48,138 bases of DNA from Nitriliruptorales bacterium (GTDB taxonomy: Bacteria > Actinomycetota > Nitriliruptoria > Nitriliruptorales > JAHWKO01): the NCBI GenBank assembly GCA_036260415.1, contig DASZZX010000032.1:1-48138 (forward strand). The letters are read 5' to 3'. Positions 1 through 48,138 of the stretch are shown piece after piece. The position numbers were made by a program, and so were the translations under genes. Position 1 is the stretch's first letter. Every line of letters starts with the position of its first letter. Under the pieces are notes generated by a model that searched no databases, was not told the origin of the DNA, and saw nothing but the letters and a program-made list of their open reading frames with translations.

Positions 1-844
1 GGTAGGCCTGGGCGATCGGCTCCAGCCCGGGGCCCTGTGCGGCCGCTTCGGCCGCGGCCCGGTAGTCGCCGAGCACAGCGCGCTCCTCCTCCCACTGCGC
101 GCGCAGGCGGCTGGGATCGTGCGTCTCGGGTTGCCCCTCCACCGTGGCGACGTACCGCTCCGCCGTGGCACGCAGTTGCGTGAGGGCGGCCGCCCAACGT
201 TCGGCCTCGGCGGCCAGCATGGCGAACCGCTCGCCCACCTGGTTGGTCCGCTGCTGGATCAGCGCGTACGTCTCGAGCTCGCCGGCGACGGCATCCTCGT
301 CGAGCGTTCCAGGAAGCTCGGGGGCCGGGTCGCTGGCGACTCGTTGCAGCTGCTGGCCGGCATCCGCCAGGAGAGCCTGCTCGTTCTGGCGGTTGGCGGT
401 GAGCTGCTCGTCGCTCTGCTGGGAGACTGTCAGGTGCTCCTGCAGGGTCACCCTGAGCTGCTCCGCGCTGTCCGCGCCTGCGCTCGTCGCGGCCTCCATG
501 GCCGCGTAGCGGGCGGCGAGCTCGGCGCGGAGCCCGGCTGCGGCGGCCGCCATCGCGGCGCGGTGGGCCGCCCGCTGGTCCAGCCACCACACGACGCCGA
601 CCGCTGCCACGACGACGGCGGTCGCGGCGGCCGTGAGCGCGAGGGCTCTGCCCCCGGTGCGTCGCGGCGGCCTCGTCGGGGCCTGCGCGGCGGCGTTCGC
701 GGGTGACTCCTCCTGCTGAGCGTCCGCCAGGGCTTCCCCGGGGGGAGGGGTATCGACCGCGCAGCCGGGAGGGTGGGAGCGCGGCGAGGTGGCGCCTGGC
801 GCATCGCGCAGGCTACCGTCCGGCGGACAGGCTGGGGGACGCAC
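1..844 (-). CDS. partial CDS (C-terminus beyond left edge): single-TM, Ala/Gln/Glu-rich helical hypothetical protein
   Basis: Runs off the left edge, so it is absent from the ORF track. My reverse-strand translation gives one continuous GC3-rich frame: ...PRRTGGRALALTAAATAVVVAAVGVVWWLDQRAAHRAAMAAAAAGLRAELAARYAAMEAATSAGADSAEQLRVTLQEHLTVSQQSDEQLTANRQNEQALLADAGQQLQRVASDPAPELPG...RLRAQWEEERAVLGDYRAAAEAAAQGPGLEPIAQAY. It has one hydrophobic helix followed by a long helical region. Plus-strand ORFs 119..706 and 144..509 are its shadows. The only in-frame start I found is GTG at 844-842, so the start is uncertain. Confidence 0.45.
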   Translation of the reverse strand, partial: MRPPACPPDGSLRDAPGATSPRSHPPGCAVDTPPPGEALADAQQEESPANAAAQAPTRPPRRTGGRALALTAAATAVVVAAVGVVWWLDQRAAHRAAMAAAAAGLRAELAARYAAMEAATSAGADSAEQLRVTLQEHLTVSQQSDEQLTANRQNEQALLADAGQQLQRVASDPAPELPGTLDEDAVAGELETYALIQQRTNQVGERFAMLAAEAERWAAALTQLRATAERYVATVEGQPETHDPSRLRAQWEEERAVLGDYRAAAEAAAQGPGLEPIAQAY

Positions 845-890
845 GACCGGAGAGGGTGGGGTGGAGTCACGGTGGGGGGCCGAGGAAGTC

Positions 891-1346
891 GTGCTGCGGG
901 TGCGGCGATTGGACGAGGAGGTGCCGCTGCCGTCCTACGCCAATCCTGGCGACGCCGGTCTCGACCTGGCGGCTGCGGTGCAGGTGACGATCGGGCCAGG
1001 GGAACGGGTCGCGGTCCCGACCGGCCTGGCGATGGCGGTGCCCGACGGGTGGGTCGCGCTGGTCCATCCGCGCTCGGGCCTGGCGCTGCGCCACGGTCTG
1101 ACTGTCGTCAACGCGCCGGGCACGATCGACGCCGGCTACCGCGGAGAGGTCAAGGTCCTGCTCGTCAACCTGGGTGATGCGCCGGTGACGGTCGCGCGTC
1201 ACGACCGCATCGCTCAACTGGTCCTGCAGCGGGTGGCGCGCGCGGTGGTGATCGAGAGCGATTCCCTGGACAACAGCACGCGCAGCACCGGCGGGTTCGG
1301 GTCCACCGGCGGGTTCGGTTCCACCGGCACGGCGGCCCCCGTGTAG
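891..1346 (+). CDS. dut: dUTP diphosphatase (dUTPase)
   Basis: Frame of track ORF 789..1346. dUTPase motifs seen by eye: ANPGDAGLDL, VHPRSGLA, GTIDAGYRGE, DRIAQLV and a C-terminal GGFGSTG (duplicated). Start trimmed to GTG 891 (GAGGA 4 nt upstream; VLRVRRLDEEVPLPSY looks like the usual N-terminus). The upstream 34 codons are Arg/Gly-rich filler. Confidence 0.9.
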   Translation: MLRVRRLDEEVPLPSYANPGDAGLDLAAAVQVTIGPGERVAVPTGLAMAVPDGWVALVHPRSGLALRHGLTVVNAPGTIDAGYRGEVKVLLVNLGDAPVTVARHDRIAQLVLQRVARAVVIESDSLDNSTRSTGGFGSTGGFGSTGTAAPV

Positions 1347-1374
1347 CGACACAGGCGGGCGGATCGCCGCCCGT

Positions 1375-2199
1375 TCACCGCGACCAGTGGGTGCGAGGCC
1401 GCTCCTGGCGCTCGCCGTCGACATCGAGGTCGACGCGCTCGTTGAAGAAGCACAGGTAGCCGGCGATCGGTTCGGCGTCGTGCAGCGGCGCCTGGTACGA
1501 CCACACCAGGTCGTCGTGTCGTCGGCCGTTCACGTCAGCGTGGTGGTAGGTGGCCTCGCCCTTGTAGGGGCACTCGGTCACGGTGTCGCTGGGCGCCAGC
1601 AGGTCCTGGCGCACGTCCTCTGGGCGTAGGTAGTGGCGTGTGGGCAGCCCCGTCTCGAACAGCAACAGCGGCCGGTGGCTGTCCGCCAGCACCTCCCCGT
1701 CCAGGCTGACCACGACGTGGCGTGAACTCCTGCGGAGGTCGACGCGATGGTAGGGGTCGTTGGGGTGGACGCGGATGCGCTCGTCCTCCTCGTACCACTC
1801 GTCCATCCGCCGGAAGTAGAAGGCGACGAGCCCGGCCAGGGGCGGGGCGCTGGCGATCGGCTCCGGGTAGCTCCACGCCGCGTTCTCGGCCACCCGGTCG
1901 CCGACGCGCACGCTCCAGTAGACGGCGTCACCCTTCGCCGGGCACGTGGTCGATCGGTCGGTCCGTTCGAGGAGGTCCATGCGCACGTCCCCGGTGGGGA
2001 AGTAGTAGACGGGCGTGAGCCCCGACTCGTGCAGCAGCTTGGCGCGGATCGTGTCGGCGACCGTCTCGCCGTTGAACACCACGCGCACGCGACGGGGTGA
2101 GTCCTCGAGGTACAGCACGCGTTCGGGGGCGTGGAGCTCGAAGTTGAAGGTACCGGCGGCCTGGTCGCCGAACGGTCCGGTGCCGATGGTCAGCGTCAC
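1375..2199 (-). CDS. DUF427 domain protein (two tandem DUF427 repeats)
   Basis: Track ORF 1375..2268. It has two copies of the same pattern: VRVVFNGETVADTIRAKLLHESGLTPVYYFPTGDV...CPAKGDAVYW and VVVSLDGEVLADSHRPLLLFETGLPTRHYLRPEDV...CPYKGEATYH. Start set to GTG 2199 (AGGGAG 7 nt upstream). Confidence 0.8.
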   Translation of the reverse strand: MTLTIGTGPFGDQAAGTFNFELHAPERVLYLEDSPRRVRVVFNGETVADTIRAKLLHESGLTPVYYFPTGDVRMDLLERTDRSTTCPAKGDAVYWSVRVGDRVAENAAWSYPEPIASAPPLAGLVAFYFRRMDEWYEEDERIRVHPNDPYHRVDLRRSSRHVVVSLDGEVLADSHRPLLLFETGLPTRHYLRPEDVRQDLLAPSDTVTECPYKGEATYHHADVNGRRHDDLVWSYQAPLHDAEPIAGYLCFFNERVDLDVDGERQERPRTHWSR

Positions 2200-2347
2200 G
2201 TGTCGTCTCCCTGACGTCGTCGGCCGGGCGGGTGAACGCGTCATCGACCGCAGCGTCGCGGTGGCCACCGCCCCGGCAGATCATCTGCGGCAACCCGCCG
2301 ACACGCTGTGGTGTTCCTGACCCGGCGATCGGACCGAGCGACCGGCG

Positions 2348-2893
2348 TCACCCCAGTCCGGGGGCCGGCGGGAGGTCGAGCTCGGTGCCCACGAAGTGGT
2401 TGAAGTAGTTGGTGAGGATCGTCCGGACCGTGTCGGCGAACGCATCCAGAAGCTCCACCTCGCTCCAGCCGGCGTGCAGGGCCCGTTCCCACGTGGCGTC
2501 GTCGACGAACCCCTCGTGGTCGGCGACCTCCCTGACCACTGCGAGCAGCGCGGCCAGGCGGTCGTCCCAGTCGACCCGACCTTCACGGATCGCGACCGTC
2601 TGTTCCTCTGACAGCCCTCGGTTCTTCGCCCCGACCGTGTAGGCGGACTGGCAGTACTCGCAGGCGTTGACCGTGGCGGCGGCAAGGTGGATGGCATCGC
2701 GGGTCGCGGGGTCGAGCGAGGTGTGCTCGGCGATCGCTGCGCTGGCGCTGGCGTAGAGGTCGAGCACGGCCGGGGCGTGTGCCATCTCCCCGTGGATGTT
2801 CAGGACCTGGCCGAACTTCTCCTCCAGCTTCTTGAGGTTGTCCCGACTCGCCTCGGGCGCGTCCTCGACGGTGTGGACCGGAACGCGTGGCAT
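2348..2893 (-). CDS. carboxymuconolactone decarboxylase / AhpD-like peroxidase family protein
   Basis: Track ORF 2348..2911. AhpD-like CxxC motif (NACEYCQSAY) in a helical protein of about 180 aa. Start moved to ATG 2893, because the track start ATGCAGGAGGAGGAAGGG is itself the Shine-Dalgarno sequence for that ATG. Confidence 0.85.
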   Translation of the reverse strand: MPRVPVHTVEDAPEASRDNLKKLEEKFGQVLNIHGEMAHAPAVLDLYASASAAIAEHTSLDPATRDAIHLAAATVNACEYCQSAYTVGAKNRGLSEEQTVAIREGRVDWDDRLAALLAVVREVADHEGFVDDATWERALHAGWSEVELLDAFADTVRTILTNYFNHFVGTELDLPPAPGLG

Positions 2894-3170
2894 CCCTTCC
2901 TCCTCCTGCAATCTCCTGCGGATGTCCGTTCGCCATCCATCGTGCTGCGGGCAGCTACGTCGCGAGGGACCAGTGCCCCGACGAACGTGAACGGCGCGGT
3001 GGAATAGGGACGGATGTCTGCGTCCGAGCGGTCGATGCGTCGGCGGCAGGCGGGGGCGAGGGCCAGGAAGGACGGTCCGGAATCCTGCGACGTTGGGGTC
3101 GCGTCGGCGAGACGCTTGTGGGCTGGTCGGCTGGCGGGTGCCACACCCCCGGTGTAGCCTCGCCGGACGC

Positions 3171-3243
<73 letters not shown>

Positions 3244-3343
3244 CCGATCACCGAACGGGCCGTCTCCGGGCCATCTCCCGGCTTCTCGACCGTTCCCCGT
3301 TCCGTAGCACGTGCCATGCCGAGCCCACGGCTCGCTGTGGACG

Positions 3344-3967
3344 TCAGCCGGTGGCGTCTGCCGGGACCTGGCGGACCCGTCGCTCGATGCGGTCGACCGC
3401 TGCTCCGAGCAGCCGCCGTAGACCATCCATGTCCAGCGTCCGCACCACCGTGTGGAACTCCTCTTCCTCGACGAAGGTGACCTGGTCGACCAACGCTCCG
3501 TAGGCCCCGGCGTCGAACTGCTCCAGCAGCTCGTGCTCGTCGAGGGCGGCGGCCACGTCGTACAGCATGTTCATCGCGTCCAGCAGGTCCCCGGCAGCGT
3601 CCCGGTCCCACCGGTCCGTTCGCCACTCGAGGGAAGCGGCCACGGCTCGGTAGTCGAAGGCGAGTTCCGGCTCGACCGGTCCAGCGTAGGTCCGCGCCCA
3701 CGCGCGGAGGTGCTCGTAGCCTGGCAGTCCAGCGAGGGAACTCGTCGTGTCCCCAGCGACGAAGGCCTGCAGCACCTGGCCGTTTGCGCACAGGACCAGC
3801 TCGCCCTCCACGGTGAGCACGTGGTCACGTCCCTCCGGATCGCCGCCGGAGCCCCACAGGGTCAGCCCGTGACTGTGCAGGAAGGTCAGGCCCACCGGCC
3901 AGAGAGCGGCGCGCTCGAACACGGGGTCGCTGGTGGTCGGACCCTTCAGACCAGGCTCGTCGCTCAC
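3344..3967 (-). CDS. hypothetical acidic cytoplasmic protein (candidate immunity/partner protein)
   Basis: Track ORF of 207 aa in a GC3-rich frame. It is strongly acidic, with no TM segment or signal peptide. It starts 10 nt after the stop of 3978..4526. I recognise no family. Confidence 0.6.
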   Translation of the reverse strand: MSDEPGLKGPTTSDPVFERAALWPVGLTFLHSHGLTLWGSGGDPEGRDHVLTVEGELVLCANGQVLQAFVAGDTTSSLAGLPGYEHLRAWARTYAGPVEPELAFDYRAVAASLEWRTDRWDRDAAGDLLDAMNMLYDVAAALDEHELLEQFDAGAYGALVDQVTFVEEEEFHTVVRTLDMDGLRRLLGAAVDRIERRVRQVPADATG

Positions 3968-3977
3968 GCCATCCTCT

Positions 3978-4526
3978 CTAGCGCTCCCGGCGGAGCAACC
4001 GTTCGAAGAACTTCTTGATCTTGTTGAACTCGCTCCCCGGCCCTCGCGGGTAGTTGCCGGGGCCGTACTTCTCGCTGAGGACCCGTTCAGCAGCCTGGTT
4101 GGGGGTCTCTCCGGGGTTCGGGCGGCTGCCCTTCGCCCAGGAGGGGATGTCGCTGCCGCGTTCCTTCCCGGAGGGACGAGACATCATGAGGATGCTGCCC
4201 GCCGCCGCGGCTGCGGCTGCGGCTGCGGCCAGCGCCTCGGCGACCGCGATCGCGGTGGCTGCCGCGGTGGGGATGGCGACCGACCCGCCGAGCACGACCG
4301 CACCGCCGGCCCCCAGGGACAAGCCGCCGAGTCCCCCCAGGAGTGCGGGCAGCGCGATGATGCCGGCCACGAGCAGGGCGACCGCCGCGAGGACCGCGAG
4401 CGCGGCGGCGAGCGTGAAGAAGCAGTCGCTCAGGGAGCCGCAGTTGTCGGCCTGGGCGGGCCGCGGTGCCAGCAGGGTCCAAACGGCGACCAGCGCCACC
4501 AGCACGACTGCGCGTCGCCGTCTCAT
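3978..4526 (-). CDS. secreted/membrane protein with short basic C-terminal module (polymorphic-toxin-like layout)
   Basis: Frame of track ORF 3978..4901, trimmed to ATG 4526. N-terminus MRRRRAVVLVALVAVWTLLAPRPAQA is a Sec-type signal. About 110 aa of Gly/Ala-rich hydrophobic segments follow, including a run of 9 Ala. The soluble tail is SGKERGSDIPSWAKGSRPNPGETPNQAAERVLSEKYGPGNYPRGPGSEFNKIKKFFERLLRRER. The ATG overlaps the stop of the upstream gene (ATGA). Confidence 0.6.
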   Translation of the reverse strand: MRRRRAVVLVALVAVWTLLAPRPAQADNCGSLSDCFFTLAAALAVLAAVALLVAGIIALPALLGGLGGLSLGAGGAVVLGGSVAIPTAAATAIAVAEALAAAAAAAAAAGSILMMSRPSGKERGSDIPSWAKGSRPNPGETPNQAAERVLSEKYGPGNYPRGPGSEFNKIKKFFERLLRRER

Positions 4527-5710
4527 CCGGCCGCCGCCGCGACGGCGCGCGTCCGGTGCTCCGGTGCGGGCGGTGGGCGTCGAGCCGGCGCGGTCAGCAC
4601 GGTGATGAGGGCGATGCAGACGAGCACGGTCACCCAGGGCACCAGGAAGCTGTCGGTCGTCCAGCCGCCGAAGCGGGTCGAGACCGTGGCCAGCCCGACA
4701 CGCGTCACCGCGAAGGTGACGGCGACGCCGATCCCCAGGCGCACCAGCGACGGGACGGCCGCCACTGCGTGCAGCCGCCCGGACGTGCGGATGGCGTCGC
4801 GCAGGGCCACGAGCGCGTAGCAGACCGCGAAGGTGATCGCCACCTGGACGACGTTGGCGACCAGGCTGACCAGCAGAAGGGTCGCGATCCCGGCCGAGCA
4901 CGCACGTCGCAGCGCCACCGGCAGGCGCATGGTCCCCGCCGAGCGTCGCAGGCGGGCGGTGGCGACGGCGACCGCCCTGAGCACCTGCGGGCCGTCAGCC
5001 CGCCGTTCGACCGCCTGACGCAGCCCGGCCGCGGAGACGGCGACCACGACCAGGACGGGCCAACGCCCCTGCAGTGCGGCGACGGCCTCCACCGAAGGGT
5101 TGCTGCCCTGCAGGGTGAACACCGGCCTGATGAGGACCACCGTGGCCTGCGCCCAGAGGTAGGTGCCCGCAGCCGCGGCGCCGAGGGTGGCCACGGTGTC
5201 GCCCATACGGCCGCCCCAGCGCGACCAGCCGATCGACCGGACCTCCAGACGCGTGGCCAGGACGAGCAGGGGAACACCGACCACCAGCAGTCCCAGGACG
5301 ACCGCGTGGGTCAGGGTCGCCAGCGGCAGCCCCATCCACCGCTCGACCGGGCTGAGGACCACCATCGCCTGGCCCCGTGTGGCCGACTCGACCAACGTGT
5401 AGCCCGCCCAGGCCCATACACCCAGGTGCAACGACGACAGCGCGACCGCGGCGAGCACGCCGATGACCGCCAGCGAGGACGTGACCGAAGGCTGGCCATG
5501 GAGCAGCGCCAGCCCACCCGCGCCCACCATGACGGCGGGCGGCGCCACGGCTGCGAGCTGCGGCCAGTGCAGGAGGTGGATCCCGTCGGTCAGCGCGTTC
5601 CCCAGGTCAGGGGCAGGGCGGCTGACCCAAGCCGGCAGCCAGTACCACCACCATCCCGCGAGGAGGGGGGCCGTCCGCGCCGCGCCGAGCTCAGGTCCCC
5701 CCACGCTCAC
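4523..5710 (-). CDS. polytopic integral membrane protein, unknown function
   Basis: Track ORF of 395 aa with about 10 hydrophobic helices and a GC3-rich frame. Its stop is coupled to the downstream ATG (ATGA at 4523-4526). An alternative start is GTG 5704 (GGAGG 5 nt upstream). Confidence 0.65.
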   Translation of the reverse strand: MSVGGPELGAARTAPLLAGWWWYWLPAWVSRPAPDLGNALTDGIHLLHWPQLAAVAPPAVMVGAGGLALLHGQPSVTSSLAVIGVLAAVALSSLHLGVWAWAGYTLVESATRGQAMVVLSPVERWMGLPLATLTHAVVLGLLVVGVPLLVLATRLEVRSIGWSRWGGRMGDTVATLGAAAAGTYLWAQATVVLIRPVFTLQGSNPSVEAVAALQGRWPVLVVVAVSAAGLRQAVERRADGPQVLRAVAVATARLRRSAGTMRLPVALRRACSAGIATLLLVSLVANVVQVAITFAVCYALVALRDAIRTSGRLHAVAAVPSLVRLGIGVAVTFAVTRVGLATVSTRFGGWTTDSFLVPWVTVLVCIALITVLTAPARRPPPAPEHRTRAVAAAAG

Positions 5711-6521
5711 CTCCGTCAGGTCGGGGCCCGCGCCCCCCTCCCTCCAGAAGCACCTTCGCCGACCAGCCCAGCGCTGCCCCGTAGGCCAGATGGCCGAGCA
5801 TGGAGACGCTCACGAACTCCCGTCCGGCTCGGACGTCCAGCCAGCCTGGATAGAAGGCGAGGAGGAGCGCCTCCAGGACCAGCGCCCACGCGATCCCAGC
5901 GAAGAGTCCTCGGCTCCCGGCCACCAGGGCGTAGGCGAAGCCGAAGCCGATCCCGTTGGCAACGTGGTAGGCGACACCGAGCGCATCGGTGAGGACCGAG
6001 CCCGAGGAGGCGCCGACGAGCACCTGACCGAACAGCGGCACCGCCTCGAAGGGCCGCACCGGCACGGCGGTGACCTGGACCACCAGGAGGCGGGTGACGT
6101 CGTAGACGACGGTGGCCAGCAGTCCAGCCCGGACGCCCGCCCAGGCTCGACGCCGGACGGCCTGGCGTGCTGGCGAGGACAGCCGGCGCCGGACAACGGT
6201 GGTCGCGGACCCTGCCAGCGCAACGGTCGCGACCACGCCGAGCACGGGGGACCGTCCGGTGAGGAAGAACACGAGCAGGCCTGCCCCCGTCGCCAGCCCG
6301 AGCAGAGCGACCGATGCCCCTGCCACCAGGGGAAGCGGCTGGCGGACCGGCGCGTCCTGCTGCGCGGGATCACCCCACGGTGTCATGCTCGTCGGATCGA
6401 TGAGCGCCGACGCGTCAGCAGCGTCCCACGCAGCCCGGGGCCGATCTGAGGGCGGCGCACGTGTCAGGGAGGGCTCAGCCTCGTGGAGCGGCGGAGGCGG
6501 ACGCGACCCGGGCGCTGGCAC
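5691..6521 (-). CDS. integral membrane protein, unknown function
   Basis: Track ORF of 276 aa. It has a Pro-rich N-terminus and then about 6 hydrophobic helices. It overlaps the downstream gene by 20 nt. An alternative start is ATG 6386 (MTPWGDPAQQ). Confidence 0.6.
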   Translation of the reverse strand: MPAPGSRPPPPLHEAEPSLTRAPPSDRPRAAWDAADASALIDPTSMTPWGDPAQQDAPVRQPLPLVAGASVALLGLATGAGLLVFFLTGRSPVLGVVATVALAGSATTVVRRRLSSPARQAVRRRAWAGVRAGLLATVVYDVTRLLVVQVTAVPVRPFEAVPLFGQVLVGASSGSVLTDALGVAYHVANGIGFGFAYALVAGSRGLFAGIAWALVLEALLLAFYPGWLDVRAGREFVSVSMLGHLAYGAALGWSAKVLLEGGGRGPRPDGGERGGT

Positions 6522-6623
6522 GAGCCCAGACTAAGCACGCAAATCAGGCCTCCGCAATCCTTCCAGGCGTGTCGTGCCGGTGCTCGACCAGCACCTCGAG
6601 GTGTGGGATGCTCGCGATCGCGG

Positions 6624-6857
6624 TCACTCCTGCGACGACCCCTGCGCGAGAAGTGCTCCGTCGTCGGGACAGACCACGGCGAGAGCCGGCAACTTCTGAC
6701 CGCACGTGGGACAGACCATGACGTCAGGGTGAGCCGCGTGCGTGGTCTCGGACGTGACAGCCTCGGTGTCGATGTGACGACTGCGGATGATCGGCCCTGG
6801 CCGGGACGTCGTGTTGTCGAAGACGTGATCCGCCTGCTCGACATCCCACCGACTCAT
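6624..6857 (-). CDS. small zinc-ribbon protein (CPxCG...CPxDG)
   Basis: Track ORF of 77 aa with acceptable GC3. The C-terminal VCPTCGQKLPALAVVCPDDGALL is a 4-Cys zinc-ribbon pattern. A lower-GC spacer of about 100 nt separates it from the next gene. Confidence 0.45.
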   Translation of the reverse strand: MSRWDVEQADHVFDNTTSRPGPIIRSRHIDTEAVTSETTHAAHPDVMVCPTCGQKLPALAVVCPDDGALLAQGSSQE

Positions 6858-7223
6858 GTCGACCTCCTGCCCATGGCCATCATGCCCGACCAGCTGTGGT
6901 CCTGCTCCTCGACGACCCTGCCGTCAGCGGCGACGTGCCCGTGAAGCTCACGACGGGTGTGCGCTGGCACTGGCGCGACCGCTCGCCGACCGTCGGGCCA
7001 TCGCGCACGCCCTCCAGCTGAGCTTGCCCACCCACTTCGGCCCGCTCGCACGCGAGGGCGGCAAGGGACCCGAGTTGCCTCCCCAGATCCGCAGCTGCGA
7101 CGGCGACGCCAGCTCGCTGGCGGGGGTGGAACGGCGCTGACTCCGCGGCGCGATCCGGCCACGGGCCTGGCGTTCGTCCACATGGAGTGGCCATGCGCTC
7201 ACGTCGGAGACGACGAACCGGTC

Positions 7224-7597
7224 ATGACCCACCCTGACGAGCACGTCGTGCGGCCGCCTGTTCGCGGCCATCAAGGATCGTGATCTCGACCTTGGAGGAC
7301 CAGTTCGCGCCCGACGCGGTCTGGCACGGCGCAGGCGCGCACGTTGCGGGTCGCGAGGCGATCGTGGCGTTGGTGCGCCAACTCGTCCACGCATCCGGTG
7401 GCACGCTCGAGATCGAGTTGCACGACGTCCTCGCGAACGACCGCCACACGGTGGCCCTGCAGGTCACGCGTGCGGAGAGGCATGGTCGCCGGCTCGAGGA
7501 CAGGGTCGTCGACGTCTACCACGTGCGGGACGGCAAGATCACGGATGCCTGGTTCAGCGGCGATCCTCGCATCCAAGACGACTTCTGGTCGTCATGA
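7224..7597 (+). pseudogene. SnoaL-like / NTF2-fold protein, apparently disrupted by two +1 frameshifts near the 5' end
   Basis: Three consecutive frames read together give a normal SnoaL-like N-terminus. They are MTHPDEHVVR (frame of ATG 7224), RLFAAIKDRDLD (next frame, about 7255-7290), and (I)STLEDQFAPDAVWHGAG...DVYHVRDGKITDAWFSGD (track ORF 7280..7597). The intact track ORF alone (105 aa, GTG start) lacks the first helix. Confidence 0.55.
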
Positions 7598-7652
7598 GAA
7601 CCGCCCTCCGGTCGTTCGCGTTGACGGCGGGGGGGATGGAGGTAGCAGCCCG

Positions 7653-8273
7653 TCAGGTGTCCTTCTGCTTCATGATCACGTCGATCGACAAGGCTGCTGC
7701 AAGCGCGAGACTGCGAAGAGGTTGGGTGGAGCCGCCGAGGTCCACGACGTACGTGTCGGCGTCGGTGAGCGCCTCGGCGACCAGGCCTCGCCACTTCTTC
7801 GTGACTTCGGCGACCTTCTGGCCGGAGCCGTCGAGGACGGTGAAGTGCCTCGCGCGCCAGTTCTCCGCGCGCACCTCGCCCAGTCGCATGCCGTCCGGAC
7901 CGTCGAGGGTGAAGCGGGCCTTGCCCACGCGTGCCTGCTTGGCGATCGTGCCCAGGACCGTCCCGTCCGAGCGGCTCACCACGACCTTCCAGCGGAACCA
8001 CGGCTTGTGCAGCCGCAGGACGGGCTGGCCGCTCTGGTCCTCCACGGCCAACGTTGTGGGCAGCATGACGTCGAGATCGCTGAACAGCCGGGTCAAGAAC
8101 TGCAACGGGCTCTGCTCGACCTGCTCGATCGCCCCGATGCGCTGACCGGCGGTGTCGAACAGGCCGTACTGGTTGCGCAGCTCGAAGAGCTTCCGCACCT
8201 GCTCGACCACGATCGCGTCGTGGTCCAGCAACCCCGGCTCCGCCACGACTGCTCCGTCCACGTGCGTGGTCAC
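7653..8273 (-). CDS. phospholipid scramblase family (LURP-one-like) protein
   Basis: Track ORF of 206 aa. It matches my memory of bacterial scramblase-family proteins along the whole length (VVEQVRKLFEL...YGLFD..GQ.IG...QV.QS...RAENWRA..F.V.D..G..VA.V.K.W.GL......AD.Y.......L..L..AA.LS.D...KQ). Confidence 0.85.
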   Translation of the reverse strand: MTTHVDGAVVAEPGLLDHDAIVVEQVRKLFELRNQYGLFDTAGQRIGAIEQVEQSPLQFLTRLFSDLDVMLPTTLAVEDQSGQPVLRLHKPWFRWKVVVSRSDGTVLGTIAKQARVGKARFTLDGPDGMRLGEVRAENWRARHFTVLDGSGQKVAEVTKKWRGLVAEALTDADTYVVDLGGSTQPLRSLALAAALSIDVIMKQKDT

Positions 8274-8335
8274 TGCTGGAACCTACCGCTCGCAGGCGGA
8301 TGTCCCTGTACGGTCTCGGTGGTCCCGATCGAGAA

Positions 8336-9133
8336 TCAGACGGGACGTCGGCAGAGCACGTCGAGTCGCACGAAGGTCTGGTCGTGGGACCCGTCATGAC
8401 GTCCCAACTCGTCGATGCGTTCCTCGGCTCGCAGCAGGAACTGTTCGCGCACCGCGTCCGTGACCCCGGCGACGTACGCCAGCGAGGCCTGCGTACGCAC
8501 GAACCCCAAGAGCTGGTCCTGGTTGAACGGGCGGCGCTGGGCCACCGTCGTGACGCCCGAGCGAGGGATCTCCAACCCGGACTCCTCCAGCAGGTCGAAC
8601 GCGACCCCCGCATCCGGGAACGTCACGGTGGCCGGCCCCAGGTCGAGCTCCGAAGCGATGTCATCCAGCAGCTCCACGACCCCGCGGACGTTGCCTGCGC
8701 CAGCGGACTCCGCGTGGAACCAACCGCCCGGTCGCAGAATCTGCAGGATCGCCTCGTAACAGCGCCCGTAGTCCGCGAGCGGGATCCAGTGGAACACCGC
8801 GCGACTGACCACCAGATCCACGGACGCCGCCGCCACCAGCCTGTCCAGCTCCTGCAATCGGCCCTGGCGGACCTGAAGGTTGTCGGCCTTGTGGGTTCTG
8901 GCGACCTCCAACATCGACGGGTCCGGTTCGACCCCCACGACCCTGCCGTCGGGAACGAGCCTGGCCAGGTGAGCTGTGAACTCTCCACTGCCGCAACCGG
9001 CGTCCACGACATGGTCGCTCGGACGTGGAGGATGCCGATCGACGAACCAGTCATCGAACTGGCGATGATGACCAGCCTGCTCCACGTAGCGATCACCCGC
9101 CCACATGGCCCCCCGCACAGCGCTCTGTGGCAT
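8336..9133 (-). CDS. class I SAM-dependent methyltransferase
   Basis: Frame of track ORF 8336..9751, trimmed to ATG 9133 (MPQSAVRG). SAM-binding motif I is VVDAGCGSGEFT, followed by VVGVEPD and DLVVSRAVFHW. The 206 upstream codons are Arg/Pro-rich shadow sequence. Confidence 0.85.
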   Translation of the reverse strand: MPQSAVRGAMWAGDRYVEQAGHHRQFDDWFVDRHPPRPSDHVVDAGCGSGEFTAHLARLVPDGRVVGVEPDPSMLEVARTHKADNLQVRQGRLQELDRLVAAASVDLVVSRAVFHWIPLADYGRCYEAILQILRPGGWFHAESAGAGNVRGVVELLDDIASELDLGPATVTFPDAGVAFDLLEESGLEIPRSGVTTVAQRRPFNQDQLLGFVRTQASLAYVAGVTDAVREQFLLRAEERIDELGRHDGSHDQTFVRLDVLCRRPV

Positions 9134-9387
9134 CGCGGCTCCTGGGTGATGGGCCCTGACGGTACAGGACGGCCGAACACGTTCGAGCGGGACGCCCAGA
9201 GCGGTCTTCCGCGTTCCGCTCGCTGACCGCGGGCCACGCTGCTCCTCGAGACCCGCGCCGCCGCTGCCGGGTGCATGCCTCGGGAGGCGGCGGTGATCGG
9301 GTACCGGCCGTCGAGCCCGCGGATGCTGCGCGCCGCGCGGCGCCCGCGTGCTAGTGCTTCGGACTGTCGAAGGCGGACGGGATCGAC

Positions 9388-10002
9388 GTGTTCTTCGAGC
9401 CACCACGACCGCACGAGGAGCCGCCGGCGCCCCCTCCCGTGCCGGAGTGGTTCGCTCCACCGGAGGACGAACTTGCGGCGCTGGTCCCGCTCCGCCAGCT
9501 GCTGGTGTCTCAGCAGGGCTTGGCGATCGTGGTCTCCCACGCCGACGTCTTCTCCAACGGCTGCGTGCTGCGGCTGCTGACCGCGGCGCGCCGGACCCCG
9601 GGTATGGGCGACGACGAGTGGATCGACCTGCACGAGGCCATGCTCGGTCACCGCATGCACCGCCGAGTCGTCGCCCGCGAGCTCCCAGCCGACCTGCTGC
9701 GGTGGGGCGTCGCCTACCGTGATGGGCGCAAGGCAACGACCGTGACCACACCGCATCCGTTCGATGCGGATGACTCCGTCAACGGACCGGTGCTGGTGGA
9801 ACACGGCGGGGGAGGTGGGGCCACCCAGGACGGCTGCAGGATGTCGCCGTCGTTGTGGCTGTGGCCGTTGCCTCCGGCCGAGATCTTCCAGCTGGTGTTC
9901 GCCTGGCCGGCCTTCGACATCCCGGAGACGTTCGTCGACATCGACGGGGCCGCGATCGTCTCCGCGGCGGAACGTGTCCTCCCGTTGTTCGACCGTGACT
10001 GA
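9388..10002 (+). CDS. hypothetical protein
   Basis: Track ORF of 204 aa with a GTG start and strong GC3 bias throughout. The composition is protein-like (LWLWPLPPAEIFQLVFAWPAFDIPETFVDIDG). No family recognised. Confidence 0.65.
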   Translation: MFFEPPRPHEEPPAPPPVPEWFAPPEDELAALVPLRQLLVSQQGLAIVVSHADVFSNGCVLRLLTAARRTPGMGDDEWIDLHEAMLGHRMHRRVVARELPADLLRWGVAYRDGRKATTVTTPHPFDADDSVNGPVLVEHGGGGGATQDGCRMSPSLWLWPLPPAEIFQLVFAWPAFDIPETFVDIDGAAIVSAAERVLPLFDRD

Positions 10003-10099
10003 CGGACGGGTGAGCGTGGAGCCCATCGGCCTGGAGATGGGGGGCGCGACGCCCCGATCCATGCTGGGGCGGGACCGCTGCGACCGTCGGTGAGCGACC

Positions 10100-10948
10100 C
10101 GCTCGCGGCGTAGACCCTCCGGGCACCCTTCAAGCCCTTGGGTTCCCGCTCGCCCGTGTCCTGGAAGTCCAGTCCCGAGCCGGACGCCAGCTGGTGGTCG
10201 ACGACACGGATCTCGCCAGGCGCCGCCGCCGCAGCGATCCGCGCAGCCTCGTGCACGGCAGCTCCTCGCACGTCGTCGCCCACCACCTCGACCTCGCCAG
10301 TGTGCAGCCCCACCCGGAGCTGGAGCCGAAGCCCTGCCGCTCGGTCCTGTTTCGCGATCCCGGCGCGGACCGCCCGCACCGCCCAGTCGAAGACCGCCAG
10401 GAACCCGTCGCCCGTCGTGGTGATCTCCCGCCCCCGGAAACGGTCGAGGACGAGTCGCACGTCCCGGTTGTGCCGCCCGAGCAGTTCACGCCACGTTGAT
10501 CGCCCATGCGCACGGCGATCTCGGTCGACGCCACGATGTCGGTGAACAGCAGCGTGGCGACGACCCGGTCGCCGGACTCGGGGTCGGGCAGCCAGGTGCG
10601 GACCCCCGACCAGTGGAGGCCCGCAACGGCTCGTCGCTGACCACCCATCCATCGTGGCCAGCCGGGACGTCGAACACGTCGTTGGGCCCCGATTCGAGGA
10701 CCGGCCGGCGTCCATCTCCACCCGCAGCCGCCCCTGCAGGACCACCCCGGCGTGGTGGGCCTGGCAGCTCTCGGCGGCTCGGGGGTTGCCGGTCAGCCGG
10801 CGCCCGCCCAGCGCACCGTGGGTCCCGGGCCCTACACGTTCGGCGAGACGGAGGCGTCGCCGATCCGCACGATGTCGGCGCTGATGCCCTCGAACCGGAC
10901 CCGCTCGTCGGGAGCGTCGAGGCTCCTCTTCCGCGGTCCACCCACCAC
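10100..10948 (-). pseudogene. cupin domain + class III adenylate/guanylate cyclase, disrupted by about 4 frameshifts
   Basis: Recognisable segments lie in alternating minus-strand frames. In order: DERVRFEGISADIVRIGDASVS (frame of ORF 10832..11182); SCQAHHAGVVLQGRLRVEMDAGR (frame of 9714..11966); RPVLESGPNDVFDVPAGHDGWVVSDEPL (frame of 10486..10941); VAGLHWSGV...VVATLLFTDIVASTEIAVRMGDQR (frame of 10130..10648); WRELLGRHNRDVRLVLDRFRGREITTTGDGFLAVFD...LRVGLHTGEVEV...AVHEAARI...RVYAA (frame of 9714..11966 again). The last frame has no stop until 9714. Confidence 0.6.
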
Positions 10949-11117
10949 CGGCCTCCCGCGCGGCGACGGATGTAGGTGGCGGACGATCAGGAGCCAACCG
11001 CGGCGTCGACCTGCGGGCCCCCCCACCCACGACGACGGGTACGGGCCGGCCGAGCACGACGGCGTATCGTGCGCGTCGCCACACGCGAGGGTTCGTCCAC
11101 GACGGAGGCCCGGGACC

Positions 11118-11993
11118 ATGACGGCAGTCAGCGCCGCCGCGACCATCCGCCAACGGCTGGGCGGCGGAGCCACGGTCAACATGCCCGGCGTCTACGACGC
11201 ATTGTCCGCCCGCCTCGCCGACGAAGCCGGCTTCGAGGTGCTGTTCATCTCCGGCTACTCGGTGTCGGCGTCCCGGCTGGGCATGCCCGACTACGGCTAC
11301 CTCACGCAGACCGAGATCGTCGACGCCGCCGCGACCGTCTGCACCAACACGAACCGGCCGGTGATCGTGGACGCCGACACCGGCTACGGCAACCCGCTCA
11401 ACGCCGTCCGCACCGCCCAGCTGTTGCACCGGGCCGGCGCGGCGGGGCTGTTCCTCGAGGACCAGCGCTGGCCCAAGAAGTGCGGCCACTTCGCTGGCAA
11501 GCAGGTCGTCGAACGCGGGGAGTGGCTGGCCAAGCTGCGTGCCGTGCTGGACCTGCGCGACGACGGGGTGGACCTGTTCGTGGTGGCCCGCACCGACGCG
11601 CGGGCCGCCGTCTCCCTGGACGACGCCATCGCCCGCGCCAAGGCGGCCCGCGATCTCGGAGTGGACGCGATCTTCGTCGAGGCTCCACAGAGCCGCGAGG
11701 AGCTGGAACGCGTCGCCGGAGAGGTCGACGGCGTGGTGCGCGTTGCCAACATGATCGAGGGTGGCCGGACCCCGTTGCTGACCACCAGGGAGCTGCACGA
11801 CCTGGGGTACGACCTCATCGTCACCCCCCTCAGCGGTCTCCTGGCGACCGCTCGCGCCCTGCGGCAGACCTTCGGGGCTCTGCGCGCGAAGGGCACGCTG
11901 CGCGACGACCTGCAACTGCTCGTCCCGTTCGACGAGTTCGGTGCGGTGGTGGACCTCGACGCCCACCGCCGCCTGGAACAGCGCTACGCCTGA
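11118..11993 (+). CDS. isocitrate lyase / PEP mutase family protein (methylisocitrate lyase- or oxaloacetate decarboxylase-like)
   Basis: Frame of track ORF 10752..11993, trimmed to ATG 11118 (MTAVSAAATIRQRL). Family motifs: PGVYDALSARL, VDADTGYGN, EDQRWPKKCGH (K-K-CGH signature), ARTDA. Confidence 0.85.
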   Translation: MTAVSAAATIRQRLGGGATVNMPGVYDALSARLADEAGFEVLFISGYSVSASRLGMPDYGYLTQTEIVDAAATVCTNTNRPVIVDADTGYGNPLNAVRTAQLLHRAGAAGLFLEDQRWPKKCGHFAGKQVVERGEWLAKLRAVLDLRDDGVDLFVVARTDARAAVSLDDAIARAKAARDLGVDAIFVEAPQSREELERVAGEVDGVVRVANMIEGGRTPLLTTRELHDLGYDLIVTPLSGLLATARALRQTFGALRAKGTLRDDLQLLVPFDEFGAVVDLDAHRRLEQRYA

Positions 11994-12059
11994 TCCCCTC
12001 TTCGGTGCCGCGGCCGGTCTCGACGCTCACCCTCGACCTGGAACAGCGCTACGCCTGAT
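11972..12059. repeat. 23-bp perfect direct repeat (CCTGGAACAGCGCTACGCCTGAT) duplicating the 3' end of the preceding gene
   Basis: The copies are at 11972-11994 and 12037-12059. Flanking similarity extends the repeat to about 45 bp (CTCGACGC[C/T]CACC...CCTGG). Copy 1 holds the stop codon of 11118..11993. Copy 2 holds the ATG (12058) of the endopeptidase gene. Confidence 0.8.
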
Positions 12060-12693
12060 GGCACGCGTGCACGTGCGGCTGCGGGCGGGCGCGCCGTGGT
12101 GGCTAGGGTGCCGTCCGTGTCGCCCCGCCTGCCCCCGCGATCCGGAGGGAGCCCTGCCACGACTGGTCGCGGGTGTCGGCAACCCCTGGTCGGGAGACCT
12201 CGATCTCGGCCCCCGTTTCGTCCGCCGCTACCGCGGGCATGGATGGCCGGCCGACGTCGTCCTGGAGGAACTGACCGTGGCCGCTCAGCGTGTCCTGCAC
12301 CGGCTGTGGGAGCTCCGTCCCGCGGCGCTGGTGGTGGTGGCGGGCTTCCCACGAGGCGACCACCCCGGGACGGTGCGCCGCTACCGGCCTTCCTGCGACA
12401 CCACCGACGAGGCCGACCTCCAGCGACGCCTCGGCGAGAGCGCCGCCGGGGTGATCGACCTCGACCACATCCTCGCGGTGACCAGCTACTTCGGGGCGCT
12501 GCCGGCCGACACCGTCGTGATCGAGGTGGAGCCGGCCCAGACGGTGTTCTCCGAGCGGCTGTCGGCCACGGTCTCGGCACGGCTGCCAGACCTGCTCGCA
12601 CTGGTCGACGGGGAGGTCCGCCGCCGCGCACCCGCCCGCCAGTTGCGGGGTGCCGCGTGCGACCGCCCCGGCCTCCAGGACGGCGGCCTCTGA
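12058..12693 (+). CDS. [NiFe]-hydrogenase maturation endopeptidase (HycI/HybD/HoxW family)
   Basis: Frame of track ORF 11941..12693. Family-like motifs: LVAGVGNPWSGDLDLGP near the N-terminus, PGTVRRY, and AGVIDLDHILAVTSYFGALPADTVVIEVEP. Start taken as ATG 12058; about 30 residues precede the conserved GVGN, so the start is uncertain. Confidence 0.75.
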   Translation: MARVHVRLRAGAPWWLGCRPCRPACPRDPEGALPRLVAGVGNPWSGDLDLGPRFVRRYRGHGWPADVVLEELTVAAQRVLHRLWELRPAALVVVAGFPRGDHPGTVRRYRPSCDTTDEADLQRRLGESAAGVIDLDHILAVTSYFGALPADTVVIEVEPAQTVFSERLSATVSARLPDLLALVDGEVRRRAPARQLRGAACDRPGLQDGGL

Positions 12694-12700
12694 CGGCTGC

Positions 12701-13057
12701 TCACTCAGCGGCGGGGTCGCTGGGTAGCGCGTCGACGAGCCGCTGCAGGTCGTCCTTGGGGATGGCGACCAGCCCCACCTCCCGAGCCTGCGCCTCCACC
12801 GCGGGATCCAGGAACGCCGAGAACAGCACGATCGGTGTCTCGATGCCGTCGTCGCGCAGCTGCCGGGCGACCTCGATCCCGGTCATGCGCGGCATCCGCT
12901 GGTCGAGCACGATGGCGTCGTAGGTGTTTGTCCCGCAGCGCGCGAGCGCCTCCTGCCCTGAGGACGCCTCGTCCACCGTCCAGTCCCGTCGGCTCAGCGC
13001 GAGACGGAGCAGGAGCCGGACGTCCTCCTCGTCGTCGACGAGCAGCACCCGCTTCAT
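12701..13057 (-). CDS. response regulator, receiver domain only (CheY-like, no output domain)
   Basis: Track ORF of 118 aa. REC signatures: VLLVDDEEDV, AIVLDQRMPRMTG (phospho-Asp), PIVLFSAF, IPKDD. The ATG overlaps the kinase stop (TGATG). Confidence 0.9.
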   Translation of the reverse strand: MKRVLLVDDEEDVRLLLRLALSRRDWTVDEASSGQEALARCGTNTYDAIVLDQRMPRMTGIEVARQLRDDGIETPIVLFSAFLDPAVEAQAREVGLVAIPKDDLQRLVDALPSDPAAE

Positions 13058-14802
13058 CAGCCGACCTCCCCTGTAGCACGTGGGAGCACCAAGGTGAACC
13101 GGCTCCCCTCCCCGGGGCGGCTGGCCACCCGCACGTCCCCACCCTGGCTGCGCATGATCTGCCGGGTCATGTACAGGCCCAGGCCGGTGCCCTCGACACC
13201 GGTCGTGTCGGGGCTGCGCGTGAACTTATCGAACAGCTTCGCCTGGTCGGCGGGCGGGATGCCGGGCCCCCGGTCGATGACGCTGAGCTCCACGTTGCGA
13301 CCCGCCTCGCGCGCGGTGATCGTCACCGGCGCGTCGGCGGGAGCGTACTTCAACGCGTTGGAGACCAGGTTGCCCAGGGCCAGGTCCAGCCGGCTCTCGT
13401 CGGCCAGCACCGGCGGCAGGTCGTCAGGCACGTCGACCTCGACCCTCCGCGACGCGGAGGTGCTGTCGGTCACCGCGGCCACGATCGCGCGCACGTCGGT
13501 GGGGACCGGCGACACCGACAGATCGAGCCCCGCCTCGAGACGGATGTAGTCGAGGAACTGCACCACGAGCCTCCGCAGACGGCCCACCTGCCGTCCCAGA
13601 CCCAGGCGCATCTGCTGCAGCTCGGCCGGGTCGTGGCTTTCCCCGAACCCCTCCAGCGTGTCCACCAGTCCCACGAGCACCGACAGGGGCGTCTTCATGT
13701 CGTGGGAGATGGCGGCCAGGATCTCGTTGCGGTAGCGGGCCGCCTCCTCCCGGGCGCGGTGTTCGACCAGCCTGTCGCGCAGCAATGCGTTGGACACGCT
13801 GAGGGCGAGGCGGGCGGCGACCTCCTCCATCAGCCCGACGGTGGACTCGTCCACCGACCCCGGCTCCGTGGACACGACCACCAGCGCACCGACCGTGCCC
13901 GTCTCCGTGTGCAGCGGTAGCACCGCCGCCGATCGCACCTGTTCCCATCCCGGCCCGATCAGCGGGAACCCCCGCTCGACGGTCGGCGCGTGCACGGTTT
14001 GACCGCCGGTGATGACCCGTGAGAGCGCCGTGCCGGGCGGAGGTGCGGTGTGCTGCAGACCCACCAGCAGGTCGCCGTCGGGGGCTCCCGGGGACATCGA
14101 CACGCGTCGGATCACCCCCTCGTCGCTCAACACCACGGCGAGGCTGCAGCCGGTGTCCTTCTCCAGCCGTTCGACGATCCCGTCGAGCGCGTGGCGCGGG
14201 TCCAGGGCGTCCGCCAACTGGGCGCCGACGTGGGCCAATAGCCGCCACCGCGACTCGGCTGCCTCCACCTCGCGCAGGAGACGGTGCACCTGGCTGAGGT
14301 CGCGTGCCGCGTGGATGGCACCGTGCACCTTGCCGTCCGCGTCGCGCACGATCGCACAGGACAGGCTGACCTGGCGCCCGCGACCGTCGGGGCGCGCGAC
14401 CGCAGTTTCCAGCGACAGCTGCCCGTCGGGCGCGGCCTCCATCAGGCCCCACGGGGTCGCGGGGACGCGGTCGCGGTACAGCGTGGCGGCGTCGGCCCCG
14501 AGCAGCTCCTCCATCGTCCTTCCGAGGAGCTGCGTGGCAGCCGCGTTGGCGCGAGTCACCGCGCCGTGCGGGTCGACGACCAGCACCGCGTCCGACAGCG
14601 ATCCGAACAGTCGGTCGAGCAGGGCTTCCGTCTGGACGCGGCGCAGGTGCTCGCGGTCCAGCTCCAGTTGGACGTCGGCCAGCGCGTCGAGCGCCTGCGA
14701 CAGCTGACGGGTGACGGTCCGCTCGTCACCGCGGGCGGCCGCGTCGTGCCCAGAGTCCTGCGATCCGCCGCCTCCGGAGTCCGCGCGGACGTCGTCGCTC
14801 AT
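13057..14802 (-). CDS. cytoplasmic sensor histidine kinase (coiled coil-PAS-GAF-HisKA-HATPase)
   Basis: Track ORF of 581 aa with no TM segment. PAS-like region: LSDAVLVVDPHGAVTRANAAATQLLG...IVRDADGKVHGAIHAARD. A GAF-like region of about 150 aa follows. H-box AAISHDMKTPL. N, G1 and G2 boxes: LGNLVSNALKY, DRGPGIP, GTGLGL. The ATG lies 1 nt after the large-subunit stop. Confidence 0.9.
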   Translation of the reverse strand: MSDDVRADSGGGGSQDSGHDAAARGDERTVTRQLSQALDALADVQLELDREHLRRVQTEALLDRLFGSLSDAVLVVDPHGAVTRANAAATQLLGRTMEELLGADAATLYRDRVPATPWGLMEAAPDGQLSLETAVARPDGRGRQVSLSCAIVRDADGKVHGAIHAARDLSQVHRLLREVEAAESRWRLLAHVGAQLADALDPRHALDGIVERLEKDTGCSLAVVLSDEGVIRRVSMSPGAPDGDLLVGLQHTAPPPGTALSRVITGGQTVHAPTVERGFPLIGPGWEQVRSAAVLPLHTETGTVGALVVVSTEPGSVDESTVGLMEEVAARLALSVSNALLRDRLVEHRAREEAARYRNEILAAISHDMKTPLSVLVGLVDTLEGFGESHDPAELQQMRLGLGRQVGRLRRLVVQFLDYIRLEAGLDLSVSPVPTDVRAIVAAVTDSTSASRRVEVDVPDDLPPVLADESRLDLALGNLVSNALKYAPADAPVTITAREAGRNVELSVIDRGPGIPPADQAKLFDKFTRSPDTTGVEGTGLGLYMTRQIMRSQGGDVRVASRPGEGSRFTLVLPRATGEVG

Positions 14803-14803
14803 A

Positions 14804-16642
14804 TCAGTCCAGGCCGCAGGCGCAGCTGGTCGCCTCCCGCACGACCGTGCCCCCGCCGGTGTGCAGGTGGACGGCGCAGGGAAGGCACGGATCGAAGCTG
14901 CGAACCGTCCGCAGGATGTCGATGCCGACGAAGTTGTCGGGGTCGGACACCTCTTCCAGGATGGGGGTGTTAAGCACGGCTTCCTCGTAGGGACCGGGGA
15001 CGCCCCACGGATCGCGGGGGGAGGCCATCCAGGTCGACGGGGTCAGGATCTGGTAGTTGGCCAGCCGCGCGTCCTCCACCCGGCAGTAGTGGGTGAGCGT
15101 CCCTCGGCCCGCCTCCCAGAAGCCGACGCCCACGCCGTCGGCCACCTCGAACGCGGAGCTCATCTCGGTCCGTTCGCTGCGGAACACGTCGAAGGCGCGC
15201 AGCAGGAACGTGTAGCCGGCCATCAGACAGTAGGCCACGTGCACGGCGCGGGCGCGGAGCCGTTCGAAGGCGTTGACCACGTCGGGGACACGCCAGGTGA
15301 TGACCGTCTCGGGCAGCGTGCTCTCCGGCACCGTGATCCGCAACAGCCCGGGCTCGGTCCGGATGAACTCGGTCTCGACCAGCCCGGCTGCCACGGTGAT
15401 CCACTGGCGGGCCAGGGGGCCGGACTCCGCGGGGCGGCGATCCCACCGCGGGGCGGTCGCCCACGAGTAGCGGCCTTTCCAGCTGGTGGCCTCCGGCCGG
15501 GGCAGCGTGCGCTTGTTCGACGGGTGGAAGGGGCTGAGCGGCGCCCCGTCCGGCGTTGTGGTGGCACCATCCGCCCAGCGTTCGTAGAACGAGTGGTCGA
15601 CGAACTCCTCGATGCCCAGGTCGATCTGCCGCAGCCGGGTCGTACGCAGTTCCCCGTCGATGACCACCCCGGGCGTGGACAGGCGGTTGCGTCCCCACGT
15701 GTCGGCGTGGGCGTAGGCGGCGTCGTAGACGTCGGGATCGTCCCAGATCCCGGTGCTGATCAGGTTGGCCTGGCGGATCCCGACCTGGCGGTAGGCGGGG
15801 TCGGCGGCGTAGAAGAACTCGATCAGGTCGTCCCACAGAGTCGCCACCCGCTTGGCGTAGTCCAGTAGGCGGACCATGCGCGCCAGCACCTGGTTGAGGG
15901 TGGCATGGTCCAGGCGGGTCCCGAGCCCGGCCGGGACGACAGCGGAGGGGTGGGGGTACTTGCCGTAGATGAGGGACACGATCTCCCGGCCTGCCCGGGT
16001 CACCTCCAGGGCCTCGGTGACGAACTCCCCGCGCAGCGGGTTGAGTCCCGTCATGATCTCCGCGATCGTGACCTTGCCGTGCGTGCGGGCGTGGGGGGCG
16101 GCCGCACGCTGGGCTCGCTGCCACAGCCGGGGGTTGGTCCGCGTCACCATCTCCTCGGAGTAGTCGGGCCCGGCCAGGAGGAAGAGGTGCAGGCAGTGGT
16201 CGTAGAGCAGCTCGGCCGCCTCGGCCAGGTTGCGGGCGATCACCGTCAGCGGTGGCGGCGCCACGCCGAAGGTCATCTCCAGCGCCATCGCCGCGCACGT
16301 GGAGTGCACCCCTCCGCACACCCCGCACGCCCGGGACGAGATCTCGATCGCTTCCAGCGGATCGCGCCCGCGCAGGATCAACTCGTAGCCACGGAACAGC
16401 ACCGCCTGGGAGTGGGCGGTCGTCACCGCCCGGGCGTGGAGGTCCACCGTGGTGTGGAACGCCAAGGCGCCTGCGACCCGTGTGACCGGGTCGATGGCGA
16501 ACTCCCTGCCGGCCGCCTCCGACGGGTCCGGATCCGGCTGCGGGGTGTCCCTCGGCCCCCTCTCGAGACCGAACCCGCGGCTGTCGTCCAGGTGGGGCTC
16601 GCCGGCCTCGTCGAAGACGATCGGGAGGTTCTCGAAGCACAC
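14804..16642 (-). CDS. [NiFe]-hydrogenase large subunit (atypical)
   Basis: Track ORF of 612 aa with a GTG start. L1 motif RACGVCGGVH and L2 motif DPCLPCAVH provide the four Ni-Fe cysteines. An 18-aa tail follows the His (LH-TGGGTVVREATSCACGLD). The N-terminal IDPVTRVAGAL replaces the usual R-I/V-E-G-H. Confidence 0.9.
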   Translation of the reverse strand: MCFENLPIVFDEAGEPHLDDSRGFGLERGPRDTPQPDPDPSEAAGREFAIDPVTRVAGALAFHTTVDLHARAVTTAHSQAVLFRGYELILRGRDPLEAIEISSRACGVCGGVHSTCAAMALEMTFGVAPPPLTVIARNLAEAAELLYDHCLHLFLLAGPDYSEEMVTRTNPRLWQRAQRAAAPHARTHGKVTIAEIMTGLNPLRGEFVTEALEVTRAGREIVSLIYGKYPHPSAVVPAGLGTRLDHATLNQVLARMVRLLDYAKRVATLWDDLIEFFYAADPAYRQVGIRQANLISTGIWDDPDVYDAAYAHADTWGRNRLSTPGVVIDGELRTTRLRQIDLGIEEFVDHSFYERWADGATTTPDGAPLSPFHPSNKRTLPRPEATSWKGRYSWATAPRWDRRPAESGPLARQWITVAAGLVETEFIRTEPGLLRITVPESTLPETVITWRVPDVVNAFERLRARAVHVAYCLMAGYTFLLRAFDVFRSERTEMSSAFEVADGVGVGFWEAGRGTLTHYCRVEDARLANYQILTPSTWMASPRDPWGVPGPYEEAVLNTPILEEVSDPDNFVGIDILRTVRSFDPCLPCAVHLHTGGGTVVREATSCACGLD

Positions 16643-16645
16643 GCC

Positions 16646-17458
16646 CTACCTCCCCGCGGCGGCCACCAACGGCAACGTGCGGTCGGGGAAGTCTGGACGG
16701 GTGCACCCGTTGCAGTCGCCGCCCACCACCGCGCAGCCACCGAGCCGATTGATCCAGCCGCGGTGGGGGACCGGGCAGGGTGCGGTGAGCGGCTCGGCCG
16801 GTTCGCGTCGCACGCCGTGGACCCTCGCCCGGCGCAGCGGCGTCTCCTCCGCGTACAGCCAGCGCGGCCGACCCAGTTCGTCGATGTCGAAGGGCACCAC
16901 CCCTTCGAGGTGAAGGACCAGGTACTGGACGGTCTCGAGGAAGGCGTCGCCGCTGGGCGCACACCCCGGCACGTTGACCACAGGGAGACCTGCGCGGCTG
17001 CGGAAGCCCGCGCCGAGCAGCGCCCCGACACCGGTCGCGCCGGTGACGCTGCCGGTCGCGGCCGGTATGCCCCCCCACGTGGCACACGTCCCGATGGCCA
17101 CCACGACCTCGGCGCCCGTCGAGAGGTCGCTCACCCACCGCTCGACCGTGACCGGCGCACCGTCGCGCTGGCCGAGACGGGAGAAGCTACCGGTGCCGGC
17201 ACGCGACTGGTCGAGCATCGAACCTTCGACCACCAGCAGGTAGGGGTCGATCTCTCCACGCCGTGCACGTTCGAGCCGTTCCACGTAGTCCCGTCCCGCC
17301 TCGAGCACGAGTTGCGGGTGGACGATCCGTATGTCGGACCTGCTGAGCGTGCCGGCCAGCAGCTCCTCGAGTCGAGGTGACGTCGCACCGAGCACGGACA
17401 TGGTGCAGCCGTCGCAGCCGCCTCCGTGCAGCCACACCACCGTCACCGCGTCGCTCAC
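16646..17458 (-). CDS. [NiFe]-hydrogenase small subunit, no Tat signal
   Basis: Frame of track ORF 16646..17995, trimmed to GTG 17458 (G-run SD about 9 nt upstream). Motifs: WLHGGGCDGC, GTCATWGGIP, VPGCAPSGD and the C-terminal CPVPHRGWINRLGGCAVVGGDCNGC. It has 8 Cys in total. No RRxFxK leader. The stop TAG lies 3 nt before the large-subunit GTG, and a GGGAGG SD sits inside its 3' end. Confidence 0.85.
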   Translation of the reverse strand: MSDAVTVVWLHGGGCDGCTMSVLGATSPRLEELLAGTLSRSDIRIVHPQLVLEAGRDYVERLERARRGEIDPYLLVVEGSMLDQSRAGTGSFSRLGQRDGAPVTVERWVSDLSTGAEVVVAIGTCATWGGIPAATGSVTGATGVGALLGAGFRSRAGLPVVNVPGCAPSGDAFLETVQYLVLHLEGVVPFDIDELGRPRWLYAEETPLRRARVHGVRREPAEPLTAPCPVPHRGWINRLGGCAVVGGDCNGCTRPDFPDRTLPLVAAAGR

Positions 17459-17623
17459 CCGCTGCACCCCCCCAGTCGGCCGGGGACCCCCGTTCGGGTG
17501 CCGTGACGGTAGGCGATGTCGAGGTGGGCCGCTCGCAGCGCTCGCGAGGGCCGTTCCCCCGCTGGTAGGTGCCCGCCGGGTCGCCGTGTGGGACCCTGTC
17601 GACAGCGAACAGGGAGCGAGCCG

Positions 17624-17986
17624 GTGCGCATCCAACCGGGTCAGCTGATCGCCCTCGGCTACGGCAAGTACGTGCGGTCCGACGAGGTCGTGGCGATCGA
17701 ACCGATCGTCGAGGACCGTGGTCCTGGGCGGCGGACCGACGTCTGGGTCCGGGGGGTCCCGGAGCCGATCGTGGCCTCGCGGTCGGACGCCGCGATCGCC
17801 GACGACCTGGTCACACCGGCCGAGGAGGCTGCCAGGATGCAGCAGCTTCGCTCCATGCTGGCACGCGTGCTGGGGGCCCTCGACGGTGTGCCTCCGATGC
17901 TCCGCCGGCTGCTGGCGGACGAGACCGGTGTCGACGTCGCCGCGTTGGCGGCGGAGGGGCGGCGGGTCCTGGACCGCGCCGTCTGA
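17624..17986 (+). CDS. hypothetical protein (weak by-eye resemblance to DUF370/RemA fold)
   Basis: Frame of track ORF 17516..17986, trimmed to GTG 17624 (GGGAG 7 nt upstream). The frame is GC3-rich. LIALGYGKYVRSDEVVAIEP...GRRTDVWV...IVASRS..AIADDL loosely recalls the RemA pattern LINIGFGN.V...R..AIV.P....GRRT. The functional call has low confidence. Confidence 0.55.
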   Translation: MRIQPGQLIALGYGKYVRSDEVVAIEPIVEDRGPGRRTDVWVRGVPEPIVASRSDAAIADDLVTPAEEAARMQQLRSMLARVLGALDGVPPMLRRLLADETGVDVAALAAEGRRVLDRAV

Positions 17987-18120
17987 GACGTCCACGGACG
18001 GTGGCGTCCGGGGCGGTGCCAGCCGCCAGGGGCGGGCGGTCGGGGCGGCGGTCGCAGACCGCTGGCAGCGGCGTCGCGGAGAGCTTCGTAGGATGCGGCG
18101 TCCCGTCCCGAGGAGCTTGC

Positions 18121-18483
18121 ATGAAGGTCGCCTACGTCCTCGCGAACCCCAGCGCCGCCGCCTACAAGGTGGGGCAGATGGTCCTGCCGCAGCTGGAGGA
18201 GGGTTCGCACGGTGCCGACGTCGTCGGCATGTTCTTCTTCGACGACAACAACTGGGTCCTGCGCGCGGGCGACCCGCTCGGCGAGCGTCTGGCTCGTCAG
18301 GCGACGGAACGCGGCATGCTGCTGATGATGTGTGACCAGTGCGCGCTCGCCCGCGGGCTGGCGGAGGGCGAGCCGGGGGACTGCAAGCCCATGAACGTGG
18401 TCGACGGTGTCACGGTGGGCTGCTTCCCGGACCTCTACGCGGCCCTCTCGACCGATCCCCCGGACCACGTCATCACGCTGTGA
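18121..18483 (+). CDS. DsrE/DsrF-like (sulfur-relay fold) family protein
   Basis: Frame of track ORF 17569..18483, trimmed to ATG 18121 (AGGAG 6 nt upstream). 120 aa. MKVAYVLANP...VVGMFFFDDN...LLMMCDQCALARG is typical of small DsrE-like proteins. Confidence 0.7.
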   Translation: MKVAYVLANPSAAAYKVGQMVLPQLEEGSHGADVVGMFFFDDNNWVLRAGDPLGERLARQATERGMLLMMCDQCALARGLAEGEPGDCKPMNVVDGVTVGCFPDLYAALSTDPPDHVITL

Positions 18484-18590
18484 CCGTCCGGGCACGACGG
18501 AGCCTCCGGTGGCCTGGCTTGCTGCACGCCGTCGGGTGAAACGCGACCGCGCCGCCGTCATCGACGCGCTGGCCGCCCCAGCGCGGGCCG

Positions 18591-19520
18591 TCAGCGGTGG
18601 AGAGCGAGCTCGGCGAGTGGCTCGCCGGCGTGCAGCCGGCGGACGACCTCCGCGAGCCGGCCCGCCAGGCTGATCACCTCCACGGTCAGCTCCCGAGGCT
18701 CGACCACCAGGCTGTCGGTCGTCCACAGGCGCCCGATCGGTACCTGCGACAGCCGTTCCTCGGCCGGCCCGACCAGCAGGCAGTGGGTCGCCGCCACCAT
18801 CACGGGCGCGGACGCGCCCGCGTCGAGCAGCACTCTGACGGCGGACGCGATCGTGCCCCCGGTGGCCACGATGTCGTCGATCACCACGGGCGTGCGGCCG
18901 GTGACGTCGCCGATCAGGCCGGTGGTCTGCACCTCGTCACCGGACACGCGCGTCTTGCGGACGATGGCCACCTCGAGACCCAGGTGTGCGGCGTACACCT
19001 CGGCGAGCTTCGCCGCGCCCAGGTCGGGGGCGACCAGCACGGCAGGCCCGTCGAGCGCTGCCGCCAGCGCCTCAGCCAGGTCGGGCACCGCGGTGGTGGT
19101 CTCCACCGGGACGCTGAAGATCGATTCGACGTCCGGGGTGTGAGGATCCACCACCACGATGCGGTGCACGTGCGACGCGCTCAGGAGGTCGGCGACCACG
19201 CGCAGCGCCACCGGTTCCCCCGGCGCGGTGCGCCGGTCCTGACGGGCGTACGCCAGGTAGGGGATCACGGCGTTGAGACGGGCGGCGCCCGCCCGGTACG
19301 CGGCGTCCGCCAGCAGGATCAGCTCCGCGAGGTGCTCCTGGACCGGCGGTCCGGTCGACTGCACCAGGTATACGTCCTCGTCACGGACGTCCCCGGACAG
19401 CTCGACGTGGATCTCGCCGTCCGGGAAGCGCGACAGCTCCCTCCGCAGCGGCTCGACACCGAGCTCGGCACCGATCTTCTCGGTGAGGCGCTGGGAAGCA
19501 CCTCCGCTGACCAGCTGCAT
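18591..19520 (-). CDS. prs: ribose-phosphate pyrophosphokinase
   Basis: Frame of track ORF 18591..19982, trimmed to ATG 19520 (MQLVSGGAS). Motifs: FPDGEIHV, IPYLAYARQDRR, VVDPH, and the PRPP loop VVIDDIVATGGT. Confidence 0.9.
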   Translation of the reverse strand: MQLVSGGASQRLTEKIGAELGVEPLRRELSRFPDGEIHVELSGDVRDEDVYLVQSTGPPVQEHLAELILLADAAYRAGAARLNAVIPYLAYARQDRRTAPGEPVALRVVADLLSASHVHRIVVVDPHTPDVESIFSVPVETTTAVPDLAEALAAALDGPAVLVAPDLGAAKLAEVYAAHLGLEVAIVRKTRVSGDEVQTTGLIGDVTGRTPVVIDDIVATGGTIASAVRVLLDAGASAPVMVAATHCLLVGPAEERLSQVPIGRLWTTDSLVVEPRELTVEVISLAGRLAEVVRRLHAGEPLAELALHR

Positions 19521-19612
19521 GATGACACCCTCCCCCGGCAGCGAAGCATGCGCCCGGCCGGCCCGGAGGCGGCGACCGGTGCGACCGGCCGAGTCCGGTC
19601 CGCGCTCCGCTG

Positions 19613-20827
19613 CTAGCCCGCCCCTCCGGGGCGATCCACGGACCGGCCGGCACGCCAGACGCGGTGCGGTCGCAGCCCCCACGCCCAGCCGAAGGCGCCC
19701 TCGTGCTCGGCGTCCCACCACACCAGGTCCGCGCGTTGGCCGACGGCCACGGTGCCACGGTCGGGCAGGCGCAGGGAACGCGCCCCGCCGACCGTGGCCG
19801 CCCGCAGAGCCTCGTGGACCGACAGTCCCAGCCCGCCCACCGCCAGCGCCACCACCAGGCTCATGCTGGTGACCCCGCTGGTGCCGGGGTTGTGGTCGCT
19901 GCCGAGCGCGAGGGTGGTGCCGGCCGCGCGCAGGGCCGCCACGTCGGGTCGGGCGCCCATGGACAGCGCGGTGGCCGGGCACAGGGTGGCGACCACGCCG
20001 GCTGCGGCCAGGGCGGCGGCGTCGTCGCGGGTGCTGCGCAGCAGGTGGTCGGCCGACGCCGCCCCTAGCTCCGCGGCGAGCCGCGCCCCGCCCGTGCGGG
20101 CCAGTTCGTCGGCGTGGATCCGCGAGGTCAGCCCGGCAGCCGCGCCGGCCGTCAGGATGCGATGGGCCTGCCGCACCGAGAAGTAGCCGCGGTCGCAGAA
20201 CACGTCACATCCGTCGGCCCCCTCGGCGGCCGCGTCGCCGCTCCAGCCGGCGGCTCGCTCGGTGTAGCTGTCGGCGTCGCCGGCGGCCTCCGGCGGCACG
20301 GCGTGAGCGGCCAGGAAGGTGATGGACAGGTCGGGCAGCGCGGGGTTGCGTCGGAGGCGGTCCAGCAGCCGCACGTCGGCCAGCTCCCCGTCGCGCTCGA
20401 GGTGGTAGCCGGTCTTCGCCTCGACGGTGGTGGTGCCCTGCCACAGCCAGGACGCGAGCCGCCGTTGCACCAGCGTCTCCAGGTCGGCCGCGGCGGCCGT
20501 CCGCGTGGCCCGTACCGTCGCCCAGATGCCGGCGTCCGTTCCCAGATCGTCGTAGGCCCGGCCGGCGCTGCGGTCGGTGAACTCGGCGAACCGCTGCCCG
20601 GCGTAGACCGGGTGGGTGTGGGCGTCGATCAGGCCGGGGGTGACCAGCCCGCCGCCGACGTCCACCTCCTCGGCGACGCGGGCTCCGAGCCCCGTCGGTG
20701 GACGCTCGTGGTCGCCGCCGATCCAGACGATGCGGTCGCCCTCGACGCACAGTGCGGCGCCCACCCGCACCGGCGGGTCGACCGCCGTGATCAGCCGGCC
20801 GATGTTGCGTAGCAGGATCGCGGTCAC
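19613..20827 (-). CDS. hutI: imidazolonepropionase
   Basis: Frame of track ORF 19613..21304, trimmed to GTG 20827, which overlaps the hutF stop (GTGA). Amidohydrolase motifs: GLIDAHTHPV, TTVEAKTGY, IHADE, GSDHNPG. Confidence 0.9.
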   Translation of the reverse strand: MTAILLRNIGRLITAVDPPVRVGAALCVEGDRIVWIGGDHERPPTGLGARVAEEVDVGGGLVTPGLIDAHTHPVYAGQRFAEFTDRSAGRAYDDLGTDAGIWATVRATRTAAAADLETLVQRRLASWLWQGTTTVEAKTGYHLERDGELADVRLLDRLRRNPALPDLSITFLAAHAVPPEAAGDADSYTERAAGWSGDAAAEGADGCDVFCDRGYFSVRQAHRILTAGAAAGLTSRIHADELARTGGARLAAELGAASADHLLRSTRDDAAALAAAGVVATLCPATALSMGARPDVAALRAAGTTLALGSDHNPGTSGVTSMSLVVALAVGGLGLSVHEALRAATVGGARSLRLPDRGTVAVGQRADLVWWDAEHEGAFGWAWGLRPHRVWRAGRSVDRPGGAG

Positions 20828-22194
20828 GCCCCGACCGCCCGTCCGATCGCCCGGTGCAGCTCCCCACGCACGTCCTCCACCAGCCGATGACGGCGGTCCT
20901 CGACCACCAGACGGCCGCCTACGACCACGTGGGTCACGTCGGCGGCGGTCGCAGCGAACACGACGAAGGCGGGGCCGTCCTGGCGTCGGAAGCCCGCCAG
21001 CCGCGGGGAGGCGAGGTCGACCGCGACCAGGTCGCAGAGCCGGCCACGGGCGAGCTCGCCACCGTCCCATCCCAGCGCCAGCATCCCGGCGCGGGTGGCC
21101 GCGTGCAGGAGCTGCTCGGGGCGGTGGCGGCCACGCTCCCCGCTCGCCAGCCGCTGGTTGAGCTCGACCGCCCGCGCCTCCTCGAACAGGTCCACCATGG
21201 CGTGGCTGTCCGACCCGACGCACAGTGGGCTGCCGGCCGCGTGCAGCGCCGCCGCCGGACCGACCCCGTCCCCGAGGGCCCGCTCGGTGGTGGGGCACAG
21301 GCATGCCGCGCTGCGGCTGGAGCCGAGCAGCCGGATGTCGTCGTCGGTGAGGTGGGTGGCGTGCACGGCGGTGGTGCGGGCGCCGAGCACGCCGCGCTCG
21401 GCCAGCAGCCCCGCGGGGGTGCGGCCGGTGGCGACCAGGCAGGCCGCGTTCTCGGCCGGTTGCTCCGAGACGTGCACGTGCAGGGGGGCGCCCCGGTCGG
21501 CCGCCCAGTCGCGCACCACCTCCATGGCGGTGGGATCGACCGCGCGCACCGAGTGGATCGCTGCGCCCAGCGCGACGTGACCGTCGGGGCGCCGGCTCGA
21601 GGCCCGTTCGGCCCAGCGCTGGACGTCGCCGTCGGCGAAGCGACGCTGTACCCCCTGCAGCGGCTGGTCGAACCCGCCTCGCAGGTAGCAGGTGTCGAGC
21701 AGGGTGACGCGGACCCCCGCATCGGCGGCCGCCTCGGCCAGGGCCGCCTGCATGACGTTGGCCTCGGCGTAGGGTCGCCCCGACGGCGCGTGGTGCAGGT
21801 AGTGGAACTCGCCGACCGTGGTAACCCCGGCCAGGGCCATCTCGCAGTAGGTGGCGCAGGCCAGGTCGCGGTAGTGGTCGGGGTCGAGACGGTCGGCCAG
21901 CGCGTACATCCGGTCACGCCAGGTCCAGAAGCTGCCGCCGCACGTCTCGACGCGGCCGCGCAGGGCGCGGTGGAAGGCGTGGCTGTGCGCGTTGGCGAGG
22001 CCAGGCAGGACCAGCCCCGGTAGGCGTGTGGCGCCGGGCGGTGGTGGGCGGTCCTCGCCCACCGCCGTGATGCGGTCCTCGGCCGTCTCGATCACCACAC
22101 GGTGAGCGACCCGTCCACCCGCCGGGTCGGGCAGCCATGCCAGGTCGGCGAACCACGCGCTCGCCCCTCGGCGGACGTCGCCGGGCTCAGCCAT
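20824..22194 (-). CDS. hutF: formimidoylglutamate deiminase
   Basis: Track ORF of 456 aa. Amidohydrolase-type motifs: [33 protein letters not shown]. Its position between hutU and hutI fits this call. Confidence 0.85.
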
Positions 22195-23848
22195 CGTTCA
22201 GCATCGGGGAGGTCACGCCGCGCGAGCGGGCGACCTCGCGGGCGCGGTCGTAGCCGGCGTCGGCGTGGCGCAGCACGCCTGTGGCCGGGTCGTTGGTCAG
22301 TACCCGCTCGAGCTTGCGCTCCGCCAGCTCGGTGCCCTCGGCCACCGCGACCTGGCCGGCGTGGATCGCCTTGCCGATGCCCACACCCCCGCCGTGGTGG
22401 ACGCTCACCCACGACGCCCCCGACGAGGTCGCGACGAGGGCGTTCAGGATCGGCCAGTCGGCGATCGCGTCGGACCCGTCGAGCATCCCCTCCGTCTCGC
22501 GGTACGGCGACGCCACCGAGCCGGCGTCGAGGTGGTCGCGGCCGATCACGATCGGCGCGCCGACCTCGCCCGTGCGCACCAGGCGGTTGAAGGCCAGGCC
22601 CGCGCGGTGACGCTCGCCGTAGCCCAGCCAGCAGATCCGGGCCGGCAGGCCCTGGAAGGCCACGCGCTCGCCGGCCAGCTCCAGCCACCGGGCCAGCGCC
22701 CTGTCCTCGGGGAAGAGGTCGGCCACTACCCGGTCGGTGACGTGGATGTCGCGCTCGTCGCCCGACAGCGCCACCCAGCGGAAGGGTCCCTTGCCCTCGC
22801 AGAACAGCGGCCGGATGAACGCTGGCACGAACCCCGGGTAGGCGAAGGCGTCGGCGAACCCGCCCAGCTTGGCTTCCCCCCGCAGGTTGTTGCCGTAGTC
22901 GAACACCACCGCACCCGCCTTCTGGAACCCGACCATCGCCGCGCAGTGGGTCGCTATGGAGGCGCGCGCCCGCTGGACGTACCCCCTCGGGTCGCGGACG
23001 CGCAGCTCGGCGGCTTCGTGCAGGGTCAGGCCCGCCGGGACGTAGCCGTGGAGCGGGTCGTGGGCGGAGGTCTGGTCGGTGACGGCATCCACGTCCACAC
23101 CGCGGCGCAGCAGCTGGGGGAGCACCTCCGCGGCGTTGCCGACCACGCCGACCGACAGCGGCCGGCCCTGCCGCCTCGCCGTCAGGCTCAGGTCCACCGC
23201 GTCATCGAGGGAGTCCGCGACCTCGTCGAGGTAACCGGTCCGCACCCGACGTCGGACGCGCGCCGGATCAACCTCCACGCAGAGGACCACGCCCTCGTTC
23301 ATGGTCACGGCCAGAGGCTGCGCCCCGCCCATGCCCCCGAGGCCCGAGGTGAGGGTGAGCGTCCCTCGCAAGCTCTCGCCGAAGCGCTGGCGGGCGAGCG
23401 CGGCGAACGTCTCGTAGGTGCCCTGCAGGATCCCCTGGGTGCCGATGTAGATCCAGGAGCCGGCGGTCATCTGCCCGTACATCGTGAGGCCTGCTGCCTC
23501 GAGCTCCCAGAAGGTCTCCCAGTCCGCCCACTCCGGCACCAGGAGCGAGTTGGCCAGCAGCACCCGGGGCGCCCACTCGTGCGTGCGCAGGACCCCGACC
23601 GGCTTCCCGGACTGCACTAGCAAGGTCTCGTCGTCCTGCAGCGCCCGCAGCGAGCGGACGATCGCGTCGAAGGCCTCCCACGACCGCGCCGCCCGACCCG
23701 ACCCCCCGTAGACCACCAGGTCCTGTGGCCGCTCGGCGACCTCAGGGTCGAGGTTGTTCATCAGCATCCGCAGCGCGGCCTCCTGCGGCCAGCCGCGGCA
23801 GCTGCACACGCGGCCGCGCGGCGCCCTCACCTGTCGCACACCCGCCAT
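22187..23848 (-). CDS. hutU: urocanate hydratase
   Basis: Frame of track ORF 22187..23932, trimmed to ATG 23848. Motifs: RAPRG...[41 protein letters not shown], and the highly conserved tail [14 protein letters not shown]. Confidence 0.92.
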
Positions 23849-24039
23849 GGATCCTCGTGCATCGTCGCGTGCGCGTCCCAGGCAAGGCCGCATCCGGCCC
23901 GGCGTCATGCCGTATGCGCGGTCCGCGCGCACCCGTCGGGGACCTGGGTCACCGCTTCGGCCGGTGGCGAGCCGGGCGGGAAACGCGGTGCCACGCCGGC
24001 GCCCGACGGGTGGGCCGGACGGGCATCGGAGCCCGCGTG

Positions 24040-24576
24040 ATGACGCGGACCTGGCAGCATCTCGAGGTGCGTCCCCCCCCGGGCAACGACCAGATCAACC
24101 CTGCCCACACCACCATCGAGTTCATCGCCCGGCACCTGATGATCGCCAGGGTGCGCGGGCGGTTCACCGGCTTCTCGGGCCAGATCCACATCGACGACGA
24201 ACCCTCCCGCTCCTCCGTGGAGGTCAGCATCGACGCCGACACGATCGACACCGCCGAGGAGGACCGCGACACACACCTGCGTGCCCCGGACTTCCTCCAC
24301 GTGGAACGCTGGCCGAGCATCACCTTCCCCGACGGCGATCCCGAAGACGTCGAGGGACGGCGCTGGCGGGTGCTGGGCGAAACCGCCCGATCGTGCGTGT
24401 TGGAGGGCGCCGGTGACCGTGGTGACGCACGATCGAGTGGTGCCGGTAGTGGGAGTCTCGGACCCCGCGGATCGTGCGTGTTGGAGGGCGCCGGTGACTG
24501 TGGCGACGCACGATCGAGTGGCCGGTCGTGGGAGTCTCGGACCCCGCGGATCGTGCGTGTTGGAGGGCGCCGGTGA
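24040..24576 (+). pseudogene. YceI-family gene, 3'-truncated: homology stops at about 24385 where the repeat array begins
   Basis: Frame of track ORF 23725..24576 from ATG 24040. The YceI pattern is [29 protein letters not shown]...SIDADTIDTAEEDRDTHLRAPDFLHVERWPSITF...RWRVLGE. The reading frame then runs into the repeats (TARSCVLEGAGDRGDARSSG...). The usual 70-80 C-terminal residues (LT.RGVT.PV...) are missing. Confidence 0.6.
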
Positions 24577-24603
24577 CCGTGGCGACGCACGATCGAGTGG
24601 TGC
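24388..24603. repeat. tandem array (2.7 copies, 81/79-bp period) of a 46-bp palindromic REP/MITE-like element plus linker
   Basis: Copies start at 24388, 24469 and 24548. The core is GATCGTGCGTG-N-GGTGACCGTGG[T/C]GACGCACGATC (10-bp terminal inverted repeats). The linker GAGTGG..GGGAGTCTCGGACCCCGCG is itself repeated. Confidence 0.9.
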
Positions 24604-24633
24604 CCGATGGCTCCCCGTTCCTCGCGTCGTCGG

Positions 24634-27078
24634 TCAGGCCGCGTGCTGCTGCGGGTCGCGACCGAAGCGGCGCAGCCGCAGCGAGTTGGTGACCACGCTG
24701 ACCGACGAGAAGGCCATGGCGGCGCCGGCGATGATCGGGTTGAGCAGCCCCACGGCGGCCAGCGGGATGGCCCCGGTGTTGTAGACGAACGCCCAGCCCA
24801 GGTTCTGCAGGATCGTGCGGTAGGTGCGGCGTGACAGCTGGATCGCGGTCACCACACCGTCCAGACGGTCGCGCATCAGGGTGAGGTCGCTGGACTCGAT
24901 GGCGACGTCGGTGCCGGTGCCGATGGCGATGCCGAGGTCGGCCTGCACCAGCGCCGGGGCGTCGTTGACCCCGTCGCCGACCATGGCGACGACCTCGCCG
25001 TCGCGTTGCAGCCGCTCGATCTCGCTCCTCTTGTCCCGCGGCAGCACCTCGGCCAGGACCCGATCGATGCCGACCTGGCGGGCGATGGCCGCGGCGGTGC
25101 GGGCGTTGTCACCCGTGATCATCGCTACCTCCAGCCCCATGCGGTGCAGGCGCTCGACCACGCCGGCGGCGTCGTCCTTGAGGGTGTCGGCGACCGCGAG
25201 CACGCCCCGCACCTCGCCGTCCCAACCGGCGAACACGGCCGTCTTACCCTGCTCCTCGAGGGTCGTCGCCGCGTCGTCGAGCCTGTCGGGGACCACCAGG
25301 CCGGCCTCGGCGGCCAGCTTGCGGCGGCCCACCCACACCGCGGTGCCGGCGACCTCCCCACGCACGCCGTGGCCGGCGACCGCCTCGAACCCGGTCACGG
25401 TGGGCAGGTCGATCCCGCGCCGCCGCGCCGCCGCGGCCACGGCCCGGCCGATGGGATGCTCGCTGTCGGCCTCGACCGCGCCGGCCCGCCGCAGGAGCGC
25501 GACCTCCTCCGTCCCCGCCCCGGCCACCACGTCGGTGAGTGCCATCTCGCCACGGGTCAGCGTCCCGGTCTTGTCGAACACCACCGTGGTGATCGTGCGG
25601 GTGCGCTCGAGCGCCTCGACGCCCTTGATGAGGATGCCCAGGTCGGCGCCCCGCCCGGTGCCGACCATGATCGCCGTGGGAGTGGCCAGACCCAGCGCGC
25701 ACGGGCAGGCGATGATCAGCACCGCGACCGCGGCGACCAGCCCGCCGACCGCGTCGCCGGCGAGCAGCGACCAACCTGCGAAGGTGAGCGCGGCGATGCC
25801 GATGACCGCCGGCACGAACACGGCCGAGATGCGGTCGGCCAGCCGCTGGACCGCGGCCTTGCCCGCCTGCGCCTCCTCGACCTGCCGCACGATCTGGGCG
25901 AGCGCGGTCTCGGCGCCCACCGCGGTGGCCCGCACGGTCAACACGCCGGAGCTGTTGACGGTGGCGCCGGCCACCTTGCTGCCCTCGGCCTTGTCCACCG
26001 GGAGCGACTCGCCGGTCAGCATCGACTCGTCCACCGCCGACGCCCCGGCCACGACCACGCCGTCGGTGGGGATCTTCTCGCCAGGGCGGACCCGCAGCAG
26101 GTCGCCGACGCGCACCTGCTCGATCGCAACCATGACCTCCCGGCCGTCACGCACCACGCGGGCCTCACGGGCTCCGAGCTCCAGCAGGGCGCGGATCGCT
26201 CTGCCGGCGCGGCTCTTGGCGCGCGCCTCGAAGTAGCGGCCCAGCACCAGGAACGCGATGATCAGCGCGGCGGTGTCGAAGTACACCTCGCCGCCGGTGA
26301 ACAGCACGACGGTCGAGTAGACGTAGGCGGCCAGGGTGCCCAGCGCGATCAACGTGTCCATGTTGGCGGTGAGGTGACGGGCGCGTCTGGCGGCTTCGCG
26401 CAGGAACGGCCAGCCGACCCACCACTGCACCGGCGTGGCCAGCGCGAACTGCAGCCACCGACCGGTTGTGGTCTCGCCGGCGCCGCCCGGCAGGAACGCC
26501 AGCGCCATCACGGCCAGGCCGAGCGGCCAGGCGATCAGGACCCGCCGCAGCCACCCGCGCCGGGCGGCCTCCTCGGGGTCCTCGTCCCCGGCCACCTCAC
26601 GCGACAGCTCCGCGGCCGGCGACAGGCCGTAACCGGCCTGGTCGACCGCGGCCTGCAGGGCCTCCACGGAGGCCACACCGTGGTCGAGCTCCACCCGCGC
26701 ACGAGCGGTCGCGAAGTTGACGTCGGCGCGTACCACCCCGGGTTGGCGGCTGAGGGCCTTCTGCACGCGCGCGGCGCACGATCCGCAGGTCATGCCCTCG
26801 ACCTGAAGGTCGAGGGTGGTGACGCCGCTGTGCCGCAGCCGGTAGCCGAGTCGATCCACCGCCTCGGCGAGCGTGGCCTCGTCCACCTCCGGCTCGACCT
26901 CGACACGTGCTCGGCCGGTCGCGAAGTTCACCTCGGCGTCCACGACCCCGGGTTGGCGGCTGAGGGTCTTCTGCACGCGCGCGGCGCACGACCCGCAGGT
27001 CATCCCCTCGACGTCGAAGTCGAGGCTGCGCGAGCGGCGTGCGATCGTGTCGCTCACCGGCATCCTCCTCGTCGTCAC
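24634..27078 (-). CDS. copA: copper-translocating P1B-type ATPase with two N-terminal HMA domains
   Basis: Track ORF of 814 aa. It has [13 protein letters not shown] twice, TGES, the CPC motif ([13 protein letters not shown]), [15 protein letters not shown] and MVGDG. The GTG start overlaps the csoR stop (GTGA). Confidence 0.93.
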
Positions 27079-27395
27079 GTTCCAGCGCCCACGCCACCGA
27101 GCTCGTCGTGGCTCAGGGTTGGGCGCAGCGCGCGACGGTCGTACTTCAACGTCTCCATCAGCTCATCCACGATCTCTTCGGTCCGCCCGGCGCGGACGGC
27201 CTCGGCCACGCACGTCTCCAGGTGGTTGCGCAGCACGGCGCGGCTGGCGGACTCAAGCAGGCCCTGCACCGCGGAGAGCTGCTTCATCACGGCCGGGCAG
27301 TACGAGTCCTGTTCCACCATCCGCACGATGCCGTCCAGCTGACCGCGTGCGGTTCTCAAGCGTGCGAGCACGCTGCGCTGGTGCTCCGGCAGCAT
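27075..27395 (-). CDS. csoR: CsoR/RcnR-family metal-sensing transcriptional repressor
   Basis: Frame of track ORF 27075..27899, trimmed to ATG 27395 (GAGGAGGAG 6 nt upstream). 106 aa. [35 protein letters not shown]...LRNHLETC carries the C-H-C copper-ligand pattern. Confidence 0.88.
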
Positions 27396-27455
27396 GTGCT
27401 CCTCCTCACCCTCGCCGACGTGGCCGACCCCCATGACCCGGCCGCTGGGGCACCC

Positions 27456-27471
27456 TACCTGGGGTGGGGTA
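27456..27471. promoter_or_regulatory. candidate CsoR operator (GC-rich pseudo-palindrome TACC-N8-GGTA)
   Basis: TACCTGGGGTGGGGTA lies 61-76 nt upstream of the csoR ATG. CsoR operators described in other bacteria are G/C-tract pseudo-palindromes flanked by TAC/GTA. This is inference only. Confidence 0.4.
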
Positions 27472-27699
27472 AGACTACCTCGTGGAGCCGCCCGGGGCCA
27501 GCGCAGCGGCGGGGCCAGGACACCCAGCCGGTGGCGGACGTGAACAGCGACTCGGCATGCCGAGGGTCGATGACGGTGGTCGTCGTGGCGGCGGCCCCCC
27601 CGCACGGGAGGACGGATCGCGCCCCGCCGCGCCTTGTGCGCCGCCCTCCCCGGTGCTGCTGCGCGTCCTGCGCACGTCACGGAAGCCGGACAGGGGCAC

Positions 27700-28110
27700 G
27701 GCCTCCCCGCCGAGCGGTCGAAGAGGTGGCCTTCATCGGGTACCCGAGAGGGCTGTACGACACGAAGAACTTGACGCCGATCATGCGGAGAGGCACTACA
27801 GCCACTCGTCCCGCCATCGTTACCGCGGGGAACCATCGTTCCTGATCGACGCGTCGGTCTTCCCGGGTCCAGCGGTACCCCAGTGGTCATCTCGGACAAC
27901 GGGAGCTATAGGACCAAGCAAGGAATCGTGATCGGGTCCAGGCCGATTTTCCTCGGAGTGCGCGCTGTCGTCCATGTGCGACAGGTGCAGAGAAGGGTCA
28001 CGCACCTGCCTGCGAAGGTGGTGGCGGAGTTCCCTGAGCCCACCGACCTCGGCATCGTCCACAGAGCGGGACCGATCGAGACATGCATCGAGGAACTACT
28101 CAGAAGGACA
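27700..28110 (+). pseudogene. remnant of a trypsin-like (S1/S1C-type) serine protease, 5'-truncated and frameshifted
   Basis: Pieces sit in three plus-strand frames: VAFIGYPRGLYDTKNLTPIMRRGTTAT, then GEPSFLIDASVF, then PGSSGTPVVISDNGSYRTKQGIVIGSRPIFLGV (catalytic G-x-S-G-x-P). The second junction is consistent with loss of one C in a C-run near 27855. No upstream His/Asp part was found. Local GC content is visibly lower. Confidence 0.5.
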
Positions 28111-28560
28111 GGGGCTAAAGAGGGCGGCTGCGGGTCGAGGCCACCGCGTGAGCACTACGCGCCGCGGCGAGGCCGAGCAAGAGCACGTCCGCATGCGCCG
28201 CCGTGTGCGCTGTATGCCGGCGCCGCCTCGTGGCAGGGGCGCGGTCGACTGAGTGATGACCACCGACATGCCCTCATCCGAACCGGACTCGGGCTCTTCG
28301 CCCAGGCTCCACATCACCGCCTGGCCGGACTGGATGGCATGACGTACGCCGTCAGAGGCGGCCACCCAGCCGGAGCCTGACGTGACGGCGAACAACTGCC
28401 ACAAGCGGGTCGGATGCCTGCCAAGGAGGCCGCCGGGTGCAACCCGGGCGAGGTGCACCGAGAATCCGTCCACGTCCTCCAGGCGGGCGGCCTCGCTCGT
28501 GTGCACTCCCTGGCTCCCGTCGTCAGTGACGTCACCGTGCTCGAGCTGCACCCACTCCAT
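28096..28560 (-). CDS. cupin domain protein
   Basis: Frame of track ORF 28096..28815, trimmed to ATG 28560 (MEWVQLEHGDV). Cupin-like segments: FSVHLARVAPGGLLGRHPT...WQLFAVTSGSGWVAASDG.RHAIQSGQAVMW..GE.HESGSDEGMSVVI. The C-terminal 45 residues look like run-on sequence. Confidence 0.6.
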   Translation of the reverse strand: MEWVQLEHGDVTDDGSQGVHTSEAARLEDVDGFSVHLARVAPGGLLGRHPTRLWQLFAVTSGSGWVAASDGVRHAIQSGQAVMWSLGEEPESGSDEGMSVVITQSTAPLPRGGAGIQRTRRRMRTCSCSASPRRVVLTRWPRPAAALFSPCPSE

Positions 28561-28824
28561 GTCGCGACGGTAGCGGTCAAACCGGCAGGACGGCGCCCAC
28601 GAAACCTCCGCCCACGAGCATCCCGCAGCGCCGCCATGTTCGCCCTCGCAGGACAGATACCCGCCCCATCTCCTCGCCGACCTCGTCGGTATCAGCAGCG
28701 GGATAGCCGCCGCCGGGGCAAGCTCGCCGCACGGGACTGGAGCGACTACGTCGCCAATCGCGCGACCCGCCGCTGAACTCCATCCAGGCCCCGACGCCAG
28801 CCGGGAGCCCGCCACCGAGCTGGA

Positions 28825-29397
28825 CTACCGACGGTGCCGCACGTCGCGGACCATGCGAATCTGCCGCACGCCGTCCTCCACCTGGGCCGTCCCGTCGGCA
28901 ACGAAGCCGTGCTTGCGGTAGAACGCCTGCGCTCGAGGGTTGGGATCGGCGACCCACAGCGCCGCCGACTCCCCGGGGTCGATGACGGCCTCCAACAACG
29001 CTCGCCCAGCACCGGTGCCGTGGTCGGCTGCATACACATAGAGCACATACAGCTGCCTCGTCCACGCCGCCGCAGCGTCCATGGGCGGGCCCGACATGGC
29101 GATCCCGATCAACTCGCCATCCCGCTCGGCGACAGCCGCCCGGTTCTCGCGATATCGCTCGTCGGTCAACGTGGCAGTCCAGAACCGCTCCCGAGCAGCC
29201 AGGAAGCCCGGATCATCGAGCACCGCATCCGACATGAGCCCCCGATACGAATCCTGCCAGCAGCGCACGTTTACACGCGCCATCTGCGCAACGTCCTCGA
29301 CCCGGGCCGAGCGAACAGTCAGCGAGGAACCCACCGCCGAATCGTAGGCCGCGACCAGATGCTCGCCCCACCAGACTCGCGGCGGCTTCGACCACAA
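28825..29397 (-). CDS. GNAT family N-acetyltransferase
   Basis: Track ORF of 190 aa. Motifs: LTVRSARVEDVAQMARVNVRCWQDSYRGLM, then the acetyl-CoA motif LYVLYVYAADHGTGAGRALLE, then FYRKHGF. The start may be GTG 29334. It has more A/T-ending codons than its neighbours. Confidence 0.8.
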   Translation of the reverse strand: MWSKPPRVWWGEHLVAAYDSAVGSSLTVRSARVEDVAQMARVNVRCWQDSYRGLMSDAVLDDPGFLAARERFWTATLTDERYRENRAAVAERDGELIGIAMSGPPMDAAAAWTRQLYVLYVYAADHGTGAGRALLEAVIDPGESAALWVADPNPRAQAFYRKHGFVADGTAQVEDGVRQIRMVRDVRHRR

Positions 29398-29488
29398 GGC
29401 CCGCGATAGTGCTAGGGCTCAACCGTCCGCCCGCTGGTGCCGAGAACCTTCGAGGACTGGCCCGTCGGGACCAGACCGGGGGGGCCAT

Positions 29489-29968
29489 ATGGACGCAGCG
29501 GGCACGTCGCTGCTCCTGCTGGAGGTTGACCAGCGCCGTTGCGCGCTGCCCACCGGTGCCGTGGTGGAGCTGCAGCGCGCCGTGGCCCAGGAGCCGCTGC
29601 CGGCCGCACCGGCCGTGGTGGAGGGCCTGATCGACCTGCGCGGCGAGACCGTGCCGGTGCTCGACCTGCGCCTGCGTCTCGGCCTGGCGCCGCGTGCCCC
29701 GCACCCCGACCACGTGCTGGTGGTCGTCGACCTCGACGGCCGGACGGTCGCGCTGCGGGCGGACGCGGCGCTGGACGTGGTGGAGGTTCCAGAGGAGGTC
29801 ATCGAGGACGCCCGCGACGCCGTGCCTGGCGCCCGCTTCGTCGCCGGTCTGCTGCACTCGCCGGACGGCATCGTGGTGATCCACGACCTCGCGCAGTTCC
29901 TGTCGTGGGAGGAGGCGACCGCGCTCGACGCCGCGCTCGCTCGGGGCGCGCCAGCGGGGCAGCGGTGA
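29489..29968 (+). CDS. cheW: CheW-like coupling protein
   Basis: Track ORF of 159 aa. CheW pattern: LLLLEVDQRRCALPTGAVVELQR...VEGLIDLRGETVPVLDLRLRLG...VVVDLDGRTVALRADA. Confidence 0.85.
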   Translation: MDAAGTSLLLLEVDQRRCALPTGAVVELQRAVAQEPLPAAPAVVEGLIDLRGETVPVLDLRLRLGLAPRAPHPDHVLVVVDLDGRTVALRADAALDVVEVPEEVIEDARDAVPGARFVAGLLHSPDGIVVIHDLAQFLSWEEATALDAALARGAPAGQR

Positions 29969-31203
29969 CCGGCGCGCAGACCGACGACGTGACCCCTCTC
30001 GCCCGCTACCTGGAGGCGCGCACCGGTCTGAGCGTCGACGGTCCCCGCCAGACGGCGCGCCTGCGGAGGGCTGTCGCCAGGTCCGGGCAGAACGATTCCG
30101 CAGCCTACGTGGCGCTGCTGCGGCGTGACGACGCCGCCTTCGATCAGCTGGTCGCCGAGGTGACGGTCACCGAAAGCTACTTCTTCCGCGAGCCCGGCCA
30201 CTTCGCGGCGCTGCGGACCACGATCGTCCCCGACCTCATCGCGGACCGGCCCGCCCATCACGTGCTGCGGTTCTGGAGCGCCGGCTGTGCGGGCGGCGAG
30301 GAGCCCTACACGCTGGCGATCGTGCTCGACCAGGCCGGTTGGGCGGACCGCAGCCGCATACTCGCCACCGACCTGTCGACGTCGGCGCTGGATCGAGCCC
30401 GCAGGGCCGTCTACGCCGACTGGTCGCTGAGGAGCCTGGAGCACCGCCAGCGGCGCCTCTGGTTCCGGCCGGTGGTGGGCGGTCACCGCCTCGACGAGCG
30501 GTACGCGCGACGCGTGACCTTCCGCCGCAGCGGCCTGCTCGACGAGTCCCCCGTGGACGGCGACGTGGCCCGGGCAGGGTTCGACGTGATCCTCTGTCGC
30601 AACGTGCTCGTGCATCTCACCTCCGATGCCGTCCGTCAGGTGGCCGCTCGCCTGGCCGCGGCACTGGCCCCGTGGGGGCGGCTGATCACCGGCGCGGGCG
30701 ATCCTCCGCTCCTGCCTGTGGCAGGCGTCGAGCCGGCGACCACGCCGAACGGGGTCGTCTACCGCCGCGTCGGCGGCCGTGCCGCGACCGCCGCACCCGA
30801 GCCTCCTTCGCGGCGCCGCGGCGGGAGGGCGCCCGACGCCCACGCAGCCTGGGACCAGCACGACCAGCCCGACGAGTCCACGTCCCTCGACGCCTCGCGG
30901 CACCTTCTGCGCGCCACCCTGCTGCTCGAGACCGGCCGCCCACACCAAGCCGCGGAGGCCGCCCGGGCCGCTGCGTACCTGCGCCCGGACCTCTCCGCGG
31001 CGCACCTGACGTTGGGCGTCGCCCTGGTCGGCGCGGGCAACCTGCGGGCAGCCCACCGCGCCTTCCGCACCGCCGGCGCCCAGCTGGCCGCGGCCCCGCC
31101 CCACCAGGTGGTGCCGTTCAGCGGAGGCGAGCGGGCGGGTCGCCTGCTGCAGCTGGCCACCGACCACGAACGACGAACGGCGGTCGGGGAGTTGGTGGAG
31201 TGA
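29965..31203 (+). CDS. cheR: CheR-type chemoreceptor methyltransferase with C-terminal TPR-like extension
   Basis: Frame of track ORF 29539..31203 from GTG 29965, which overlaps the cheW stop (GTGA). Motifs: TESYFFREPGHF, RFWSAGCAGGEEPYTLAI, FDVILCRNVLVHL. The C-terminal 120 aa or so are Ala-rich helical repeats. Confidence 0.88.
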   Translation: MTGAQTDDVTPLARYLEARTGLSVDGPRQTARLRRAVARSGQNDSAAYVALLRRDDAAFDQLVAEVTVTESYFFREPGHFAALRTTIVPDLIADRPAHHVLRFWSAGCAGGEEPYTLAIVLDQAGWADRSRILATDLSTSALDRARRAVYADWSLRSLEHRQRRLWFRPVVGGHRLDERYARRVTFRRSGLLDESPVDGDVARAGFDVILCRNVLVHLTSDAVRQVAARLAAALAPWGRLITGAGDPPLLPVAGVEPATTPNGVVYRRVGGRAATAAPEPPSRRRGGRAPDAHAAWDQHDQPDESTSLDASRHLLRATLLLETGRPHQAAEAARAAAYLRPDLSAAHLTLGVALVGAGNLRAAHRAFRTAGAQLAAAPPHQVVPFSGGERAGRLLQLATDHERRTAVGELVE

Positions 31204-31808
31204 CGCAGCCCACCCCCGACGAGGCGCCGCACGAGCTGCAACGCGGGGCCAGGCGTGTGGCGCGCCCCGCGGAGGAGCCGTCCTCGGGCGCGGCCGAGCG
31301 TGAGCTGGAACGCCGGGCCAGGCAGCTGGCACGCCGCGCGGCCGAGCCGACCCCGGACGGGGCGCTCCAGCTGCTGACGTTCTCCGCCGCCGGCACGACG
31401 TTCGGTGTCGAATCGGTGGGCGTGCGCGAAGTGCAGCCGGTCGAGCACCTCGCGCGTCTTCCGGCCGGTGCCCGACCCCTGGTCGGCCTCGTCGCGACCC
31501 GGGGCGAATTGCTCCCGGTCGCCACCCTCGCCGGGCTGTTCGGGACCGGAGCCCAACCGCAGGGGCGCGGCTGGGTGGTCGTGGTCGACGACGAGCGTGC
31601 GCCGCTGGGACTCCTCGCCGACGACGTGCACGGGTTGATCGAGGTCTGCGCCGCAGCGGTGAGCGCTCCGCCCGCCGGCCTGCTGACCGCCGCCGCCGAC
31701 CTGGTACGCGGCGTGACCGCCGACGGGGTGGTCGTCCTGGACGGGCCGGCCCTGCTCGAGCGCCCGAAGCTCAGCCTCGCGACGGGTGCCAACGGAGGAC
31801 CACCATGA
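31200..31808 (+). CDS. cheW: second CheW-like coupling protein with about 55-aa N-terminal extension
   Basis: Frame of track ORF 30339..31808 from GTG 31200, which overlaps the cheR stop (GTGA). Pattern: [21 protein letters not shown]...[22 protein letters not shown]...[18 protein letters not shown]. Confidence 0.8.
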
Positions 31809-33271
31809 GGGTGACGCTCAGCCGCCAGATCCTGGCTGGCTACGCGGTGGCGGTGGGCGCGCTGGTCGCGGTCATCGTGGTCGCTGCGATGGCCCTGGAC
31901 CGCGCCGCCGACGCCAAGGACGAGATCATCAACCATGACGTGCGCGCGGTCGTCGCCGCCTGGAAGCTCCGGAGCGCTCTGGACGAGCAGGCCGTCCAGC
32001 ACCGCGGGTTCCTGCTCACCGGCGACGAGGACCTGCTCGCCAGGCGCGCGGCGGCGGCCGCCGAATTCGACGCCCTGCTGCGAGAGCTGAGGGAACTGGT
32101 CTCGCCCGATCGGGGAGCGGCGCTGCTCGACTCGATCGCGTCGGCGGAGGCCGACTGGGCGGCGGCCACCGACGCGGTGATCGCGCGGCGGCGGTCCGGC
32201 CAGGTCGACCTGGCTGCCCTAGGCCGCACGGTCGAGCAGCGTCTGGTCCCCGCCCGGCGTGAGGTTGGTCTGGCGATCGACGAGCTGATCGCGCAGCAGG
32301 AGGCCACGATCGCGGCCAACATCCAGGCGTCCGACGGACAGGTCGCCGCTGCTCGCTGGCTGACGATCATCCTCGGCGTGGGCGCCGCCGCGGCCGCAGC
32401 CGCGATCGGGCTGTGGGTCACACGCGATGTCCGGCGCCAGGTCCAGATGCACTCCGCCGACATCGACGGGGCCACCGCCGAGATCCTCGCCGGCACCCGC
32501 CAGCAGGTGGAGGGATCGGCGCGACAGTCGGCCGCCGTGCAGCAGACGGTGGCGACGGTGGAGGAGCTCGAGCGCACATCCGACCAGAGCGCCGAGCGGG
32601 CCCGGGCCGTGGCGGACACGGCCCAGCGCTCCGCTGAGACCGCGCAGGCCGGCCGCCGAGCGGTCGCGGACTCGTTCGCCGGCATGGAGGACATCCGCGG
32701 GCAGGTGGACCAGATCGCGACCAGCATCGTGGAGCTGGCCGATCGCGCCCAGGCCGTCTCCGACATCGTCGCGACGGTCGAGGACATCGCCGACCAGACC
32801 CATCTGCTGGCCCTGAACGCGTCGATCGAGGCGGCACGCGCGGGCGAGCACGGCAAGGGCTTCGCGGTGGTCGCAGGCGAGGTCCGCACCCTCGCGGACC
32901 AGTCGAAGCAGGCCACCACGCAGGTTGGGGAGATCATCGCTGAGATCCAGCGGGCGATGAACGCCGCCGTGATGGTCACCGAGCAGGGCACCAAGAGCGT
33001 GACCGAGGGTGTGGAGCTGATCGCCGGGGCCGGGCGGACGATCGAAGATCTCGCCGAGACGGTCGCGTCAGCCACCCTGGCCGCCGAGCAGATCGCCGCG
33101 TCGGCCGGACAGCAGGCGGTGGCGACCACCCAGATCAGCCAGGCCATGCACGACGTCCGCGACGCCACGGAGCAGGGTCTCGCCTCGTCCCGGCAGGTGG
33201 AGGAGCGCGCCCGCGACCTCGACGTGGTGGCACGCGCCCTGCGAGCGCTGGTGGGGAACCACCAGCCGTGA
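31805..33271 (+). CDS. methyl-accepting chemotaxis protein (2 TM, helical periplasmic sensor, CHASE3-like by eye)
   Basis: Track ORF of 488 aa. TM1 is [22 protein letters not shown] and TM2 is [21 protein letters not shown]. The highly conserved signalling hairpin is [37 protein letters not shown]. The ATG overlaps the upstream stop (ATGA). Confidence 0.9.
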
Positions 33272-35463
33272 GAGCGGACGTCGACCAGCAGCGCCTGCTC
33301 CTCGACCTACTCGCTGGCGAGTTGGAGGAGGCGGTCGCCGTGCTGGAGCGGGACCTCCTGGCGCTGGAGAACGACCCGGCCCGGGCCACCGAATCCGGCC
33401 GGCTGCAGGAGGCGATCCGCGCCGCGCACAGCATCAAGGGCGCCGCCGGGATGCTCGGCGTCTCTGCGGTGGCCACCCTGTGCCACCACCTCGAGGACAT
33501 CCTCAGCGACGCGGCCGCGGGGCGGGTGCAGCTGGACCCGCAGCGCTTCGCCGGGCTGTTCGCCGCGGTGGACTCGTTACGGGACGCCGGCAGGCAGCTG
33601 ACGACGGGTGGGGATGCCGACCCCGAGCGCCTGTCGAGCGCTGTGCGGCGGCTCACCGCACCCGCCGCGGCCGTCTCCACCCGACCGCCACCGGCCTCCG
33701 GGCATGCAGGCCAAACCACCTGGCCGACCGCGCCCGCGGCGCCGGAGCCGGCCGGTGCGTCCGTTCGGCTGCCGGCTGCCAGGCTCGACGCCCTGGTCGC
33801 GGAGGCGGCCGAACTGGTCACCGTGCGCAGCGAGGTCGAGGCGCTGGCACGCGAGATCGACCGCGCCCTCGAGGCGGCCGCGCGCCATCGCGGGCAGTGG
33901 GCGCGCTTGCGGGGCCGGTTGCTCGCCGGCGCATCCCAGGACGGGTCCAGCCGCGTGGTGGGTGACGTCGACGCGGCCATGCGCGAGGTGCACCGCCTGC
34001 TCGAGCACCTCCGCCGGGCGGGCGGGTCCGCCGCGCACAGCGTCGAGCGGGCCACCGCGTCCGTGCAGGACGCGGCGCTGGCGGCGGCCATGCTGCCGTT
34101 CGGCCCCGCCTGCGAGGGCCTGCACCGCACCGTCCGTGACGTCGCCGGCGCGACTGGCAAGGAGGCTCGGCTGGTCGTCGACGGGGGCGACGTGGAGGTG
34201 GACCGCCGCGTCCTGGCCACCTTGCGCGATCCCCTCGCGCACCTTGTCCGCAACGCCGTGGACCACGGCATCGAGCCACCCGACGAGCGCGAGCGCGCCG
34301 CCAAGACGCGCACGGGCGCGGTCACCGTGACCGCCGTCGTGCGGGGCGCCACGGTGGAGGTCACCGTCGCCGACGACGGTGCCGGCCTCGACCTGACGAG
34401 GCTCCGGGAGGTCGCCGCGGCTCGTGGCCTCGAGGTGCCCGACGACGACAGCGCGGTCAGCGGGCTGGTTTTCGAGAGCGGCCTGTCGACCGCGCGCAGC
34501 GCAACCGAGTACTCCGGCCGCGGGGTCGGCATGGACATCGTGCGCCGAGCCGTGGAATCCGTCGGCGGCACCGTGACGATGCACTCGCAGGCCGGCGCAG
34601 GGACCCGCGTGGTCATGACCGTTCCCCTGACGCTGTCGACCGTCCGTGTCCTGCTCGTCGCAGCCGGGAGCGAACTGGTCGGCTTGGTCACCACGGGTGT
34701 CGATCGGGTCATCGACGTTGCCGCGCGTGATCTCCGCTGGGTCGAGGGCCGGCCGGCGGTGCACCTGGAGGGGCGTCACGCCGCCCTGATCGCGCTCGCC
34801 GACGCACTCGAACTGTCGCACGGCCCGCTGACCGCCGACGGTCCCGTGCGAGCGGTGGTGGTGCGCTCGACCTCCGAGACGGTCGCGCTGGCGGTCGACA
34901 CCGTGGTCGACGAGCGGGAGGTCCTGGTCAAGCCGCTGAGCGCCCGACTGGAGGGGCTCCCGGGCGCGCTGGGCTACACGGTGCTCGCCGGTGGCCGGCC
35001 CGTGCTCGTGCTGCACCCCGAGGCGGTGGGTCGGCGCGGGCTGCTGCACGTGGGGGAGGGCCCGGCGCCCGCGGCTGTCCCGGCGACGGGCCCACCAGCG
35101 CGCCGGCGCGTGCTGCTGGTCGAGGACACCCCCACGACCCGTGCGCTCGAACGCGGCGTGCTCGAGGCAGCCGGCTACGAGGTGCTGGTGGCATGCGACG
35201 GCGCCGAGGCCTGGCAGCTCCTGCAGGAGGAGCCAGCCGACATCGTCGTCAGCGACGTGGACATGCCACGCATGGACGGTGTCGCCCTCTGCCGCGCGAT
35301 CCGAGCCGCGTCCCGGCTGCAGGAGCTCCCGGTCGTGCTCGTCACGTCGCTCGGCAGCGACCAGGACCGCCGGCGCGGGCTCGAGGTCGGCGCCGACGCG
35401 TACCTGGTGAAGTCGGGCTTCGACCAGCAGCGCTTCCTCCAGACCATCGAACGGCTGCTGTGA
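33268..35463 (+). CDS. cheA: CheA-type histidine kinase fused to a C-terminal receiver (CheA-REC hybrid, WspE-like)
   Basis: Track ORF of 731 aa. The Hpt domain has [11 protein letters not shown]. HATPase motifs: [27 protein letters not shown] CheW-like P5 domain follows, then a REC domain (VLLVEDTPT...[13 protein letters not shown]...VVLVTSLG...YLVKSG). The GTG overlaps the MCP stop (GTGA). Confidence 0.92.
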
Positions 35464-36497
35464 GCCGTCCGGTGTCGGGCGGGAGGGTGCGGGTCGTGGT
35501 GGCCCGCCCGACCCCGGTCGCCCGCGCGCGCCTCGCGGAGGCCCTGGCGGGCGACCCGCATCTCGCGGTGGTGGGCACTGCCGCGACGGGCCACGAGGCG
35601 GTCCGGATCACCGCGCGCCTGCGACCCTCGATCGTGCTGCTGGACGCCGGCATCGGCGACCCGGGCGTGGTCGAGACGACGCGCGCGATCATGATCGACC
35701 ACCCCACGCCGGTCGTGGTCGTCGCCGACGCGGCCGATCGGCTGGAAGCCGCCTTCGCCGCCCTCACCGCCGGGGCGGTCAGCGTGCAGCGCGAGCCGCC
35801 CGGCGGGGCGTCCGGCGCCGAGGCCCGCTTCGCCGCCGTGGTTCGCGCCCTCGCGGACGTCGCGCTCGTCCGTCGCCGCGCTCGGCCCAGCGCCCCGCCG
35901 TCAGCGACCCGCCGTGGGCGTGCCAGGGTCGCGGCCGTCGCCGGCTCCACCGGTGGGCCCGCCGCGCTCCAACGGCTGCTCATCGGCCTGCCTCAGGGCT
36001 TCGACCTGCCGATGCTGGTGGTGCAGCACCTGCCCCCGGGCCACACCGCCCAGTTCGTCGAGTGGCTGGGACGCTCCACCCGGCGCTGCGTGCGGCTGGC
36101 GGAGGACGGCCAACCCCTCACGCTGGGACACGTTCACGTTGCTCCCGACGAGGCCCACCTCGCGGTGACGCCGGAGGGGCTGCTGCGCATCGAGCGGAGC
36201 GAGCCGGTGGACGGTTTCCGGCCCTCCGCGACGGTGCTGTTCGCCTCGGTGGCCAGGGCGTACGGGCGCGACGCCGTGGGGCTGGTGCTGTCGGGCATGG
36301 GCAGCGACGGGGTGGCGGGACTGGCCGAGCTGCGGGATGCCGGCGGGTGGATCCTCGTGCAGGACCAGGCCACCTCGGTCGTCTTCGGCATGCCCGGCGC
36401 GGCGGTCGCTGCCGGGGTGGCCCACGAGACGGTCCCGCTCGACCGTCTCGCCGAGCGGCTGGCGGCGGTCGGCGCCAGCACCGCGAGCCGCTCGTGA
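35460..36497 (+). CDS. cheB: CheB-type methylesterase with degenerate N-terminal receiver
   Basis: Frame of track ORF 35193..36497 from GTG 35460 (GTGA overlap). The esterase domain has VAAVAGSTGGPAAL, VVQHLPPG, GMGSDG and VFGMPG. The receiver reads RVVVARPTP where DD is expected. Confidence 0.85.
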   Translation: MSRPVSGGRVRVVVARPTPVARARLAEALAGDPHLAVVGTAATGHEAVRITARLRPSIVLLDAGIGDPGVVETTRAIMIDHPTPVVVVADAADRLEAAFAALTAGAVSVQREPPGGASGAEARFAAVVRALADVALVRRRARPSAPPSATRRGRARVAAVAGSTGGPAALQRLLIGLPQGFDLPMLVVQHLPPGHTAQFVEWLGRSTRRCVRLAEDGQPLTLGHVHVAPDEAHLAVTPEGLLRIERSEPVDGFRPSATVLFASVARAYGRDAVGLVLSGMGSDGVAGLAELRDAGGWILVQDQATSVVFGMPGAAVAAGVAHETVPLDRLAERLAAVGASTASRS

Positions 36498-38626
36498 GCG
36501 CGCACGTGCTCCTCGTGGAGGACAGCGCCACCCAGGCGGCTGTGCTGCGGGATCGACTGGAGCGCGCCGGTTACGCCGTCACGGTGAAGTCCACCGGCGA
36601 GGACGCGCTGCACACGCTGGACAAGACGGCCGTCGACCTGGTCGTCAGCGACGTGATGATGCCGGGGATCGACGGCTACGAGCTGTGCCGGCGCATCAGG
36701 ACGGACCCGCGCCACGCCAGCATCCCCGTCCTGCTCTTGACCGCCCTGCGCGACCCAGTCGACGTCGTGCGCGGGCTGGAGGCCGGCGCCGACAGCTTCA
36801 TCACCAAGCCGTTCGAGGCCGGGCAGGTGATCGGCCGCGTCAGGGCGCTGCTGGAGAGCCGCCGGCTGCAGGCGGAGGGCGACCTGCGAGTAGGCGTGGA
36901 CGTGCTGTTCATGGGTCAGCGCTTCGCCATCACGGGCGAGCGGCAGCAGATCCTGGGCCTGCTGATGTCCACCTTCGATGACCTCGTGCACGCCAACCAG
37001 CGGTTGCGTGACCGTGAGGCCGAGCTGGCCAGCGCCGAGGCTGCGCTCGCGAACCGGCTGCGGGAGGTCCAGGCGGCGCAGGACCGCCTGGACCGTACGT
37101 TGCGGCTCGCCGCCGTCGGCACGTGGGAGCTCGACGTCGACGCCCTCCGGATCGTGTGGTGGGACAACGTCGAGCCGCTGTACGGCGTCGCGGCTGGCAC
37201 GCTGTCGGGGGACCTCGACGAGCTGCTCGCGCACGTCCACGCGGACGACCGGGCGGCGATGCGGGAGCTCTTCGCGGGGCTACGACACGCTCCGGACGGG
37301 CTCGATGACGGCCGTGGTCCCCGTCAGGTCGAGCACCGCATCGTGCTCCCCGGCGGCGAGGTGCGGTGGTTGCAGCTGCGTTTCTCGACCGTGCCGCCGG
37401 CGGCGGACCTGCCCCTGCGGGCGCTGGGCGTGGCGATGGACGTGTCCGCGCGCAAGCAGGTCGAGGGTGAGCTCGAGCAGGCGAAGGTGGAAGCCGAGTC
37501 CGCCAACCTCGCCAAGAGCGAGTACCTCTCGCGCATGAGCCACGAGCTGCGCACGCCGCTGAACGCGGTGCTCGGCTTCGCCCAGCTGTTGGAGACCGCG
37601 GACCTCGCGAGGGAGGATCACGATGCGGTGGCCCAGATCCTCCGTTCGGGGCGGCACCTGCTGCGACTGATCGATGATGTGCTGGACATCAGCCGCATCG
37701 AGGCCGGGCGCCTGACGCTGTCGCTGGAGCCGGTGGACCTCGCCGCGGTCGTCGCCGACAGCGTCGAGCTGGTCGGCCCGTTGGCCCGCCAGCACCGCAT
37801 CGACATCGAACGCGACCCGTCCGTCGCGTGCCATACCCACGTGTTCGCCGACCGGCAGCGGCTGCGACAGGTCGTCGTCAACCTCCTCACCAACGCGATC
37901 AAGTACAACCGCCCGGACGGGCGCGTCACCCTGTCGTGCTCCTCGGACGACCAGGGGAACGTGCGCGTCCACGTCGCCGACATCGGCCCGGGGATCCCGG
38001 CCGACAAGATGCCGCGTCTGTTCGCGGCCTTCGACCGGCTCGACGTGGACGGCGACGCGACCGAGGGCACTGGCCTCGGTCTGTCGCTGAGCCGGCATCT
38101 GACCGAGGCGATGGGGGGGACCATCCAGGTGCGGAGCGAGATCGGGCAGGGCAGCGTCTTCTCGGTGGAGCTCCCCGCGGCCCGACCTCCCGAGCTGCCC
38201 GACGATCCGCCGCCGCGGTCGCTGGCCTCCCCGTCTGAGGAGGTGCGCGGGACGGTCGTCCACATCGAGGACAACCCGTCCAACCGGGTGCTGGTCGAGC
38301 GGGTGCTCACCCGCCGTCCCGGCGTCACGGTCCTCAACGCACCCGAGGCGGTGACCGGACTGGCGTTGGTCCGCGAGCGCAGCCCCGACCTGGTCCTGCT
38401 GGACCTCAACCTCCCCGGCGTGCCGGGCCAGGAGGTGCTCCGACGACTGCGCGACGACCCGTCGACGCGCTCGGTGCCGGTCGTGGTCGTGAGCGCGGAC
38501 GCCGCGGCCGAGCGCCCCGACCAGCTGCTCGCCGCCGGGGCGCGCGCCTACCTCACCAAGCCGCTCAACATCACCCGGCTGCTGTCACTGGTGGACACGA
38601 TCCTGGGTGCGGACGGTCCGACGTGA
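36494..38626 (+). CDS. hybrid sensor kinase REC-coiled coil/PAS-HisKA-HATPase-REC
   Basis: Frame of track ORF 36062..38626 from GTG 36494 (GTGA overlap with cheB). REC1: VLLVEDSAT...LVVSDVMMPGIDG...LLLTAL...FITKP. A PAS-like region (AAVGTWELDV...) follows. H-box MSHELRTPLN. ATPase boxes: NLLTNAIKYN, DIGPGIP, GTGLGL. REC2: VVHIEDNPSN...LVLLDLNLPG...VVVVSAD...YLTKP. Confidence 0.9.
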   Translation: MSAHVLLVEDSATQAAVLRDRLERAGYAVTVKSTGEDALHTLDKTAVDLVVSDVMMPGIDGYELCRRIRTDPRHASIPVLLLTALRDPVDVVRGLEAGADSFITKPFEAGQVIGRVRALLESRRLQAEGDLRVGVDVLFMGQRFAITGERQQILGLLMSTFDDLVHANQRLRDREAELASAEAALANRLREVQAAQDRLDRTLRLAAVGTWELDVDALRIVWWDNVEPLYGVAAGTLSGDLDELLAHVHADDRAAMRELFAGLRHAPDGLDDGRGPRQVEHRIVLPGGEVRWLQLRFSTVPPAADLPLRALGVAMDVSARKQVEGELEQAKVEAESANLAKSEYLSRMSHELRTPLNAVLGFAQLLETADLAREDHDAVAQILRSGRHLLRLIDDVLDISRIEAGRLTLSLEPVDLAAVVADSVELVGPLARQHRIDIERDPSVACHTHVFADRQRLRQVVVNLLTNAIKYNRPDGRVTLSCSSDDQGNVRVHVADIGPGIPADKMPRLFAAFDRLDVDGDATEGTGLGLSLSRHLTEAMGGTIQVRSEIGQGSVFSVELPAARPPELPDDPPPRSLASPSEEVRGTVVHIEDNPSNRVLVERVLTRRPGVTVLNAPEAVTGLALVRERSPDLVLLDLNLPGVPGQEVLRRLRDDPSTRSVPVVVVSADAAAERPDQLLAAGARAYLTKPLNITRLLSLVDTILGADGPT

Positions 38627-38680
38627 CGCTGGCCGACAGCGAGGGCTTGGCCGAGGCTGGCGCCCCAGGAGTGGCGTGAG

Positions 38681-38699
38681 GCGGAGCGTGAGGCTCCGC
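38681..38699. terminator. candidate bidirectional stem-loop between convergent genes
   Basis: GCGGAGC-GTGAG-GCTCCGC has a 7-bp perfect stem and a 5-nt loop. It lies between the stop of the hybrid kinase (38626) and the stop of the permease (38715). There is no U-tract, as is common in GC-rich genomes. Confidence 0.3.
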
Positions 38700-38714
38700 G
38701 CGCGCCGTCGGCAG

Positions 38715-39671
38715 TCAGCGTGACCGCTGCGGAGGGGACCGGACCTCGACCGCGGCCTCGGGCAGGCTGAGCAACGGTGCGGCTGACGGTGACGGGGCGA
38801 GCGCGGCCGCGTGCGCGGTCGCCGCGGTGACAACGTCGACGCGGGCGAGCCGTGCGCGGGTGCGCAGGCTCGTCGCGATGAAGGCCATGCCGAACGCCAG
38901 CGTCGACGTGAGCACGATGGCCGGCCCGGACTGGATGTCGAGGTGGTAGCTGGCGACCATCCCCACGCACCCCGACAGCGTCCCGATCAGCGTCGACAGC
39001 GCCAGCATGCGGTGGAACGAGTCGGTGAGCATCCGTGCGACGGTGGCCGGGATGACCAGCGTGGCCGCGATCAGCGTGACTCCGAGCACCCGCATGGTGA
39101 CCAGCACGGAGGCGGCGAGCACGAGCATCAGCAGCGCGTCCACCCGTGCGGTCTGCACACCTGACACGCCTGCCACCTCCGGGTCGAACGTGGCGAACAG
39201 CAACCGCCGGTAGGCGAAGAAGACGAACGCGACCGCCAGGAGCGCCACCGCCACCACCGCGGCCACGTCGATCTGGTCCACGCCGAGGACGCTGCCGAAC
39301 AGAGCCGCGTCGAAGTCTCGGCCGGTGCTGCCGAACAGCGCGAGCAGCGCCAGGCCGAGCGCGAACGAGGCGGTGGTGATCACACCGATGGCGGCGTCCG
39401 CCCCGATGATCCGCCGACGGGCCACCCGGTTGATCATCAGCGCCGAGGCCAGACCCCAGGCGCCGGCTCCCAGGAAGAAGTTCAGCTGGAGGATCGTGCT
39501 GGCGGCGAAGCCGCCGAAGATGGCGTGGGACAGACCGTGCCCGATGTAGCTCATGCCGCGCAGCACGACGTACACGCCGATCAGACCGCAGAGCCCACCG
39601 GCCACGGTGGCCACCACGAGCCCGTTGACGAAGAACTCGAACCGGAAGGGTTCCAGCAGCTGCTCGATCAC
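38715..39671 (-). CDS. metal (Zn/Mn) ABC transporter permease (ZnuB/MntB/TroD family)
   Basis: Track ORF of 318 aa. Pattern: LEPFRFEFFVNGL...VVLRGMSYIGHGLSHAIFGG...FDPEVAGVSGV, with 8-9 hydrophobic helices. The GTG overlaps the ATPase stop (GTGA). Confidence 0.9.
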   Translation of the reverse strand: MIEQLLEPFRFEFFVNGLVVATVAGGLCGLIGVYVVLRGMSYIGHGLSHAIFGGFAASTILQLNFFLGAGAWGLASALMINRVARRRIIGADAAIGVITTASFALGLALLALFGSTGRDFDAALFGSVLGVDQIDVAAVVAVALLAVAFVFFAYRRLLFATFDPEVAGVSGVQTARVDALLMLVLAASVLVTMRVLGVTLIAATLVIPATVARMLTDSFHRMLALSTLIGTLSGCVGMVASYHLDIQSGPAIVLTSTLAFGMAFIATSLRTRARLARVDVVTAATAHAAALAPSPSAAPLLSLPEAAVEVRSPPQRSR

Positions 39672-40450
39672 CGTGACACCTTCCCTGACGGGGCGCCGGA
39701 GCGGTCGAGTGGGTCGACCACCACGGGCATGCCGCCGTGCTCGAGCACCTCCATCTTGGCTCCGTAGGTCAGCTCGAGGACCTCGGGGGTGAGCACCTCG
39801 CGGGCGGGTCCGGCACCGATCACCCGGCGGTTGAGGCAGACCAGGTGGGGGAGGTGGGCGGCGATGCCGTTGAGGTCGTGCGTTGTCATGAGGATCGACA
39901 GGCCGTCGCGGTGCAGCTCACCGAGCAGGTGCAGGACCTCGTGACGGGTGCGGACGTCGACGCCGGAGGTCGGCTCGTCCAGTAGCAGCAGCTGCGGCCG
40001 CCGCACCAGCGCACGGGCGATGAAGACCCGCTGCTGCTGGCCGCCGGAGAGCTCGCGGATGTGGCGCCCGGCGAGCCCCCCGATGCCGAGACGGTCGAGC
40101 ACGTCGCCGACCTCGCGCCGTTCCTCGCGGGATGGCCACGGCATGACCCGACCGGACGTGCGGGCCATCAGGAGGCACTCGGCCACCGTGACCGGGAAAT
40201 GCCAGTCGACCGTCTCCACCTGGGGCACGTAGCCCAGCGCCAGTCCCGGTCGGCGGTGGACCCGCCCGGTGGTCGGGCGCAGGCTGCCGGTGATCACCTG
40301 CAGCAGCGTCGTCTTGCCGGAGCCGGACGGGCCCACCACGCCGGTGAACTGGCCGGGCTCCACGCGCAGGTGCACGTCCACCACGACCGCCTCCGCCCCG
40401 TACCGGCAGGTGACGCCGACCAGGTCCACGAGGGGTCCGGTCACGCTCAC
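39668..40450 (-). CDS. metal ABC transporter ATP-binding protein (ZnuC/MntA family)
   Basis: Frame of track ORF 39668..40510, trimmed to GTG 40450 (GGAGG 7 nt upstream). Walker A GPSGSGKTT, signature LSGGQQQR, Walker B LLLLDEP. Confidence 0.9.
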   Translation of the reverse strand: MSVTGPLVDLVGVTCRYGAEAVVVDVHLRVEPGQFTGVVGPSGSGKTTLLQVITGSLRPTTGRVHRRPGLALGYVPQVETVDWHFPVTVAECLLMARTSGRVMPWPSREERREVGDVLDRLGIGGLAGRHIRELSGGQQQRVFIARALVRRPQLLLLDEPTSGVDVRTRHEVLHLLGELHRDGLSILMTTHDLNGIAAHLPHLVCLNRRVIGAGPAREVLTPEVLELTYGAKMEVLEHGGMPVVVDPLDRSGAPSGKVSR

Positions 40451-40574
40451 GTGATCACCTCCGTCGCTCTCCCGGTCACCCTCGTGGATCCGGGAACACG
40501 CGTCGCACATCGCTGCCGCGGGGAGCCGTCAACGGGGACCACCTCCGTGGCGGGTCGCTGCTGCGGAGCGCCGC

Positions 40575-41582
40575 TCACTGTGGGTAGTGCGCCGTGTCGG
40601 GCGCCACGTTGCGCACGTCGAAGTCCCGCAGCGCGGTGGGGTCGCCGCCCAGCGCCTCGGTGATGGTGGCGTAGTCGAACCGCAGCAGGCCGAGCCAGGA
40701 GTGCTCCGCGTCGCCGGGCTCGCCGGGCAGGTCGTCGTCGCGCAGCACGTCCACGTACCGGGCCCCGGTCTCCTCGCCGATGCGTTCCAGCACCGGGCTG
40801 GGGAACACCTCTGACCCGAAGATGGCGGGCACGCGCTCAGCCCGGACCTGTTCGATCAGCCGCACGACCTCGCGTGGCGTGGGATCCTGGAGGTCCTGCA
40901 TCTGGATCGCGCCGATCACCTGCCACCCGTAGTGCTCGGCGAAGTACGCGAACGAGTCGTGGTAGGTGAGCAGCTTGCGGCGGCTCGGCGGGACGGTGCC
41001 CAGTGCGGTGCGCATGGCGGCCTCGAACTCGTCCACCAGCCGCCGGAACGCGTCGAGGTTGCGACTGTATGCGGCGGCGTTGTCCGGGTCGTGCTCGGCC
41101 AGGACGTCCGCCACCACGTCCGCATAGGCGACCCCGTACCGCGGGCTGGTCCAGAGGTGGGGGTTCGGCCGGCCCTCCTCCTGCGGGAACACGTCGTCGT
41201 AGATGCGATCCTCCGCCGGAAGCACACGGTCGCCGAGCTCCACGAGCGTCGCCCCGGGCTTCAGGTTGGCCTCGATCAGCGCCTTGGTCGGCTCCTCGAG
41301 GTGCAGCCCGTTGAGGAAAGCGACGTCGACGGTGGACAGGAGCTCGGCGACGCTGGGCTTGGGCTCGAACGTGTGCGAGTTGGCGCCCTCGGGGACGATC
41401 CCGGTGACCCGGGCCCGGTCCCCGGCGACGTTGGCGACGATGGAGGTGATCGGCGCCACGGTGGTGGCCAGGCGTGATCGTCCGTCGCCATCTTCCTCCG
41501 CGCGGGTGTCGTTCGACGCACAACCAGCGAGCACCAGCGTCGCGGTGAGCAGCGCGAGGAGGGTCCCCCGCACGGTCCCCAC
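40575..41582 (-). CDS. metal ABC transporter substrate-binding lipoprotein (cluster A-I, ZnuA/MntC/TroA family)
   Basis: Frame of track ORF 40575..41642. I prefer GTG 41582 (AGGAGG 8 nt upstream), which gives the lipoprotein signal VGTVRGTLLALLTATLVLAGC. Family motifs: GANSHTFEP, NPHLWTSP, YHDSFAYFA. Alternative starts are ATG 41615 and 41642. Confidence 0.85.
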   Translation of the reverse strand: MGTVRGTLLALLTATLVLAGCASNDTRAEEDGDGRSRLATTVAPITSIVANVAGDRARVTGIVPEGANSHTFEPKPSVAELLSTVDVAFLNGLHLEEPTKALIEANLKPGATLVELGDRVLPAEDRIYDDVFPQEEGRPNPHLWTSPRYGVAYADVVADVLAEHDPDNAAAYSRNLDAFRRLVDEFEAAMRTALGTVPPSRRKLLTYHDSFAYFAEHYGWQVIGAIQMQDLQDPTPREVVRLIEQVRAERVPAIFGSEVFPSPVLERIGEETGARYVDVLRDDDLPGEPGDAEHSWLGLLRFDYATITEALGGDPTALRDFDVRNVAPDTAHYPQ

Positions 41583-41595
41583 GCGCCCGACCTCC

Positions 41596-41641
41596 TGCGA
41601 ACCGTTCGCAGGCATGCTAGTGGTCGTGCGAACCGTTCGCA
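41596..41641. promoter_or_regulatory. two identical 15-bp 7-1-7 palindromes TGCGAAC-C-GTTCGCA (candidate Fur-family operator pair)
   Basis: The copies are at 41596-41610 and 41627-41641, with 31 bp between their starts. They bracket the stop of the fur-family gene (41617). Copy 1 abuts the AGGAGG SD of the substrate-binding gene. Confidence 0.5.
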
Positions 41642-42090
41642 ATGGAGTCGGTCATGGAGTCGGTCATGGAGTCGCTACAGTCCGCGCACCGTCCGGTCAC
41701 CGTGAGCTCGATCGTCCGAGCGTCGAACCCGTGCTCGCCGCCCAGGTGGGTGCGGACGCGCTCGACCAGCTCGCCGGCGTGGTGATCCACCGCACCGCAG
41801 TGCTCGCAGACGACGTGGAAGTGGTCGTCGGGGTGGGCCACCTCCCAGCGCCCCGCGTCCTCGTCAGCCAGCCGGGCCTCGCGCGCGATCCCCAGCTCCT
41901 GGAACAGCGCGAGCGTCCGGTACACGGACGCGAGGTTGACGCCCGGCTCGTGGCGGCGTGCCGCCGCGGTCAGCTCCTCGACGGTGCGGTGGTCGGGGGA
42001 CTCGCGCAGGGCCGTCCACACGGCGCGCCGCGGCGCCGTCACCCGGTGGCCACGGGCCCGGAGGAGCTCGCCGATCTGGTGCTGGTCCAC
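41617..42090 (-). CDS. Fur-family metalloregulator (Zur/Mur/Fur type not resolved)
   Basis: Frame of track ORF 41617..42351, trimmed to GTG 42090 (VDQHQIGELLRARGHRVTAPRRAVW). It has a winged-helix N-terminus, then HFHVVCEHCG and GRCADC (two CxxC). The tail is DSMTDSMTDS...HDH. Confidence 0.85.
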   Translation of the reverse strand: MDQHQIGELLRARGHRVTAPRRAVWTALRESPDHRTVEELTAAARRHEPGVNLASVYRTLALFQELGIAREARLADEDAGRWEVAHPDDHFHVVCEHCGAVDHHAGELVERVRTHLGGEHGFDARTIELTVTGRCADCSDSMTDSMTDSIANGSHDH

Positions 42091-42149
42091 GGGGCCCCAG
42101 GGTACGCGTGCCGGCGGCGTGCAACGGTGAGCGATCGCTCTCACGAACC

Positions 42150-42203
42150 GTGCCGGGGCGCGCGTGCGCGGCGCCGTGTGCCGGGGCGCGCGTGCGGGGC
42201 GCC
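42150..42203. repeat. 28-bp-period tandem direct repeat (2 copies, 25/26 identical) in a divergent promoter region
   Basis: GTGCCGGGGCGCGCGTGCG[C/G]GGCGCC occurs at 42150-42175 and 42178-42203. It lies between the fur-family gene start (42090) and the oxidoreductase start (42260). Confidence 0.7.
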
Positions 42204-42259
42204 GCCCCAGCCCTGCTCGCACCTGACTAGCCTCCACCGCGCCGACCGTCAGGAACGCG

Positions 42260-43420
42260 ATGGCGCACATGCTGATCCTCGGAGGCGGGTTCGGGGGACT
42301 CGCCGCGGCCAGCGAGCTCCGCCACCGGCTGGACGAACGCGACGAGGTCACGCTGATCGCGCGTGACGATCGCTTCTACATGGGCTTCGCCAAGCTGTGG
42401 GACCTCGCTGGCGTGCGCCCGCTGGATGGCGGCAGCGCGCCCCTCGCCGACCTCGAACGGGTCGGGGTGCGCTTCGTTCGGACGGTGATCACGGGCATCG
42501 ACCCTGCCGGCCTGCGCGTGGACACCGCCGAGGGGACGTTCGCCGGCGACGGGCTGATCGTCGCGCTGGGGGCCGTGCCCTCTCCGTCGCACCGCGACCT
42601 GCTCCGCGGCGACGGGGCGCACGACCTGTACGACGCGGCCCAGCTGCCGGCGATGAAACGGGACCTGGACGCGATCGAGGAGGGGCGTGTGCTGGTCGCC
42701 ATTCTCGGGGGCCCCTTCAAGTGCCCGCCGGCGCCGTACGAGGCGGCGCTGCTCGTCGACGAGCGGCTGCGCCACCGCGGTGTGCGCGAGCGCGTCGCGC
42801 TCACGGTCGCCACTCCGCAGCCCATCACCCTGCCCGCTGCCGGACCGGACGCCAGCCGCTACGTCGCCGACCACCTGGGCGAACGCGACATCGCACTGCG
42901 TGCGGAGCACGCCGTGCAGGCCGTGGACGCTGACCGTCACACGGTCGTGTTCCGCAACGGCGCGGAAGTGGACTACGCGGTGCTGCTCGGGGTCCCCGCA
43001 AGCGCCGCGCCGCCGGTCGTGGCGGACAGCCCGCTCGCCGGGTCCTCGGGGTGGATCGAGCCGGACCGCCAGACGCTGCGCACCGGGTACGAGCGCGTGT
43101 ACGCGGTGGGCGACTGCACCGTGGTCCCGACCGCCGGGGGCCAGCTGCCCAAGGCCGGGGTGTTCGCTGCGGCGCAGGCCCAGGTCGCCGCTCGCAACCT
43201 GCTCGCGGACCTCGGACGGGGGGAGGAGGCAACCTACGACGGGCACGGCTACTGCTTCCTCGAGCTGCCGGGCCGGCGGGTCGCCTACGTCGAGGGCGAC
43301 TTCTACGCCGATCCGCCCGACGTCCACCTCACACCCGCGGACGAGGAGCAGTTCCGCCGCAAGCAGGCCTTCGAGGACGAACGTCTGACGGCCTGGCTGG
43401 GCGCCGGCGCCGCCTGGTGA
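42260..43420 (+). CDS. FAD-dependent pyridine nucleotide-disulfide oxidoreductase (sulfide:quinone oxidoreductase-like)
   Basis: Track ORF of 386 aa. Motifs: N-terminal ILGGGFGGLAAA dinucleotide fold, GGPFKCPPAPYEAALL, and YAVGDC. Confidence 0.8.
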   Translation: MAHMLILGGGFGGLAAASELRHRLDERDEVTLIARDDRFYMGFAKLWDLAGVRPLDGGSAPLADLERVGVRFVRTVITGIDPAGLRVDTAEGTFAGDGLIVALGAVPSPSHRDLLRGDGAHDLYDAAQLPAMKRDLDAIEEGRVLVAILGGPFKCPPAPYEAALLVDERLRHRGVRERVALTVATPQPITLPAAGPDASRYVADHLGERDIALRAEHAVQAVDADRHTVVFRNGAEVDYAVLLGVPASAAPPVVADSPLAGSSGWIEPDRQTLRTGYERVYAVGDCTVVPTAGGQLPKAGVFAAAQAQVAARNLLADLGRGEEATYDGHGYCFLELPGRRVAYVEGDFYADPPDVHLTPADEEQFRRKQAFEDERLTAWLGAGAAW

Positions 43421-43507
43421 CCGAGGGTCTGGCGCTGCCGTCGTCGCCGGCGCTCCGACCGCCCCGGGTCGCCGCGACCACCAGGCGGGCGGACAGGACC
43501 CGACGAC

Positions 43508-43894
43508 GTGGCCCGGGAGGAGACGGCCGTGGCCGAGCATGCTGAGCGGCGGTCACGCACCCTCGAGCTGGAGCTGACCCCCCGCGAGTGGGAGGCGTGG
43601 GATGCGTGTCGGCGCGCCGCGGGCCACGGCGACCTCGCCGGGTGGGTCCGCGAGACGGTCGGCGCGGCCGTTGGGGGCGCAACCGCCGCACCGGGAGCGT
43701 CGGGGGTTGTGGTCCCCGAGCTCAACCAGGCCGCGCACCGAGAGTTGGTACGCCTCAGCAACGACGTCAGCCAGCTCCTGCGCTACCTGCACACGACCGG
43801 GGAGCTGTCCGCCCAGCTTGAGCGCACCCTCGCCGAGGTCCGTCGGGCCGCCGCCGCGGTGATCGGTGAGGCCGGGAGGGCCGGGGGAACGTAG
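43508..43894 (+). CDS. hypothetical protein, MobC/RHH-like by eye (possible mobile-element remnant)
   Basis: Track ORF of 128 aa with a GTG start and a GC3-rich frame. RSRTLELELTPREWEAWDACRRAAGHGDLAGWVRETV followed by LVRLSNDVSQLLRYLHTTGEL resembles the two conserved blocks of MobC-type relaxosome accessory proteins. The functional call has low confidence. Confidence 0.45.
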   Translation: MAREETAVAEHAERRSRTLELELTPREWEAWDACRRAAGHGDLAGWVRETVGAAVGGATAAPGASGVVVPELNQAAHRELVRLSNDVSQLLRYLHTTGELSAQLERTLAEVRRAAAAVIGEAGRAGGT

Positions 43895-44011
43895 GCACGC
43901 TGCCGCGATGGTCGGCGATCGGCGACGCCGGGGAGCCGTCGGCAGCCTGCTCCTCGCCGTCACCCCGCGCGATCGCTGCCCTGCCAGCCCCGTCTGAGGC
44001 CGCTTCCGCGC

Positions 44012-44809
44012 TCAGCCCCGCACGATGCGTGCGAGCGTCGTGGCGGTGACCGCACCACCGTCGAGCAGCTCGGCGGGGCCCTCCAGGACCTTGCTGTCGT
44101 CCAACTCGTCCACGACCAACGCAGCGCCGTCGAAGTCCTGTTCGCGCGTGTAACCGTTCACCACGATCAGGCAGGGGATGCCGGCGGCGCGTGCGGCAGC
44201 CAGGCCGCTGTCGGAGTCCTCGATGGCGACGGTCGCTTCCGCGGGCACATCCAGGGCCTGCAGCGCGAGGTGATAGACCTCCGGATCCGGCTTGCGCTCG
44301 GACACGTCGTCGCCGGTCAGAACCGGATCGAAGCGGTCCGCCCCGAACAGCCGCTCCAGCAGCGGTTCGACCCATGCCCGACTGCCGGTGGTGGTCACAC
44401 ACAACGGCACGCCAGCCGCCTCCAGCTCCTCGATCAGTCGGACCATGCCGGGGCGGGGCGGGATGCGACCGTCTGCCACCAGCTCCTGGAAGTGCTCGGT
44501 CTTGCGGGCGTGCAGTTCGGCAGCCAGCTCGGCAGCCTCGTCCTCCGGGTAGTCGCGGTACTCGCGCAGGTAGTGGTCGAGGCGGTTCTCCCCGCCGCTG
44601 ACCGCCAGCAGGTCCCCGTAGGTCTCCTCGTCCCAGCGGTCGGTCATGTCGAGGTCGGCGAACGCAGTGTTGAACGCCACCCGGTGCCCGTCGCGCTCGC
44701 TGTCCACGAGCGTGCCGTCGACGTCGAAGAGGGCCGCGGCGGGTGGGCGCGGCTCGTCCGGGCTGTCGGTCACGGGATCCCCCTGTCTGCCGGCATCGCA
44801 GTCGATCAT
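44012..44809 (-). CDS. HAD-superfamily hydrolase (CbbY/beta-phosphoglucomutase-like subfamily IA)
   Basis: Frame of track ORF 44012..44860. Motif I ALFDVDGTLVDSE, motif II CVTTTGS, motif III KPDPEVY, motif IV AIEDSDSGLAAA. The start is ATG 44809 or GTG 44773. Confidence 0.85.
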   Translation of the reverse strand: MIDCDAGRQGDPVTDSPDEPRPPAAALFDVDGTLVDSERDGHRVAFNTAFADLDMTDRWDEETYGDLLAVSGGENRLDHYLREYRDYPEDEAAELAAELHARKTEHFQELVADGRIPPRPGMVRLIEELEAAGVPLCVTTTGSRAWVEPLLERLFGADRFDPVLTGDDVSERKPDPEVYHLALQALDVPAEATVAIEDSDSGLAAARAAGIPCLIVVNGYTREQDFDGAALVVDELDDSKVLEGPAELLDGGAVTATTLARIVRG

Positions 44810-44894
44810 CGCAGGGCGGCGGGCGCGCTGCTCGCCGCGCCGGGGCACCTTCCGGCCCATCTCCGAAGCGCGGACGAGATTGGCCTGCCGGTCG

Positions 44895-45082
44895 GATCGT
44901 GCGTGCTGGCGGCCACCGGCGACCGTGGCGACGCACGATGTGCGTGGGCCGGGCGGGTGGATTCGGATCGTGCGTGCCGGCGGTCATCCGTGACCGTGGC
45001 GACGCACGATGTGCGTGGGCCGGGCGGGTGGATCCGGATCGTGCGTGCTGGCGGTCACCGGTGACCGTGGCGACGCACGGTC
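44895..45082. repeat. tandem array (2.6 copies, 71-bp period) of the same 46-bp palindromic element family
   Basis: Copies start at 44895, 44966 and 45037. The core is GATCGTGCGTGC.GGCGG.CA.CGGTGACCGTGGCGACGCACGAT. The linker GTGCGTGGGCCGGGCGGGTGGAT[T/C]CG is also repeated. The array lies between the divergent HAD and ligB starts. Confidence 0.9.
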
Positions 45083-45169
45083 GCCAGAGGCCGGGGCCGT
45101 CGGTTGCACCCTGCGGCCGGCTGCCAGCCTGGCACCCTCCTCATGCTGACCGCCCGTACTCTCGTCGGG

Positions 45170-46696
45170 ATGCTGCTCGTCGAGCTCGTCTCCACCGTCG
45201 AGGAGGTCGCTGCCACTCGCAGCCGCCGCCGGAAGGTCGAGCTGCTCGCAGCCTGCCTACGAGCGATGACGGCGGAGGCGGTCGCGGTAGGCGCATCGTG
45301 GCTGGCCGGCGCCCCGCGTCAGCCCCGGCTCGAGGTCGGCTGGGCGACGCTGCGCGAGGTGTCACCACCGCCCGCCGAGCGCCCCAGCCTGACGCTGCTC
45401 GACGCCGACCGCCGTTTGGAGAACCTCGCCGCGATCCACGGGGTCGGTTCGCGCAGTGCCCGACTCGACGCGCTGACGCAGCTGCTGGGTCGAGGCACCC
45501 CGCCGGAGCAGCGTTTCCTCCGCCAACTGGTGGCCGGCGAGCTGCGCCAGGGCGCGCTGGAGGGGATCGTGACACAGGCGGTCGCGCGAGCCTTCGACGT
45601 CGCCGACCCGGATGTCCGGCGGGCCTTGATGCTGCGCGGTGACCTCGGGGCGGTCGCCGAGACGGCCCGACGCGGAGGGTCCGCGGGGATCCGCGCCATC
45701 CGTCTGACCCTGTTCCAGCCGTTGCAGCCGATGCTCGCCCAGACCGCCGATGACCTGGACGAGGCCCTCGCTGACCTCGGCCCCGCGGCGGTCGAGGCCA
45801 AGCTCGACGGGGCGAGGGTGCAGGCGCACCGGCTCGGCGACGAGGTCCGCGTCTACACGCGCAACCTCCGCGAGGTCACCGACCGGCTCGGGGCCGTCGT
45901 CGAAGCGGTCAGGGGCCTTCCCGCCGGGCGACTCGTGCTCGATGGGGAGGTTCTCGCTCTGCGCCACGACGGCCGCCCGCGCGCCTTCCAGGACACCATG
46001 CGCCGGTTTGGCACCGACCCACTGCCGGAGCGCCTGACGGACCTGACGCTCACGCCCTTCTGGTTCGACGTGTTGCACCTGGACGGCGATGACCTGCTGG
46101 ACCGCCCGTTGGCTGAGCGCACGGCAGCCCTGGAGGAGGCGGTGCCCGAGCCGCGACGGGTTCCCCGCCGAACCGTCGTCAGCCCCGACGACGCACGCGC
46201 CGGCCTCGACGAGGCACTGCGGCGCGGTCACGAAGGCGTGATGCTCAAGGCGTTGGACGCGCCGTACGCGGCGGGGCGGCGTGGTGCCGCGTGGCGCAAG
46301 GTCAAGCCGGTCCACACCCTCGATCTGGTGGTCCTCGCCGCGGAGTGGGGCAGCGGTCGGCGGCGCGGCTGGCTGTCGAACCTGCACCTCGGGGCCCGCG
46401 ATCCCGCCAGCGGCGCCTTCGTGATGCTCGGCAAGACGTTCAAGGGCCTGACCGACGCGCTGTTGCGGTGGCAGACCGAGCGCCTGCTCGAGCTGGAGGT
46501 CGCGCGCGAGGGCCATGTGGTCCACGTCCGCCCGGAGCTGGTGGTCGAGGTCGCGTTCGACGGGGTGCAGGCCAGCTCCCGGTACCCGGGCGGAGTGACC
46601 CTGCGGTTCGCTCGCGTCAAGCGGTACCGCCCTGACCTGAGGGTCGAGGAGGCGGACACCATCGACACGGTCCGGGCTGTCCACGTGCGCCGGTAG
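45170..46696 (+). CDS. ligB: ATP-dependent DNA ligase, LigB type (DNA-binding + adenylation + OB domains)
   Basis: Frame of track ORF 45104..46696 from ATG 45170 (MLLVELVSTVEEVAATRSRRRK). Motifs: KxDG motif EAKLDGARVQAH, DGEVLAL, FWFDVLHLDG, HEGVMLKA, WRKVKPVHTLDLVVLAAEWGSGRRRGWLSNLHLGA, and RFARVKRYRPD. It is collinear with mycobacterial LigB as I remember it. Confidence 0.9.
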   Translation: MLLVELVSTVEEVAATRSRRRKVELLAACLRAMTAEAVAVGASWLAGAPRQPRLEVGWATLREVSPPPAERPSLTLLDADRRLENLAAIHGVGSRSARLDALTQLLGRGTPPEQRFLRQLVAGELRQGALEGIVTQAVARAFDVADPDVRRALMLRGDLGAVAETARRGGSAGIRAIRLTLFQPLQPMLAQTADDLDEALADLGPAAVEAKLDGARVQAHRLGDEVRVYTRNLREVTDRLGAVVEAVRGLPAGRLVLDGEVLALRHDGRPRAFQDTMRRFGTDPLPERLTDLTLTPFWFDVLHLDGDDLLDRPLAERTAALEEAVPEPRRVPRRTVVSPDDARAGLDEALRRGHEGVMLKALDAPYAAGRRGAAWRKVKPVHTLDLVVLAAEWGSGRRRGWLSNLHLGARDPASGAFVMLGKTFKGLTDALLRWQTERLLELEVAREGHVVHVRPELVVEVAFDGVQASSRYPGGVTLRFARVKRYRPDLRVEEADTIDTVRAVHVRR

Positions 46697-46771
46697 GGCC
46701 GGAGCCCGGTCCGTCGCTGGCGGGCCCCAGCTGGTCGCGCCGCTGCTCGCCGTGACCGAGGTGCCGTTCCC

Positions 46772-46817
46772 GATCGTGCGTGCTCGTGGTCACCGGTGAC
46801 CGCAGCGACGCACGATC
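46772..46817. repeat. solo copy of the 46-bp palindromic element
   Basis: GATCGTGCGTGCTCGTGGTCACCGGTGACCGCAGCGACGCACGATC has 10-bp terminal inverted repeats and an inner perfect 14-bp palindrome GGTCACCGGTGACC. It lies 76 nt downstream of the ligB stop. Confidence 0.85.
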
Positions 46818-47195
46818 GAGGGTTGGACGGGGAGGGATGCCCACCGACGCGGGGCGCTTCGCCGACAGCCTGCGTATCGCGGCGTTCCCCGGAGCCGTTC
46901 CCCACCCGGCCATTCCTGCGATCCGCACGTGATGGGTGAATGGTCCGTATACGCCCTGCTCGCACGGATGTAAAGAACCGTCCGCGACGCGCCACCCACA
47001 ATCCGGTATAGACACGGCAGCGCCCGTGCCGCTGCGTGCGCGGAGCGGGCGCAGAACTTGACAGGTTGGGACCTCTCCCACAGTCTCCGTCCGCCTGCGT
47101 CAGCGACCGCACATCGGCGTCGGACGCAGGCGATGGGCCGTGACCGTTCCGGCGGCACGGCGCGCCAATCCGGGGGGATGACCGAAGGGACCAGC

Positions 47196-48104
47196 ATGCC
47201 CCGGCGACCCGCCAGGCTCCCCAGGACCGTCCTCCCGTTCGTGATCGCGCTCGTCGCGTGGGGGGCGCTCGGCCCCGCGGCATCGGCCGGACCGCAGCCC
47301 TTCTCGCTGCGTTTCCTGACGCAGCCGGCGGACGCCGAACAAGGCGCTGTCATCACGAGCGTGCCGTTCGATCCACGACCATCGATCCAGCCCATCCAGG
47401 TGGAGGTTGTCGGCCCCAACGGCACTCGCGCCACCAACTCCACGGCCGAGATCACCATGGAGATCGGCACCGACCCCACGCCGAACTCGAACGGCGTCCT
47501 TTCGGGGACAACGAAGGTCAAGGCGGTGGCCGGGGTGGCCAGCTTCGGGAACCTGAGGATCAGCCCGGACGGCTTCGGCTACCAGCTGAGGGCCCAGAGC
47601 TCCAAGACCGTTCCCGCGCTGTCCAACAGGTTCGACATCTGGGAAGTGGTCGAGGATTGCCAGGCCAACAAGTCGTGCAGAGGTGTCGTCAGCGACTCCG
47701 AGATGAGCGGCGAGGTGAGTGGCACCTCGGCGACGGCTGGGCTGCTGCTGCTTTCGTTGGGGGCGACGGCTGTGAACACGCTGGATTGCGGCGACTCGGC
47801 CAACCACGCGCCAAGCGTGGTGTCGGTCGACTCTCGCGGCTTCACCGGTACGAAGACGGCAACCCTGCGCGTGACCAAAGCGGTCGATCAGCTTCAGGCC
47901 AACAACGGCGTGGTTTTCTACCAGGTCTGCTACGAGTCGGACAACTCGTTCGAGGACCGCAACGGCAACCTGGTCACCACGGGCCTGCTCCCCGACTGTG
48001 ACAAACAGCCGCAGCCGCCCTGCGTGCAGTCGAAGAACAAGACCAACGCGGGCGACGTCCTGATTACGTTGCTCCTGCCCGCCGCGGACCCGAGGTTCCG
48101 CTGA
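47196..48104 (+). CDS. secreted hypothetical protein with N-terminal Ig-like (beta-sandwich) domain and Cys-rich C-terminal half
   Basis: Frame of track ORF 47058..48104 from ATG 47196. The signal peptide is MPRRPARLPRTVLPFVIALVAWGALGPAASAG. The segment LRFLTQPADAEQGAVITSVPF...VEVVGPNGTRATNSTAEITMEI......LSGTTKVKAVAGVASFGNLRISPDGFGYQLRA follows the common bacterial Ig-like repeat pattern. An alternative start is ATG 47178. Confidence 0.7.
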   Translation: MPRRPARLPRTVLPFVIALVAWGALGPAASAGPQPFSLRFLTQPADAEQGAVITSVPFDPRPSIQPIQVEVVGPNGTRATNSTAEITMEIGTDPTPNSNGVLSGTTKVKAVAGVASFGNLRISPDGFGYQLRAQSSKTVPALSNRFDIWEVVEDCQANKSCRGVVSDSEMSGEVSGTSATAGLLLLSLGATAVNTLDCGDSANHAPSVVSVDSRGFTGTKTATLRVTKAVDQLQANNGVVFYQVCYESDNSFEDRNGNLVTTGLLPDCDKQPQPPCVQSKNKTNAGDVLITLLLPAADPRFR

Positions 48105-48138
48105 CGGCACAGCGGCTCCTTCGCTGCCGCTCAGCGCC

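Follow-up and report, generated by a model that had tools for sequence, protein, structure and literature searches.

A two-cluster [NiFe]-hydrogenase encoded with a PAS-GAF histidine kinase: a candidate H2 sensor related to groups 1l and 1m

Gene organization of the cassette

We analyzed a 48,138-nucleotide stretch of contig DASZZX010000032.1 from a Nitriliruptorales bacterium (the window, to which all positions refer). Its minus strand carries four tightly coupled genes for a hydrogenase small subunit, a [NiFe]-hydrogenase large subunit, a PAS-GAF histidine kinase and a receiver-only regulator, and a plus-strand gene of a protease superfamily converges on these four. Reading the sequence confirmed the junctions given in a first-pass annotation. 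The small-subunit gene ends with TAG (16648-16646), followed by GGC and the large-subunit start codon GTG at 16642, upstream of which lies a Shine-Dalgarno-like GGGGAGG run. The large-subunit TGA (14806-14804) is separated by a single T from the kinase ATG at 14802, and at the next junction, TGATG, the A at 13057 belongs to both the kinase TGA and the receiver ATG. The receiver stop codon (12703-12701) and that of the protease-like gene (12691-12693) face each other across 7 nt. Stop and start codons that overlap or lie 1-3 nt apart fit stoichiometric co-production.

In agreement with the same annotation, phmmer searches of all window ORFs found neither hyp genes (queries: pHG1 HypA-F/X) nor a second or target hydrogenase (queries: pHG1 HoxK/G/B/C and HofK/G). 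All five cassette proteins are free of transmembrane segments (KD19 nowhere above 1.4), the heterodimer has no membrane anchor, and genes for electron-transfer partners are absent from the cassette. The identical five-gene order was found again in three relatives (L001, L084 and L170) between unrelated flanking genes, and the cassette genes are the only ones that the window, L001 and L084 have in common. The arrangement is thus more than a chance juxtaposition.

The hydrogenase subunits and the protease-like protein

The small subunit (16646-17458, minus strand, 270 aa) matches Pfam Oxidored_q6 (PF01058, 3e-22) and has exactly eight cysteines. Four of these, C15, C18, C125 and C166, are the aligned and conserved ligands of the proximal cluster; C228, C242, C249 and C252 are those of the medial cluster. 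Together with the AlphaFold2 (AF2) model, they identify the flavodoxin-like, proximal-cluster-binding domain of a [NiFe]-hydrogenase small subunit. There is no Tat leader, the first cysteine being residue 15. The predicted model is confident (pLDDT 87.9) and resembles a truncated 5AA5_A, its top PDB match, with TM scores of 0.85 (query) and 0.67 (target).

When aligned with HofK, HoxK, HoxB and catalytic relatives, the small subunit shows neither distal-cluster ligands nor a C-terminal extension. The distal-cluster motif occurs in 0 of 21 members of the window's clade (defined below) versus 112 of 117 catalytic relatives, and the median length from the alignment start is 267 aa versus 360 aa. 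Each of the best 120 database homologues of the small subunit is 187-353 aa long, short of the 360-aa median of the catalytic relatives. Judged from these alignments, the clade has lost the distal cluster together with the C-terminal extension, through which catalytic relatives are linked to an electron acceptor. This most diagnostic feature of the system had escaped the first-pass annotation.

The large subunit (14804-16642, minus strand, 612 aa; Pfam NiFeSe_Hases, PF00374, 2.6e-71) contains both signatures of [NiFe] large subunits, RxCGxCxxxH and DPCxxCxxH, as an intact L1 motif RACGVCGGVH (C106, C109) and an intact L2 motif DPCLPCAVH (C586, C589, H592). The two motifs, with the four Ni-Fe cysteines, are invariant in 15 clade members, and alignment showed all Ni-Fe ligands and the arginine of the GRG motif to be conserved. 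The protein starts with an extension, MCFxNLPIxFD, and keeps the C-terminal tail that had been noticed before, which has 20 residues past H592 and a conserved CxC (C607, C609). Its best PDB match is 5AA5_C, a group 1h enzyme, with 492 bits (runner-up 192 bits). Only six clade-specific positions were found, and at the level of sequence the large subunit has undergone almost no sensor-specific change.

Several points speak against an H2-sensor reading. Besides the near absence of sensor-specific change in the large subunit, the narrow-channel residues and the His-to-Gln exchange in L1, both tied to sensing in group 2b, are absent, and the C-terminal tail is kept. An enzyme with two clusters could also remain catalytically active by using a soluble acceptor, and the window offers no target hydrogenase, hyp genes or DNA-binding partner by which to trace the output.

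The convergent gene (12058-12693, plus strand) encodes a protein that belongs, as a divergent subtype, to the superfamily of hydrogenase maturation proteases, scoring 53 bits with TIGR00072 (cutoff 47.45); Pfam HycI gave no match to this ORF. It is 58% identical to the convergent gene of L001 and 52% to that of L084, and matches that of L170 with 215 bits. In HybD, the metal ligands are Glu16, Asp62 and His93. The window protein has GDLDLG in place of GDDGFG and VVAG in place of VDA, leaving non-acidic residues at the positions aligned with two of these three ligands; a histidine lies nearby but is not aligned. L001 and L084 show the same pattern, as does the group 1m locus L014 in its first protease. 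The dedicated endopeptidase proposed earlier thus belongs to the superfamily, but to a divergent subtype of it. The protein probably takes part in large-subunit maturation, and co-conservation of this homologue points to a matured catalytic site.

Kinase and receiver domains

In the kinase, Pfam identifies PAS_4 (67-174), GAF (201-335), HisKA (358-425) and HATPase_c (468-576). The N-terminal helix and PAS domain form an input module (residues ~31-185; 14248-14712, minus strand) that, by phmmer and profile searches, is orthologous in all clade loci, scoring 138-260 bits in each. The top match of the module profile outside the clade is HoxJ (65.6 bits, E 4e-18), with which the L089 kinase aligns end to end (E 2e-23). 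We propose that the helix-PAS module is a hydrogenase-coupling domain. The additional GAF domain of the first-pass annotation (13798-14202, minus strand; Pfam GAF, 1.3e-9) is indeed present. It occurs mainly in Actinomycetota members, as indicated by Pfam and by a PAS-to-kinase-core spacing of ~1000 nt versus ~550 nt, and also in a hybrid kinase of Rokubacteria (L007; GAF_2, 2e-17); the short kinases of Chloroflexota and Gemmatimonadota (L006, L008, L088, L089) are devoid of it. The transmitter region (residues 358-576; 13075-13731, minus strand), assigned from Pfam and motif positions, contains the sequence SHDMKTP with His367, and its N, G1, F and G2 boxes are intact.

The response regulator (12701-13057, minus strand, 118 aa) consists of a Response_reg domain only (4-102), as previously described, with D8/D9, D52, S80 and K101. 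HoxA matches it over the REC domain only. Orthologues were found in L001, L084, L170 and L172, and no DNA-binding partner for the receiver is encoded within the window.

Placement among hydrogenase groups

Neighbour-joining trees with 60 bootstraps were built on a reference set compiled for this analysis rather than on HydDB references. The window's clade was monophyletic in 60/60 bootstraps and grouped with 1l/1m-like and 1h sequences in 60/60. The large subunit is not nested inside a characterized clade. Monophyly of the catalytic sister group was weak (24/60). Mean large-subunit identity was 54% to 1l/1m-like sequences, 44% to group 1h, 31% to HoxC and 30% to HoxG; in tblastn, identity to HupU/V-type plasmid genes was about 29%. 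The clade adjoins the high-affinity groups 1l and 1m, with weak support for the exact sister order. The relevant relatives are these groups and not 2a-2e, with which a comparison had been suggested. The catalytic relatives were assigned by gene content, to group 1l from five small ORFs, Rieske and HycI genes (L087, L009) and to group 1m from genes for HycI-like, NifU, HycI, TPR and BirA-like proteins and two small ORFs (L014).

With sequence identities of 55-100%, members from at least five phyla conserve the eight small-subunit cysteines and the Ni-Fe ligands, and each subunit is represented by more than 120 distinct clusters at 90% identity.

Linkage to a constant PAS input with variable outputs

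An orthologous helix-PAS gene follows the large-subunit gene in 27 of 28 informative loci from at least five phyla, a count that includes four further loci (L170-L173), which makes the kinase a near-universal neighbor. With this linkage, and with a large subunit outside the characterized clades, the first-pass proposal withstood the refuting test that had been set for it. The PAS module begins 24-280 nt past the large subunit in 23 of 24 loci, the exception being L009, where it is divergent. Beside ~140 catalytic relatives, no helix-PAS gene was found except where a sensor cluster adjoins.

The output that is fused to or paired with this constant input varies: a histidine kinase with a REC-only protein, with PadR-REC or with REC-PAS-STAS, a hybrid HK-REC, or PAS-HisKA_3 with REC-GerE. 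In L005 and L083 the kinase is replaced by PAS-GAF-PAS-GGDEF-EAL, encoded by a single ORF in L005. The L083 genes are split or frameshifted, possibly because of indel errors in this 449-kb contig of a MAG assembly. Keeping the same PAS input while swapping outputs, including GGDEF-EAL, marks a sensor input and not an operon regulator. These comparisons strongly support the earlier proposal that a cytoplasmic hydrogenase heterodimer, of an uncharacterized subgroup, feeds its signal into a PAS kinase. The suggestion that the phosphorelay replaces a transcription factor is less well founded: relatives use DNA-binding regulators of PadR-REC or NarL type, or REC-only regulators with separate PadR genes at their flanks.

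Several clade members adjoin a group 1l operon. In the Chloroflexota locus L009, genes for the kinase, a NarL-type regulator and a MerR protein lie directly upstream of such an operon in the same direction, with the sensor genes divergent. L006 has these same elements in a co-linear arrangement, and in L007 and L087 the sensor cluster and the operon are convergent. Rieske, cytochrome, transmembrane and diaphorase partners are all missing from the clusters of the clade itself.

Proposed function and alternative explanations

The product of the cassette is, in our view, probably a soluble regulatory [NiFe]-hydrogenase that senses H2 and has a two-component system coupled to it both physically and at the level of translation. 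That H2 is what is sensed, we infer from gene order and loss of the distal cluster. The Ni-Fe site would split H2 and thereby reduce the short two-cluster wire, and the N-terminal helix-PAS module of the kinase would read the state of the heterodimer, be it redox or conformational, probably by docking on the face opened by the missing distal domain. The signal would then shift the balance between autophosphorylation of His367 and transfer to, or dephosphorylation of, Asp52 of the receiver, with the GAF domain perhaps supplying a second input. What is finally controlled may be the expression of an uptake hydrogenase of group 1l/1m whose genes lie elsewhere in the genome, as suggested by the PadR-REC or NarL-type regulators of relatives and by the position of the regulator gene immediately before a group 1l operon. 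Because the receiver of the window's sub-lineage has no DNA-binding domain, it must act through a partner, for which a stand-alone PadR-type protein is one candidate.

A wider reading, which we put forward tentatively and with somewhat less than even confidence, is that the clade forms a class of H2 sensors independent of group 2b. It would have arisen within the O2-insensitive, high-affinity 1h/1l/1m radiation, its hallmarks being a minimal small subunit with two clusters and a HoxJ-like helix-PAS module that is obligate and plugged into kinases or c-di-GMP enzymes. Such a class would fill the place of the regulator still missing for trace-H2 oxidation in Actinomycetota, Chloroflexota, Acidobacteriota, Gemmatimonadota and Rokubacteria, maybe sensing near-atmospheric H2.

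PAS and GAF domains often sense redox state or small ligands. The heterodimer might sense redox state, O2 or CO instead of H2, its Fe-S wire or Ni-Fe site informing the PAS-GAF kinase of cellular redox state or exposure to oxidants, with no physiological role for H2. The two-cluster wire and conserved CxC tail are compatible with a redox switch, and the window contains no H2-metabolism genes. However, the Ni-Fe ligands and GRG arginine are all conserved, the co-conserved protease homologue suggests a matured catalytic site, and in several phyla the system lies beside group 1l uptake hydrogenase operons, which argues that H2 is the natural signal. We regard this explanation as unlikely.

Equally improbable in our view is a working soluble uptake or evolving hydrogenase whose expression is regulated by the kinase, with the kinase not listening to it. 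The intact active-site motifs, a large subunit almost indistinguishable from that of catalytic 1l/1m relatives, and retention of both the C-terminal tail and the protease homologue, as in catalytic enzymes, would fit such a role. Yet the distal cluster, needed to hand electrons to an acceptor, is absent from all members and the clusters lack redox partners. The constant PAS input with swapped outputs, a window regulator that cannot bind DNA by a domain of its own, and gene junctions suited to stoichiometric co-production also disagree with an operon regulator.

A decaying 1l/1m paralogue with a kinase adjacent by accident might explain the truncated small subunit and the damaged L083 genes, but is highly improbable given the conservation of cysteines and Ni-Fe ligands across phyla, the number of distinct sequence clusters, the confident AF2 model and the kinase linkage amid unrelated flanks.

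Significance

The lineage is widespread and related to the enzymes that soil bacteria use for living on trace hydrogen, and no description of the clade or cassette was found in the searchable literature. To our knowledge, the group 2b system of proteobacteria is the only one in which [NiFe]-based H2 sensing is understood, and the searched literature yielded nothing on the regulation of group 1h/1l/1m enzymes in the abundant trace-H2-oxidizing bacteria of soil and water. A second, independent sensor lineage would offer a direct handle on this regulation, with candidate target operons adjoining the sensor in Chloroflexota and Rokubacteria loci. It would also be a natural experiment on the change from catalyst to sensor, by loss of the distal cluster and not by a narrowed gas channel. 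As a small soluble H2-responsive module, probably O2-insensitive and with swappable outputs, it would be attractive for biosensor design. In metagenomic surveys, large-subunit matches to the clade may be counted as H2-oxidizing capacity, which they probably are not.

Comparison with known systems

Groups 1l (Hyl) and 1m (Hhm) are high-affinity [NiFe]-hydrogenases (bioRxiv 10.1101/2020.08.06.239558; PMC9561532). The window proteins share with them the L1 motif ISSRACGVCGGVH, the MCFxNLPIEFD extension, the CxC tail and a four-cysteine proximal cluster. In contrast, the small subunits of 1l/1m enzymes are full-length with three clusters (112/117), and no PAS signalling gene is adjacent. Group 1l is marked by genes for five short transmembrane proteins between the small- and large-subunit genes, the Rieske protein HylE and a three-cluster HylS; the window cassette was not assigned to it because its subunit genes are 3 nt apart, Rieske and transmembrane genes are absent and the small subunit has two clusters. 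Group 1m has adjacent hhmS and hhmL, HybD, Fe-S assembly (NifU), TPR and BirA-like proteins, two small transmembrane proteins and a full-length small subunit. Only subunit adjacency and the protease homologue, which matches the first, divergent protease of the group 1m cluster, are common to both layouts; the truncated small subunit, the lack of the other partner genes and the separate clade exclude group 1m.

Group 1h (Hhy; PDB 5AA5) provides the nearest solved structure for both subunits and is likewise cytoplasm-facing and Tat-less. Its L1 motif is TSRICGICGDNH, its small subunit HofK has CDGD at the proximal cluster (three Cys and one Asp) and three clusters, and its large subunit has no N-terminal extension, whereas the window proteins have ISSRACGVCGGVH, CDGC, two clusters and the extension. 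With 44% identity in addition, group 1h was rejected.

The organization resembles HoxBC-HoxJ-HoxA of Cupriavidus necator and HupUV-HupT-HupR, in which a soluble, Tat-less heterodimer is encoded beside a soluble PAS kinase and a response regulator. The window kinase shares the architecture of HoxJ and, as in group 2b, is adjacent to the hydrogenase genes; like HoxBC/HupUV, clade relatives adjoin an uptake hydrogenase, presumably their target. The differences lie in the proteins themselves. We take the group 2b sensor marks to be Ile and Phe at two channel positions and Gln in place of the L1 histidine. HoxC has CGIC, YLF and SQS and ends at CTVH, whereas the window large subunit has CGVC and HLFLL (Val, Leu), keeps the histidine of GGVH and retains its tail. 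HoxB has distal ligands and a C-terminal extension, both missing here, and the regulator of group 2b is NtrC-type HoxA/HupR instead of REC-only, PadR-REC or NarL-type. Group 2b regulatory hydrogenases have three [4Fe-4S] clusters and a narrowed gas channel (PMC5665086). Membership of group 2b was rejected on these differences, on the identity to HoxC and on the consistent grouping with 1h/1l/1m.

HydDB describes group 2c [NiFe]-hydrogenases as diguanylate-cyclase-linked and group C/D [FeFe]-hydrogenases as PAS-linked, the sensory roles being putative. Although these are unrelated lineages, the former likened here by its description and the latter belonging to another catalytic superfamily, they resemble the clade in tying a hydrogenase module to c-di-GMP or PAS signalling outputs.

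Organization of the cassette

The G+C content of the window is 72%, which makes ORF lists noisy, and real genes were chosen by third-position G+C. The four minus-strand genes of the cassette and their junctions, read from the sequence, match the first-pass annotation exactly. The small-subunit stop TAG (16648-16646) is followed by GGC and then by the large-subunit GTG at 16642, a single T separates the large-subunit stop TGA (14806-14804) from the kinase ATG at 14802, and the kinase TGA and the receiver ATG have the A at 13057 in common. The protease-like ORF (12058-12693, plus strand) is convergent with the receiver gene, with stops only 7 nt apart (12691-12703). Because this distance leaves no space for terminators, the receiver and protease-like transcripts must overlap. 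A scan of 11900-18700 gave no promoter-like sites on either strand and no terminator-like sites on the cassette (minus) strand; only two sites resembled terminators, overlapping each other near 18210-18230 on the plus strand, outside the cassette. Operon boundaries were set by gene spacing alone.

Domain searches assigned Oxidored_q6 to the small subunit, NiFeSe_Hases to the large subunit, PAS-GAF-HisKA-HATPase_c to the kinase, and a receiver domain only to the 118-aa regulator. The protease-like protein matched the TIGR00072 maturation-protease superfamily (53 bits, cutoff 47.45) and gave no match to Pfam HycI. None of the five cassette proteins has hydrophobic segments, and the small subunit lacks a Tat leader. 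The earlier statement that hyp genes are absent holds for the entire 48 kb, which is also free of a second hydrogenase. The five-gene cassette is the only part common to the window and the homologous loci L001 and L084, with differing flanking genes, and the same cassette is present at L170. Identity between the window and L001 was 79% for the large subunit, 74% for the small subunit, 65% for the REC protein, 58% for the protease-like protein and 56% for the kinase.

The housekeeping neighbors (19613-27905 and 38715-42375) comprise urocanase and two amidohydrolases of histidine utilization, PRPP synthetase, a CopA-type P-ATPase with CsoR, and ZnuABC with a Fur-family regulator; relatives do not conserve any of these genes beside the cassette. 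Divergent from the small-subunit gene is a 156-aa ORF (17516-17986, plus strand) that is gene-like in third-position G+C (0.84-0.90) and has no Pfam or NCBIfam match. A gene immediately upstream of the cassette and opposite to it in strand (18121-18483, plus strand) encodes a SaoD/DsrE-family protein (NF040913, 185 bits), which together with a more distant sulfide:quinone-reductase/FCSD-like flavoprotein (42227-43420, plus strand) gives a hint of sulfur oxidation capacity. A chemosensory-type cluster (29348-38626, plus strand) encodes CheW, CheR, a CHASE3-MCP, a hybrid CheA (Hpt-HATPase-CheW-REC), REC-CheB and a REC-REC-PAS-HisKA-HATPase hybrid kinase. No stand-alone CheY was seen in this cluster, which resembles a Che-like pathway serving an output other than motility.

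Lineage of the hydrogenase

Among solved structures, the closest to the large subunit was 5AA5, the group 1h actinobacterial-type enzyme of C. necator (492 bits), and all others, including group 1d, [NiFeSe] and Huc, scored at most 192 bits. In comparisons with plasmid records, identity of the large subunit was 41-45% for the group 1h genes carried by Streptomyces, Mycobacterium, Methylocystis and pHG1, and about 28-29% for genes of HupV type and group 1d. Closer relatives, with 58-83% identity, numbered in the hundreds in database searches and came without exception from metagenomes or MAGs, the nearest being from a Logan assembly (P0002, 83%) and a Nitriliruptorales MAG (P0003, 79%).

The locus set began with 160 loci, obtained by scanning metagenome contigs and a single genome for each species, and contig look-ups added 11 further loci (seven, and then four, L170-L173). 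The first 167 loci were used for the synteny, small-subunit and tree analyses; the set includes near-identical sequences from separate assemblies (L007/L087 and L084/L085). The window enzyme belongs to a group of 26 near-full-length large subunits, here called clade A, all carriers of which are uncultured. About 140 large subunits with about 52% identity form tier B, the catalytic relatives. Neighbor-joining trees were built with a self-assembled reference set including HofG (1h), HoxG (1d) and HoxC (2b) from pHG1, and 67 sequences were bootstrapped in 60 replicates. Clade A was monophyletic in 60/60 bootstraps, as was the union of clade A, tier B and 1h, and tier B by itself in only 24/60. 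Mean identity of clade A was 54% to tier B, 44% to 1h, 31% to 2b and 30% to 1d.

Gene content identifies tier B with two described groups. At L087 and L009, five short ORFs lie between the subunit genes, and L087 encodes a Rieske protein and HycI in addition, which fits the published description of Hyl and thus group 1l. The genes of L014 (HycI-like, NifU, HycI, TPR, BirA-like and two small ORFs) fit that of Hhm and thus group 1m. That clade A is simply group 1m was rejected, since L014, with the published 1m gene set, sits in the catalytic sister group. Judged by trees, identities and gene content, the window enzyme is placed outside groups 2b, 1h, 1l and 1m, in a distinct clade beside 1l and 1m.

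Features of the two subunits

Small subunits of clade A were aligned with those of tier B, HofK (1h), HoxK (1d) and HoxB (2b). Clade A retains the four cysteines of the proximal cluster (CDGC, GTCA, PGCAP) and the four of the medial cluster (C..GGC..CxGC). A short linker devoid of Cys takes the place of the stretch holding the distal-cluster ligands (H..C, followed by C.....GC.G), and a C-terminal extension of about 80-100 residues is lost. The distal motif occurs in 0/21 small subunits of clade A vs 112/117 of tier B, and the small subunits, measured from the alignment start, have median lengths of 267 vs 360 residues. The window small subunit has exactly eight cysteines, and its top 120 database homologues are all short (187-353 aa). 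A confident AlphaFold2 model built on 38 of these homologues (pLDDT 87.9, pTM 0.89) superposed best on the 5AA5 small subunit, with a TM score of 0.85 for the query and 0.67 for the longer target, which is covered in part. Two homologues, P0224 and P0227, are annotated with an N-terminal HTH_17 (PF12728) before Oxidored_q6; either a fusion or an artefact of the start site could account for this.

The large subunit is little differentiated, with only six positions dividing clade A from tier B. The most notable is residue 539 (about nt 15026-15028), where 96% of clade members and also 20/141 tier B sequences have Met in place of the TWN-motif Asn; the 1h, 1d and 2b references retain this Asn, as do most 1l/1m-like enzymes. 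Clade A and the 1l/1m-like enzymes have in common an N-terminal extension, MCFxNLPIxFD (Cys2; nt 16600-16642), and a C-terminal tail, R[DE]xxxCxC, with an invariant CxC (C607/C609; nt 14804-14863), both absent from the 1h, 1d and 2b references. This conservation suggests that the usually discarded tail functions in metal binding or maturation.

The protease-like protein represents a divergent subtype (window 12058-12693; L001 11970-12503; L084 13843-14394; L014 9895-10494) with GDLDLG for the canonical GDDGFG and VVAG for VDA. With these substitutions, the positions aligned with Glu16 and Asp62, metal ligands in the published HybD structure, are not acidic. In the group 1m cluster of L014, the divergent protease is the first of two and adjoins the second, a canonical HycI. 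The divergent subtype may have a non-canonical protease activity or a chaperone function.

Input module of the kinase and its outputs

The first 155-200 residues of the kinase are predicted to form a helix followed by a PAS fold. This module, which we propose as the hydrogenase-coupling domain, is orthologous throughout clade A (profile scores 138-260 bits). Of the 24 clade A loci whose sequence extends at least 300 nt downstream, 23 have the module starting 24-280 nt past the large-subunit gene on the same strand; in the remaining one, L009, the module and the small-subunit gene are divergently transcribed. The order of large subunit and module recurs at the four additional loci L170-L173. 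No module was found near tier B hydrogenases, except where a clade A cluster adjoins (L007 and L087). A large-database search with the PAS-module profile gave 47 matches, mostly truncated fragments.

The outputs attached to this module vary. A PAS-GAF-HisKA kinase is accompanied by a REC-only regulator in the window, L001, L084, L170 and L172, and the same kinase type by PadR-REC in L003 and L086. Short PAS-HisKA kinases of HoxJ size occur with a REC-only regulator and a further REC-GAF-PAS kinase in L089, and with REC-PAS-STAS in L088. L007 and L087 have a hybrid kinase-REC, and L009 a PAS-HisKA_3 kinase with a NarL-type regulator. The PAS of the L088 regulator (11069-12244) scores 136 bits on the input-module profile, which marks it as a duplicate of the hydrogenase-coupling PAS. 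In a Solirubrobacteraceae MAG (L005, 4236-6974), the kinase is absent and PAS-GAF-PAS-GGDEF-EAL is encoded by a single ORF, on which the claim of a GGDEF-EAL fusion rests. The same domains replace the kinase in L083 (11962-14624; GCA_030447785.1), where this gene and the small-subunit gene are both split by frame changes that are probably assembly indels. Calling L083 GGDEF-linked from its gene calls alone would be misleading because its PAS module is not in frame with the GGDEF-EAL part.

The window receiver carries no output domain and is itself intact (D8/D9, D52, S80, K101). Its REC domain shares about 45% identity with that of PadR-REC regulators from Acidimicrobiia loci. Stand-alone PadR genes flank the REC-only orthologue in L172, which makes a PadR-type partner a reasonable guess; the window itself encodes no such partner. 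A tie of the receiver to the Che-like cluster at 29-39 kb is unsupported past generic REC similarity.

Proposed sensor function and comparison with known systems

An H2 sensor is the best reading of the clade A enzyme and its kinase. Sensory modules keep their input constant while outputs are shuffled, and this reading is favored because the same input module carries varied outputs and because loss of the distal cluster takes away the normal electron exit. No Rieske, cytochrome or membrane partner was found in clade A's own clusters.

Some loci point to a candidate target. At L009 (1-7022, minus strand; 7151-9842, plus strand), one of the Caldilineaceae/Promineifilaceae MAGs that include L006, a group 1l operon is immediately preceded, in the same direction, by the genes for the kinase, a REC-GerE regulator and MerR, from which the sensor subunit genes are divergent. 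In L006 (4462-15279), sensor genes, PAS kinase, NarL-type regulator and group 1l operon are all co-linear. The 1l operon of both loci encodes a full-length small subunit, short ORFs (five in L009) and a large subunit. In L007 and L087, the sensor cluster is convergent on the group 1l operon. The adjacent 1l operon is thus a candidate target of the sensor, an arrangement mirroring that of hoxABCJ beside the membrane-bound hydrogenase genes on pHG1.

The kinases are comparable as well. The L089 kinase and HoxJ, the 2b-linked kinase, can be aligned over their full lengths (25% identity, E 2e-23), and the N-terminal module of HoxJ is the best non-clade match of the input-module profile (65.6 bits, E 4e-18), outscoring unrelated PAS domains of the same loci in a small comparison set. 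For a specific common origin of the two modules, this is suggestive only.

The sensory [NiFe] groups in HydDB are only 2b, which is kinase-linked, and 2c, putative and linked to diguanylate cyclase. The papers defining 1l and 1m mention no kinase or sensor, and a literature search, thin on subscription journals, found no account of a kinase-linked 1h/1l/1m-type clade; a prior description is possible. The proposed function of the window cassette resembles that of group 2b HoxBC-HoxJ, but the system differs in lineage, cluster number, C-terminal tail, channel residues and regulator type. We rate it as known regulatory-hydrogenase logic that appears to be realized in another lineage with a different structural solution.

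Follow-up and report, generated by a model that had tools for sequence, protein, structure and literature searches.

The window analysed here, a stretch of DNA of 48,138 nt, carries on its minus strand four closely packed genes in the order small subunit, large subunit, PAS-GAF kinase and receiver, separated by gaps of 3, 1 and -1 nt. The first encodes a hydrogenase small subunit of the two-cluster type (273 aa; 16646..17467; PF01058), and the second, whose start is preceded by GGGAGG, encodes a [NiFe] large subunit of 612 aa (14804..16642; PF00374, E 2.6e-71) that belongs to a clade which we call S. A sensor histidine kinase of 581 aa (13057..14802) starts 1 nt past the large-subunit stop and comprises an N-terminal helix and PAS domain (nt 14281-14721), a GAF domain (nt 13798-14205), a HisKA domain with the H-box AISHDMKTPL (nt 13528-13731) and an HATPase domain (nt 13075-13401). 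The kinase stop is overlapped (TGATGA) by the ATG of a receiver-only response regulator of 118 aa (12701..13057; PF00072), orthologues of which are present in three other S loci (L001, L164 and L169). Convergent with this operon, on the plus strand, lies a gene for a hydrogenase maturation endopeptidase of the HupD/HycI family (12058..12693), which scored 53.7 bits against TIGR00072 (cut-off 47.45). In locus L165 the Hyl cluster has a HycI-family gene whose product is 34% identical to this endopeptidase, and homologues follow the large-subunit gene in most group 1l loci.

The operon includes neither a Rieske gene nor a gene for a transmembrane (TM) protein. Within the 48 kb we found neither a target hydrogenase nor hyp genes nor a DNA-binding output, and these last three absences count against reading the system as a sensor. 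Two upstream genes, at 17624-17986 and 18001-18483 (the latter a SaoD/DsrE gene), were considered as members of the system and excluded because they are not conserved in the other S loci. A helix-turn-helix (HTH) domain upstream of the small subunit was also considered; the N-terminal part of the corresponding open reading frame (16646-17995) has low GC3 and is not an HTH, and a gene on the opposite strand is the likelier explanation. The window sequence was matched in DNA runs only, with no match among RNA runs.

The Ni-Fe site of the large subunit is complete, and the motifs were those that an earlier note on this DNA had read by eye. L1 (RACGVCGGVH, residues 104-113; 16304..16333, minus strand) supplies the Ni-Fe ligands Cys106 and Cys109, and L2 (DPCLPCAVH, residues 584-592; 14867..14893, minus strand) supplies Cys586 and Cys589; an alignment of 40 homologues shows no variation at these four cysteines or at R513, D148 and D584. 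The L0 block is RVAGA (R55-A59; 16466..16480, minus strand), as the codons from base 16480 to base 16466 confirm (cgg gtc gca ggc gcc = R55 V56 A57 G58 A59). HMMER aligned the window's dpvtrvagal without gaps to dpitriegh of E. coli Hyd-1, and equally to dpitriqgh of 5LMM, the E28Q variant of Hyd-1. The register assumed in the note was therefore right, and Ala57 is the equivalent of Glu28 of Hyd-1. Homologues share the change: in all 119 readable sequences from the 120 closest homologue clusters L0 was R[VI][AS]G[ASTM][LMF], with Glu or His in none, and R55, A57 and G58 were invariant in the 40 aligned homologues.

Both ends of the protein needed some correction of the earlier description. The N-terminal extension, MCFENLPIVFDEAGEPHL (16589..16642, minus strand), is common to group 1l and absent from group 1h, and in the S clade M1, C2, L6, P7, I8, F10, D11, G14 and L18 are each at least 90% conserved. 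The statement that about 45 non-conserved residues precede the IDPVTR block consequently holds for residues of about 20-45 only and fails for the N-terminal block with these nine positions. Beyond the L2 His the tail numbers 20 residues, LHTGGGTVVREATSCACGLD (14807..14866, minus strand), and not 18, a figure that is obtained if 'LH' is omitted; it carries the conserved signature ..R[DE]A[TS][TS]CxC, and A604, C607 and C609 are invariant in the 40 aligned homologues. The tail is presumed to be removed by the maturation protease, and its retention together with a TIGR00072 protease gene nearby lends indirect support to maturation by endopeptidase cleavage. An AF2 model of the large subunit (pLDDT 83.8, with the tail modelled at low confidence) had 5AA5_C as its best fold match in Foldseek (TM 0.85/0.92), and 5AA5 was also the closest solved structure by sequence (E 2e-146).

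The standard groups 1a-e and 2a (Hya, Desulfovibrio and Huc types) have R-[IV]-E-G-H at L0, with a Glu that serves in proton transfer, and the window differs from their RIEGH by its RVAGA. The expectation of RIEGH was thus sound for standard enzymes (HoxG and Hyd-1 both have RIEGH) but not for the lineage to which the window protein belongs, where group 1l has RVAGA and group 1h RIVGS. Nor is RVAGA an oddity of one enzyme, since R[VI]AGAL is nearly universal in the loci of group 1l, a described subgroup, those with the published Hyl gene order included; this is an outcome that the note itself had named as refuting its reading. The note had further reasoned from the loss of Glu and His to a signalling-type enzyme. 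Glu-less enzymes of groups 1h and 1l oxidise H2, while the sensor HoxC keeps its Glu (RVEGD), and so the motif is no argument for signalling. The conclusion itself nevertheless finds support in other evidence given below, namely the loss of the distal cluster, a constant PAS gene and adjoining 1l/1h operons.

To place the protein we compared large subunits by neighbour-joining rather than maximum likelihood. The S clade was monophyletic in 98 of 100 bootstraps; group 1h was monophyletic in 100/100 with the S clade outside it, and S, 1l and 1h together left out HoxC in 100/100. The core 1l clade had bootstraps of 14-47/100, and on these trees S could be either the sister group of 1l or a branch within it. 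Mean large-subunit identity was 0.66 within S, 0.52 between S and 1l, 0.42 between S and 1h and 0.31 between S and HoxC. At least 120 clusters (90% identity) were found for each subunit, spread over several phyla and 58-83% identical to the window protein. Gene neighbourhoods were read in 15 S loci (the window, L001, L003, L022, L083, L163-L166 and L169-L174), which lie on long contigs and form a non-random sample; metagenome and genome scans gave at least four S-type loci (L003, L022, L083 and L084), and the remaining ones came from 11 contig look-ups, each for one protein. Since an RVAGA-type L0 is normal for the known 1l branch, that feature is already described, and the new part is apparently the S branch, a side-branch that seems not to have been described previously.

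Group 1l (Hyl), of the Hymenobacter roseosalivarius type (Ortiz et al., bioRxiv 10.1101/2020.08.06.239558), is the closest known group. It shares with the window the L0 motif R[VI]AGALA (mostly RVAGALA), the L1 motif RACGVCGGVH, an N-terminal MCFKNLPIEFD (consensus MCFxNLPIxFD), a Cys-containing tail, a proximal cluster with four Cys and a HupD-type protease; identity is about 52%, and both have 5AA5 as their best template. The L2 motif ends in TTH in group 1l (DPCMPCTTH) but in [AT]VH, or in a few cases AAH, in the S clade, where TTH occurred in 0/120 sequences, and the tails read ..R[DE]A[TS][TS]C in S versus ..RE[VI]N[TS]C in 1l. The small subunits are also distinct, that of S being about 270 aa long and lacking both distal cluster and C-terminal extension, and that of Hyl about 400-434 aa with three clusters. 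Hyl loci have HylTM1-5 genes, with HylTM genes between the two subunit genes, and the Rieske protein HylE, all of which the window operon lacks. Only three positions discriminate strongly between the S and 1l large subunits (A133/G, V591/T and D603/E). We had considered the catalytic subunit itself as the determinant of a sensor function and dropped this idea because these positions, none with a known role and none changing a gas channel or the active site, are all that separates the two. The catalytic subunit thus has no feature that marks a sensor, which also counts against reading it as one.

Group 1h/5 (C. necator AH, 5AA5; M. smegmatis Hhy) resembles the window in lacking Glu and His at L0 (RIVGS in AH), in being cytoplasmic without a Tat signal, in having a C-terminal extension with a protease and in its medial cluster with four Cys. 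It differs by its motifs RIVGS, RICGICGDNH and DPCLPCGVH, none of which the window has (RIVGSLG is present in AH and all 1h loci except one, with RIIGNLG), and by its 42% identity and position in a separate clade. Its proximal cluster has three Cys and an Asp (CDGD; D35 in AH) where the window has CDGC, its distal cluster is present, the N-terminal MCF extension is absent, and its accessory genes include NifU and DUF5947, unlike those of the window. AH is a slow enzyme, with less than 0.5 U/mg (PMC11023054).

The S clade also departs from its relatives in the small subunit. In the window protein, for which the best PDB match was HofK, the 5AA5 small subunit (E 2e-52), the proximal site (Cys18/21/128/169) and the medial site (Cys231/245/252/255) are present, and both the distal cluster ligands and the C-terminal extension are absent. 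The former distal [4Fe-4S] ligand site, at residues of about 208-230 (ETPLRRARVHGVRREPAEPLTAP; 16778..16846, minus strand), is substituted or deleted. In relatives the distal ligands follow the pattern HxxC...Cx4-5GC, and the H and the three C are all kept in Hyl, AH, HoxB and HoxK. Across 120 clusters of S-type small subunits the three distal Cys columns contained 0 Cys, two of these columns being deleted, and the distal His column was substituted, with Pro in 94 clusters. The four medial Cys were kept in 120/120 and the proximal Cys were all kept. A motif scan of fetched loci found the distal Cys-x(4-6)-Gly-Cys motif in 62/62 small subunits of group 1l and 50/50 of group 1h. In two S loci (L173 and L174) the small subunit has an N-terminal HTH_17 domain, and its gene lies 166-206 bp from a divergent operon.

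In 15/15 S loci a signalling gene with a PAS domain begins no more than about 130 nt from the large-subunit stop; among large-subunit genes flanked by at least 1.5 kb of sequence, the same holds for 0/79 of group 1l and 0/46 of group 1h. The N-terminal helix and PAS form a recurring module, which scored 136-225 bits against a single HMM in S loci, including L163, a locus left out when the HMM was built. The output domains to which it is joined vary (histidine kinase, hybrid histidine kinase, GGDEF-EAL or PAS only). No electron-acceptor gene (Rieske, HylTM or cytochrome) was present in the S operons. Several S loci adjoin complete Hyl operons (L165 and L173, which have the published Hyl gene layout, and also L003 and L022), and one, L174, adjoins a 1h cluster.

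In HydDB, [NiFe] sensors are confined to groups 2b and 2c (PMC5037454). Group 2b (C. necator HoxBC-HoxJ-HoxA; HupUV-HupT-HupR) resembles the window in that both subunits and a PAS histidine kinase are encoded together. HoxJ has the same layout as the S-linked kinase (N-helix-PAS-HisKA-HATPase), is collinear with the kinase of L165 (E 4e-21) and, at 47.9 bits (full length), was the best outsider to the helix and PAS HMM. HoxJ escaped detection by an HMM limited to the N-terminal helix, and specific homology between the two kinases is for this reason suggestive only. H2-dependent control of uptake hydrogenase operons, a known role of group 2b, may by analogy extend to S. The hydrogenases themselves differ considerably. 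HoxC is 31% identical to the window protein, falls in the outgroup of our tree and ends at the L2 His without a protease, the note being correct that known H2 sensors lack the C-terminal extension; the window has the 20-aa tail and a protease, a retention that counts against a sensor. HoxB has three clusters and a C-terminal extension, unlike the window small subunit. At the CGxC position HoxC has Ile and the window Val, and at the gas-channel positions the window has Val108 and Leu and not the Ile/Phe of HoxC, which again counts against a sensor. The output differs too, HoxA being a sigma-54 activator and that of the window a bare receiver. Group 2c comprises putative diguanylate-cyclase-linked [NiFe] hydrogenases and is a separate phylogenetic group in HydDB (PMC5037454). 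Locus L163, where the S genes are followed by a PAS-GAF-PAS-GGDEF-EAL protein, has on that account an output of the same kind as group 2c, from which S is set apart by the HydDB definition alone.

These comparisons lead us to regard the window system as probably an H2-sensing regulatory [NiFe] hydrogenase that arose within the 1h/1l uptake lineage independently of group 2b. The strongest competing explanation, though we think it unlikely, is an uptake hydrogenase of the ordinary, energy-conserving kind, namely a streamlined variant of Hyl that the two-component system regulates or is co-regulated with and whose medial cluster delivers electrons to a soluble carrier. The large subunit is almost the same as that of catalytic 1l enzymes at functional motifs, with its three discriminating positions, its catalytic residues are invariant, and it has a tail and a dedicated protease as catalytic enzymes do; with the distal domain gone, the medial cluster would moreover be exposed and could pass electrons to some soluble acceptor. 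Against such an enzyme stand the disappearance of the distal cluster from 120/120 small subunits, the want of any electron-acceptor gene in the S operons, a PAS partner that stays constant while its output domains vary, the fusion of an HTH to the small subunit in 2 loci, and the presence beside the S operon, in 5 loci, of a second, complete hydrogenase from this lineage.

It is less probable still that the system senses redox state, O2 or CO rather than H2, with the Ni-Fe site or the two clusters reporting redox poise to the PAS-GAF kinase. Ni-Fe sites do bind CO and react with O2, the module is rich in PAS and GAF domains, and no target hydrogenase adjoins the operon in the window, all of which would suit such a role; however, the full H2-activating site is conserved (the four Cys and the canopy residues R513, D148 and D584), such genomic partners as there are serve H2 uptake, and the kinase architecture is HoxJ-like. 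We consider a decaying, functionless Hyl paralogue with RVAGA as part of the decay highly improbable: genes are split or frameshifted in one locus (L163) and the window lacks hyp genes, but the clusters, at least 120 per subunit, span several phyla at 58-83% identity to the window protein, reading frames are intact and metal ligands invariant throughout, the functional group 1l has RVAGA as its consensus, and the GC3 of the window open reading frames is high (0.86-0.93).

For the H2 sensor that we favour, the following mechanism may be proposed. H2 would be split at the complete Ni-Fe site, where the L0 Glu and His are absent as in the 1l and 1h relatives, and its electrons would pass to the two [4Fe-4S] clusters, proximal and medial, that the small subunit retains. 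They would have no respiratory exit, since the system has neither a distal cluster nor the C-terminal extension and lacks both the HylTM proteins and a Rieske partner. In a putative complex with the hydrogenase, the N-terminal helix and PAS of the co-translated kinase would read its redox or conformational state, and the kinase would then set the phosphorylation of the receiver-only regulator. In other genomes the signal would run from the helix and PAS module to c-di-GMP enzymes or partner-switching proteins, or through the HTH fused to the small subunit. Uptake hydrogenase operons of the 1l/1h type elsewhere in the genome are the likely targets.

The 1h/1l lineage includes enzymes credited with atmospheric-H2 oxidation. 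A bolder form of the proposal, to which we give about equal credence and doubt, is that [NiFe] H2 sensors had a third, independent origin in this lineage, when the distal-cluster domain was deleted and a HoxJ-like PAS module docked in its place. Such a sensor would have inherited O2-insensitive and possibly high-affinity chemistry and could regulate Hyl/Hhy expression in response to H2 at trace or near-atmospheric levels, with one-component variants that have the HTH on the FeS subunit.

The L0 Glu is evidently dispensable in a large group of apparently functional hydrogenases, a point relevant to models of proton transfer. The main biological sink of H2 is the soil bacteria that oxidise it from the atmosphere. 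If the sensor reading is true, the S clade would offer a concrete and testable candidate, a sensor from the Hyl/Hhy lineage that is often found beside Hyl/Hhy operons, and would illustrate a simple route from enzyme to sensor in which the exit cluster is lost and a PAS partner gained. It would also provide an O2-tolerant, H2-responsive switch for synthetic biology.

The [NiFe] large subunit of the window (612 aa; 14804-16642, minus strand) matches the Ni-dependent hydrogenase family PF00374 with an E-value of 2.6e-71, and carries L1 motif RACGVCGGVH at residues 104-113 and L2 motif DPCLPCAVH at residues 584-592. Its L0 block, read from the bases, is R55-V56-A57-G58-A59 (16480-16466, minus strand). 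HMMER aligned 'dpvtrvagal' of the window protein gap-free with 'dpitriegh' of E. coli Hyd-1 and with 'dpitriqgh' of 5LMM, the E28Q variant of Hyd-1, bearing out the register that an earlier note had assigned by eye; because the alignment is gap-free, Ala57 stands where Hyd-1 has Glu28, its proton-transfer residue. The canopy residues R513, D148 and D584 (Hyd-1 R509, D118 and D574) are invariant in our alignments. The tail after the L2 His, put at 18 residues by the earlier note, has 20, with A604, C607 and C609 at least 90% conserved among homologues. The N-terminal stretch, described there as unconserved, is so only in part, since M1, C2, L6, P7, I8, F10, D11, G14 and L18 are conserved at the same level (at least 90%). 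An AF2 model (pLDDT 83.8, with the tail and residues 22-40 below 50) superposes on 5AA5 with TM scores of 0.85/0.92. We noted that Cys2 of the N-terminal MCFxNLPIxFD (16589-16642, minus strand) and Cys607/Cys609 of the tail (14807-14866, minus strand) are invariant in both group 1l (Hyl) and the S clade, formed by the window protein and its nearest homologues, although the tail is presumed cleaved; both segments are of low confidence in the AF2 model.

The earlier note had proposed that loss of both Glu and His from the L0 block suggests a poorly turning-over, signalling-type or otherwise unusual enzyme. Among solved structures the nearest relative is 5AA5 (E 2e-146), the 'actinobacterial-type' hydrogenase (AH) of C. 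necator from group 1h, which reads DPITRIVGSLG, and of the 120 homologue clusters nearest to the window protein (58-83% identity) all 119 that were readable have R[VI][AS]G[ASTM][LMF]. We sorted the loci fetched from genomes and metagenomes (numbered with three digits, L001 to L174) into three tiers of identity to the window protein. The tier at ∼41-44% (Streptomyces, Terriglobia, C. necator pHG1) reads RIVGSLG / RICGICGDNH / DPCLPCGVH and is group 1h. The tier at ∼47-55%, drawn from many phyla, is group 1l; nearly all its members read RVAGALA / RACGVCGGVH / DPCMPCTTH, with the N-terminus MCFKNLPIEFD as in the window and a tail ending ..RE[VI]N[TS]CxCG. The few loci at 61-70% are the window's own clade. 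L165 and L173 show the published Hyl layout of HylS, four or five small TM genes, HylL, a Rieske protein and a HycI/HupD protease, as described by Ortiz et al. (bioRxiv 10.1101/2020.08.06.239558). The membrane-bound HoxG reads RIEGH, and the classical H2 sensor HoxC reads RVEGD, keeping its Glu; AH, which lacks the Glu, is a genuine but slow H2 oxidiser at <0.5 µmol per min per mg (PMC11023054). Since RVAGALA is usual in the described group 1l, an outcome that the earlier note had itself named as a refutation, and HoxC keeps the Glu, the motif does not support the proposal: R[VI]AGA is a trait ordinary for this lineage, and loss of Glu and His alone cannot mark a sensor.

We placed 277 large subunits in a neighbour-joining tree, where the S clade comprised 123 sequences, namely the 120 closest homologue clusters and the window-like loci. 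On a 70-taxon subsample it was monophyletic in 98/100 bootstraps, while group 1h, and S+1l+1h against HoxG and HoxC, were each recovered in 100/100. The S clade may be sister to group 1l or nested within it, because core 1l is not resolved in the tree. Mean identities were 0.66 within S, 0.52 for S-1l, 0.42 for S-1h and 0.31 for S-HoxC. Only A133/G, V591/T and D603/E separate S from 1l among positions at least 90% conserved in each, so that the catalytic subunit is in essence that of Hyl. A further 1l-related clade (bootstrap 99/100; L020:573-2246, L141:3377-5035, L075:1360-3009 and L160) has a large subunit that stops at the L2 His (DPCM[SA]CA[TS]H), as in HoxC, an L0 of RV[TA]G[AG]L and a full-size, three-cluster small subunit; its genes lie immediately upstream of a Hyl pair in Solirubrobacterales. 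A Halobacteriales archaeon MAG (L004:4286-6196) encodes a large subunit of 1l-like type (RVAGAL, L2 TVH; 52% identity) that ends in an acidic tail of 40 aa and is paired with a full small subunit bearing three clusters; the tree places it outside both the S clade and core 1l.

The small subunit of the window (273 aa; 16646-17467, minus strand) was aligned with those of Hyl, AH, HoxB and HoxK. It keeps all four proximal Cys (C18, C21, C128, C169), with C21 where AH has Asp, and all four medial Cys (C231, C245, C252, C255). However, the distal-ligand stretch HxxC...Cx4-5GC of all the references gives way to a short linker without Cys, and there is no C-terminal extension. Among the matches listed in a database search with this protein were 120 clusters (median length 279 aa); in all of them the medial and proximal Cys are present and the three distal Cys columns lack Cys, two being deleted, and the distal His column is Pro in 94/120. 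In the fetched loci, all small subunits of group 1l (62/62) and of group 1h (50/50) keep the distal Cys-x(4-6)-Gly-Cys. At L163 the S-type small subunit is broken into two ORFs (9208-9998), and at 11959-14624 the N-helix-PAS segment does not share a reading frame with the next gene, GAF-PAS-GGDEF-EAL; these breaks are either assembly frameshifts or true decay.

The window operon is compact. The large-subunit GTG follows the small-subunit stop by 3 nt and has GGGAGG shortly before it, the kinase ATG follows the large-subunit stop by 1 nt, and the regulator ATG overlaps the stop of the kinase gene. The kinase combines PAS, GAF, HisKA and HATPase domains, and the regulator is a bare receiver. A maturation protease gene (12058-12693), above the curated cut-off of TIGR00072, is convergent with the operon. 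A Nitriliruptorales MAG has the same set of four or five genes, at 79% identity. At all 15 S loci examined the large-subunit stop is followed, within ∼130 nt, by the start of a gene for a PAS protein, as against 0/79 group 1l and 0/46 group 1h genes with enough flank. What lies downstream varies: PAS-HK and REC (L164, L166), a PAS-HK-REC hybrid (L165), PAS-GAF-HK with PadR-REC (L169) or a large REC protein (L172), PAS-HK with REC-PAS-STAS (L170), PAS only (L171), PAS followed by GAF-PAS-GGDEF-EAL (L163), PAS-HATPase (L173, L174) and kinase homologues (L003, L022, L083).

The N-terminal helix and PAS module of these partners forms one family (AAWPDMxxNLQxAYxEL... / LSQALDxLAxVQLELD...), scoring 136-225 bits against the module HMM, a range that takes in L163, although its sequence was left out when the HMM was built. 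The top outsider was C. necator HoxJ, with a full-length match of 47.9 bits, just ahead of generic PAS domains at no more than 42 bits, and HoxJ is collinear with the L165 kinase (E 4e-21). This likeness points to shared architecture and is weak evidence of specific kinship. The second gene of the L170 operon (13069-14244), REC-PAS-STAS, has a PAS closely paralogous to the hydrogenase-linked N-terminal one (124.7 bits), which hints at a partner-switching output. At L038:17713-20200, ∼7 kb from a Hyl cluster, a kinase and receiver 44-45% identical to the window pair have no S-type hydrogenase adjoining.

Five S operons adjoin a second hydrogenase, also complete and from the same super-lineage, of group 1l at L003, L022, L165 and L173 and of group 1h at L174 (RIVGN, CDGD proximal site, NifU/DUF5947 genes). 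In L173:10001-11062 and L174:10001-11029 (P0230, P0229) an N-terminal HTH_17 domain (PF12728), conserved between the two, is fused to the S-type two-cluster small subunit 166-206 bp from the divergent hydrogenase operon (1l and 1h, respectively); the fusion may be a one-component H2-responsive regulator. At L169, hypD and hypE lie 7 kb away. Within the 48 kb of the window we found no other hydrogenase and no hyp gene. Just upstream of the small subunit is a gene for a SaoD/DsrE-family protein (18001-18483, plus strand), not conserved in other S loci. Elsewhere the window holds, on the minus strand, urocanase and two amidohydrolases for histidine utilisation (19613-23830), a CsoR repressor with a Cu-type P-ATPase (24634-27434) and ZnuABC with a Fur-family regulator (38715-42351). 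A complete chemotaxis-like cluster (29489-38626, plus strand), 12 kb from the receiver-only regulator, encodes CheW, CheR, CheW, a CHASE3 MCP, CheA, CheB and a REC-PAS-HisKA-HATPase protein.

Rival readings would make the S enzyme a streamlined uptake hydrogenase passing electrons to an unidentified acceptor, a sensor of redox state, O2 or CO, or a decaying paralogue. On the comparative evidence, an H2 sensor is the most economical interpretation. The intact Ni-Fe site would split H2, the two clusters of the small subunit would hold the electrons, their respiratory exit having been removed, and the PAS module, constant across loci, would read the state of the enzyme and pass it to outputs differing by lineage. 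Such an H2 sensor would work much like HoxBC-HoxJ of group 2b, but the window system lies outside that group, differing in phylogeny, C-terminal extension and protease, cluster content and gas-channel residues. Nowhere in the literature searched, of which coverage was incomplete, did we find a group 1 [NiFe] hydrogenase described as linked to a histidine kinase. The window gene belongs to an apparently undescribed and widespread sub-family that is linked to signalling and has a small subunit with two clusters, and this S sub-family merits follow-up.
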